A program made the translations under genes and the position numbers. Positions 1 through 64,000 of a stretch of DNA of 64,000 bases are shown piece after piece. The stretch comes from Neodothiora populina (Eukaryota): NCBI RefSeq assembly GCF_041146345.1, contig NW_027191415.1, positions 248,001 through 312,000 of the forward strand, in the 5' to 3' direction. Numbering within the stretch: the stretch's first letter is position 1; each line of letters begins with the position of its first letter. Below the pieces are notes generated by a model that saw nothing but the letters and a program-made list of their open reading frames with translations, ran no database searches and had not been told where the DNA came from.

Positions 1-822
1 GTTAGATCGCGCCACGCCTAGATTCACATTCCATCAATGGCTAGAATAAGGTATGTGGTGCGTACTTTTTATTTTTTTATTTTATTTCATTTTAAATATG
101 GTGTGCAGGTACTCCGTATAGTCGACATCGTTGTATATTATTGTTTCAAGAAAGTGTACCATAGTTTCGAAGTAACACTTGGTGGGAACCGGCATTTCGG
201 CTATGGCTGCAAACAAGATCGGGTAATTTGATGGATCAGAGCAACGGATCTTCGCTCAATTCATAGAACCTGATGGATTGGCCTAGAAGTCCACGATGTT
301 CGCGAAGGTATATAGTAGCTACAGTGTATTATACCGTACCTTACGCAAAGGATAGCGAACCTAGTAGGAGACACGAAGCCCCTACGAAAAGTCGAAGTCC
401 TTTACGTACATTAGTACGGCCTCCGTACTTCTCTGGAATCTGGCACAGCGTACTTGAGTCGTGCGCCAAGTCAAGCGTCGAGTACATCCGCATTTTGCGG
501 TCTTTTCAGCAATTGGGTTTCCGAACTGCCAGGGCATTCCCGGATTGACTGATTGCTGAAAAGACTACAACACGGCAAGCGATAAAGCGCAAGTTCGAGG
601 CCCGTGAATTACCTATAATTGAGCTTAGCGCCCTCCCCCACCCCGCAGACTTCGGCTAGATGATAAGAACGCGCCGGTCCAATCCTTTAGCCTCATGACC
701 TATACATCGCCCACAATGCCGACATGGTAGAATATGGAATACATGACAGAGAACTTGAGTAGGGCTTAGGTAGTCAGGCCTGACTTTCTCTAGATTCCTG
801 TTCATCTGCCTAATAATCACCT

Positions 823-2256
823 TCATGTAGTGTGCTTTAAAATCCACTCGTCCTCTGCTAGTTCGCGGGCGCAGCTGCGTTTTTCCGGCTCCCATTGTAG
901 CAGCTTCCGCATAAAACGTAGGAAAGACTCCCTGTCCTTTTCAGTCTCTTCTGCTTGTAGAGATGTTTCCCGTTGATCAAGTGTTCTTGTGCAAGGTATA
1001 GGAATCCCAGCGGAGAAGTCGCCTTTGAGAAGCACATCGTTAGCGTCACAAAAGAAAAATTGCGGCCGCCAGTTGGACTCAAGTCTCGGCTCACCTTTTT
1101 CAGAGAAGAACTTGCTCCTCAGATTTGCTCGAGCAAGTAGAGCTGGTGGAGGAGGCCCGAGGAGTGCGATTATCTCGGAGAGGTGGGCCCTTCCCCGATA
1201 TGCGTCGTGCTCCGGATCACGACCAGTAAACAAGTGCTCGCCTTCAAAGGTGTCCCAGACCTAAGAAATAGTGAGATTCAGCCCGGACCTATGCGTTCAC
1301 CTTAACAACACTCACCATACACCCCACATTCCAGATGTCCACGCTGTATGCCCATGGGATATCAAGAATGACTTCTGGAGACCGATAGATATCAGGTTGA
1401 ATGTCCTCACGATGCTCCAGCCCATCGTCAAGTGGCACAGCCGATCCGAAGTCACACAGCAGAGGCGCACCGAAGGTTCTCGGCATGCCCATTTCGCGGG
1501 AGAGTTAGATGACACCGCCATCGACCTCTTTCTTGGGGTTAGGTTCTTCTAACTCCTGGTGCTCGAACTGTGTCAATACGGATGAATCTGCCGGAAGCAA
1601 AATGTTGGCTTCCTTGATATCGGTATGAACTATGTGGCACTCCCGGTGTAGGAGGTCTAACGCAAGAAATAGGCGCTTGAGCAGGAAGGCCATAACTGGT
1701 TGTGGCAATCTCCGAACAGGATTACGGTTCTTGATATTGAGTGCGCTCTCCCAAAGGGGGGTATGTACCAGACATCGATGTCTCGCACTAGGCGTGTCAA
1801 CCTCGAACGAGTCGAGCAGGGAGCGGACGGCACTACGGCCCGGATGGTGCTCGGGTGAGTTTTCGATGCGTCTGTAAACATCAAGCTCGGTATCTAGCTC
1901 ACTTCCTAAGGCATCTGATTGTATATAAAGCTTGAGAGCAACATGCTGGCATTCGCTGATACAGATGAGTCCCAAGTCGTCATAAAAAATGAGGGGAGAA
2001 CTTGCTCGAGATCTCGTGCCAGCCACACAGTCGAGGTGGCTCCAAACCCTAATTTACCAACAACTTGGTATCGATTCTGGAAGATTTGTCCAATCCTAAC
2101 AGGATAGTACCGCGTTGCAACGTATCCTGGGATGGTTTCCTCCTCGATCTTCTCGTCGGCAGCTATGGAGACGAACCCCTCCCTTGGGAATACCAAAGGC
2201 TTCCAAGCAAGACGGTGGACTGACTTCCATGCGCGGTGAAGGAGCGAAGAAGCCAT
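823..2256 (-). pseudogene. SRPK/CMGC-like Ser/Thr protein kinase with one in-frame TAA; exons 2256-2006, 1955-1316, 1260-1095, 1022-823
   Basis: Kinase motifs in order: [79 protein letters not shown]. Intron 1 (2005-1956) is GC-AG. In-frame TAA at 1507-1505 (GGVI*LSREMGMP). Confidence 0.85.
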
Positions 2257-5200
2257 GATGCATACATTCGCGACGCATCGCCTATTGCCACAAGATGAGG
2301 TATCTTTGAGGTCGGATTGTTGCGAAAGCAAGATCAATAAATGCAGTAGGATTTAGGCTCGTCAAGCAGGAGCGGGTTACTGAAAGTTACCTTACCTAGA
2401 TATGACCCCAAGCCACGTGGTACTGTACTTGATTAGCGTGCCAAGGACGCGCCCGCAAAGGACCTACAGTAGGTATCCTTGCCTTTAATACTTTTACCTG
2501 CCTGCCTACCTTAGGTATGAGATCACAATATGGAGTAGCTCCGTACCGTACATCTACACGACTTCACCATGTATACAAATACGTACAAACAAGTACGCTA
2601 GTCTCCGTGATCCGTGCGCTGCGCTGGATCATCCTACTGCACCATTTGAGCTACGGGAATGATCGCAGAGAGACACATGGAGGAGAACAAGCACTAAACC
2701 ACATTCACATTTGAAGATGCAGATAGACGTATATACAGATAGACTGCAAGTGGAGGGAAGGGGACAGCTGATAGTAACTCTGGTAGCACGAAATAGAGCA
2801 TGCTGATCCGGTCGGCAGGGCGTCGGCTGTCCCGCTGATTTGGAAGCGGCCATAACCGAGTAGGATATTACCAACCAACCTACCAATCGACCAAACCGAG
2901 TCGCCACGCGAGATGCCACCTTATTCTTTCCTCTCTGCTGTTGTGGAGTATCCCCGTTTGTTCCCTTTCTTGAAGGTGCCTTGGCCATTGGCGTAAACAT
3001 GGTGTGTGAGTGCTGGCGACCCGTCCTTCGGCTTGATTCGGACGCTGATAATATCTTTTCATCCTTGGGATTGAAACTCGACTTGTGCACGGGGCTTTCG
3101 TTGCCTCTGGTCCTAAAACAGCGACGCTTATCAAATCGTGGAAGAGTTTCACGAGAAGGAAGCGCACTCACTTGATTGTGGCCGACTCAATTTCGCCAAC
3201 TTTCTACCAGTCACATGTTAGTTTGTTCTTCCTCGAGATACATGTTTAGACTGCAAACCTTTATGGCCCCGTTTGCCAGATATGTCTCAAGACCATTTTT
3301 GAATACCGGTGGGAGCAAATTTAAGGCATGTCCGAAGATCTTTGGTGGCATGATGTGTTCAGGACAGTGCGAATGCGCTTGAAAGTTGGTCGAGAGATAT
3401 AGTATCTTTGAACAACTCTAGGTCTGCCTTAAGGGAGTGCTATAAGTCGACGAGGGATCGTGAACGGATGAAAACAAGATTTCCAACTGACTGTGTATAA
3501 GTCGTCTGTGATTTTTACCTTCAAGGGAGACTGTAGTTGCTTTTATAGACTACGGCGTAGTTCGTAGTCCAGGTGGAAGTGGTAAAGATGGTATGCATAG
3601 GACTATAGCATACGCCACCAAACACTCAACTGCGCGTGTTCAAGCTATCATTTTTTGTCGTGCAGCTATGGTAGCCAACAGATAGCCGCCCGATGTGTAT
3701 GCGCAACCTTTGGCAACTCGTCGCTAACGTATCCCAGGGCGAGACGAGGCACCATCACCAAATTTCATCACGTTGCTAAGAAAGACTCGGCATGTGATTG
3801 GTCTGCTCCTGGGATACGTTATTGTCTACAAAGTCTGACTCCGCGGCAAGGGTGTCGCTGCTTCAGCGCTTACCTAGCTACTAGAAGATCTAAGTCTGTG
3901 TTGGTATCCCGGACGAGCGTGGCTTAGGACAAACACAAATTGCGAGAGGTACAGGTTGTTTCGCCGACCCAGGTGGCTCACTCCACTCGTGAGACCCTGA
4001 AATTGCCCCAAATCGAGTGGTTTATATGCCGATTATCTCTCAGGAGTCATGGGTCTTAAGAGATGATAAACTGCATTCTATCGTTTTGATCTTGATTATT
4101 GATCTTGATTGGTAGACCTACGAGCTCCGTTCTCAAAGAGCGCGCCTGCATAGGTGCGCCGATATACCTGTCACATCGGACGACCTGAGGGAGTGGCTTC
4201 AATAGCGACGCCTTACTGGCCATTATCCCATAGTGAACTCTTATCTCCACTGCCGAATGACTGTCAAAATAGTGCAGGATCGGCTAACGTCAATATCTAC
4301 ACAAGCGTCCCAGTGGCGAAGGGCTGGCCAACGTCAACTATTGCATAAGCGAACAAGTAATGCATGGATAACCAGCACCAACTTTTTGAGCCATCGAATG
4401 TTGGATATGGGCTGATACTCCAGGACATCCTATCTCCCGCATGTGAAAGTACATGCCTAATGGAGATCAAACGCTATTATATTTATCTCCTTCACGCCTT
4501 CGCATGATCCACGACAAAATCCCTGCTTGTAAAATCCTTACCATGAAAGGCGAAGGAAGCTCAGTAGCACAAATTTGTGCGAGCATATATACCGTTACTC
4601 AAACCTTATCAGCAGTATAACCGCAAGATAACTTCAAGACACTGATGACTGCAGTAAAGCGAAAAGGGAGAAAACGAAACGCGAGAAGGAGAGAAGTAAC
4701 GCAAAGAACAGAGAGGTTGAGAAGAAGACGTGAGCTTTCTCTGACAGAACGCGAGAATATCCTATGCTATGTACTTTGCTAAATGCGAGTATGTGCACTA
4801 TTAAAACCTGCTACTAGATATAACCAACATTATAACACCCAATCTGTTCTTCTCCCTTGGTACGCTAATAGTATTGAGCGCTTTTTTATGTCTACAATCT
4901 AAGTCTAAGTAACTTACTTGAGGTAATAAGGGTATAAGTAGATGGAGACGTAAGAGGCACAGACAACAGGGGTTGTTTAGTATACAGATAAATAGCTAAA
5001 GGGATCGCATGCTACATGCATAATTTTCGCCTTATATAATGATATACATGTGTGTGTGTTAAGCCTTGATTAAGAAGTGTACAAGCTTAGTATACTTCTT
5101 CATGGACGGCTATGCTAATGATTACAATAATATGTGGTGTGTACCTCAATAATCAAGATAGACAGAGGCAGCTTCTGGAAGAGTCCTTGGCGCGTTTGTC

Positions 5201-5391
5201 AGCCAAGACATCAAACTTCCACTGCGGCGAGCGCGTCTGGGCTCCACTTGAGTGTATACCATTAACACTGACATTGACTATCCCATCCCAGCACTCCGCT
5301 CTACGAACGAATCCATCGCCATCTCGAGTAGCAATAATAGAACAGACACCCACTTTGCACACACGAAACATACTCATCGCCTACCCTCAAC

Positions 5392-6088
5392 ATGGCCAAC
5401 TACCTCGCCTCCATCTTCGGAACGGAGCAAGACAAGGTCAACTGCTCCTTCTACTACAAAATCGGAGCCTGTCGTCACGGCGATCGCTGCAGCAGAAAAC
5501 ACGTCAAGCCCTCGTATTCGCAGACCATTCTCCTGCCCAACCTTTATCAAAACCCTGCATATGACCCCAAGAGCAAGATGAACCCGGCGCAGCTGCAGAA
5601 CCACTTCGACGCCTTCTACGAGGACTTCTGGTGCGAGATGTGCAAGTACGGAGAGATAGAGGAGGTCGTCGTTTGCGACAACAACAACGATCGTAAGTCT
5701 CCCCTGTGATGATTATATATATATGTAAATTCAGGCGGCTGACAGTCTCGCCACGACAGATCTCATAGGCAACGTCTATGCCCGCTTCAAGTACGAAGAC
5801 AGCGCACAAGCAGCCTGCGACGCCCTGAACAGTCGCTGGTACGCCGGTCGTCCCATCTACTGCGAGCTCTCGCCCGTCACGGATTTCCGCGAAGCCTGTT
5901 GTCGTCTGAACTCCGGCGAGGGCTGCGTGCGCGGAGGCTTCTGCAACTTCATTCATCGCAAGCAGCCGTCAGACGAACTAGACCGCGAGCTTGAGCTCAG
6001 CACCAAGAAATGGTTGAGGATGAGGGGCAGAGACGAGAGGAGTGCTTCCAGATCGGCCACCCCTGAGCCCAGCAAAAGACGTGGATGA
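5392..6088 (+). CDS. U2AF1: Splicing factor U2AF small subunit (U2AF35/U2AF23); exons 5392-5692, 5760-6088
   Basis: [37 protein letters not shown] (CCCH finger 1), RRM-like region with [11 protein letters not shown] across a GT-AG intron at 5693-5759, second finger [17 protein letters not shown]. Confidence 0.97.
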
Positions 6089-6752
6089 AGTCGCTGTGAT
6101 TCTGCGCGTATCAAATAACGCCGAAGAGACGAACGACGTTTCGCCGCACCAGCAACATAAACATATTGCTTTCGTCATTGTGTAGATGACCGCGCGAACT
6201 AGGAGACTTCTGTCGCATTCCGCCAGAAATATACAAGAGAAGCCTGATGCTGCGGGCGTTCGAGCTCCATCTTCTGAGCGTGAGCAATTGTCATCTTAAC
6301 TTGGTTATTCGTATTTAAAGTCACGAGACAGCAAGGACGGATGGAAAAGTGCATGGAGAAATAGGCGCATCAGGCGTTTCAGGGCCAAGGCTTATACCCT
6401 TGATGATGTTTCGATATTGGAATGATGGAAATCGACGTGGGAGGAGAGTGCCTTCCCAAACAGGCCTCCGTTAGGTAGAGGACGAGTTTATTGACAAGGC
6501 TGACGAGGGCTGTGTTCCGCCACCATGACTTGATTGTAAGCATCTCTTCGTTTGTCAAGGTCTCTCCTATACTTTCAATCGATCCGACAAGTTCATCTTC
6601 ACTTAGGTGTTTCCTTTCCACATCGTTCTGGGCCACTTTGACCACACAGAGCGACCCAGAAATGGAAGTCCAAGAGCTTCTCGTTCCCCTTGGCACCTGT
6701 CTGTCCTCTCTCATCATGATCCAATAACAGGAAACCAGCGCCCGTCTACGAA

Positions 6753-8054
6753 TCATCCACTCATCTCCAGAACCACTCGTCCCTGAATCAATCCCTTGTC
6801 CATGTCCTGGAAGATGCTTGTCAACTCTTCCATCTTAGCGGTCCTGTAATGTGTCTTGATAATGCCCCTGGAAGCCAAATCGAGTGTCTCGATCGCTTCA
6901 CGACGATTGCCTACGGCCGACCCCACAATCTTTTGCTCCATGGCAATCATAAGCTGAGGGTACGCGCCCGCTATGGCCTGGAAGTCGCCTTCTGGAATGC
7001 CGACGCAGACGCAGGTGCCGCCGAACCTGATCAGGGACATTGCGCTAAGGGACGGTCAGTTGGTGCATTTGAGAAGGCCCAATATGCCAACATACCTCGC
7101 GTAAGCACCATTGGCTCCGGTCAGCACAAGCACGGCTTGTGCACCTAGTCCACCTGTCAATGCTTTGACATCAGCAGCTAGGTCCTTGCTGGACGAGTGG
7201 TCGATGAAGTGTTCGGCTCCTGTCGTGAGGACTATATCCTTCTTGCTGCCGTGATCGATACCAATGACGCGCATGCCCATGCCTCTGGACGCTGTCTGGC
7301 ACGCGAGGTGACCAAGGCCTGGAACGGGATGTTGATCAGTACAAGGAAGTCACCGACTAAAAAAGGACATGATGCTTACCGCCACCTGCACCGAGGATGA
7401 CAATCGTGTCTCCACTTTGAGCTCCACTCTTCCTCAGAGCCGAGTATACTGTCACACCTGCACAAAGCCTAGGTTTTGATTGTCAGCATCGCCTCGGAGA
7501 ACTTGTCAAGTGAGGTAGCTTGCATTGGCGCCGCATCTGCCGAGTCCAGCTCATCCGGGATTGGAGTCACATATCTTGCCGGACTTGTGACGTATTGCTG
7601 GAAGGTGCCAGGGTGGTAGTAACCCGAGATCTTCTGGTTGAAACACACGCCGTCGTGTCCACTCAGGCAAGCTGGGCAGTTGTCGCAGGTAGATGCGATC
7701 CATTTGATGCCCACACGCTGTCCGATCTTGACGTTGGCGTTCTCGGTGCCGGGGCCCATCTTTACAATCGTTCCCACGCCTTCGTGTCCACCTACTTGAC
7801 CCGCCTGCGTCGGATGCGGGAGCATTTTCCAACTACAAGGAAGAACATGTCAGGAACAGTCGGTCGCGTTTCAGGAGACTCCATCCATACTTGGATTTCA
7901 TGACGCCAACGTCAGAATGACACACACCCGAGTGGGTCAGATTGATAAGGACATCGCCAGCTCCTGGCTCAGGCGTATCCAATTCGACGATCTTTGTGGA
8001 GATCTCGCCAGGCTTGTCATAGATACAGGCCTTGTACTTTGCAGGGATAGACAT
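6753..8054 (-). CDS. Zinc-dependent alcohol dehydrogenase (ADH1/propanol-preferring type); introns 7890-7833, 7523-7469 (GC-AG), 7379-7319, 7095-7045
   Basis: [15 protein letters not shown], structural-Zn cysteines [27 protein letters not shown] restored by splicing, GAGGGLGHL, C-terminal IQGRVVL. Confidence 0.93.
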
Positions 8055-8256
8055 CTTGCGGGATAGTGCTTGATATGAATTGGAGAGGATTTCTGAGAGT
8101 TTCGAGAGTTACAGACTCATGTTCAGGAAGTCAAGAGAGACGACTGTCTGATAGATAAACATGATAGCACTCGACGAAACATCTATCCTCGCACCGAGGC
8201 TAATGGCAGCTGACGGCAGCACCAAGACTGCTCACACAACTCAAGGTTGCAGCACT

Positions 8257-8273
8257 GCGGGGAGCACGCGGGG
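8257..8273. promoter_or_regulatory. Tandem putative CreA/Mig1 carbon-catabolite-repression sites upstream of the ADH
   Basis: GCGGGG at 8257-8262 and 8268-8273 match the SYGGRG consensus, about 200 bp upstream of the ADH ATG at 8054. The motif is short, so a chance match is possible. Confidence 0.35.
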
Positions 8274-9295
8274 TAGTATGGCTTGGAGCATGGTTATGGT
8301 TTGGGCGTGACGGATTAGTCCCACACCGTGGACCAGACTGCGCCTTCATAGCCAATGTTCTTCTAGATCATTATCACCCGTCGCATCAGGTCGCCCTAAT
8401 CTTCTCCGGAGCTTACGTGTGTGCGGCGACGCTGTCAAGCCTCGCTCTATCATCTTCGGACTGACGAGGATGAGAAGACACAACACAGGAATGTCCCGAC
8501 ACATCATACTTGACCTATTACTACAGCCCACTGGCAAGATAGGAGTGAGGGCAACAACACCATGTATTTCGATCTTACATTGTCAATGGGTCGGAGTAAG
8601 ATCACGTAGACAGACCGATACACAAAGATGGCTTTGCATCTCAAGCGGAGGAGGAACACATGTCACTGCCGGCTGTATACCTTATACGCTCGACTCGAGG
8701 AATGGTCCTGTTTCGACTGCGCTTGTAACTTGCACTAATTACCTTAACCATAACCCCGCTGAGAGCCCCGCCCGCACGGCAGACTTACTCGACGATGCCT
8801 TGGCAATGGTCAAAGCGCGCATCTTCTATTTCTTCGCGTTCGCCCTCTCACTCTCTTTGAATCTCCATGAAAGTTTACACCCACGGAAATTTGACGCTGG
8901 ACTACCATTCTATGAGTCCCGCGATGAAATAAGCTGGGGAGAACATACCTCTTCGTTCTATAAAAGAAGACCCACGAGTTTCCGGACATTGAGTCTGGTT
9001 TTCCGTAAGAGCGATACATCACCACCACCATACTGTGGTTCCTTAAATACTTGCCATCTTCTGAGAACAGCTCCTGGCTTTCTCGATGGATTGACTCGCT
9101 GGCGAAGCCAAAAGGTTATGGCTTCCGCCAGACTCGTAGCTGCTCCACTGTCGCCGACTTGGAGTGTGTTTCGGGACCTATAGGGTCCGATCTTTTTATT
9201 CACAGACTCTTCAGAGAAGCCTAATTACATACGCCTTGTTTATATATCCTATTGACAATTTCTTAATTGCGCTCGTGGCTATCCTATAGCTGAGC

Positions 9296-10051
9296 ATGGA
9301 CTCCTCCATCTCGTCACTCCTGTCCTCGGACATTGAAATCGCGAAGCGACCTTTTCGTTTCTTTGACTTGCCTACTGAGCTTCGATTGAAAATCTACCAG
9401 TACGCCCTGGTCCAGTCAAGGACTATTGATTTGGATCCGCTGAATTATCGCTTGATCAAGCCGCGCTTGTCATGTTTCCTGGTTTGCCGCCGTATGCACC
9501 ATGAGGCTTATCATATCTTCTACGGCTCACCTCCGCAGCCGCTGCGACTGTATCCTATTCACGGCCGCTTTTTCCACACCAAGAAACCGCTACTTGCGCG
9601 AATTGGGCCGACGTATCGAAGAGCTGTTCATACTTTGGAGCTCAGGCTTGGCCCAGGATGGTCTAAGCCACCTAGATGTTGGCATACTCGTGAAGAGCAT
9701 GGTCTTCAAGACTGCGAGTCTTTGAGGGTACTGAAGATTTTCATCGAATGCGATCCGAGCAACGACTTTTTCGACGGCTTTCGGGGTCACGGCAATGATA
9801 AAGATGCCTATATGATTTTTTGTGTTGGGCTTCTACAGGGTATATTTGAACAAGTCCCGAGTCTCGAGACTGTCGAACTTGATGCATGGGAGGCAGTTTC
9901 GAAGGATGCACCTTTGGTGAAAGGCCTCATCAGCGCAATCCTTCGGGCTCACCGGAGAATAGCATGGGGTCCCATACGTGGTTGGACGGGAGCTGTTGAA
10001 TCTAGTGAATCCATCGGACTTGAAACCGCAATGGCGACACTGCATTCATGA
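9296..10051 (+). CDS. Fungal hypothetical protein with N-terminal F-box-like motif
   Basis: 251-aa ORF. PFRFFDLPTELRLKIYQYAL and FLVCRRMHHEA are typical of ascomycete F-box-like proteins. Confidence 0.75.
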   Translation: MDSSISSLLSSDIEIAKRPFRFFDLPTELRLKIYQYALVQSRTIDLDPLNYRLIKPRLSCFLVCRRMHHEAYHIFYGSPPQPLRLYPIHGRFFHTKKPLLARIGPTYRRAVHTLELRLGPGWSKPPRCWHTREEHGLQDCESLRVLKIFIECDPSNDFFDGFRGHGNDKDAYMIFCVGLLQGIFEQVPSLETVELDAWEAVSKDAPLVKGLISAILRAHRRIAWGPIRGWTGAVESSESIGLETAMATLHS

Positions 10052-10955
10052 CATTGCTTCTAAAGCACTACCGATAGAAAAAAGCTCGAAATCTGGAACC
10101 ACCTGCGGCAGTCCAAAAATCTATACTGTTCTACGCCTAGTTCGTATCGTTCCACGCTGTGTTAAGTATGCGCCGTCATGCAAGCAAGCAGTCAGCCTGT
10201 ATAGGAATCAAATCAAGTATTGGTTAGCATAACAAAACAACGATATACATCACCGCAATTCAGTGCTAATTGAGTCTGACCAACGATGATGCATCAATTG
10301 CTGCAGGAAATGATGCTTCCAGAACTGTTCTGTCTCTGATTGCCTTGCAAAATGCAACATATCTCGGCTACACACGCCGCGGATTGCTGTGCTTCCATGA
10401 CGGTTGATCTGTCTTTGTTGAACGATGGCTTCAACTTTAAACACTCTGTCCGGACTTAAGATGCGTAACGCCCTGTGATATCGGCACAGGTCTCCAATAC
10501 TGAGTTGTTCTTCCCCCCACGAACGTCATGATTATTGAAGGAGTCTTTGCTGGAAAAGTATTCAGATCGTGTTTCATTCCCGGAGCGGGAGCATCTTATC
10601 GCGTACGCGCTTGTCGCATCCCTTGCGTTGGGCTGCCCATGAACCTGTCGGTCGGATCAACCATAACGCTGCTAGGCTCGCCCGTCTATCTCAGCTCTAG
10701 CGACATGAGGGCGATATATGCTTTTGTGAGCCAAGACAATCACCGCTCCCTTGTCTGTCACCGGAGTTAAGCGCTGCGACAGCTATCAGAGAAGATGCCA
10801 TTGACGTATTGCTAAAGGTAAATTTGTCATTTTGCTGGGGCAAGATGTTGTGGAAATGAAATATAAGACACTGGAAAAGTCCACCACGTTATCGCCCCTA
10901 AGTATAAACCTATTGTCACACTACACCTGCAACAACTATTACTACACCATTCATC

Positions 10956-12196
10956 ATGTCTACCACCGATTACAAGTTCGAGGGATGGTTGGGCAAGGAC
11001 AAGAAGTCTGTCGAGGGCAACATGGAGTGGGGCAGTATGTGACACTTGTACATTTCTGTATGACATAACATACTAACTGTGTCTGCAGCATTCGAGCCCA
11101 AGACCTGGGACGAAGATGATGTCGATATCAAGATTTCTCACTGCGGTGTTTGCGGTTCAGACCTCCACACCTTGAGCTCTGGCTGGTTCCCAACCCCATA
11201 CCGTACGTATAAGTGGCCACTGGTGCTAGTGTTTCTTCAGCTGTGCTAACTACGAACAGCCTGCTGTGTCGGCCACGAGATCATTGGCAAGGCTGTCAAG
11301 GTCGGCAACAACGTTAAGCACATCAAGGTCGGCGACCGCGTTGGCGTTGGTGCTCAGGCCGACTCTTGCGGAGAGTGCGAAGAGTGCAAGGCCGGCAACG
11401 AGCCTCACTGCGCCAAGACCATCAACACTTATGGCTCCGTCTACAAGTCACCCAAGTCTGGAAAGTCCATGGGAGGCTATGCGACATACAACCGTACCCC
11501 TAGCCACTTTGTGGTCAAGATTCCAGATGGCCTCGAGTCTGCTGATGCTGCTCCCATGCTCTGTGGTGGCGTCACCGTGTACTCACCGCTTATCCAGAAC
11601 GGCTGCGGTCCTGGCAAGAAGGTAAGTTTAATATCTATTTGGATATGCCGATGCAATGCTGATCAGCCGTCCAGGTCGGTGTTGTTGGTGTCGGTGGTCT
11701 CGGCCACTTTGCTGTTCTCTTCGCAAAGGCTCTCGGTGCCGACGAGGTCGTTGGTATCTCTCGCAAGGCTGAGAAGAGAGAGGAGGTCATGAAGATTGGC
11801 GCCGATCGTTACATCGCCACCGACGATGATGAGGACTGGGCGAAGAACAACATGCGCAGCCTCGACCTCATCGTCTGCACAGTTTCCAGCGCCAAGATGC
11901 CTCTGCAGGACTATCTCACCCTTCTCAAGGTCAAGGGTACTTTCATCCAAGTCGGCCTGCCTGACAGCGGCGAACTACCCAACATCAACGCTTTCGTCCT
12001 TATCGCCAACGGCATCAAGGTCGGTGGTAGCGCCATCGGTGCTCCATGGGAGATTGAGAAGATGTTGCAGCTCGCAGCCGACAAGAAGATCAAGCCTTGG
12101 ATCCAGGAGAGGCCCATGAAGGAAGCCAACCAGGTCATCCAGGACTTGGAGGCCGGCAAGGCTCGTTACAGATATGTTCTCGTCAACGAGAACTAA
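10956..12196 (+). CDS. NADP-dependent zinc alcohol dehydrogenase (ADH6/ADH7, cinnamyl-ADH family); introns 11035-11088, 11203-11259, 11622-11674
   Basis: CGVCGSDLH, GHEIIG, CGECEEC, AAPMLCGGVTVYSPL, GVGGLGH, SRK (NADP-type), ARYRYVL. All three introns are GT-AG with branch sites. Confidence 0.95.
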
Positions 12197-13307
12197 ATCT
12201 GTTGTTCATTAAACCGATGGACTGGATCACGACTAGAAATTTTGGACTAAATTTTGGATAAAAGCATGACGGCAATGAGAACTAATATCATACACATAGA
12301 TCTTGGATAGAATAATAAATCAGCAAGATCCGAGCTCCCATTGCTCTCGAAACGCGTGCGATTATGTCGCAATTTATGTGAATCCGTATGCACATCGATC
12401 TAGTAGTAGTCAATCCGCAGATGTGTGCAATGACTAGTATGAGTACACGACGCAAAACACTGGCCTTGCGCGTCCGCTCTAGGCATCACAACAATGCGTG
12501 CCAGGTGCGACGAGTCGTTTTTTCGTACATGGATAATTGTGGGTTCTCCCGCTCTGTTCTAACAACCACTTCGATTAGAGGCTCCATAACAATCTCCCAT
12601 CGCACAAACTGTAACGCGCGATTGGCGGACACGCGACATCAAGGGATTCGGGTGCACGGTCTGATAGTCGAGATCAGACCGAAAGTGGCAAGTGCGCTTC
12701 GCTTAGGGACTGATCCATGCAAGTCGCCCCAGCTCGCGTCTTCAGGGATCCAGACATCCTCCTTCGCCTGTCACAATTGAAGCGAATATGGTAGGTAATA
12801 TTTTCGAGGCTTGCATACGCATCCCTAACCGTGTTCATTTTCGTAAGTCTCAAGAAGATTTGCCCGACGATAGGCGATCGATCATCCCGTGACTGCATTG
12901 TATTTCTCCATGGAGCAGATGAGTATGAGCAAGTGGTTGAACTACGCCTCACCTCCTCCGGCGCGCGCGTTGTCACCACTGTTGGAAACCGTTTTCCACT
13001 GTCGATTAACTACTACTTGGATAGTCTCCTTTAATTTTCCGTGTAACTATGCTCATTCATCAAAACTCAATTGTCGTTGTCTATTGACCTATGAATATTC
13101 GAGAAAACAAACGCACCATCGAGTTGTTTTACTGCATTCTTTACTTGAGGTCCAACTAAAGCAAAGGTCCAGTAAACCACCACTGTTTCACCACCATCAC
13201 GCTCTCTCGTAACACGGCTTTTACGCGGCGCATGCACGCTGCGTACATTCCACGAACACTGCCAGTTTTCCGTTCTCTTTTCATAATCTCTTGTTCTTTA
13301 GCCCGCT

Positions 13308-13943
13308 GTGGCAGGCATTCAGGATCTTGATGTTTCCCAAACTCCTGCGGCAGCAGCATTATCGTCACCACAGTTGCCATCATCATCATCACCACCATCG
13401 CCACCTTCCTATTCTTACACACCAACGCTCCACCCCCAGTCTTCGCCTCAGTCATTACTCCAAGTCCCGGCCAATACCTACAAATCAAAATCAAAAGTGA
13501 AGGGTGATAAGCGCTCACGGGAACACCGACGCCCAACGGACAGGAAAAGACGACACCAGCGTGGTATATCTCTCAACACACTACTTCCTCACGACACAAT
13601 GACGGGCGTACGGGATCCTCAGTTCTGGAAACGATTCAGCGTCGCCGTACACCAAGATGACGAAGAATGGCTTGCCGCAGATGGAAAGCGTGAGCTAAAA
13701 GAATCGTATGTCCACCTGCAATACACCATTGTGTGAGCCAACCTGCATCCTCGAATATTGCTGACAAAGTGGACTAGTGATCAATGGCTCATACGGACGC
13801 AAAAGAAAAAGAGAGGCAACTATGCGCTGGTATGCATAATCTTCTGGCTCTTGCTCAGTGCAATAGTCGCTGGTGTGGTCATCACAATTGTGGTTTTGAT
13901 ACACAACGGCACTTTTGCCAGAATACATATCGGCACCAACTGA
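13308..13943 (+). CDS. Small fungal protein with a C-terminal transmembrane helix; start uncertain (first in-frame ATG 13599); intron 13706-13777
   Basis: RDPQFWKRFSVAVHQD splices in frame to SDQWL..KKKR followed by hydrophobic LVCIIFWLLLSAIVAGVVITIVVLI. Confidence 0.65.
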
Positions 13944-15215
13944 TGATGGTGTATGGTGTGGATGCCTGGTGCGACCACATTATTTCGACCATCATCTACT
14001 TGTCGGCCTGCTGGAATATACAACAGCTCTATGCTGTCAATCGTTCCGGATACAAATTGGTGTGGGCAACTGCTCGATAAAACGCACGTCAAATCGACTC
14101 TCGCGCACACATGAGCCTATGGACTGCCCATACCTGCCGCCTGGATGATGGCTGCATACGCCAAGAGTATGCACGAGGAGCTGTGGCAAAAGCACTCCTT
14201 ACTTTATATTAATGACGACGAAGAACATAATCAGACGCATTCCCTTTTATCTTCTTTTTTCCTGGGTTTTCCCTTCTATCCAAACGTTAGTTAAAAGTAC
14301 AGACTATCGAACTGCTATACTTTTGAAATACATTGCATACGAGAGCAAGGAGTTGGATTGAGGGCCGCAATGTACATAGACCGATTTTTCCTTGTTCCTT
14401 TTCTCAGCGAGGCTGAGAGCCAATATTTCGAGATTCGTTCGGTTGTTACGAGAATCTACGTTCTTCAACCATTTCTCTCTCTTCCTTGTGCATCACGTTC
14501 GACTCACTCTATTCGCACGTACACTTACCTCTTACTTTAATGATAAGAAAGAGTCGCCGTACGGTTGTGAAGCTCGACTGTGACAACTCTACTCTACCTT
14601 TTGAATGTACAAGCCGGCTGAAAAGTAGGGTAAGCATACAACCTGCCAAGCTCGCCGTGCATCCTTCATCTGCACTACAACTGCTGGCCTTGTTGATGAA
14701 TGCGCGATCTACACTCACAAGATCGGAACATCCATCTACGGTGGAGTCTAGCTCAAAGTGGCATACGCCTCTTGAGATTATGGACTCGAAAACTGTTGGT
14801 AGGCTGGCGAGAGGTGTATCGACTAGATCCATCTCACCTGAAAGTATGGCTTTTGAGCATTGGGATTCGTTGCGATCCGAACAAAGAAGCAGTTACTATC
14901 ATGTGCCTCCACTCAATGCCTTTCAGTCACTTCTTTCATGGCGGCCCCGGATCCGTCTTTTTGCATAGCAGTGAGCCCCCTGAAGCTACTGGACTAGAAG
15001 TGACTGCGAGACTTGGGATTCGAATTCCTTTGTCACGATGAAGAGAGCAAGATACTCGTGGTGTATTCGACCGATGGTTTCGATATACCATTACCAGTTG
15101 GGATGGAGGACAAAGGGGCAGATGTCCGTACATGGCCGTATGCGGCCGTAACTAACAAAGAACATTTCGTTGCTCCTCGATGGCGTAGTCGACGTAAAAA
15201 GGGGGCAATCCTCTC

Positions 15216-17042
15216 ATGAAGTATCATGTAACAGTCCAGATACTCTCGAGCGGTCGAAAGGGCTGGGAAAACATGGCAACTTCTGTTCAACCTCCTCAAC
15301 AACTGCCCGAAATCGAGCGGCTGAGGAGAGATCCTTTGGTCCGAAAATACGGACTCGAAAGACTCAACCAAGAAGGATTCATCAATCTCGAGCAACCTGT
15401 TCAGTACGAAAAGGTTCAGCCAAACCTAAGTCACGAGGACTGGAAATGGACGCCACCCAGATCGAATGACCCGGTGCATCCTGTTTTCCGTTATGATCGG
15501 TTTCAGGGCCTGACCAGACATGACTACAATACGTATCTGAGGCCAGTCGTACAGCTAGCGACTTGTTTCCTGACTGGTCTGAGTGTCTTGCCTTTTTTCT
15601 GCGACTTGCTAGTTCGACCAAAGACTAGAATCAGAGATCCTGAAGGGGTCAAGCTATTCGGGCGTCGATTACGTAGTTTCGGGGATGCTCGGGGTCCCAT
15701 GAGGAGGGATGAGACAGAGCAGACATGGCGGAGACTCGCCGACCTCAGCAGATATGTGACATGGAAGTTCGTCGATCCACCAGGGCCTCAAACCCTCCTC
15801 GTGACGAACAGGATCCAAGGGGCCTCAGGCAACATTGCAGGAATTACAAGCAGTTCGAACGTCTCAATCAGAGTACAATTCCTCGACATTCTGAAAGGAA
15901 CGAGCCACTCGCAACAACTCAAATACACAACCAAAGGCGGACCCCTCCCCTTCGCCGCACCAGACCAAGCCAACATCCTAAGCGAGACTCTACGAAAAGA
16001 AGACGCCCGTCTCCGAACAACAGTGCACCTAGCCGTGCTCATGTGCCATGAACTCGCCCACGCAGCAGGCTTCGCCTACGAGCCTATCAGCGCGCGAGAA
16101 TTCGGGAGTTTCCGCGACAGAGGCACGATGGCAAACCCTCAGCCCCCCGAACTCTTCTATCGTGACGACCACATGTGCGAGCTCGGCTGGGCCTACCAAC
16201 AAGTCGTCTTCGGCGGCCTGATGGACACCATCGGGGCGGGAACTCACGCGGACATGCGCTTCGCCTGGGGCGCGTACATGTCTGATTTCGCGGGTAAACG
16301 CTAGCCGCCTGTGGGCAGCGTGTATTATGAGCGCAAGAGCCCGATTGTTGTCGGTGGGCCGAATGTGTCGCTTAGGAGAGCGGTCGCTATGCAGTGGTTT
16401 CGCAAAATGTCCGATACGAGGTTCTGGGACAAGGAGGTTTGGTTGGATGCTGGGCAGGGGCTCAAGCCTGAGTGGACGCAGTTTGTGGCTGAGACGCCGA
16501 TTTTGCCGGATCCGGTGGTTGTGGGTTCCCCTAGCGGTGGTTCTGGCAGTGGTAGACCATCTAGTCGTGGCGGCCCCGCTGGACGTGGTGGTCCCCCATC
16601 TGGCAATCCCCCTGGTCCTGGCGATCCTTCTGGTCGAGGCGGTACTTCCGCTCGTGGCAATCCATCTGGTCGAGGTAAACCCTCTGCTAGCGGACCTTCC
16701 AGTCGTGGCAATCCATCTAGTCGTGGCGCTCCCTCTGGTCGAGGCAGCCCTTCATCCAGCAGAGGGCCTTCCGGCAATGAACCGTCGCACAACCCAACTC
16801 CAACAAGAAACGTCTGGACAGGTCAATCCCGGGGTCAACAGACCGGTGGTGGCAGTGGCGCTGATCCTCCTACTTCTTCTGCCAGTGGAAGAGGAGGCGG
16901 ACCATCGACTACCAATCCCCCACGCACCAATCCCTCAAGCACCAATCCCTCAAGCACCAATCCTCCGACATCAGGAAATCGACCGGGAAATGTCTGGAGC
17001 GGGCAATCGTGGAGTCAGCGGGGTCGAGGGCGGGGGTCGTAG
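15216..17042 (+). pseudogene. Hypothetical HExxH zinc-metalloprotease-like protein with G/S/P/R-rich tail, interrupted by one in-frame TAG (16302-16304)
   Basis: ORFs 15216-16304 and 16311-17042 are in the same frame (AGKR*PPVGSV). Motif LMCHELAHA, with a later ELGW..VFGG. Confidence 0.55.
16540..16965 (+). repeat. Degenerate coding tandem repeats (P-S-S/G-R-G units of about 18 nt; TNPSS units of 15 nt)
   Basis: Recurring CC(A/T)TCT(A/G)GTCG(T/A)GG units, and ACCAATCCCTCAAGC twice with flanking variants. Confidence 0.7.
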
Positions 17043-17504
17043 TCATTCTTTATTTTCTCCTCGTTCTTCTTGTTTCTTTTTATTCTATGCTCGTGGAATC
17101 ATCAAGTATATGATGTTGACCGGAAGAGACCGGTCATTTTATTCATGGGAGGGGAGAAGTGAAAGACTACAAGGCCATCCAGCGGACCTATCTGCGAAGT
17201 ACTAGATACTCATTATGTTACTATCGGCCTGTAGGAATGATATCGATACTCGAATTCAGCTTGGGCGCGTCTAGATGTCTCCACTACAGAACGTCCAAGC
17301 CCAAGCCATTGTTTATCAAAAGATGATACTGGTCTTCTGACCGACGATCAAGCCCAACACCGCATAAACCCCCCCTCCAAACTCCTCGCACGAAATGCCT
17401 GCCTAAGGAAAAAGCAAGCAATCACCACAAACCCTCAGCCGCACCTCAACGCCCCTCCCCCCGCTCGAATTCCAACCACAAAAGCAAGAGTAGAAACAAA
17501 CCTC

Positions 17505-18476
17505 TCAATCCACCCACCCCTCAACCCCCAACCCCTTCTCTCCGCGCTTCTTAACAACAGCATACCGCCCCAGCTCAAACCACTCATACGCCCACCGCGC
17601 ACACTCGACCGCGCCACGATGCCACTCTAACGCACTTGCGTTCCGTGCCTCCTCGCGCCCAGTCCAGATACACGTCGCTAGATTCTCGCCTGAGACTGGG
17701 TCGGGCGAGAAGTAGAAATACATCAGGAGTCCGCCCGAGGAGACTGCTTCCTCGTGGGCGGCTTTGTCGCTTGAGTAGAGCGTTTGGCTGGTCTGGAGGT
17801 GTGATTGCTGGTGTTCTTGCTGTTGGTCGGGGGTGGAAGGAGAGGCAGAGGCAGAGGGAGGGGCAGGGCGCCGACGACTGCGGAAGATTACGCCGTAGTA
17901 GCGTGCTTCTTGGTCTTCTGGCAACTGCAGAGATGACCAGTTGAAGAGAAGCCGCAAGAGAGCGAGGGTGGGTTCTTGGGACGTAGCGGTTAGGGTTGAG
18001 AAGGGGCATTTTTGCGCTGTGGAGTCAGTGGTTGGAGAGGAGTGATGGTGAGACGATGGTGGGACTCGGGATAGTCGCGACAAGGCGGGAAAGGGATTCG
18101 TTGTCGTTGGGCGCAGGGAGTGCAGTGCTTTCCATAGATCATAATCTTTCGAGTCGAGGGTCGGGAGTCGAGATATCGTATATGTTAGGTTTGGGTCTAT
18201 GCTCTCGTATGCAAGAGTCCCTGGGATCCGTCGATTCTTCTGAGGGTGCAGGTAGGAGGACTGCTTGTCTTGATATAGATCTGAGTCTTCGCTCTCTGCC
18301 TCATCATATGCTTCTTTGTCGAATGAAACGGGAAGACGTGACATGATCGGTAATGGCATTGGCAACAGAGGCTGCTGGGAATATGCCTTTCGGGGACATT
18401 CGAGTGCATTGACTGATGACCATTTTGCTTGTGAGTCTATCAGACGGCCTAGCTCTGGTCCAGCGCATACGGCCAT
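17505..18476 (-). CDS. Conserved hypothetical protein, resembles the UPF0643 family (recalled, not searched)
   Basis: 323-aa ORF with YYGVIFRS..D..AHEEA..SGGLL.YF..PD..G.NLATCIW...A....H pattern. Confidence 0.7.
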   Translation of the reverse strand: MAVCAGPELGRLIDSQAKWSSVNALECPRKAYSQQPLLPMPLPIMSRLPVSFDKEAYDEAESEDSDLYQDKQSSYLHPQKNRRIPGTLAYESIDPNLTYTISRLPTLDSKDYDLWKALHSLRPTTTNPFPALSRLSRVPPSSHHHSSPTTDSTAQKCPFSTLTATSQEPTLALLRLLFNWSSLQLPEDQEARYYGVIFRSRRRPAPPSASASPSTPDQQQEHQQSHLQTSQTLYSSDKAAHEEAVSSGGLLMYFYFSPDPVSGENLATCIWTGREEARNASALEWHRGAVECARWAYEWFELGRYAVVKKRGEKGLGVEGWVD

Positions 18477-20604
18477 TTTGCCTTTCTTACTTATTTTGCT
18501 TATACAGTTATTTCCGGAAAGATGCAGCGACGAGATATATTGTAGTGTGGATATTCAACACTGGAGTACAATAGACTTTCACAACACCACCAATAATTAT
18601 ATGAATAGAGAAAAGAGAGAGCAGGAAGAAGATAAATAGTAATAAGAAACGAAAGAGTACCAACCAAAGGTATATCGCCTTGTCCGATGTTATGGCGGCA
18701 GATCCGTCATGTATGGCGATGCATCACGCAAGCCAGGCCCAAGATTAGCACATAGCAGCACAAGGACAACCGAAAAACAAAGGCGTTACACCGCACACCT
18801 ACACAACTCCAATCTGCATCGCAGGCAATGTATTCGTAATGAAACAAAATAACAAGAAAAAGCGCAACACGACTCCTCGTTCTCTACAGCACATACACCG
18901 CTCAACGAAAGACCTACTACTGTACTGCAGCGCGATAAAAGGAGAGAAAAGATCCCTCCCTATCATCCCCCAAGCCATGCAACGCCAATGCTTGTCTTAT
19001 CTCTGAGAAACTCTGCCCATAACGAGCTTCTTCTCTCGAGCTCCCCCAAAGACCTATAGCTTTATTTCCTTTGCGTTGGCAGCGACACGCAAGAGAAGGC
19101 AGCAGCCACCGGACAAGAAAAAGGGTTGAGACATCGAAGGGGTGTGAGTGGTAGTGGCTAGAGCTTCTCCTCATCGCTTTCGTTGAGAGCAAGCACATGA
19201 GGGGCTTTATTTCAAGAAAGAGAACCAGGATGAGTCGTCGTGTACTGTAGGTACAGTAAGGTAGAGTAATCTGATGTACCTTGCATATCGCGCCTACCCC
19301 GGCTTAGACAATTTGTTCCTCTTACTTTTCGTGCTCTCTCTTCTTCGCGAAACTCAAGGCATGCATAGCTATCGTACCTTGTAGTGTATCATGCCCGCTG
19401 TTGTCGCAGTCCAGCAGACGAAGCATTGCCTATCGAGATAAGCAGATGACGAACCCTCGGTACGGTAACACAGATATGCGAACATCGCGTTACCCGTCAA
19501 CATACGAGCTTGTTTCGCTTTTTTATCTTTTTCCCCCGCTAATTAACACATCGCAATATCGCGCAATCTTTCGTCCCTGACTACACGCTAGTCCGTCTTG
19601 ACCTACCGTACCTTTTCCCTTTTATACAGTAGTCTAGGTACATTCGGGTACAAGCGTAGAGAAAGGGTCCGGAGAGGGGGACTAAGGTACAGCAACTTGC
19701 TCTTATAACGACGCATGTCCGAAGCTTTAGCGTTGATTAAGCAAATGAATGCATGAGTGGTGATCGATAATGGAGACGGAGGGTGACCTACTCTGTTGGT
19801 CCAGATGAGATTGACTTTAATCTCACGATGTTGTCAATTCAATGAGTGAAGGGGTGGCGGTCATGAGTGAATGTATCGTTGTTGCAGACACCTGTAATAT
19901 CGCAGTGTTTTCTTGTACGCTGTCTGGATTTTCGTAAAGGAAAAACCCACTGCATTTAGGCATTGGTTGTCCATTGGCATGTTACTACCTAGTCGATGAT
20001 AAAGTCGGTGGAATGCGGCTGTCATGTCATGTGCACAGAAAGACAGTAATATAAAACTTGCTGGTAGAAATGCAAGTCTTGTACAACCCAATACCAGACA
20101 TCGCTATCGCTATGACAAGTACTCCATGTAGCCATATGCTGAAGACATGCCAATAATACTGAAATACTGCTTCAAGACGCAATATAGAGCATAAAGACAT
20201 AGCATTGTATTTGGCGTGCCAATCATATCTAACAACTCAAGAAGCAAGAATGAAAACATTTCATGATAAGCATCGGTCGCGTAGCATTCTGATCCCTTCC
20301 TTTTTTCATTTTCCTAGGACCAAATTCATTAAAGTCGTTCTTTCAAAATCAAGAGCCCGAGTATCAAGTCACTGAATCTGAAGTGAATATGCTCGTAGCA
20401 TCAGTGATGTGGTTGAGACCTTCCCCAACCCCAAAAGATTTCATCTCGTTGTCGTTATGCTTCGAGATTCGTTGCTCGTAGTGTCATTCATCGTCACAGC
20501 GCTTCACAGCGCCCCCTCATTAGCCTTGCCATTCGTTTCTTGTCATTAGTCGTGAGGTACGACGACATTTGACCCCGTCCTGTTTGTCCTACATCTGCTA
20601 CCCT

Positions 20605-23600
20605 TCAATGTTCGATCAAAGCAGGCTTGCTTATGAGACCTCTCAACTCTTTCCGCCTAGCCTCACGTCGTGTCTCTTCTCTCTCAACACGTCGATTCTC
20701 AAGGCGGTCTTGAATCTCGCGCACGCTCAATGCCTGCACCTGGAGACCCAGCCCGGGAATCTTGTATCCCATGACGCCACCTCGACTTTGCCTGCGGAGA
20801 CTGCGCTGGCTCGGACGCTTGCGGAGAGTGCCGTTGCGGTGGGAAAGCGACTCGGTCGAGGACTTGGACTTGAGTTTCGAGGAGTGCCTCTCCCTTGGTA
20901 CATGTGGAGCAGGAGCAGCAGGCGAGGCACTTCGCTTTGCCGTGTTTCCCTTGATTGGGCTGGTCAAGCCATAAGCTGGCATCTGTGGAGACGAGCTGGC
21001 GAAAAATGGCAATACGAAGGTCGTTGCTGGAGTCGAGTGCGATCTTTTCTGTTTTGCAAGGCTAGAGTCTTCATCGATCCCTTCTCTGCGCCCGCGTGCA
21101 CTGCGATTGGTCAGTTTTTGGTCACCTGATTTGCTACAGATCAATGAGTACCGTAGATCAATGTAATGACGACGGTTGTTTGTGCCATGTCTATCGATGC
21201 CGAGAGTATTGCCAACCAAGAAACCTCCACTGCCGCTGAAGCCGGGCATCCGAACAGACATCTTTCGAGGCCACTTGATGCCCATTTGCTTACGTTTCAG
21301 AGATGCTACGTCACTTGTATCGCCACCCGGGGGCAGACGATCATGCTCAGGGTCTGGATCAAGGTAGGACTCATAGTCACCAAGCTCGGAGTCGTCCGAT
21401 TCCAAGTCGTCCCAAAATGCACGAGGGCGCCAGAAAGGATGTAAAGTGTGATTACGATCATGCTCACTGACTGGTCGTTGCGAGGACGTTGATCGTCGGC
21501 TTTCTGTGATACGTAGAGGTAGGAAAGGCTGCATGAACGATTCAGAGTAGCGGCGCGCTCTCTGCACAAGAGACCCTCGGCGTTGAGGAGCACCTGGTCG
21601 TTCTGGTCGTTCTGTTTCGATAGTCGCGTTTGCTTGGGCCTCGAGGTCTGGGACAGGAGTGGGAGGAATGACCACCACAGGAGGCATTGGTGCAGGTCGT
21701 GGGTTCAACAATGGACTGTCACTCGTGGTGTTGTGCTTGCTCTCAAGGTGTGCTAAAGGAGTGATGGGTCTAAGAGTTGAGGCAGGGAAGATTGATAGCA
21801 GCGGTCCAACAAGCTCTGCAGAGGACGAGTCGCTTTCAGTCGGTGTACTGATCTCGTCTATAGCCGATGGTAGCCTTGAATTTGCCAATGACTCGGCATT
21901 GTGTCGACGAGACGGATGTTGCACGAGCAGTAAGCTATCATTGCCGTGTGGATACAGATTGACAGCCTGAGCTTCACTGATATCAATTGCGTCGGTTCGA
22001 TCAGACACTTGAGACAAAGCACCCGGAGTCTTACTTGCATGAAGATGGCGGGCATTGGCGTGAGATTGGTCAATGGATATCCGTGGTGAGATGGGCATCT
22101 GATCATACAGATTTGGGCGGCAAAGATCTTTCGCTACATCAGACAATGGCCCCGCTACATTTCCACCAGTCGAAGCATTATCAAGAGATGCTGAGCGGCG
22201 ATCAGAAGGTGGAGCCAATGAGTCACGAGTTTCGAGCGTTCTAGCACTCGATTTGGACCCATAAGGCAAGGACAACGCCGCCGGTCTGGCAGCATGTTCG
22301 TAGCTATCAACCGACAACGGGGCGGAGGCATGACGAAGTCTATGAGAAGGCCCTCGCATCAAGGGCTCCGGTGCCGCATGCGTATTTGCAGTTGTCGCCT
22401 GTTTTCTATGCGACAAATTTTGTGAAGTCGTATTATTCGCAGTCTCATACTCATTCTGCGAGAGATGCCCCGAAGGTCTCGTGTGGTGCAAATGGTGCTG
22501 CTGATCCGTAAGCAAAGGCGTCTTGTCATGGCTAAAGGGTGGTAGAAACGAAGCAGAATTGAGCGATGTGCATCGACCGGGAATGACGATTACCTGGATT
22601 TTGTCTGGAAGCTTGGCCTCTGGGTTGGACACCGACCTCACCGTGTCATCCAAAGCTTCAAGGCGAGACGGAAGCTTCGCTTTCTTATGCCTCAATGAAT
22701 GAGAATGGCTACGGCTGACTGTAGACTCAAGAGAAGAGCGGCTGGAAGAAATATCGTCTCGGAGAGCTAGATTCTTCCCGGCATGTCGTAATATCCTTTT
22801 CTTCGGCCTGGGCCCAGGTATAACGACGGCCTCCACCGTGGTCGATGTCTGCGAAATCCCAGACAGCCTCTTGGACTTCTCATCTCGAATTGCCTTGTAG
22901 AGCATGTCGTTAATCGCAGTATGCCATGTGTGCTCATCCTTGTCACTTGTCGACGAGGAGTCAAGAGAACCTCTGGTTTTATAATTCTGTCCATCGTGCT
23001 CACGTGAAATTGTTTGACCCTGTTTAACGAGATTTGCCGGTGCCTGGTCCAACGGTTCCCCGTTTAGTCGTACCTGCATGTCGATTGCATGAGATTCAAG
23101 TAGTGACTTCGACCGTTGCTTGCGAACAGTCACATTCCTCGTGGGGGATACATCGGCCGTACTTCCAGAACCATTCAATGACTTTCGCGGGGTGGACAAA
23201 TCTTCACTCTTACGCGGCCTTAGAGTTTCATGACTTGTTCGTCTCGTGGGCGTATCGTCATCGGCACTACTCCCAGTACTCTTCTCGTCGCACGTACTGG
23301 AAGAACCAGGTGGCCGAGGAGATTCCGACCGCAGACTCCTTGAAGCGTCGAGCCAATTCCTGTCAGCAGCATTCTCCGCCAGCGGTAGACTGATCTGACT
23401 CGATTGAGTGCTGCACAGGCTCGGATCCTCTCTCGCAGTGACGAACGATTCTGTGCGTGAGGAACTGAATTGGGGCATTGGTGGACGAGGGACGTTCAAC
23501 ATCTCTGGGCGATTGGAGGGTGGGGTCAGGTCGGGAGTGAGCGGACAAGGTGGATATACAGGTGTGCTCAGTCTCGAATTCTGTGCAGGCAAGGGGCCGA

Positions 23601-23997
23601 CATGCACCATTCCAGCAGCGGAGTGCTCAGGCATCTGGGTGGGAGGCGTGGGTGGTAGAGTAGCAATTTTGTGATTCAGACTAATAGGCATGTGAGCCTT
23701 GTTGCCATATCCCTCGTGTAGGCTCCCATCAGATGCGCTGTCATCTGCTGCATCATCGTCATTGACCTCGTCCTCGTCCTCGTCCTCGTCCTCTTCATCT
23801 GTGCCACCTCCTCTCTGGTGCGACGTGGTAATCGTCGTGACTGTAGACGATGATGTGAAGTCATTCATGACTGGGCGTATGGGATTTCGCTCTTCCTTTT
23901 GTTTGAAGGGTAGCGATTGATATGCCCTCATGAAGGATGAATTGTTGAATGACTTTTCCAGGAGGGCAAAGGCATCATCGTACTGCCTGTCTGGCAT
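20605..23997 (-). CDS. Large, mostly disordered Ser/Pro/Arg-rich hypothetical protein (~1130 aa)
   Basis: Single 3.4-kb ORF with first ATG at 23997. It has an acidic tract near 23760-23800, conserved-looking islands LHPFWRPRAFWDDL and GFLVGNTLGIDRHGTNNRRHY, and a charged C-terminal helix. Confidence 0.8.
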   Translation of the reverse strand: MPDRQYDDAFALLEKSFNNSSFMRAYQSLPFKQKEERNPIRPVMNDFTSSSTVTTITTSHQRGGGTDEEDEDEDEDEVNDDDAADDSASDGSLHEGYGNKAHMPISLNHKIATLPPTPPTQMPEHSAAGMVHVGPLPAQNSRLSTPVYPPCPLTPDLTPPSNRPEMLNVPRPPMPQFSSSRTESFVTAREDPSLCSTQSSQISLPLAENAADRNWLDASRSLRSESPRPPGSSSTCDEKSTGSSADDDTPTRRTSHETLRPRKSEDLSTPRKSLNGSGSTADVSPTRNVTVRKQRSKSLLESHAIDMQVRLNGEPLDQAPANLVKQGQTISREHDGQNYKTRGSLDSSSTSDKDEHTWHTAINDMLYKAIRDEKSKRLSGISQTSTTVEAVVIPGPRPKKRILRHAGKNLALRDDISSSRSSLESTVSRSHSHSLRHKKAKLPSRLEALDDTVRSVSNPEAKLPDKIQVIVIPGRCTSLNSASFLPPFSHDKTPLLTDQQHHLHHTRPSGHLSQNEYETANNTTSQNLSHRKQATTANTHAAPEPLMRGPSHRLRHASAPLSVDSYEHAARPAALSLPYGSKSSARTLETRDSLAPPSDRRSASLDNASTGGNVAGPLSDVAKDLCRPNLYDQMPISPRISIDQSHANARHLHASKTPGALSQVSDRTDAIDISEAQAVNLYPHGNDSLLLVQHPSRRHNAESLANSRLPSAIDEISTPTESDSSSAELVGPLLSIFPASTLRPITPLAHLESKHNTTSDSPLLNPRPAPMPPVVVIPPTPVPDLEAQANATIETERPERPGAPQRRGSLVQRARRYSESFMQPFLPLRITESRRSTSSQRPVSEHDRNHTLHPFWRPRAFWDDLESDDSELGDYESYLDPDPEHDRLPPGGDTSDVASLKRKQMGIKWPRKMSVRMPGFSGSGGFLVGNTLGIDRHGTNNRRHYIDLRYSLICSKSGDQKLTNRSARGRREGIDEDSSLAKQKRSHSTPATTFVLPFFASSSPQMPAYGLTSPIKGNTAKRSASPAAPAPHVPRERHSSKLKSKSSTESLSHRNGTLRKRPSQRSLRRQSRGGVMGYKIPGLGLQVQALSVREIQDRLENRRVEREETRREARRKELRGLISKPALIEH

Positions 23998-25867
23998 GGT
24001 GACACCAGGAGAACAAAGCTGGTCAGATTTGAGTAGTTGGCACAAGAGCCTTGGCTAGAGGAAAGATATGGGAAGAATGCTATGTCATGCTACGTATTTC
24101 ATCCTGAGAGACAGAAAGGAAATTGAGCGACCAATCGCATGAAGGGTCAACGGTTGGTGATTGCGTCCTAGGGAATGGGCATGTTCACAGTGGAGATTTT
24201 TGCAGCTATCGTCAATTGTGAAGATGTACAGTCGTTGTAGGAGCTAGATCCCTCGCGCGGCTAATTATGATATTTTGAGAAATTGTCGAGCTGAACGGCT
24301 TCGCTGCGCACTTGTGGTTTCATGCAGCTACCTAAGGCATGCTCGGTCCGATCCTTGATGGAAACCTGAGCACACGCGTAGACTACCAGGGATCAGGCAA
24401 GGGCAGAACAAAGCAGACAGTGTGCGGGAAAAGCAGGAGGACACTATCCAGGAGAAGTTCTCGTGTTGGCGACGCAGAAGGCTTGATCGCGAAGGAGGGA
24501 ATGGCAAACTTACTTGACTGGTGCGACAATTGTGAGAAAGCAAGAAGACGGGGATGTGACGTGAAGATGCAGTTCCTTGCCTGATTGGGTCCACCCGCGG
24601 CGCACTGTTGGCGCGTCCGACCGGCACGGGAGACAGATAGATCACAATCTTGCAAGGGTGGAATGTGTACCGACAATAAATGCGACCCGGCAAGCTACCT
24701 GACTTGCTCCAATTACAATGCCGTGGGAAGAAGGTAAGGCAAGGCCTCCAAGGCGTCTCGGCGGATATGGGCAGGTCGATTGCAAGCAAGCTACACTATT
24801 GCAGTATCAGATGCGACGGGGACCGACTGCGGAAAGTTGTTGTCGCTGCAGCACGAGAAAAGAGAAGTCGACTTTAGCGACGCGGACCAAGATGCATGGA
24901 AATGTTGTTAGCCGAGTATGATGGCAGTACCCCGGCAGAAGCGACACGTTGGCCTGACTCTTCCGTGTCAGTCGTGCATGCATGAGAAGGCACGCATGTC
25001 GAGCCAGTGTGATTGATGGTGAGACAACACCTTTGATACTCTGTAAGGTAAGGTAGGCCTTCCGGAATGCCAGGAACGAAATGGACTCGGTATCCGTCTG
25101 GGCCCCGGTGTCCACCGGGTCTTTCTCTGTCGGCCGCAAAGGAAGAGGTGCCGATGTTGTGCCCCTCAGTCAGCGGCTGTAGCGTAGCGCGAGGATTTTG
25201 GTGACGAATCGCGATGCTACAAGTACTGTACACTAAGGTATCTCGCATGAAACCGGACTTTGGTCAGCGCCGGACTCTTTCGCTGTGAACACGGCATTGA
25301 TGGGATGAGGTTCTGTCAGTGACGTGCGATTGGCTTGACTTGCTGGAGGATCAGCTCTGGCAGCAGCCTTTTCCACCCGCCATTCTGGAAGTAGGCGATT
25401 ATGTAGGTGGGCATGCGATGCATGACTTTTACCAATTGCTAAACAATCCACTCTACCCTCAAAGATCGCTCATATGCAACAATGCTGGTCATAGTCATGT
25501 TCAAAATCAGCGATTGCTGGTGATCATGTTCATCAGGTCTTGCATTTGTCAACGGAACAGTGTTTTGAACGAGATTCAGATTCATTGCATGCTAACGTGA
25601 CCGTCCCTGCCCACCAGCTGACTTTCGACCGCCCCGATCCAAGTGTCGTATTCTTGACCAGGGTGGGCCGAAATGGGTGAATCTCAGCTTCTGTTCGAGC
25701 AAAAAGGAAGCATTGCATTTTTATGTCCCTACGCCTTTTTGATGGACGAGTTATTGAGCCCTTGATAAATTCCACATGCAATGATGCTCAATTCCATCGT
25801 TCACGCTCGAGAAAATTGCATTGCCAGCGCCAACACCCAGAGATGATATCATGTGCGTCAAAACAAT

Positions 25868-26670
25868 CTACCTCTTGCGGGCCTGGTTCTCCTTGAGCAC
25901 CTTCTTGACGATCTTCTGCTCCTCGATGAGGAAAGCGCGGACGACGCGGTCCTTGACGCAGTTGGCGCAACGAGAGCCACCGTAGGCGCGCTGGACGGTC
26001 TTCTTGGGGCGGGAGATGGTGGCGTACTCGCGGGGACGGAGAGCAGGGATCTGTAATTCAGAAAGAAAGATTAGAGGCTGCTCTTGTGTTGCACAGGAAA
26101 AGACAATCAACGATGTCTAGAAAAGGGCTCTTTTCGGGCTGCGTGCAATCTCAACAGCTTCTTTCTCCGTCTTTTTTTTTTTCTCCGACCAGCCCTTTCA
26201 CACGCTAGTAGCCCTGTCCTGAGGCCTTCTGTCGCGCAGCCTTCTTCCAGGATCGAGATGGCAGTTGCAAATGTACGAGGTGCAAGACTTACGCCAGAGA
26301 GCTTGATGCCGCAGTCACCGCACTTGGGGTTGGTGCCTCTCTTCTTGAGGTGAAGGTAACGGAGCTCGCCACCGGGGGTCTTGACAACACGGGTGATGTT
26401 GCTGCGGGTGTTGTAACTGTGGAAAGTAACAAGTCAGCGGTTTGTCCTGTCTTGATTTCTTCTGTTTCGGTCTCCAGGTGGATCTGATGGTGGGTGCAAA
26501 GAGCGGTGGGTTGTGAAGAGCGCAAGGAGCAGGAGGGTGCTCTTCGCTGCCTTGTCTCTTCGAAGTGCGAGTTGATGGTGAAATTGGGTATTGGCATTTT
26601 CGAAAACACCTGGAGAATAGGATCAAACGTACGGCTGGCGCCTGCGGTAGGTGAGTCTGTTGGAAGGCAT
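25868..26670 (-). CDS. RPL34: 60S ribosomal protein L34 (eL34), 114 aa; exons 26670-26633, 26416-26293, 26050-25868
   Basis: Spliced [78 protein letters not shown]. Two GT-AG introns of 216 and 242 nt. Confidence 0.97.
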
Positions 26671-26849
26671 ATCGGCGGCGGTGTTGGTCGTGGAGTCGCT
26701 GGTACAAGGTCACAGTCGCAATTCTGCAATTCTTCACGTCTTCGTCTGGTCAAAATTGAAGCAGGAAGCCCCAGTGTGCGTCGTCTGCCAAGCTGCGCTA
26801 AGGAGACGCTTGGCGTTCAGTCGGACTGTCCTTCTGGATGATCTTCGGT

Positions 26850-26890
26850 AGAAAGCAGAAAGCAGAAAGCAGAAAGCAGAAAGCAGAAAG
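26850..26890. repeat. Heptamer tandem repeat (AGAAAGC)x~6
   Basis: Five full copies plus a 6-nt partial copy in the RPL34-PRP8 intergenic region. Confidence 0.95.
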
Positions 26891-27162
26891 TAGAAGATGT
26901 AAAGATGCGGTGGTCTGTGCTGCCAGTATCAAGATGTGAAGCTCGACTCTGTACAAGGAAGCAGCGAAAGAGACACGCGCGACAGGTGAGAAGAAGGGGA
27001 TTTATTGTCGTCGCAACCGCCTTTGTTTCTGTCGAATCCATCCATTCGACTTTGTTTCGCTTCTTGTCTGCCTTTTTTGGTCCAGAAGCGGACTTGAACA
27101 ATAGTCAGTCGCGGTCAGGGAACGCAGACAGCGCCCTAGACCGTGATCTTGAGAGCGCCACA

Positions 27163-27196
27163 CACCATACACCATACACCATACACCATACACCAT
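27163..27196. repeat. Heptamer tandem repeat (CACCATA)x~5
   Basis: Four full copies plus a 6-nt partial copy about 80 bp upstream of the PRP8 ATG. Confidence 0.95.
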
Positions 27197-27272
27197 CTCC
27201 ATCTTTCCTCCCATCGTCGCCACTCATCGATCACATTACATTGACTACACGCCCACATAGCCAGTCGCCACC

Positions 27273-30200
27273 ATGTCTGGCCTGCCCCCTCCCCCTCCTC
27301 CGGGATGGGATGCGCCCCCTCCGCCGCCGCCGCCAGGCGCTGCACCACCGGGCTCATCTCTGGCCCCGCCACCCCCAGGCTACAGACCACAGGCCGACCC
27401 TCACAAGGCAAAGTTTGCCGAGAAGAAGAAGCAATGGCTACGGACACAGCGACAGCGATTTGGCGAGAAGAGACGTGGTGGGTTTGTCGAGACGCAAAAG
27501 GCCGACATGCCGCCCGAGCATCTACGGAAGATCGTCAAGGACATTGGAGATGTGTCGCAGAAGAAATTCAGCAGCGACAAGAGGAGTTATCTGGGCGCGC
27601 TCAAGTTCATGCCTCATGCTGTCCTGAAGCTGCTTGAGAACATGCCCATGCCGTGGGAGAGTGCGCGTGAGGTCAAGGTGCTGTACCACGTCAACGGTTG
27701 TCTGACTCTGGTCAACGAGATCCCTCGAGTCATCGAGCCCGTCTTCCACGCTCAATGGGCGACAATGTGGGTGTGCATGCGACGAGAGAAGAGCGACAGA
27801 AGACACTTCAAGCGCATGCGTTTCCCTCCCTTCGACGACGAGGAGCCGCCCCTCTCCTGGTCGGAGAACATCGAGGATGTCGAGCCCTTGGAGCCTATTC
27901 AGATGGAACTCGACGAGGACGAAGACGCTGCTGTATATGAGTGGTTCTACGAGCACAGGCCGCTGCTCGACACGCCGCACGTGAACGGCCCGAGTTACAA
28001 GGAGTGGAATCTGTCCCTGCCGCAGATGGCTGCGTTATACCGCTTGAGCAACCAGTTGCTGAGCGACCTGGTGGACAAGAATTATTTCCATCTTTTCGAT
28101 CTACCCAGCTTCTTCACCGCAAAAGCCTTGAACGTCGCCATCCCCGGAGGCCCGCGTTTTGAGCCTTTGTACAAGGATGTCGATCCCAACGACGAAGACT
28201 TTGGTGAATTCAACGCCATCGACCGCATCATTTTCCGATCTCCCATCAGGACAGAGTACCGTGTCGCCTTCCCTTTCCTTTACAATTCATTACCGAGAAG
28301 TGTCAAGATCTCTTGGTACTCATTTCCTCAGACCGTCTACACCAGAACAGAAGACCCGAGTCTCCCCGCCTTCTATTTCGACCCCATCATCAATCCCATC
28401 TCATCGCGCCAAGTCGCGCCGAAGAACCTGACTATCAGCCACGAGGACGAGATATTTGGAGTGGGCAACAACGAGGACGACGCGTTCACCCTTCCCGATG
28501 AGGTCGAGCCCTTCCTGGCTGATGAGGAGCTCTACAATGACGAGACCGCCTCCGCCATTGCCCTCTGGTGGGCCCCGTTCCCCTTTGACAGGCGCTCCGG
28601 CAAGATGGTGCGCGCCCAAGACGTACCACTGGTCAAGCAGTGGTACCTCGAGCACGTACCTGGAGGTCAACCCGTCAAGGTCAGGGTCTCTTACCAAAAG
28701 TTGCTCAAGACCTATGTGCTCAACGAGTTGCACAACCAGGGTGCCAAAGCTCAGAACAAGCAGAACCTGATGCGCACCCTCAAGCAGACCAAGTTTTTCC
28801 AACAGACCACCATCGACTGGGTCGAGGCCGGTCTGCAGGTCTGTCGACAGGGTTTCAATATGCTGAATCTTTTGATCCACCGCAAGAACCTGACCTATCT
28901 CCATCTGGATTACAACTTCAACTTGAAGCCCATCAAGACCCTGACGACCAAGGAGCGCAAGAAGTCACGATTCGGAAACGCTTTCCATCTTATGCGTGAA
29001 ATTCTCCGTTTGACCAAGCTCATCGTCGACGCTCAGGTCCAATATCGCCTTGGCAACATCGATGCCTTCCAACTTGCTGATGGTATCCTCTATGCTTTCA
29101 ACCACGTTGGACAGCTCACTGGAATGTACCGATACAAATACAAATTGATGCACCAGATCCGTACCTGCAAGGATCTGAAGCATTTGATCTATTACCGATT
29201 CAATTCGGGCCCTGTCGGTAAGGGTCCGGGCTGCGGTTTCTGGGCGCCCGCTTGGAGAGTCTGGCTTTTCTTCATGAGAGGTATCATCCCACTGCTGGAA
29301 CGCTGGCTTGGTAACCTCCTGTCGCGACAGTTCGAAGGTCGTCACAGCAAGGGCGTTGCAAAGACCGTCACCAAACAAAGAGTAGAATCGCATTTCGATC
29401 TCGAGCTGCGTGCCTCCGTCATGGCCGACCTGATGGACATGATGCCCGAGGGTGTCAAGCAGAACAAGGTCAATCTTGTACTGTCCCATTTGTCCGAGGC
29501 CTGGAGATGTTGGAAGAGTAACATCCCATGGAAGGTCCCTGGTCTTCCTGCCCCCATCGAGAACATCATCTTGCGATACGTCAAGAGCAAAGCCGACTGG
29601 TGGGTGTCTGTCGCCCACTACAACCGTGAGCGTATAAGAAGAGGCGCCACTGTCGACAAGACTGTCGCAAAGAAGAACTTGGGACGTCTCACACGTCTGT
29701 GGCTCAAGGCCGAACAGGAGCGTCAGCACAACTACATGAAGGACGGCCCGTATGTCTCCTCTGAGGAGGCTGTCGCCATCTACACAACTACTGTGCATTG
29801 GCTCGAGTCGAGGAAGTTTCAGCCGATCCCATTTCCCAGTGTTTCTTACAAGCACGATACCAAGATCCTGATCCTGGCTCTCGAGCGTCTAAGAGAAGCC
29901 TATTCTGTCAAGGGTCGTCTGAACCAGAGCCAACGTGAGGAACTGGCACTGATCGAGCAGGCCTATGACTCTCCCGGCACAACCTTGGCACGTATCAAGC
30001 GCTTCCTACTCACTCAACGTGCCTTCAAGGAGGTCGGCATCGACATGAACGACAACTATAGCACGATCAACCCCGTGTATGACATCGAGCCCATCGAGAA
30101 GATCACCGATGCCTACCTCGATCAATATCTTTGGTACCAGGCGGATCAAAGACACTTGTTCCCATCGTGGATCAAACCATCCGATTCCGAAGTGCCTCCT

Positions 30201-33200
30201 CTTCTCACATACAAGTGGGCGCAGGGTATCAACAACCTCGACAAAGTCTGGGAGACCGCCGACGGAGAATGCAATGTCATGATTGAAACTCAACTTTCAA
30301 AGGTGTATGAAAAGATCGATCTGACGCTCCTCAACCGCCTCCTTCGACTTATCATGGACCACAACTTGGCGGATTACATTTCGTCTAAGAACAACGTACA
30401 GCTCAATTACAAGGACATGAACCACACGAACAGCTATGGAATGATCCGTGGTCTGCAATTCTCAGCATTTGTCTTCCAATACTACGGCTTGGTTATTGAC
30501 TTGCTACTTCTTGGTCTGCAACGCGCAAGTGAACTTGCCGGCCCTCCAAACAGCCCCAATGACTTCCTGCAATTCAAGGACCGTGCCACCGAGACCAGAC
30601 ATCCCATTCGTCTTTACACTCGTTATATCGATAAGATCTGGGTCTTCTTCAGATTCAGTGCAGATGAGTCGCGCGACCTTATCCAGCGCTTCCTCACCGA
30701 ACAACCTGACCCCAACTTCGAGAACGTGATCGGATACAAGAACAAGAAGTGCTGGCCGAGGGATTCGCGCATGCGACTTATGCGCCACGACGTGAACCTT
30801 GGCCGAGCTGTGTTCTGGGACATGAAGAACCGTCTGCCTAGATCCGTCACCACCATCGAGTGGGACGACACTTTTGCAAGTGTCTACAGCAGAGACAACC
30901 CTAACCTGCTCTTCTCCATGTCTGGTTTCGAAGTCCGCATCTTGCCTAAGATCCGCAACCTGAATGAGGAGTTCCCCACCAAGGACAGTGTCTGGTCACT
31001 TGTGGAGAACTCGACCAAGGAGAGGACTGCACATGCTTTCTTGCAGGTCACCGAAGACGACATTGCCAAGTTCAACAACCGCATTCGCCAGATCCTCATG
31101 TCATCTGGTAGTACTACTTTCACAAAGATTGCCAACAAGTGGAACACGGCTCTCATTGCATTGTTCACCTACTATCGTGAAGCTGCTGTGAGCACTGTCA
31201 ACCTGCTCGATACCATCGTCAAGTGTGAGACCAAGATTCAGACCAGAGTCAAGATTGGCCTCAACTCCAAGATGCCTAGTCGTTTCCCACCTGCTGTGTT
31301 CTACACGCCGAAAGAGCTTGGTGGTCTTGGTATGATCTCTGGTTCTCACATTCTCATCCCCACCAGTGACAAGAGATGGTCCAAGCAGACTGATACCGGT
31401 GTCACGCATTACCGAGCTGGTATGTCTCACGATGAGGAGACGTTAATCCCCAACATCTTCCGTTATATTATTCCTTGGGAAGCCGAGTTCATTGACTCTC
31501 AACGCGTCTGGACCGAATACTCACAGAAACGCCTCGAGGCCAACCAACAGAACCGTCGCTTGACGCTCGAGGATCTTGAGGACAGTTGGGACCGCGGTCT
31601 GCCCCGTATCAACACCTTGTTCCAAAAGGACCGCAGCACGCTCAGTTTCGACAAGGGCTTCCGTACGAGAACAGAGTTCAAGATCTACCAGCACATGAAG
31701 AGCAACCCGTTCTGGTGGACTAGCCAGCGCCACGACGGCAAACTGTGGAATCTCAATGCCTACAGAACCGATGTCATCCAGGCACTTGGTGGTGTCGAAA
31801 CAATTCTTGAACATACACTCTTCAAGGCCACTGCTTTCCCATCTTGGGAAGGACTCTTCTGGGAGAAGGCCTGTCTTGCGAAAGGAACGCAATTACTGCG
31901 TCACGACGGCACAAAGATCGCGGTCGAAGATGTGAAGGAGGGTGACCTGCTGCTTGGTCCCGATGGCGGACCTCGCCGCGCCTTCAACATCGTCAGCGGC
32001 AAAGATCGCCTTTACCGCATCAAGACGGGCGCTGGCGTGGAGGATCTCGTTGTAACAGCCAACCATATCCTTGTCTTCCACCGAGGCATTGCAGGATCAC
32101 CCGAGACCGTCGAGATTACTGCTGCTGAATACGCAGCTGTGAGCGAGAAGGAACGAGGCGAGTACCGGCTCTTCATGTCGCCCAACGACGGTGCCTTCGA
32201 TGCTCAATCCCATAGTTTTGCTGTCCAGGAGATTGCTCTCGAAGCTGAGCCCACTGGATGGGCTGGTTTCCGCGTCGATGAAGATCAATTGTATCTCCGT
32301 CATGACCGCGTTGTTCTGCACAACTCTGGTTTCGAAGAATCGATGAAGTTCAAAAAGCTCACCAACGCTCAGAGATCTGGTCTCAACCAGATCCCTAACC
32401 GTCGTTTCACCCTCTGGTGGTCACCAACCATTAACAGAGCGAACGTGTACGTTGGTTTCCAAGTCCAACTTGATCTGACTGGTATTTTCCTCCACGGTAA
32501 GATTCCCACGCTCAAGATCTCGCTCATTCAGATCTTCCGTGCCCATTTGTGGCAGAAGATTCACGAGAGTGTTGTGATGGATCTGTGCCAAGTCTTTGAT
32601 CAAGAGCTTGAGGCGCTTGGTATCGAGACAGTGCAAAAGGAGACTATCCATCCGAGAAAATCGTACAAGATGAACTCGTCTTGTGCCGATATTCTCCTCT
32701 TTGCCAGTCACAAGTGGAGTGTGAGCACACCCTCGCTTCTGTACGACACCAAGGACAACATGGGCCAGACTACGACAAACAAGTTCTGGGTCGATGTCCA
32801 GCTTCGATATGGTGACTACGATTCTCACGACATCGAGCGCTACGTTCGTGCCAAATACCTTGACTACACCTCTGACAGCATGAGTATCTACCCGTCCGCT
32901 ACTGGTCTCATGATTGGTATTGATCTGGCCTACAACCTTTACTCTGCATACGGACAGTACTTCCCTGGTCTGAAGCAGCTCGTGCAGCAAGCTATGGCCA
33001 AGATCATGAAGGCAAACCCTGCACTTTACGTTCTCCGTGAGCGCATTAGAAAGGGTCTCCAGCTCTACGCTTCTGAAAGCAACCAAGAGTTCTTGAACTC
33101 GCAGAACTACTCGGAGCTGTTCAGCAACCAGATCCAACTCTTCATTGACGACACTAACGTGTACCGTGTGACGATTCACAAGACCTTTGAGGGTAACTTG

Positions 33201-34820
33201 ACAACCAAGCCCATCAACGGTGCCATTTTCATCTTCAACCCCAGAACAGGCCAGCTTTTCCTGAAGATCATCCACACAAGTGTATGGGCCGGTCAGAAGC
33301 GTCTCGGTCAATTGGCGAAGTGGAAGACTGCCGAGGAAGTTGCTGCTCTCATCCGTTCGCTGCCTGTAGAGGAACAGCCCAAGCAACTGATTGTCACCAG
33401 AAAGGGTCTTCTGGACCCTCTCGAAGTGCATCTGCTTGACTTCCCCAACATTTCCATTCGTGCTTCCGAGTTGCAACTTCCCTTCCAAGCTGCAATGAAG
33501 GTCGAGAAGCTTGGTGACATGATTCTTCGTGCTACCGAGCCGCAGATGGTTTTGTTTAACCTGTACGACGAATGGCTAAAGTCTATCTCGTCATACACTG
33601 CTTTCTCGCGTCTGATATTGATATTGCGTGCTCTACACGTGAACCAAGACAAGACGAAGCTGTTGCTACGTCCCGACAAGACCGTCATCACTCAGGAGCA
33701 CCACATCTGGCCAACGCTATCAGATGATGATTGGATCAAGGTTGAAACGCAATTACGTGATCTGATCCTTAATGATTATGGAAAGAAGAACAACGTCAAC
33801 GTATCGTCTCTGACGCAGTCGGAAGTACGGGACATCATCTTGGGTATGGAGATCTCTGCACCGTCGATGCAAAGACAACAAGCCGCCGAGATTGAGAAGC
33901 AACAGCAAGAGCAAGCTCAGCTTACTGCTGTCACAACGAAGACCCAAAACGCCCTCGGTGAGGACATTGTTGTCACAACCACTTCTCAATTTGAGCAGCA
34001 GACATTCGCCTCGAAGACAGAATGGCGAACCCGGGCAATCGCAACATCAAACCTGCGGACTCGTTCAAACAACATCTACATCTCGAGCGAGGACATCCGC
34101 GACGACGAGGCCCACTACACGTACATCATGCCCAAGAACATCCTCAAGCGCTTCATCACCATCGCCGACCTCCGCGTGCAAGTCGCCGGCTACATCTACG
34201 GCTCCTCGCCAGCAGACGCCAAGCAAGTCAAAGAGATCAAATGTATCGTCATGGTCCCCCAAGTTGGCAACACGCGAGACATCCAACTACCGCGCAACCT
34301 GCCCGAGAACGACATCCTCAACGGCCTCGAGCCCCTAGGCATAATCCACACCTCAGCAGGCAACGAAACAAACTACATGACACCACAAGACGTGACCCAG
34401 CACGCGCGCCTCATGGACGCACACAAGTCATGGGACAATAAAACGGTGACCATGACAGTATCCTTCACGCCAGGCTCCGTCTCTCTCTCCGCCTGGTCCC
34501 TGACCCCCGACGGCTACAAATGGGGCGTCGAGAACAAAGACCTGTCATCGGACAACCCGGCCGGCTTCTCGTCGCTTCTCGGTGATAAATGCCAACTCCT
34601 GCTCTCCGACAAGATCCGCGGCTTCTTCCTAGTGCCAGACGACGAGCGCTGGAACTGGAGTTTCATGGGCTCGGGCTTTGGAGATAGAGAAAAGGGTCGC
34701 GTGTACGTCGACGTCGGCGTTCCCAAGCGGTTCTACGATGATGTGCATCGCCCCGTGCATTTCCAGAACTTTGCAGAGCTCGAGGATGTCTGGGTTGACC
34801 GGTCTGATAACTTGGAGTAG
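27273..34820 (+). CDS. PRP8: Pre-mRNA splicing factor Prp8 (U5 snRNP), intronless, 2515-aa precursor including an intein
   Basis: Pro-rich N-terminus, [94 protein letters not shown] RNase H-like region, C-terminal JAB/MPN region. Confidence 0.99.
31872..32324 (+). mobile_element. PRP8 mini-intein (151 aa, no homing endonuclease)
   Basis: In-frame insertion between LFWEKA and SGFEE. It starts with Cys (CLAKGT, block A), has block B VVTANHIL (TxxH), block F WAGFRVD, ends VLHN, and is followed by Ser+1. Confidence 0.97.
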
Positions 34821-35327
34821 AAGATCGAACTTGAGGTGAATGGAAGGGGGAATAAAAGGGAAACAGACAGGGAAATGAAAAAGGAATATCGTGAGATGGG
34901 AAAAACTGGGAGGTTCAAGGCCTCTTCACCCCGAGTTTACGAGAGAAAATCAAACACGAGAATTGGGGTTCGAGAATAGGTCGCAGGCGTATTACTGTAA
35001 TGTGTTCTTCTTCTTTCGAAATCAGACAGTGGGAGGATTGAAAATTTGTACATGTAGTTCTTTTTACGTTTCGTATCAGAAGAAGAACCCCACACGGACG
35101 TACATCTGTGTGATGAAATTGAAGATGGGCTTTTCTGTATGATTTTCTTCCGCGTTGAATATGGCTCAAGTGCTAGATTGAGTGAGCGATCTGACAAAAG
35201 TAAGTTGTCATCCTTGTATGTCGAATCGTTGAACATACATGTAAATCCAGCTCTAGTCGTCCCACATCGACCACCACTCCCCCTCTAGCCCCTACTATCT
35301 GACCATTTCCCATCACCCAATGTCAGA

Positions 35328-38300
35328 TCATACAGCCAACCCCAAAACCTCGCGCCTCCGCCAGCGATAGAACCGATCGAGAAAATGCCTGCGCTGCGCC
35401 TGCGTCCACGAGCCCTCGACGAGCAGCGCAAACTCCTGGACGCCGTCTTGGCCATGATACCCGGCCCAGGCGGCCATGGAGCAGAACTGGCGTTTGCGGA
35501 CTTGTTCGGGGGGTTGCCATTGCCATTTCACTGCACTGCTGTCATTTCCTCCCGGTGAGGGTTGGTCTTGTGCCGCGGGGACTGGGAGGGGGCCTAAGGG
35601 GTCGCGACGAGGAAGATGGGGCTCAAGAAGCTGGGAGGAGGACTTCTCGAAGACGCTCTTGTTGCTCAGATCGATGTCGTTGCCTGTGCGTTCGGCGCGC
35701 TTGGACAGCTTGGTCTCCATCTTCGAGGAGCCGATGACTTCGCTGTTTTCGTGCGTGTATTCTACTCCTGCGCCGGCTAGGATGGCTTGCACGGCGTCAA
35801 TGTTGCGGTCTGGTGTTGTCGTCGTTTTTTTCTTTTTCTTTTGGAGGGTCTCTTTGGTTTTGCTTGGCGTGCTCAGGTCTCCTTCGGCGATTACGGCGGC
35901 TAGTTGCGACATTACTGCGTCTTCTCCTGCGTGGACGCTGTTTTCGTCGCGGAGAGACGAGGCGAGGCCGTTTGGGTAGTCGTCATCGTCGTCGTCGTCG
36001 TTGGCATAGTCCTGCGTGCTATCTAGTCCCACGACAGAGACGCCGGCTTTGGATTCTGCTATGTTGGTTTTGTTGACAATGTCTCTCAGTACGACATTGT
36101 CGCCTTGGTAGGAAAAGAGATTTACAAGGCCGAAGATCTCGCCCTTTTTCTCCTTTTGGTCCTGGACGCCTTTGAAGTAGCGTCTCTCCAGTGATGCCGT
36201 GTATGCGATGTTCGCCTGTTGTTGCTTGTAGATCTGCCTCGCGTATACAATCTCTTCTACTGTGCCTGCAGACACGAGGCGAAAGACCTCGACATCGCGG
36301 GTTTGTCCTATACGGTAGGCGCGGTCTTGTGCTTGTAGATCCCACGAAGGGTTCCAGTTGGGGTCGAATATGACAACCTTGTTTGCTGAGGTAATGTTGA
36401 GACCTACACCTCCTGCCTTGGTGGAGATGAGGAAAACAAATTGAGTAGATTCGGTATTGAATTCTTCGACAACTTTTGACCGATCTTCATACTTCATGCT
36501 GCCGTCTAGATACGAGACATTATACGATGTCGCCGACTTGAAAAGTATTGCAAGCATCTTGAGCAGGCGCACGCTATGGCTGAATACAAGTACTTTATCG
36601 CCGTTCTGATGCCAGAAACGCAACAATTTCTTCAAGACACGCCACTTGCCGCAGAAGCTTTGGTTGGCATAGTTGACGATGCTGTCTCTTGTACGGTACA
36701 AATCTTGCCACTTATCGGGCAAGGCTATCTGCAGAATCTCCGCTGCCTGTTCTTGCTTGTCTTTCGGGTCTGAGCTGCTGGGTATGAGCATCGCGAGATG
36801 GTTGGATAGACGTTGGAGGACCATGATTGTCGGGAAAACGTTAGCCTGCCATGGCCCATGACCAGGTATGGACTTGTAACAACACCATCCACGCTTCTTC
36901 CCAGAATCGCAGTCACACAAGTCTGCAGATCTGCGAATATAGTCAACAAGCTCGCTATCAACCAGATTCTCGTAAGCCTCAGCCTGCTCGTCTGTAAGAG
37001 GGCAGAAGACTACCCGGTCTGACTTCCTAGGAAGCTGGTCCGCAATGAGCGTCTTTAATCTACGCAGAAAGAAGTTTGGCAGAAGATTTTTGACTAGTTT
37101 CTCCGCCGTCTTACGCGCCTTTGCCAGCTGGGCGACGGTGGCATCGTGGGACTGGCCGAGCTTGAGTGGATCACTGATACTCGCTTTCCATGCCGATAGA
37201 GGTCCAAATTTACCAGGATTGGTCCAATTCAGTAACGTCCATAGTTCATCGTATTTGTTTTGCACCACAGTACCACTAAGTCCAATCCTGCACAAAGCAT
37301 TGACTTCGTTCATCGCCTTTGTTACCTCAGAATTGCGCTCTTTGACTTGATGACATTCATCGGCAATCACACAATCCCATTCTACGAGATTGATGTCTCC
37401 TTTGTTCATACGGTAGGTCGTGTAAGTGGTGATCATGATCTCCAGTCTGCCGGACTTGGCAGCATTCAGAGAGGCCTCTCTCACAGCTGCAGGTCCATGA
37501 TACTTGTCAACATGCCACCATCCCCAGCGGCGGAGTTCCTGCTGCCAGTTGTCCATTAAGCCTCCAGGACAGACGATCAGTACTTTTGGATACCATTGCT
37601 GAGCGCGTCGCATCTTGCGCATCCTCTTTTTGTCTCTAGAATCGCCAGTTTTGCCAAACGCGGCTGTCAGAAATGCAATGACTTGTATGGTCTTGCCGAG
37701 ACCCATGTCATCGCCCAAAAGCCCGCCTTTCTGCCAGACAAACATTTCGTGCAAGAACTCGGCACCTTTGACTTGGTAGTCACGAAGCCATTGAGCAATC
37801 GGTGCCGGTATGATTCCGGCAGAGTATGATAACTCGACATCCTGATATTGTTTCGGTGGTTGTATACCAGTGAACACAGGCTTCTCAGGAAGACTCTCAA
37901 GATGCTCATTGTCAGAGAAGTCTACCTCCTCATAGTCCGGTGGCAAACTTAGACCTGCTTCACCTAATTTCTCACGCCGAAGTTCCCATGCACTACGTCT
38001 TTCTTTGAGGAATTGTGGCAATGCCGTTTCGGGTGCTTCATCATCCGAGTCGGTGCCGTAGGTGTCTCCCTTGACGAGCTTCGCAGGTCTACGGTCCTCA
38101 GGTTTGTTCAGCGTCTTTGGCTTTCGGCCTACGATTGACGATTCATTTGCAGCAGCTCTAGCTTTTCGCGTACGAGCAGCTGCTTTCTTACGTTGGTCGG
38201 TCCGACGGTGTTTGAACTTTTGGTAGACATCTTTTCCACCCTCATCGTCTTCTGAGAAGCCAACTCGATCTCCCTCAGGTGTATGGTCGCGTCGACGACG

Positions 38301-38498
38301 TTTCGCCGGAGGCCCTACTTCTTTATCTGAGCTTTGAGTCTCAGGTTGGTCGTCTAGCACTTCTGGTAGATCTACTTCTTTTGCGGAAGTCCTGACTATA
38401 TCGAGATCACTTTCTTCATCACTATCTGTGCCATCCATCGGTGGAACGCTGGTTGTTGGTGGGGATTTGCCATCACCTCTGGGTTCTATATGAGCCAT
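35328..38498 (-). CDS. SNF2-family ATPase, ERCC6L2/RAD26L type
   Basis: LRDYQ, GDDMGLGKT, DECH, LSGTVVQN, LRRLK, STKAGGVGLNITSANKVVIFDPNWNPSWDLQAQDRAYRIGQ, and a C-terminal HENSEVIGSSK (VIGSSK motif). Confidence 0.92.
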   Translation of the reverse strand: MAHIEPRGDGKSPPTTSVPPMDGTDSDEESDLDIVRTSAKEVDLPEVLDDQPETQSSDKEVGPPAKRRRRDHTPEGDRVGFSEDDEGGKDVYQKFKHRRTDQRKKAAARTRKARAAANESSIVGRKPKTLNKPEDRRPAKLVKGDTYGTDSDDEAPETALPQFLKERRSAWELRREKLGEAGLSLPPDYEEVDFSDNEHLESLPEKPVFTGIQPPKQYQDVELSYSAGIIPAPIAQWLRDYQVKGAEFLHEMFVWQKGGLLGDDMGLGKTIQVIAFLTAAFGKTGDSRDKKRMRKMRRAQQWYPKVLIVCPGGLMDNWQQELRRWGWWHVDKYHGPAAVREASLNAAKSGRLEIMITTYTTYRMNKGDINLVEWDCVIADECHQVKERNSEVTKAMNEVNALCRIGLSGTVVQNKYDELWTLLNWTNPGKFGPLSAWKASISDPLKLGQSHDATVAQLAKARKTAEKLVKNLLPNFFLRRLKTLIADQLPRKSDRVVFCPLTDEQAEAYENLVDSELVDYIRRSADLCDCDSGKKRGWCCYKSIPGHGPWQANVFPTIMVLQRLSNHLAMLIPSSSDPKDKQEQAAEILQIALPDKWQDLYRTRDSIVNYANQSFCGKWRVLKKLLRFWHQNGDKVLVFSHSVRLLKMLAILFKSATSYNVSYLDGSMKYEDRSKVVEEFNTESTQFVFLISTKAGGVGLNITSANKVVIFDPNWNPSWDLQAQDRAYRIGQTRDVEVFRLVSAGTVEEIVYARQIYKQQQANIAYTASLERRYFKGVQDQKEKKGEIFGLVNLFSYQGDNVVLRDIVNKTNIAESKAGVSVVGLDSTQDYANDDDDDDDYPNGLASSLRDENSVHAGEDAVMSQLAAVIAEGDLSTPSKTKETLQKKKKKTTTTPDRNIDAVQAILAGAGVEYTHENSEVIGSSKMETKLSKRAERTGNDIDLSNKSVFEKSSSQLLEPHLPRRDPLGPLPVPAAQDQPSPGGNDSSAVKWQWQPPEQVRKRQFCSMAAWAGYHGQDGVQEFALLVEGSWTQAQRRHFLDRFYRWRRREVLGLAV

Positions 38499-38850
38499 GG
38501 TCGCAGTTCATCATAGTATTTATTTAGATAAACCCGTGATTCAACCCGAGCTTTACTCTCCTTGTCTCGAGTCTGTGTCAAGAGAATCAATGATAAATAA
38601 GTATCCAAGTGTTGTTCCATAATCGCATAGTTGAGGTACTACAGGCATCGATTTGACATGGCAGGACGACGCGACTTGTGGTATGCGACGACAGTCGCAA
38701 CCGAAGACTGCGGAGATAAGATAAGATAAGATCGATCATCATCTGCGTCAAGATTTCGTAATTGCAGAAAACAGTGAGTTCCAATTACAACTACACCCTA
38801 CACGTCTACGCGACCACGCAGAACTACATAGCAATAGTCTGTCGAGAAGA

Positions 38851-39697
38851 ATGCCTCTTGACACTTCCTCGTACACGCTTGCGCATTTGCGCCTGGATGG
38901 AAGGAGATGGAACGAATTGCGACGCATGAGTGGTCAGATCAGCACCCAGGCCGCCGCTGATGGATCGAGTTATCTAGAGATGGGAAATACAAAAGTCATC
39001 TGCACAATTCAGGGACCGGTAGAGTCAAGAAGAGGTGGCGGAAGTGCACAAAATGCAGAGGCGAAGATTGAGGTCGAGATCAACCTCGCGGGCTTCAGTG
39101 GTATTGAAAGGAAGCGACGTGGCAAGGGCGACAAGTGAGTTGGATGCAGAGATTCGAGACTTCTGAACCACCTTATCTTATATGTGTCCATTGTTCAATT
39201 GCATTCTGATCCATTTTAGGCGCACGTCGGAGATGCAGCACACAATAGCATCTGCGTTTGCCTCAACGTTGTCGACAAATCTATATCCTCACTCTACCAT
39301 CACGATCAATCTGCACATTCTCTCCCAGGATGGTTCGCCATTGGCGGCATGTATTAATGCTGCAACTCTAGCGCTCATCGATGCGGGTATTCCCATGACA
39401 GACTACATAGCAGCCTGTACTGCTGGAAGCACTGCTTCTTATGCCTCGAACGACGAGGAAGCAGATCCGCTATTGGATCTCAATGGGCAGGAAGAGCAAG
39501 AGCTTCCTTTTCTCACCGTTGGCACACTTGGTACAGAAGACAAAATCAGCGTTTTGATGATGGAGACCAGAGTACAAACTTCGCGTCTCGAGGCAATGAT
39601 CGCTGTGGGTCTGGATGGATGTCGTCAAATCCGCTCTATGTTGGACAACATTGTACGAGCGCATGGGAATGACTTGCTACAGAAGTCTACGACATGA
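38851..39697 (+). CDS. RRP41: Exosome complex RNase PH-like subunit Rrp41/Ski6; intron 39135-39219
   Basis: LRLDGRRWNELR, ADGSSYLEMGNTKVIC, LYPHSTI.I.LHILSQDGS, INAATLALIDAGIPM, PLLDLNGQEE. Confidence 0.93.
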
Positions 39698-39796
39698 AAT
39701 TCGTGAAGATTCATCGCTATGCTATGCCAAGGTTGTTGATATCATAAAGGTCGTGGGCATGGAGGTTCTCTGTTCGAACACCATTCATGGAGCTCC

Positions 39797-41345
39797 TCAA
39801 GTCTCCGATTTCTTCGCCAAAACAGCAATACCTTTTCCGAGTACGCTATCGTCGTCGGTGGTGCATCCCGCTTCAAGATCTACATCTCCATAGATCAGGG
39901 TGATCGTATGGCGTCTCTCACTCTTGGACGTGCTGGCCGCCGTAGCTGCACTGACGCTACGAATGCCTTGGGTACCCGATGCATCGGGGTTTGGCGACGA
40001 GATGGACACTGGGGCAGGTGCCTGCTGCACTGCTTTTGAGTCGCGCTGGGACTCAGTATCTGATGAGGTGGCCCAGTGAAGGACTGCGACGGTCAAGAGG
40101 ACTGATATATGTAAGCGTCTAGTCGGGAAGGAGGATACGGCTCTCGTCCTACTTACTGTCAAGATTGCATAACATAAGACACATCCAGCCTGGCTCTTGT
40201 TCGAAAGCAGCTAGAGTTGACAGGTTCAGACACATGGTTAAAGTAGTGATGCAGGCGCCGACGGTTGTTCGGAAAGCCATTCGGCGCAGACCTCGATTTG
40301 ATGAGCAGTATCTGTAGGCGTACATTTCTAATGGCCCTGTCAGCGATGTTTCACGCTTGAACTGTTGTATGTATACTTACTTCGCAGGGGGGCCAAGCAT
40401 AATGCAGTCAAGTAGACCTGAAGGTAGACAGTTAGTACAGACTATACCTCACATGTACTGTATTTCATCTACTCACGTTTAACATGACCTCATATGCGGT
40501 TATTGAGACCAGAACTCGCCTATCCAAGCCTATCTTGCAGACTCCCTCGGTGTCAATATCTGCGAGTCGACTACAACAGGTTAGAATCTGACTGAAAAGC
40601 TTCGTGGACGTATAGCTTGATGCATGGTTAAGTACGTCCAGCTTATGTCGACTGTTTTCTTGACCTCGCAGGATGCGAAAAGAGCGGCAACTTACTAGTA
40701 GAAAGCGCATACACCCATGATGACATACGGTCCCAAAACGACGATAGCGTTGAAGAGCCAAAGCTTGCTGTGAAATCTTGACTTGTTCTGGTGGCGTATG
40801 ATGTGCTGTAATCAATGAGTAAGACGTTCCTGCTTCTATATGATAACCATCAACTTACAACTTTCTCCACGAAGAAGTAGTAAAGAAGCTATGCGAGAGA
40901 TGTCAGATTAGGTTCAATATCAATTCCCGGCAAAACAAAACCTACCACTTTCGTGGAGAGATAGAATGCTATGCCTATCCTCGCAGGTCAGTCTCTGATG
41001 GTCTTATGTCTTACAGTTGGTGAATTACTTACATCCTAGCGCTGCATCGTCACATATCTTGAAGGACGCATTCAACTCGAATCCTTTCTCCAATATCATG
41101 GTGCTGAAGGTGAAGAGTATTGAATCGATATAGATCGCAAGGATGAGCCAGCCAGCCAAGGGTAGAGTCCGCCATGATTGAATACGCTGTACGCGGTGGG
41201 CTGTCTGTAAATTAATGTGTGTCCTCGAAAACCAGAAAAGGTTGTTTGACGTACTCATGCAGAAAGTGAGAATTACAATGGTCACTATGAAGAGACAGGA
41301 CGTCACAATTCTCCCAGACGCCGGGACAGGTTTTGTCATATCCAT
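39797..41345 (-). CDS. Seven-transmembrane, GPCR-like fungal membrane protein; 9 exons including micro-exons 40974-40946, 40888-40859, 40417-40381
   Basis: Eight GT-AG introns join into one stop-free frame with seven hydrophobic segments and a polar C-tail. Confidence 0.75.
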
Positions 41346-41481
41346 GATGCTGGATATTTTCGAATGTAGTAGAGTGTTGGATGAGTAGTGGTGCTCGTGA
41401 AGAGGACAGGAGCCCTCCTGCTCATTTGCATGGTGGACCACTTTGTATATATGACAGAAGGCATGTTTCAGATACGGATTG

Positions 41482-41537
41482 CTTCAACCACGGTTTGCCT
41501 CGTGTGTGACTTCAACCACGGTCTGCCTCGTGTGTGA
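41482..41537. repeat. 28-bp tandem duplication with one mismatch
   Basis: CTTCAACCACGGT(T/C)TGCCTCGTGTGTGA at 41482-41509 and 41510-41537. Confidence 0.95.
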
Positions 41538-44064
41538 TGTATATTCTGTCGTATCATAGCTTATGGACACAATAGCCTTCAATGAGAGTTCGCCACGGTC
41601 TCATAACGAAGTGCATCTCGGGCATCAGGTATGCTGGAGAGCCTCGTTCGGAAGCCACGTTCGGTAAGGGTAGAGTAGGCTTGGTTCAGGGCCAATAAAT
41701 GCCCGGCTGCATGAACCATTCTGTCGACCATCAATACCACAGCACATCTCGACCGAGGCATGAACTACGCGTTCGGCTTATGGACCGGCGTCCCAGCGTA
41801 CTTCATCATAAATGTGCTGCGTACTATAACGTCTTCATCGCACGCGAAGGGAGGAGAGCAAACCGTCCCCACGTGCCGTGTCTCTCATCGCGCAACGGGT
41901 TATCGATAATGCCAACGGTCAGGCTGCAAACTGTGTGTGCTCCTCGATAATGCAGTGAGTTCATCTATTACTCTGTCAGCTATATTGTGTTTAGACTTGC
42001 CTTATGATAGCTTCCTTCATGACAAGCAGCAGATACGAGATAGGCGGGCTTATAACGTCATACATGAATCGCTATTTTATATCGCATGGCTGTTGTAAAT
42101 GCTCAAATCATACGACATCGTCTGTTAAGCAAAAAGGACACAATGTATACATAGCGTAGAGATGGACAGGTCTGAGTACAGACTCGATACCGACCACCTA
42201 GAACATTCATAGCAATCATATGTGCTCGCTTGCCTATCCCATTGCTATGTCTATGTAAGTACCTTCCATGTCGAGTTTGTGAATGGCGACGTGCCATGAA
42301 GCTAAGTATCGTGATTGTTCAATCCCACGTGGCGAACGAGCTCTTGTTGTTTCGTTCGAGGCCTGGTCATAGGCTGGCTCTTCGTGCGCCGTTCAGCTGC
42401 ACCCTTGACCATATAGAGGACGTGGTATATTGTAGATAGTGGTGCGCTCTACCTGGATCAGGATGTCTCAGGCTCTGCATCATCCACGAGTTACTAGTAG
42501 AAAATTGTCTCGGGACAGACCTACGTTGAGCCAAACGCCAGACTGATGGGGCCCCCTGCAGTCCAGCGAGAAGGACCGCCCCCGTTTCCCGTTAGTGAAG
42601 TCCTTTGTCGCCTCCCGGAGTTGTTCCATCCAGGCGAAGGTATATCCGCGTCCTGTCACTGCCCATAAGGCTGCATACATATAGGTGTGTGTATGTGTGT
42701 GTGTTTAATGCAGAAAACAGTGGCAGGAGTTGAAATCTGCGTCCAGTCACACTGTCTTGTACATCCCCTTCTGGAGCTCTCAGGTCACCAAAGCTGTCCT
42801 TGACCCACCTCCTATCTTTTATCTCTTTACTTGCCTTGACACAGCATCCAAATCTTATCTATCGAATCACCGTGAGCGCAGGCGACCGTTTCACACATCA
42901 TGAACCGAATTATTCCAGCGCAGTGGGTCTGCTGGCTAAGTTCCCCAAGTCTCACCTCCCCAACCGCCAGTAGACCAGACACGGCAATGAGCAACACTTG
43001 CCAAAAACAAGTAGGTGCAGTCGAGAGCTGACCTCTGACCATAATTCTAGCTGTGATTCGACGAAGAAGAACCATCGGGACTTTGCCCCATTCTTTTGAA
43101 TACGAATGCAATCCCTCCATAAGGCAGGTGCATGATCCTTGGTTGACTATATTGCACCCAGTCAATGAATAAGACATATAGGTAGATCATCTGCAGTGAC
43201 ATTCATTCTTCTCCGGGACTTCGGCATCTCGGTATACATGCTACTCTACTTCGTCCATCACACCCCACATAGTCCCACTTACCGAGGCACAAGTCTCATT
43301 GCCGTCACGCCGCTCACGGTAGATATGGGTGTTTTCATGGGAGCCGTACTTCTCCATTTCTGAATTCCCCCGGCTAATGCTCCTGCAAGAACGAGCCGTG
43401 AACGTTGAGTGGCCCAGCTTCACGGAATCCGGCAGTGGTTCCTCTCAGACGAACGACGGCAGTACCATAGATGCCCCCAATAATCAATGGACGACACCTT
43501 CGACGCTGGGAGTCCGTCGGTGTTAGACCCCGACATTCCGCGCTACAGGCCTGTTGGCCACCAGATCTGGGGCTGGACCTGCCACGAATTTATCTTGTCT
43601 TTGTCCAGCATTCATATAGCGCGTGATTACTGCTTTGGAAGCAGGCTGAAACATAGATAATTATAGAGGAACATTTCTTCTGGGAGACTTGCTATATAAT
43701 CGTATTGCTTCGTCAGCGACGTAGATGTCACATTGACGAAGTATTGTTGTTGCTTACCTTCGAGAAGGTTGTGAGTGTTTCCACTGAGAACCATTGGAGT
43801 GATTTCGAGTTTTTCCCGATGTGATGCTGGCATGTCACTTGATAGGATTGCGAGAATTCGAGGGCGACCCTGTCTTTGTCGGAACGTTTGCCAGTACCTA
43901 TTGAAGCGTTTTGACACAGCCTTATATCAGGCCCATAGGCCGCTGAGATTATTTCACTACCGTTCGAAGTGGCATAAACAGAGGGAAGCTGTCCCAAGTG
44001 CTTCTTCTGAGATGAATTGATGGAAAGAACCGGCAGTAGCTATCTAAACTATGGTAGCACGTGC

Positions 44065-47000
44065 TCACACCGGAGCTTCATCCATGTCATGGTCTTCGTG
44101 TTCATCGTTATCATAGTCATCATCATCATTCTCATCAGACTTCGGTCCGTTCCCATCCCTTGCGTCCTCATCACCTGCCCCGCGCACCTCAAGCACTTTG
44201 ATAGCTTCGGCGGCCGCCTTGACTTCAGCTTCATCAGGGTGCCTGCATCCTCCAACCTTGACTACCTCCTTGTCCCCAATCCTGACCGTGCATTCAAAGA
44301 TTCTTTCATCTGTGGCGTCGGGAATTGTCGCCTTCTTCAGATCGTAGTGTACTCTCTCCTTGTCGGCTAAGATACCAAGTCTCTCCTTTGGATGACGAAC
44401 TTCGGGATGTTCGTTGAGGAATCGTCGCATCAGCTTCATGAGTCCAATATGTTCCATGAAGTCAGCGCACGCTACGGCAGAGCCATGGGTGTCGATGTAG
44501 ATTGCTCCAAGCACAGACTCGATCATATCAGAGAAGAATTTCGGCGGGTGAAGCTCGTAGAGTAGCGACCATGGATACTCTTTTCCTTCCCCAAGCTCCT
44601 TGAGTAGATGTAGACGTAGATCTTTGTGCTTCGACAGAGCAGCGCTACGTTGCGCAGACACGGCCGAGTCACAACGGAGGAAATCCGCCAGACAATATGA
44701 GTGCCAGGAAGGTGCGATCTCGAAGTGGGTAGTGCTATTTGCGCTTCTGACCACATCGTTTCTCTCTTGCGCAACAGTAAGCTCCATGCACAGAAAGCCC
44801 AGAAGGTGTGCATTCACGACCGATTGTTTGAGCTGATGCATTTCGTGGTTCTTGCGTGGTGGCGTGTAACGAAAAAGCTCTGGCACGATGATCTGGTCCA
44901 GTACAGCATCGCCTAGGAACTCAAGCCTTTCGTAGCAGAGGGTTGAGCTGTTCTTTGTCGACGCATGTGTTGTCGCTTCAAGGAGCAATAGTGGGGTCGC
45001 GAAGTGATAATCAACTATCTCTTCCACAAGCTCCGAGTTTGGCAAGTCTCCTCTTGGGCCGGCATTGAAGAGCGCTCCGTGAGCCTCATCAGGTGTGGTC
45101 CATATCTCATCCGGTAGGAATATTCGGATGCACTCCAGTGCTCCAGCGATGCCCTTTTCATGATATGATGCCCCTATCAGTGCCTCTACAACGTCTGCGA
45201 GGGTCTTGGTAGAACGAGGCACCTTCTCCTCTGTTGTCATTGTACAGTCCGATATATAGGGTGGTTGCCACTTATGGGCAGTGAACATGGTAGTTGTGAT
45301 GAATCTGTCCACTCCGGTCCTCATAGCTGCCTTCGCCAGAGAAGCATTTCTGTTGGTACGGCCTTTATCAGAAGTCAAAAAGCTCTCTGGCCAGAATGGG
45401 TGCTGGGCCATTAGTTGAACATGAGTACAAAACTTTAGTACCGAGTCTCCAAGAAATTCTAGACGCTCGTAGTTACGTTCGGCATTCGCTGATGACGAAG
45501 TGGTTGATTCCATGAGTAAATCCAGGTTGGTGATAGAGACAGGTCGTAAGATAGTTTCTTGAAGTTCTCTCGCTATCAAAGTATTTTCCACATGGTGTAA
45601 GATACTCGGGATACATGCTGCAGCAAAAGCATAGCGTGACGGTAGAACATCCATGGTACAATCATCGAGCGCCAACTCGACGGCAGCAGCGCTCTCATTG
45701 GAGGACTGTACATATGGTCGACGTAAAAAGCTCCGACTTTTGGGGAACTTTCTTGCGTACACAATGGGGTTCAGAGAGCTGTCTGAAGCCAGGACCATTC
45801 GATCAAATATAAAGGCTCTGCCAATTTGTCCCTTGACCCTCAGAAGTCCGAAGTCTTTTTCAGAGACTGTGTGAGGGAGATCCAATAACGACTTCGAGGC
45901 ATTCGCTTTCACCTGGCTTGCGTCATAGCCATAAGGTTGGAACAGCGCAGCGAAGTCACTGCGGCTGTAATCAATGCGACCTGATTGGTAAATGCTCGCG
46001 AGCAAGGTCAGTGTTTCTCTCCTAGCAGTGTTCCTCTGTGCCGGTCCTTCCATCTGGTCAGGTTCGCCAGGCAGTATAGTAGCAGCGCCATGACGATTCC
46101 CACTCCAAAACAGGCGGAGTTGAGGAATATCCCTACACTCCAATGGTAAATGCATCAAAAGCTCTCCAAACGTCTCCCCTGCGATATCGATCTGGACACT
46201 GCTACTTGACCACTTTTGTTGATCATATACGTGCAACGACCATGGATTGAGCCTCGGCAGGACCATAACCATCGATGGCTGTGACGTGGTCTCGCCAGGA
46301 ATATCCTCATACCTCGTGCGCAGGGGTAGTAAGTTGTCATTGACCAGGCCTGCTTTATGGAGCGCAATGTAGGCCACGAATGCCGCGTCTGCCATGGCAC
46401 CACGTTCAGTTCTAAAAGGTCGTGAGCTCCTTGTTCTCCTGAGATCTTGATGGACCGCCGCAGGCAATTCTACGTCGGAAACCACCATTTTAGTTGAGGC
46501 GTCTTCCCGACAGGAAAATACAGGCCTTAGATCACAGTGGCTAGCGGTCAGTAACGTTGCGCAGAAGTGATACAAGTGTGACTTTGCATTTTGGCTTGTA
46601 AGTACTGCGCTGCGAATCTAGTCAGTGTGATGCGGAGGCGAAGCGTATGACAAACTTGCCCTGTGGAAGGAATTGTATAGGACTCAGAATCGAAATCGGT
46701 TTGTCCTTCCATCTCATACGCAAGCTGTGCGTTGCGGAGATCACTTGTATACGCAGCTTTCATCCTCTCCTCTAAATCTTGCCATTTGGCTGGATCGGCT
46801 TTTCTATCACTGTCGTCAAGCAGTACGATGTATCTTGAGTCTTGTTTCCTTGCTCTACCTCGACGTTGAACGAAGGAGACCAGGTTCATCGGCGGATCAA
46901 AACATATCACTGTCTGACACGAGGAAACGTCGATTCCTTCCTCAAGCACACTTGTCGCAACAATGAGATTCTTCTTGCCAGACTGGAAGAGTTCCAGATC

Positions 47001-48674
47001 TTGTTGCTGGTCTGTGATCTCAACGACATCGCCAATGTTTTGTGAATATCTGGCTGAGGATGCGCTACCGACGTACGTCCCTATGTTGAACGAGGTAGCT
47101 GTCAGCGTTTGAGTCGAGATTACATGGGCTAATGCTGCGACTGTGGAGCGTTGCTCAGCAAATATGATGCCCGTGAAGGATGGGCCAGCTTCACGATGCA
47201 AGATATCCAATAAAAGTTGGGTCTTCGGAGTTAGATTGGTGTCTGGTATGCAAGGATCCAAGTAGGCCTGCGAGTTGATGCGATCCAGGACGGTCGCGAG
47301 GTGATGCTTTTCCTTCTCCGCAAGATCAGGCATCCAGTGGTTATCAGCATGGCTCATAGCTCGATGCATGCGGTCCAAGCACGTATCGAAATACCATTTC
47401 AGTGCAGCAGATCCGATATTCTGTAAGATGACATTCATCCGAATCCACAACGATTTCAGTTGTTTATAGCAGTATGTCTTGCGGCTCATTCGGATGTCCG
47501 CTATCTTAGCCATCGCAGATGCCTCAATACTTGATTTGAGAGCTTGAACGTAGGGGTCATTCTCGATATCATACTCCCTGAGAGCCTGCCGATAGCAGAC
47601 ATAAAGCGGGGATTGTGACCCATCGTACTCGGGTGTAGAGCAATAGAAGTGCTTCTGCAATTCAGGAATGTGTACGTACTGCATCAGTTCAGTTCTACAA
47701 CGTTTCGGGGTGCACGCGTGGCTGTCAAGGTTCCTTTCAAGTGTCCTGACACCAGTATAGTCAGCTTAGCATCAGCATTGAGTCTCGATCATCATACTCT
47801 AGCCCACCGGATTTAGCATTGACAACGGGGCTGGCACTCAAGCCCAGAATGTGCGGGACGGCTTGCGATCTGCTTTTCGCTGGATAGTAAAAGTTTTGCA
47901 TTATCAAGTTCGCCGGGTGTTCCTGCTTGCAGTGGTGGGCTTTCTCAAGTCAGACAAGGACATTTCAGGTAAATGGTATGACTACCTTCGTCGAAAACAC
48001 ACAGTGCTAATCGAGATATTGGCACAAAGCCATGAGTAAGAGCATCAAGAAGGACCGCATAAGTCGATATGACGATTCGAACATTGGCGAGGGTAGCGTC
48101 CCATAGACTCTGTTCAGTCCATAGATCATATTCGTCTTCTCCACTCAGCATGCGTATCTGATACTCCGGTAAATTCGTCCGGAAGGACTTGCTATGTTGC
48201 AGGCACAAGGCCACTGTTGTCAATTAGCGCTCATTGCGATATGTATGAGTATGGAAGACGTTCCTGTAGGTGCCATGAACCACGCGAGCTAAGAAGTTAT
48301 CAGTCACATCTCCTTAATGGATCAAAGTATAGGGACACCTCACCTTGTCGTTGTCACAGGATTCGAGTTCCGCTCTGATGCGAGCCATTGCACTATTTTG
48401 GGTCAACTTCCGTGTAGGCTTTCAGATTTTCGGAACCATATATTACAGAGGACCAATCTGATGCAATGCACACTTACATCTGCGTCTTCCCCGCCCCTGT
48501 ATCAAGGACGACGATGGTATTATGTCTCAAGCTTTCTTCCAGCATCTCGTCCTGGTAAGATCTCAGCCGGAGCTGCCCACCGTGAGCAGCTTGTTCTATA
48601 TCTGCCGTAACCAAGCCAGGTTGTCCAGTATCCATTTCCAAAGAACCATGAGGACTGAAGCTGCTTGCATCCAT
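44065..48674 (-). CDS. DCL2: Dicer-like protein 2; introns 48477-48393, 48343-48289, 48263-48214 (GA-AG), 47985-47940, 47797-47746, 46659-46610 (GC-AG)
   Basis: [50 protein letters not shown], dimerisation domain HLYHFC, two RNase III signatures ([20 protein letters not shown] and [20 protein letters not shown]), and a C-terminal dsRBD. No PAZ domain recognised, consistent with DCL2. Confidence 0.9.
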
Positions 48675-49117
48675 GTTTTTGAGCTGAGTCTGCAAGGATG
48701 TGACAAGCTGAGAGTGTTCAAATGCTGGCTGACGTACTTAGAGACGTGTTTGAACAGCGAATTATGCCCAAGTTTCATGCACAATGTCAGCGGGGTCGAA
48801 CGTAAGGCTGCATAGCACTGATTTGAGTATCAGCGATATGTGATTGTGAGCACCTACGGCATATGACAAGTTCAACAAAGCTATTGTACTTATCTCATCA
48901 CTTCTATACTTGAAGGATCATGATATTCAAGGTCGAAGAGAGTTGGAACATAGACTCTTATAGAATCTACAACAAAATTATTGCTACCAAAATGTTATGA
49001 AACAACGACATTACTTCCACAAAGATAAAGTCGTTACTCGAGCTGGTCCAAGCGTCAATATAGTCGTCAATCATGAATAACTAGATCATGGCAAGTTGTT
49101 CTTCCACCAAATATTTC

Positions 49118-50309
49118 TTACTCGCGCTTGCCGAATGCCTTGTCAAAGCCGGTCAAACAGAACCTGTGAGGGGTTAGCGATGCTCGAAAGGGATGTTGGA
49201 TTGAGATGTAAATACCTGAAGCGGACATCGTTCTTGGCGAGTCTCTCCAACGCTGTCTTAAGACCTTCCTCGCTGATATCGATGGTCTCGACCCAACTCT
49301 TGATGTTTTGCTTGCTGGCAAGTTCGAACATGGCAAGCATCTCAGGGCGGTTACCAATGTGTGATGCACCCAGGGCAGCACCGTTAGGGGCGAATTGCTG
49401 TGCTGACATCTGAGGCATAGGGTTGTCGCCAAATCCAACAATGTGGAACTTACCCCAGACCTTGATGATGCTGAGGTAGTCGTCCATGTTGAACTTGTCC
49501 ATTGCGTCGGCTGTGTTGATCACGAAGTCGAAAGTGAACTTGTGAGGTTCATTCCAGCCCTTCTCGTTGGTGGAGATGAAACCGTCGACGCCCATCTTCT
49601 CGGCGTCGGCCTTCTTTGAGGGGCTGTGGGAAATGGCCCACACCTCAGCGCCCATAGCCTTTGCCCACAACAGAGCAAAGTGACCAAGTCCACCAATACC
49701 AATGATACCGACCTTCTTGCCAGGACCAGCTCCAAGTCTCGAAAGAGGCGAGTAGACTGTGAGACCAGCACAAAGCATGGGGGCTGCGATGGATGTCTCA
49801 ATGTTGTCAGGAATCTTAAATGTGAAGTATTCGTGGGCTCTGATGTGCGACGCATAACCACCCTGAGAGAGTGTTCCGTCGGGGTAAGGTGCGCCGTAGG
49901 TGTCGATAGCGTTAGGGCAGTAGTTCTCCTGGTCCTGCTTGCAGTTGATACAATCCAAGTCGGCACCAATCTGAGCACCAACACCAACTCTGTCGCCAAC
50001 CTTGATGGTCTTGACAGCCTTGCCAACCTTCACTGCACGGCCAACAACTTCGTGACCGACGCAGAGAGGTAGGGGAACATCGCCCCAACCACCAGTGATG
50101 GTGTGCAAGTCAGAAGCGCAGACACCACAAGCATCGATGGCAATATCGATATCTCTGTCCTCGAATGGCTTAAGTTTGAACTGTTTAGATTGTCAATACT
50201 CGCGGCTGCACAAAATTAGATCACTCAGACTGACCTCGCCCTTCTTGAATGTCGACCACTTCTTGGTGTCGTGGATCATGAATCCCTCTGCAGTCTCCGG
50301 GTAAACCAT
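49118..50309 (-). CDS. NADP-dependent zinc alcohol dehydrogenase (ADH6/7-like); introns 50234-50181, 49215-49164
   Basis: CGVCASDLH, GHEVVG, AAPMLCAGLTVYSPL, GIGGLGH, spliced C-terminus DVRFRFCL..GKRE*. Confidence 0.94.
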
Positions 50310-51584
50310 CTTGATGAAATTTGAATGAAAATGATAGAGAGTGAAGAAAGTAAGCGTGTAATGTCTGACGGAAAAATGTAGTGAGATCTACATATCTTTA
50401 TATAACGTATGGGCCATGATAAACTTCGATCTTACCTAGCTAGGATGGGCACAGCGATAGCGGGGGGATTTGCTGACATCAGTGGGTCTTGCTACCATTA
50501 GAGTCAATAGGCTATAGTACCACTGCATGCTTTCATACAAGGATCGCATTCGACCCACACGGAAAAATATCCCATTGCTCACGTCGGTGCTTGTCAAGGA
50601 CATATCATGTTCGATGCGCTCAAGACGTTGGATTATACCAAGCACTCATACTTTCAAGTCACCTTGCTCATGCTGCATGCAATTGAGAGGCCATCACTCT
50701 CATACATTTTGTCGGCATCTGTAAACATGAACCGTCACGCCCGTTAAGACTGCGGGAGCGTCTCATAATGACGTGCGAGCAACAAAGAACATCCCACCAA
50801 TGAGATGCGTCAGATATGAGGCTCTTCCGATCTTAACGCCGGACAGGCACTGGTCCCAGCAGGTATCATGGTCATCTATCTATCTAGCCTCCCCGAACCT
50901 TAAGACCATCATGATGCGACGATTACTTTACCACGGCGTTGCTTCTGTGACACAACTAAAATGGGGACGAGCTATGATCAGAGTGCAAGGTAAAAACACA
51001 AATACCTCAATTGTGGAATCTGGACGGGTAAGGTGTGGTTACGTCTTCATGCTGTCACAATGGTTTCGAGGGAGCTCCCCCCGCACAATACGAACAAATG
51101 GTGCAAACATCCCCCCCATGTGCATTATCAGACACAGAACGACGAACAAATACAAGTACCTTAACATATTGAACCCGGTGTTGCACTATATTTGTGTTGA
51201 TTGAGATACAAAAGTCGTAGAGGTTCGTTGTGACTGCATGAACGACGGGGCTTAGGTCCTATTCACCTTCATTAGACATGACAATTCATGGATTCTGAAG
51301 AAGGAAGCTCTTTAGTGTGCCCAATTAGGGATCCCGGGCGTTCACAAGACCTGAATGATCAAAGGGTAAACCCGACGATTCAAGCAACATGTAGCATGCG
51401 GGGTTCACTGTGACAGCCTAGAAGGCTACTTTTATGTATACAGAGGTGGGGCTCGGTGAAGTTATAGCTGTGATCGACAGCTTCATCTGTGTCTCTTCAT
51501 CTATGAACATCATCGCACAGAAGACTTGTCGCATCTTGATAAGGCCAGTGCCAATTGTGGGACCACTATCCTCTATCTGTCAAT

Positions 51585-52863
51585 ATGTCCGAAGTCGGCG
51601 AAGCTCATACAGAGCAGAAGTATGATGCTCCGTTGAAGAAAACGGATCATGTGCCAGCATCTCATCCAAATCGACTGGGAACTATAAAAGCGCTTCGGTT
51701 TCACGGCAAAAATGATTTGAGATACGAGGATGTTCCTGATGTCGCATGTGGAAGTGGTCAGGTCAGAGTCAAGCCTGCCTGGTGCGGCATTTGTGGCACT
51801 GGTGGGTTTCCTTACTATTTTGCTGTACACGCACTTCTTGACATAGATCAGTCTTGCACGAATTTCTCGGAGGGCCTTCCATCTGCCCAACTACTCCTCA
51901 TCCTATAACCGGTGAAGCTGTCCCCGTAACATTTGGTCATGAATTTTCTGGTACCATTGAGGAGGTTGGAGACGGGGTCAGCAAAGACATAAAGCCAGGG
52001 GATCGAGTATGTGTCCAGCCCATCTTGTACTGTGGAGATTGTGGCGCGTGTGCTGCAGGTGCTCCTAATTGCTGCTACAGTACTGGATTCATTGGCTTGA
52101 GTGGTTACGGCGGTTGATTGTCCGAATCTGTTGTGGTTCCGGCATACTGCGCCATAAAGATTCCAGATAATGTCACTCTTGAAGTCGCGGGTGCGTAAAG
52201 TTGAGGGCTGGCTCCCGATATCCTTCAGATGACTGACATGCATGCCATTTAGCACTCGTAGAGCCTCTCGCAGTCGGGTTTCATGCTGTCGATATGAGCC
52301 CATATCAGTCCGGAAATTCAGCTCTCATCCTTGGAGGCGGCCCGATCGGTCTAGCTGTGATCCAAGCTCTAAAAGCCAAGGGAGATGGCACGATAATCGT
52401 CTCCGAGATGTCACCAAAACGGAGAGAGTTTGCAAAAATCTTCGGTGCGACTCATGTGCTGAACCCTCAAGAGGTTGATATCACCGCCAAATGCAGAGAG
52501 CTATGTGATGGTCAGGGAGTACATTGTGTCTTCGATGCCGCTGGGGTCCAAGCAGCTCTCAATCAAGCTATACCGGCTGTCAGAGCCCTTGGTACGATTG
52601 TCAACATCGCCATCTGGGAGAAGCCTTGTTACATTTCCCCCAATGACTTCATCTTCAAGGAGAGGAAGTTGATTTTTGTCGCAACCTACAGACCTGGAGA
52701 CTTTGAGCAGGTGTTAGAAGCCATCGGCAGTGGGCAGATAAGCCCAGAGTACATGATAACCAAGCGAGTCGACCTAAGCAAGGTAGCCGATCAGGGATTC
52801 AAGTCGCTGATAGAGGACAAAGATAACCAGGTGAAAGTATTAGTCAAGGCTGCAGGAGGCTAA
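51585..52863 (+). pseudogene. (R,R)-2,3-butanediol dehydrogenase-like MDR with one in-frame TGA; introns 51802-51851, 52191-52252
   Basis: KALRFHG, WCGICGT, HPITGE.PVTFGHEFSG, CGDCGAC, ALVEPLAVG, GGGPIG, KVLV. TGA at 52115-52117 in GLSGYGG*LSE. Confidence 0.85.
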
Positions 52864-54565
52864 ACAATGTCGGGCCTTTGTCAGGTAATGTCAGTACATG
52901 TTGTAGTGGAAAATACAGTACGAATGTTGAGAATATGCGTATGTCTATGTTGAGCTTCAACGATTGACGACAGAAATTTGCTCACACCATAAGCCAGGTA
53001 GTCTCTATTCACAGTATCGCAATACATTATAATCGTATTACAAGGTAACGGACCAGAGGATCATAAGATACAGCTTCTCCGAGTCATACGTTCGAGACGC
53101 TCCGCGGAAGAATATTGACTCCCAAGATATCATTTGAGATACGCAAAACAACATTCCGCGGAAGATTGACCTCTGATGAGGGTGAAATATGGTGGGTTAC
53201 CGCGGTACAGGCAGGTAAGGTACCTACCTACACGTAACTGAGGTGCCTTGACCGGCGAAGTCAACAAACTACGTCATGTTGAGTTTCGATCGAGCGTCAC
53301 CTTTTTTTTCTCCAAGAAAAAGCGCCTAAGACTTCGATTTTGTTCCTGAACATGATTAAAGCGGGGAAAGCATGATCTCGATTGTTTCTGCTATTTCTTC
53401 GATTATTCTTGTAACCAAGGCAGAAAGCTGATGCATTATACAGTAGCTTGCGTGTGCCAGACCTACAAGGTGCCTATTGAAGTAATGACTGAGGTAATTC
53501 GTAAGGGTACCTTATCGAACCACTAAACAGTACGTTCGCAGATGTCGCCGGGCCGCAGCTCTCAGCAAAGTCATCAACATGCGGCAAAAGGAACATATTG
53601 CACTATGTTATTGCGCCTCGGAGAGCGCGAAGTCACTTGCATCTAAAGTTTGAGTTCCAAGGTTCGGGAGCTGAAAGCAATACTTGGACGATGAGCACAG
53701 CGTCACAACCTAACTGTCATGAAGCAAGATTTAGAGTGTAAATTGGTTTTAACGTGCCGCAAACCACTCAAGGCTGACGGAGGTTCACCCTTGAATCAAC
53801 ATAAATCGAAGTAGATTTACGTCCCGTTAATTGAACTTTTAAACCATGAAAAATAAGGTGTAGGATGCGGTCATACTATGCGATAGAGTTTATCCCGTCT
53901 TCATGGACTACTCTTTGTTTCTCATGGATCTTGGAAGCCATAGTGGAAAACAGAACGATGGGACAGCATGACCGGTGAAGCTCACGTGTAAGCTGTGGCC
54001 ATGTCAGGCTCGAGCCCAGACTTCGCTGCGCCTTGGCGAGTTGATCCTACTTAGGGGGCCAAGTTCCATCGAGTAGGTGGCCGTGCAAATCGTATGCGCG
54101 TTTGTCTCGTGGCTCCACACATGTCTCTAATAATGGTGTGCTGGTCACTGTCGGTACTGTGTGTCGAAGAAAAACCCGCACAAGGACATCGATGAATTAA
54201 ACCCAAGCAACATATATGTGTACGACGAGTTTGGAAGAATTGACGTTAGCTCTGTACGATTCGAGGTCCTAACAAGGTTGCAGACTACCCTTTGACTCCA
54301 GGTTTTCAGCGACATAAAACGGTTGGATTTATACCTGAATTTCGTCATGAGACGGCACATGCAAGCCACATGAGACCCTTTGTTGATCATTGCACAAAAT
54401 CGTAAGGAGCCTTGGACACCGCCCTGCGAGGTTGAGTGATCTCATAAGGCACATCAGGTTGATAAATATCTGCATTGTTCTCTGTTGTAGGTCTAGATTT
54501 GTTTTCTTCGCTCCATTCGACCACACTCACAACGATCACCTACATTTTCTCGACAATCTCTCATC

Positions 54566-55570
54566 ATGGGTCTCCTAAAAGGCGGTTTTCTTCGTCTCTT
54601 CCAGGTAAGCATCAGAATCCTATGAACTTCGGCGCTTTGATGTGTACTGATACTGTCAAATTAGACTTTTCTGTACACATTGGCTTTTTGCTGCGCAGCA
54701 ATCATCCTAGGTATATACAGTTACTTCTTAGCTGTACTTGCGGACAGGGACCTTCCCATCGACAAGCACTGGCGTGCAGTTGAGGGTCTCAGCGGTTCTG
54801 CAGTCCTCTATACCATTCTTGCGGTCCTTTTCACCTGCTGCCTTGCGGGAGTGACGTTCTTCTCCTTCCTTGGTCTGGTACTCGATGTCCTCTTCATTGG
54901 CGCCATGATTGCCGTGGCAGTCATGACCAGAGACGGTGCCAGTAGCTGCTCCGGCAACGTTAAGACTCCTCTTGGTTCAGGCCCTGCCAACAGCAACGCA
55001 GTCGGTGCCAACAACTTCGGATTTGGTGACAACCAGAACCTGACTTACTCTCCCGACTTGGGATTGGCATGCAAGCTGAACACTGCTGCTTTCGCTGTGT
55101 CCATCATCGCGGCGTTCATCTTCCTCATCACTGCGATCATGCAGATCGTCCTTGCACGCAGCCACAAGAAGGAGAAGCGCTTCGGACCTTCTCCTGCCAA
55201 CAACTACACCTCCGGAACCACCAACCGCAAGTTCTGGCAGCGCAAGCCCAAGACCGCCACTGAGAAGGATATGGAGATCGGAGCTGTTGGCACCGGCGCA
55301 GGTCTTTCTCCCAACCGTGGCGGCTATGCCAACGATCTCCGTCCTTCTCATGACACTGCCTACACTGGCTCGACTGTTGCAGCACCGAACGCTCCATTTG
55401 CCAAGAAGGAGACCGAGATTCTCAGTCACGGCGGTCACGCACCCCACGCAGCTGGCTACAACCCTCCCCATGCTGCTCACCACGACTACTACAACGCAAA
55501 TGCTCAAGACGCCAATCCCTACGGCTATGACAACGCTGTCCCGACCACTGGTGCTGCTAAGCACTTTTAG
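54566..55570 (+). CDS. MARVEL-like four-helix integral membrane protein; intron 54605-54664
   Basis: Four hydrophobic helices, a Cys pair in the second loop, and a cytosolic tail KRFGPSPANNYTSG. Confidence 0.85.
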
Positions 55571-56528
55571 ACATTGACACCGCCAGTGTGCGCGATCGAC
55601 AATGTCTTCTACAAGTGCAGCGAATCTTTTTGCGAATTACTTGAGACGACGATGAACTTTAACGATGGCATGAGTATGGAGTAGTTTTGTACGATAGTCG
55701 TGAATAGTCCTAATAATACGTAATTTCATCATACCTAGAATATTAATTCATTAGCCTTCCGGTTATTCCATGTTCCGGAGTGTTGTAGTAAGCTTCAGTG
55801 AAAATTGCCACTTCGAAGGGTCAGATGCTCCTCTACCTAGCGACGATGCGCTGTTCATGTCTGCATGGCGCGGATACGGATGTACGGCGTCAGCAATGAT
55901 ATACGTTTGTTGCATAAGGCCGAGCATAGATAGGTAATGATGAGGAAGGACTCTCCTTCCACGAACCATATGGTCGCATGCATGCCAGCATGTGTAAATG
56001 ATGAACGCTATTCCCATTATGATATATCGAAATCGCAAAGATACTATATTATGACCATTAATCAATATCAAGAAGCTCGTAAGCGAGTTCAATGGGCTCC
56101 CGAGAAACCTCGCAAACAGTACCGATGGCTTCGGAAGCAGATGTGAGTGGGACATTTCAAGGGCATCGGATGCGGACAAATGAAATTGCGGAGATATGGG
56201 ATCAAAAACCATCTTTACCCCCGCGAAGCCGCCCCACCCAATCGTCAGCATTGATATTTGCACTCCCGAGATTCTTATGGAACAATGGCGAACGTGGGCT
56301 AGTGTTGTTGGAAGGGCGCCGAAGAGGTCCGCTTTGACGTACGGTAGGTCTTTTGGTTGATATATAAAGAGGGAAATCGAAGGTTGGGTATCGAGTCGTC
56401 TTTCAACGTTTCTTTTGATCTCAAGCCCATCTTCCCTGACGCTCATCTTACATACACACGTACAAAATCTATATCTTGTCTCAAAACTACTTGACGCATT
56501 ACTTGACCTTTGCTTCCTCATTATCAAT

Positions 56529-58158
56529 ATGGCAGTGACTAACGGTACTGCCAATGGCGAGGAGCACATTGTGTGAGTACCGTAGCCAGACCGAACAATG
56601 TGGACTCGATATACTGATTTGGGAAACAAGGCCACTCTGGATTGACGGCAAAGAAGTTTTCACCGACAACTACATCGAGGTCGAATCGCCCAAGTCGCTC
56701 AAGAATATATGGCGAGCTTCCGGTGTCACCAAGAAAGAAGCCATTGAGGCAGTAGAGTCTAGCGAGCGTGCTTTCAAGACCTGGCGGAAAACCAAACCTG
56801 CAGAGATCAGCAAGATCCTGAACAAAGCTGCTGCTATCGTCGAGGAACGTCTTGAAGAGTTGGTGCATTACCAGGGCGAAGAGACCGGCGCTCCTGATTT
56901 CGTTACGAGGGAGTTCAACCTTCCTCTAGTCCTTGCCTTGCTCAGAGATATTTCTGGCAGAGTCGGAACGATAACAGGTACTATCCCTAACACTGCCAAT
57001 GGTGGTGCGTTGGTGTTCAAGGAGCCATATGGTGTTATCCTGGGCATTGCTCCATGGTATGCGAAAGAGATTACCATAAAACGGTGTGCATTGCTGATTC
57101 CTGTACAGGAACGGTCCTTATATTCTCGGATTGCGTGCCTGCATTTACGCCATCGCTGCAGGAAATACATGTGTTCTCAAAGGCAGCGAGTTCTCCCCCC
57201 GTTGCTTCTGGGCTCTCGGCGACATCTTGCACAAGGCCGGTCTGCCTGACGGTGTTTTGAACGTCATATACCACAGACCCCAGGACGCAGCCGAGGTCAC
57301 CAACGCCATGATCGAGCACAACGCTATAAAGAAGATCAACTTCACTGGTTCGAACCTTGTAGGCAGTCTCATTGCCGCCAAGGCAGGCAAGGAGTTGAAA
57401 CCTACTTGTATGGAGCTGGGAGGTAAGGCAAGCTCGATCGTCTGTGAAGACGCCGATCTGGAGCTTGCTGCTGCACAATGCGCTCTCGGCGCGATGGCAC
57501 ACTCTGGACAAATCTGCATGTCAACGGAGCGCATTATCGTGTACAAAAGCATCGAGGAGAAATTCGCAACTGAGCTCAAGAAGGCTGTGGAAAGAATCTA
57601 CCCTTCAGAGGGCGAAGGACCGATCCTGGTCGCCAAACCAGCTATTGCGAAGATTCGCGCACTGCACGAGGACGCCGTAGCCAAGGGCGCGACAGTGCTC
57701 TATGGCGACCTAGCGGCAAGAGATCCAAACCCTCACCGCATCAGACCTGTCATCATGTCTGGTGTCAAGAAGGGTATGGACCTGTACTATACTGAGTCCT
57801 TCGGTCCGTCAGTTTCGCTCCATACTGTCGAGAACGACGAGGAGGCGCTTGAGCTGGCGAATGATACCGAGTACGGTCTCACAGGCGCAATCTTCACAAA
57901 CAATCTCACTCGTGGCATCAGAATGGCTCGGGAAATCGATTCAGGCGCTGTGCATATCAACCAGATGACAATCCACGACGAGCCCTGCTTGCCCCATGGT
58001 GGTTCGAAAAAGAGCGGATGGGGACGTTTCAACGCAGAGAATGGGTTCGATGAATGTAAGTCACTTCCTGGCCCACTCGCATACTCCTTGAAACATAAAA
58101 CTGACATCTTCTGCTAGTCCTCAAACTCAAAACCATAACTTTCGCCGACGAGATCTAG
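56529..58158 (+). CDS. NAD-dependent aldehyde dehydrogenase (vanillin/salicylaldehyde-DH-like); introns 56573-56630, 57057-57108, 58056-58117
   Basis: KEPYGVILGIAPWN, LKGSEFSP, FTGS, MELGGK (catalytic Glu), GQICMSTER (catalytic Cys), ESFGP, GAVHIN, PHGG.K.SGWGRFN. Confidence 0.93.
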
Positions 58159-59214
58159 AAGGTTCATCGTCAGTGCTGAGTGGGATGGTAGTACCAGCAT
58201 ATGAGAGACCCCTTGTCACGAGAATGGTGATTGTCTAACAGCAATGTCATAACTATAGCACTGTTGAGCCAAGCGCGTGCGAAGGCTCACGTAGTCCTAT
58301 TGTATTCACGAATCAATACCTTCAGGTTTATCTGTATCAATTTTGTATGATGAGAGTAATCTTCTATCCGATGCAGTATCAAAATACGTGAGATATTGCT
58401 GCCGACCTCGAAACGAGGGCCTACTCAAATGATGTCATCTAAAAGAATGCGCGAGTCATCTCAAGATCTCGTCGAGTCGCCAGAACCTCGTAGTGCACAA
58501 ATAAAGTAGGATAAGCTTTCCTTTGCAGGCAGACCATCGATCGAGTGAACTTGAGCTGCCTTCCCGTAGCCGTAAGGTAACGCAATACCCGTCATGACAT
58601 TCGAGCAGGTCTAGGCTAGTTGGTCAAAAAATGATGCTTGGCCGTCGGCCCATGGCTCCATGCCTGAGTCAGATCATGTAGCGCTGTACGAGGATTTTCG
58701 AAACGACTAACGTCCAGGGACAGAGGCTACACGAAACTCCAAAGGAGAAGACAGATGTGTTGATTTACCGCATACATACAGATCGTGACGAGCACTGATA
58801 CAAATGCAGGCATTTGATCAATTGATACAATGCGCGAGGATGCCTTATCCTAATCTGGGTGTCCAGGTAGCAAAAGCTTGCCACGTCGTATCGCAACGAA
58901 CCTAATTGTAGAACAAACTTTGTGGCTGACAACGAAATTTCGCACCCATAAGCGCAGTAGAAAGCATCTAGAACGAAGTTACTGTAGAGAACTTATTCAG
59001 GTAAGAGCAGGTAAGCAAGACGGGCGCCGAAACCCCCGCGGCCGCTTGCTCACTACTACAAGCAGGTTAATGCGGTTTATTTCTCCTGCGCAGATGTCTC
59101 AACGACGCAGAGAGTGTTGTTGTGGTTGCGCGGCAATAGGCACATCATTGCAGATGTAATCGCAAGCATCAGGGTTCAATTCAAGTGAAATCGTGAAGGC
59201 CAAATGCGCTGGAG

Positions 59215-62200
59215 ATGGACGAATCCTCGATCCCAACGCAACTGGAAGGCCTGATCATATTACTGTCTGACGATGAGCGACCAGCGCTTGTATTACATAC
59301 GTCTCGACCCTGGCGAATAGCCTACCGGAATGCCTCATTCCTGGCTCTCAATGCTGATGAGCATCTCGTCAACGAATGGGTGGCCGTATGGTTTGACGAC
59401 TCAGATACATCTGGGAAGACATCTTCGTTCAGGCCTGCTGGCTTGTTTCAAGGGAAAAGTTGGATCAGTAAGAGAATTGGGGATCTCGGATATACCACCG
59501 TGTACTGCACTTCATTAGACAGCAAGCAAACTCCACAAGATGCGGAACATGCTACATCTCCTCCACTTGAGATAACCGTGTCTAGAGGACAGGAGTCTCG
59601 TATGGACTATAGTAGCGATAGGATCAGCGATTGGTCATTCGACTGGATACGATATTCGTACAACAGCAGCGACGACTGGCTTCAGTTCATGAGGGCTTAT
59701 AAATGGGAGAAAACAGCACTTGGGCCGATGCACAACTGGCCATCTGATCTTCGTCGTCTTGCTGTCTATGCCCTCAGTTCACCTGATCCACGCCTGATAC
59801 TTTGGGGGGACGACTTGCTTGGGGTATTCAACGACTCAGCCAAACAGATATTGGGCCAGAGATATCTAGCGTGTTTGGGTCAGCCACTTGCCGATGGACT
59901 CAGTCCTGCGGTTGTGGAGCAAGACCTAGACCATCTCAGACGATGTCTGACCGCTGGCACCTTCACTAAGGGAATCAATGCCGAATATATCCTGACCCGG
60001 TATGGTTTCGACGAAGAAGCCTACTTTGACTACCATATTTCACCATTGCCAGGAGATGATGGACGAGTTATGGCAATGGTGGTTGAGTTCCACGAGACGA
60101 CCATATCCGTCATCAAGGAGCGGAAGGAAAAAGTGGCAACTGCGATGTTCAAGAAGCTCATGCACGTCCAGCATATCGACACGTTGTGGTCAGACCTTGT
60201 GATTGCTTTGACAGATCAACCTAAATACGTCTCATATGCTGCTATATACACCAATGGCGCAGATACCGAGGTCCCGGAGTCGTATCGATTAGGCGGCTTT
60301 GCTGGCGCTGACAGAACAGATCTTCCACAGAGCCTTGTCTTGCCGGGAGCCGACCAACCTCACGGTCTTGCAGCTACGCTACATAGGGTTGTCGAAGTCT
60401 CAGGTGTCACTGCACTACAAGCTAGCAAGGGGGAGCTTCCTGAAGAATTAGCAATAGAGATTCCCGAACGAGGGACTACAACCATTGCTTATGTGCTACC
60501 GATCGCCGTCAGTACGGACAAACATCCACTGGCTTTCATCGTTCTAGGGATGAATCCAAAGCTGGCATTGAGTAACCAAGACCGCTCAGGAATGAGTCAT
60601 TTGCGTGATGTCGTTGTTGGTGCATGCGCAATTGTGGCAAGCCCTGAGAAGCACTCCAGTGAGCAGGACCTTGAGGCGCTGAATTTGGAACTCTCTCACA
60701 AACTACACCTTTCCACAAGAGAAACCCTGAGAGCGCAAGAGAACTTCCAAAGGATGGCAAAGTGGGTTCGATCTCACGTAATTTTCTGCCGCCAAGCCAA
60801 GTCAGTGCTAACGTATCATCTACAGGAACGCTCCTTTCGGAATGTTCACTTTTGAGCCAGACGGAACCCCAACTTTCGTCAACGAAGAGTGGCTGCGCTT
60901 GAGTGGATTTGACAGTAGGGAAGAGCTGAAGATATCCGCTTGTTCGGGCAACTTCTGGGACGATAGAATCTTCCCCGAAGATGCTAGCTACATGGCCGAA
61001 CATTGGCAGATTGCTTTGACGTCCACAAGCCCCACAAAACATGAGCATCGAGTGCGACTTCCAGCATGGATGTCACCAGGAGCTGAGAGACAGTGCCGCT
61101 GGCTCGAGGCAACGGCATTTCCGGACCTCGATGAGACCGGCAATATTATCAGTATCAAAGGCTGGCTTGTTGACATTAGCGATCGTAAGCTCGCTGAGAA
61201 TTTGATGGCACAGCGCCTCGAGGATGCCCTCGAGACCAAGAGAGCGTCAGAGGCTTTCATTGACATGGTTTCACATGAGATTCGAAACCCACTGTCGGCA
61301 ATCCTGCAATTGGCAGACGGTATACTTACATCGGTCGAGTCTCAAGCAGGCAAGACTTCAGAGCAGGTCCTCGATGCCGCTCAAACCATCGTACTGTGTG
61401 CTCATCACCAGCGCAAGATCGTCGATGACGTGCTCGTGCTCTCGAAACTCGACTCCAATTTGCTGGTTCTGTCACCAGATGCATGTCGACCGCCTGACAT
61501 CATCCAAAAATGTCTGAAGATGTTTGAGAGCGAACTCAGTCGAGCACAGATTGATGCGCATATGCAGATCGAACAAAGCTATCTAGACCTCGGACTCAGC
61601 TTGGTTGTCCTCGACGAGAGCAGAGTGCTGCAAGTCGTTATCAATCTTCTTGGAAATGCTATCAAGTTCACTCAGAGCTCAGAAGATCGCAAGATCACAA
61701 TACATCTTGCTGCTCATCGATCTGTGCCCACGGGCAAAGAGTACGACATACAATTTGCTTCTCAACGGCGTAATCGAAGTTTGCAGGGCTCTCGATCCAA
61801 CTCGATAAGTCAGAATGAGCCATCAGAGGCAATTTACCTACAGATCGCCGTGAAAGATACCGGCCGCGGGCTTACACAAGAGGAGATTGATAGGCTGTTT
61901 CAACGATTCTCTCAAGCTTCTCCGAAAACATATAAGAAATACGGCGGGAGCGGTCTAGGACTGTATATCAGTAAGGAGTTGACCGAACTGCAAGGTGGCC
62001 GAATTGGTGTGAAAAGTGAAGGGTTGGGCAAAGGTAGTGTTTTCACTTTCTATGTCCAGTCTTCACGCTCCGAAGCTCTATCCCAGAAAGTGAGTGTAGA
62101 AGCAGCCGTGGCATTGGAATCTGTGCAGAATGGTCGGCGGGAGAATAAAATCGATCAGGTGATCACGAAGACAAAGCGGACAAATCACGACATGACAAGT

Positions 62201-62679
62201 GTCAGCAGTCTTCACGTCTTAGGTATGTCGTGCAGCTGCTATATGTGAATATCCTCCGATCGCCCGCTAACGGACTTATAGTTGTCGAAGATAATGCGAT
62301 CAACCAGAAAGTCATGGCTCAGCAATTACGTCGAGCAGGATGCACTGTACATGTCGCAAATCATGGTCTGGAAGCATTGGATCTGATCGCGACAACAAAC
62401 CTCCAAGGCGGGAGTACGCCACTGTCTATCGTTCTAATGGACGTGGAAATGCCAGTAATGAACGGTATTGACTGTACGAAACATATTCGTCAGCTACAAA
62501 AGGATCACTTCATCAAACGCAGTGTGCCCATCATCGCGGTCACGGCGAATGCTCGAAATCAGCAGATCGCCAGTGCGTTGGGTGCTGGAGTAGACGAGGT
62601 TGTCACCAAGCCCTTTCGCATTCCGGAATTACTACCGAGGATGGAAGCGCTCGTTGCAAAGCTCGCTAGCGCAGATTGA
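59215..62679 (+). CDS. Hybrid sensor histidine kinase (PAS-like / PAS / HisKA / HATPase / receiver); introns 60762-60825, 62223-62281
   Basis: H-box FIDMVSHEIRNPL, N-box NLLGNAIKFT, DTGRG, FSQA, GGSGLGL, receiver VVEDN..LMDVEMPVMNG..TANA..TKP. Confidence 0.93.
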
Positions 62680-63415
62680 CCAGGGCTCGACAATATACTT
62701 GTACAAGTACTATAACATCATGAAGATCAGCAGCCGAAAGATCTGAGACAGATTATCGTGGTTCATCTATCTCTATAGGTGCCTCGAAAGCAAATTGGTA
62801 CATCGCGATATACAAGAGACCGCTACAATAAGTCATGATTGGCCATCGAGATGTTTGTATGTCAGCCTCATAACATGACAAGAAGCTTGGTCGTAGACGA
62901 CTCTGGGCCGCAGACTCAGGAAGGCTGACAGGAAAAAGACCTAAGATCGTCGTCCAAAAGACGCAAAGTGCGAGCGCCTGCGCCTCAACATTTGTGCTGT
63001 TATGCTCCTGAGAGCAAAACGTGTGGGATGGATGGCCAGTTTTGGCATCGACTGCGTGTCTGGTATCAATATATGGCAATGCCATCTTGATAGACTGTGA
63101 CTCGACATGCAATTAGCATCGAATTTTGGGAGAAGGGAAAGAGCTGACAAGTTCGGCTCCGTCGTCGCCCACCTCAGTCACCCAAATGGAGGAAGAACTG
63201 TGCACACCAAGAAGCCTTCGCTCCACGAGAACGTTGACACGGTCCGCGAGGTATCTCACATCTGTCGTTCATCATCTCTTCACAACAATCTGTGCCAATA
63301 TACGATTAATATCTCAATCAAGTCAGGGTTGAGTGATTAACAAAATGCATTTCTGATGCATCTGCACCATTTGTCTCCTAGTGTCTGCCATATCACGTGA
63401 ATGCTCGACTTGCGT

Positions 63416-64000
63416 CTACTCCATCGCACCACATAGAACACAATCATCCCCTAGTTGCTGCCAGACGGTCTGTTTCAGCCTTGCAACAGGTAGCTTGCTT
63501 CGAGTCTCTGGACGGGCAGGAGAAACGACCACGCCGCCTTGTCCTAGCCATGTCGGCGCTATGGTGACAATAACAGAACTGACAAGTGCAGCATTATTTG
63601 GTGAAAGAAGAGCGTTAATGACGCCGCCACCACCTTCAATCATGATGCTTTCGACACCCATACTCCTAATGTGTTGGAGTATATCTTGCCAGCCTAGATC
63701 GGCCGTTGGCTCACCTCGCTGGTTCGAATCAATGACAACAAATTGACCGCCGACTTGCTGTAATAGGTTCACTGCGTCTGTTCTGGGTGCTCTCGTCGTG
63801 ATGACCCACGGGGCTTTACCACGTCCCTGTCGTGCAAGGTTCAAGATCTTGGTATTTTCATTTAATTGCCACCGTCCTTGTGGATCAATGACAATTGGTC
63901 TTGGTTGACCGACGAGATCCTCACCCCCGTACCCGCCAACACCAGTCAGTCTGCAATTGAGGCTTGGATTATCAGCGATTGCAGTGCCAACTCCAACAAG
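63416..64000 (-). CDS. RIB7: RibD-C family reductase (Rib7, riboflavin biosynthesis), 5' end outside the window
   Basis: The frame is open from the window edge: LVGVGTAIADNPSLNCR..GQPRPIVIDP..GVESIMIEGGGGVIN..VTIAPTWLG. Confidence 0.85.
   Translation of the reverse strand, partial: LVGVGTAIADNPSLNCRLTGVGGYGGEDLVGQPRPIVIDPQGRWQLNENTKILNLARQGRGKAPWVITTRAPRTDAVNLLQQVGGQFVVIDSNQRGEPTADLGWQDILQHIRSMGVESIMIEGGGGVINALLSPNNAALVSSVIVTIAPTWLGQGGVVVSPARPETRSKLPVARLKQTVWQQLGDDCVLCGAME

Follow-up and report, generated by a model that had tools for sequence, protein, structure and literature searches.

The window, by which we mean the whole stretch of 64,000 nucleotides analysed, carried a gene for a Dicer-like protein 2 (DCL2) on the minus strand. 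Its seven exons formed a single open frame of 1423 aa once a third intron with GA-AG ends was removed. The exons, the two introns with non-GT donors, the signals of intron 3 and one intron beyond the stop codon were located as follows.

48478..48674, minus strand: exon 1, with the ATG and helicase motif I (TGAGKT)
48344..48392, minus strand: exon 2, 49 nt
48264..48288, minus strand: exon 3, a micro-exon of 25 nt (also 25 nt in the related locus L003), which encodes LAWFMAPT plus a G, the first half of helicase motif Ia, and ends in CCTACAG
48258..48266, minus strand: donor context of intron 3, CAG/GAACGT, matching CAG/GTAAGT at 7 of 9 letters with mismatches at +2 and +4
48214..48263, minus strand: intron 3, 50 nt, phase 1, ends GA...AG (GAACGT...GCTAAT...ACAG), probably a lineage-specific gain
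48223..48228, minus strand: GCTAAT, resembling a branch site; the putative branch A is at 48224, and the final G of the intron follows 10 nt later
48220..48222, minus strand: in-frame TGA reached when intron 3 is retained, giving a product of 104 aa
47986..48213, minus strand: exon 4, 228 nt, containing M112, the start of the annotated model P0121
47798..47939, minus strand: exon 5, 142 nt, containing M180, the start of the annotated model P0001
46660..47745, minus strand: exon 6, helicase C
46610..46659, minus strand: intron 6, GC-AG; both public models treat it as an intron, and one contig of the assembly X3 skips it (depth 2, with 27 letters on the shorter flank)
44065..46609, minus strand: exon 7, with the Dicer dimerisation domain, two RNase III domains, a weak dsRBD and the stop codon
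43692..43757, minus strand: GT-AG intron with a spliced joint in X3, some 300 nt beyond the stop codon of DCL2; its probable place is the 3' UTR, if it belongs to the DCL2 transcript

Directly upstream of DCL2, a zinc alcohol dehydrogenase gene (49118-50309, minus strand) was present, with two introns spliced in X3. Other genes of the window included a SNF2-family helicase with ERCC6L2-like C-terminal domains (35328-38438, minus strand) and an ORF of 1130 aa without a Pfam match (20605-23997, minus strand).

The DCL2 model had the DExD/H helicase motifs I, Ia, II, III, V and VI and both RNase III signatures with their acidic residues. The gene outside intron 3 was as intact as the sequence-only reading had described it. 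Dicer domains were matched in a Pfam search, and exon 7 was 100% identical to the Neodothiora populina protein AAFC00_006178 at NCBI. The protein was orthologous to named DCL2 proteins in a tree of DCL2-type rows only (no DCL1 outgroup), and its closest named matches included Dicer-like protein 2. Domain order and motifs resembled those of the DCL2 of C. parasitica as far as PMC11194562 describes them. Dicing and an antiviral role of the protein in this species would follow by analogy with C. parasitica.

Both public models, P0121 (1312 aa, from M112) and P0001 (1244 aa, from M180), were exact suffixes of the seven-exon model and were missing motifs I and Ia. M112 was the first in-frame ATG past intron 3. 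It was not conserved, with V, T, L and L at that position in four orthologues. Transcripts with retained introns would give the starts of both public models; rejection of GA by the annotation pipeline is another explanation, at least for the start at M112. Intron 4 (47940-47985, minus strand) had the weak donor GTAGTC, and P0001 began at the first ATG beyond it, as if this intron were sometimes retained. In order, the six donors of the coding introns were GTAAGT, GTGAGG, GAACGT, GTAGTC, GTATGA and GCAAGT, so that two of the six (introns 3 and 6) were non-GT; the GC-AG intron 6 had not been mentioned in the sequence-only reading.

GT is the near-universal start of introns. Excision of 48263-48214 restored WFMAPTVAL (motif Ia) together with the open frame. 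The sequence-only reading had proposed this GA-AG intron behind a 25-nt micro-exon, and its letters and coordinates agreed with ours. Its statements on the alternatives were also borne out. Four slides of the junction along the ACAG repeat gave an identical mRNA with the intron ends GG..CA, AG..AC, CA..AA and AC..CA, none of them canonical, and retention led to a stop at 48222 after 104 aa. Among 115 GT/GC-AG pairs, 27 kept the frame, none retained the VAL half of motif Ia and the least damaging in-frame pair cost 6 residues. The nearby GTCTTC gave a frameshift with the acceptor at 48214. Joined to the acceptor at 48192, it replaced VALCLQHS by GT, as the same reading had foreseen when it spoke of a frameshift or loss of the motif. 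Use of this second pair (donor at 48259, 68 nt, GT-AG) instead of the GA-AG junction would keep the frame and yield a protein that lacks 6 residues just past motif Ia. We regard this as improbable, given that GTCTTC is a poor donor, that the acceptor beside the branch site would be bypassed, that the deleted residues are kept in orthologues and that the exon lengths of 25 and 228 nt common with L003 would be broken.

Outside +2, the donor context of intron 3 was U2-like, with exonic AG, +3 A and +5 G; the C at +4 was unlike the GC donors seen. GCTAAT, which resembles the branch consensus and presumably serves as the branch site, was located near a YAG acceptor. Protein sequences cannot reveal the donor, because +2 falls on the wobble position of a Gly codon when the intron is read through. 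A search for longer proteins covering exon 4 returned 14 distant ones; a spliced form of this species was not among them. Two further ideas were set aside. An origin of the intron by an ACAG direct repeat was discounted, the 4-nt overlap being largely forced by the exonic CAG and the acceptor. A-to-I editing would make the GA resemble a GG donor, which by reasoning is still non-canonical.

The letter at 48262 was compared with the X1 contig (10,079 nt, mean word depth 38.9), a separate assembly that is possibly of the window's own source run and not a second isolate; such contigs drop rare variants. Over 6967 nt (43500-50466), no differing letters and no gaps were found, and the site had no homopolymer longer than 2. 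A base-call error, which had been listed as one explanation of the GA, is therefore unlikely. An error in base calling or assembly at 48262 would have the general rarity of GA in its favour, as GT is thousands of times commoner and a single DNA source covers the site. With the same letter in X1, this explanation is scarcely credible. The X3 assembly, of the same sample as X1 and marked 'DNA?', contained four intron joints, including that of the GC-AG intron 6. This shows that transcription covers the 3' part of DCL2 and that the GC-AG intron there is removed. Coverage of DCL2 in X3 ended at about 47009 and was zero at 47010-48881, while X2 consisted of short scattered pieces, none over intron 3; neither assembly bears on the intron 3 junction.

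The signal pattern by itself was not above chance. The strict pattern (exon-AG/GA-A-x-GT with branch site and acceptor) occurred once in the window compared to an expectation of 0.55, and it was present in 47% of 60 Markov controls. Frame restoration and the orthologous intron in L003, not this pattern, thus support the status as an intron. The donor of intron 3 was good and not exceptional. Of 17 GT donors in the window, 13 of them supplied by a crude predictor and 4 by DCL2, one had 8 matches to the consensus, six had 7 and ten had fewer. With +1 and +2 left out, 5 of the 17 scored as high as GAACGT. GAACGT is one step from GTACGT, which accounted for 2 of 18 window donors, and two steps from GCAAGT. 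One of these 18 donors was GC, so that no excess of GC donors showed in this set. All GC donors seen (window intron 6, L003, L015, L021, L024 and L026) had A at +4 versus C in intron 3. Across the DCL2 loci read, GC donors made up 4 of 49, with L030 in addition. They recurred in 5' introns of DCL2, namely in intron 2 of L015 and L021 and in intron 4 of L024, L026 and L030; these occurrences are not independent and come from DCL2 genes alone.

A metagenome scan with the exon-4 alignment identified 38 loci. Of these, 34 were inspected, representing about 26 distinct loci because of eight near-duplicate pairs; L034 (no upstream DNA) and L036-L038 (weak 38% matches) were left out. In 33 of the 34, the coding sequence ran through PT-V without an intron, including four Aureobasidium-like loci. 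The best match, L003 (64%), was the exception. It carried a 54-nt intron at 1892-1945 in the same site and phase, with the donor CAG/GCAAGT, and exons 2-5 had equal lengths in the window and L003 (49, 25, 228 and 142 nt). Three loci were found in prokaryote genomes, one of which (L039) was a fungal-like contig without intron 3. Viral contigs gave 75 pattern matches and no relatives. Some loci showed peculiarities of their own. L039 (NYXK01000109.1), filed in a Deltaproteobacteria MAG, is an intron-containing fungal DCL2 and likely a contamination; a comparison of 150 nt showed no difference from L024. The DCL2 copy at L030 1240-1620 had several stops near motif Ia and looks like a decayed or RIP-hit kin of L024 and L026. 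Compared with the near-identical L028, L027 has a one-base gap near position 800 within the codons for motif Ia, possibly an assembly error.

In a midpoint-rooted tree of 28 rows, in which 12 of the loci were used, the window and L003 were sisters (98/94) within a clade with Aureobasidium and Dothideomycetes sp. NU459 (100/99). Their branch lengths were 0.58 (window) and 0.54 (L003), with a path of 1.12 between them. The simplest reading of the aligned loci is a single old gain of intron 3 at an exonic CAG, in an ancestor shared with L003 and specific to this clade. The sequence-only reading had set a GT donor in relatives against a genuine GA intron. GC, not GT, was found in the sole carrier relative, L003 (1 of 1). 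The GC of the sister is unlikely to be an unrelated chance event because GC donors are rare, with 0.77% of the introns in 842 genes of F. graminearum (reported in PMC3577648), 1.85% in Ganoderma (reported in PMC11590231) and the share among DCL2 donors given above. The pair of carriers suggests that the site may long have been without T at +2, a view which draws on one distant relative.

The exons upstream of intron 3 were the best conserved part examined. In residues 36-91 (exons 1-3), 46 of 56 were identical to L003, with a pN of 0.11 and a saturated pS of 0.84. The pN values against L003 were 0.20 for exons 4-5 and 0.32 for exon 6. Private changes in exons 1-3 numbered 4 of 56 in the window and 1, 6, 1 and 1 in four other loci. 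No second lesion was found in 1423 codons. The N-terminal exons thus have not decayed, which excludes an old null and is compatible with a fresh one. A recent splice-damaging allele, listed as a fresh splice-null in the sequence-only reading, in which GA is new in this isolate or young clone, intron 3 is mostly retained and either little DCL2 or a downstream-start form without motifs I and Ia is made, is accordingly a tentative alternative that we consider possible and less probable than not. It would leave the remaining gene intact, as observed, and, with its C at +4, the donor could have arisen from a GT donor in a single step. The public models begin past intron 3. A precedent exists in AvrPm8 of wheat powdery mildew, where a natural GT-to-GA change is reported to largely abolish splicing (PMC9909948). 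Such a null could persist, as loss of dcl2 in C. parasitica is described to shift the virus-free transcriptome little (PMC11194562). Against a damaging allele, the GC donor in the sister points to a site tolerant at +2, no long branch was seen in the tree, a second lesion was lacking, and SYMRK in which this change had been engineered into a GC version was functional according to PMC10668435.

Regulation at this junction was also considered, as the sequence-only reading had suggested that a genuine GA-AG intron might throttle or conditionally gate the antiviral Dicer. In that scenario, a Dothideales clade keeps a non-GT donor in the motif Ia intron as a splicing brake, which virus, dsRNA or stress releases; the retained message would give a 104-aa stub or a helicase-truncated form similar to Dicer-O. 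The donor was non-GT in both carriers of intron 3 (GA in the window, GC in L003), retention met a stop in both, and two of the six coding introns of the gene were non-GT. In mouse oocytes, the N-terminally truncated isoform Dicer-O is described as naturally occurring and active (PMC6563508). Nevertheless, we consider such a brake doubtful, with only a slight chance of being correct. The intron was missing from 33 of 34 loci, a length of 50 nt gives little room for elements, and M112, from which a truncated form would start, was not conserved. No conserved cis element or structure was found at intron 3 by folding, in Rfam or across the 34 loci; the region folded no better than shuffles (z +0.68) and had no Rfam match. 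For dcl2 of C. parasitica, PMC11194562 describes induction at the level of transcription, and splicing is not mentioned in the available part of that source. Hence the genuine GA-AG intron of the sequence-only reading is retained as the favoured view, since the sole relative with the intron has GC, and the throttling or gating part is not, in the absence of structure or an Rfam match.

Taken together, intron 3 is a real intron with a real and rare donor that is most likely tolerated. We think it probable, with modest confidence, that it is a genuine U2-type GA-AG intron, spliced sufficiently to provide full-length DCL2 and without dedicated regulation. Splicing is perhaps less efficient than that of a GT intron. 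A long-standing GC donor would already have worked without a U1 pair at +2. Pairing with U1 would be provided by the exonic CAG, +1 G, +3 A, +5 G and +6 T, aided by the close branch site and acceptor. The further change from GC to GA would have cost little at U1 recognition, because a GC donor already lacks the pair at +2. Some cost would be expected at exon ligation because yeast U2A reporters behave in this way, the second step being reported as impaired (PMC4836653). Unspliced copies would terminate at the stop after 104 aa, and gene predictors that disallow GA would let public models begin downstream. Several observations count against a tolerated intron, namely that no spliced read or contig was found at the junction, the C at +4, the two steps that separate GAACGT from GCAAGT, the precedent of AvrPm8, the yeast U2A reporters, the starts of the public models and a GC ancestry taken from one distant relative.

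Tolerance of the GA could also lie in the spliceosome, and the PRP8 gene was located in the same window (27273-34820, plus strand). Its ORF of 2515 aa is free of introns and includes a mini-intein of 151 aa, matched by Hint, at residues 1534-1684, where many fungal homologues also have an insert. Compared with 117 homologues, Prp8 deviated from the 85% consensus at 34 positions, one of them in domain IV (E to D, common to 7) and four in the variable loop before it. No positive sign of a spliceosome variant tolerant at +2 came from this consensus comparison of the window's PRP8 with 117 homologues.

Introns with GA-AG ends form a rare but recognised class of U2-type introns, of which intron 3 of DCL2 is probably a further case. 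The closest parallel in history is intron 12 of SYMRK in Trema orientalis, for which a GC-to-GA change, about 95% splicing, complementation of a mutant and presence in 28 Borneo plants are reported (PMC10668435). In both genes, GA stands where relatives carry GC, the gene is otherwise intact and the allele looks like a pseudogene at first. According to that report, splicing and function are established for SYMRK, whereas for DCL2 the GC is found in one distant relative, the intron itself is a putative clade-specific gain and the case is known from DNA. Among fungi, F. graminearum is reported to have one GA-AG case in 2604 introns (FGSG_10550, 52 nt; supplement S12 of PMC3577648), and Ganoderma 35 GA-AG sites (0.038%; PMC11590231). 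These fungal introns, as described, share short length, GA...AG ends and oversight by gene prediction with intron 3. They differ in being backed by transcript data, while intron 3 is backed by DNA, and the host gene here is a Dicer. AG/GA-A is described as the context of RNA-supported GA donors in Oikopleura and Eurytemora (PMC7072748), and GA-AG ends occur among newly gained introns of Oikopleura (cited in PMC4202315). The context and the tie to a gained intron agree with DCL2; GA forms a genome-wide class there, with 3.2% of supported sites as reported, compared to one site here. For human, FGFR and ITPR1 are given as GA-AG cases (PMC4176328). AvrPm8 resembles DCL2 as an ascomycete gene with a GA donor whose retention leads to an early stop. 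It differs in that the change was recent, from GT and under selection for loss; the available part of that report gives no GC history. Compared with other fungal DCL2 genes, the one analysed here differs in an intron absent from all inspected loci except one, and its antiviral role is assigned by analogy. In the literature searched, nothing was found on GA-AG splicing, intron retention or non-canonical splicing of fungal dicer-like or dcl2 genes; supplements may list further fungal GA-AG genes.

Because motifs I and Ia are missing from the public models, a reader of these might wrongly conclude that the Dicer of this species is truncated. The seven-exon model corrects this if the junction is spliced. 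If unspliced, the isolate would be a natural DCL2-poor strain, which is relevant to its mycovirus load. A regulated junction, if true, would represent control of fungal RNAi at the level of splicing. If the tolerated GA-AG intron is true, DCL2 would provide a fungal instance of the route from GC to GA that SYMRK had suggested, and the gain of the intron concerned can be placed on the tree.
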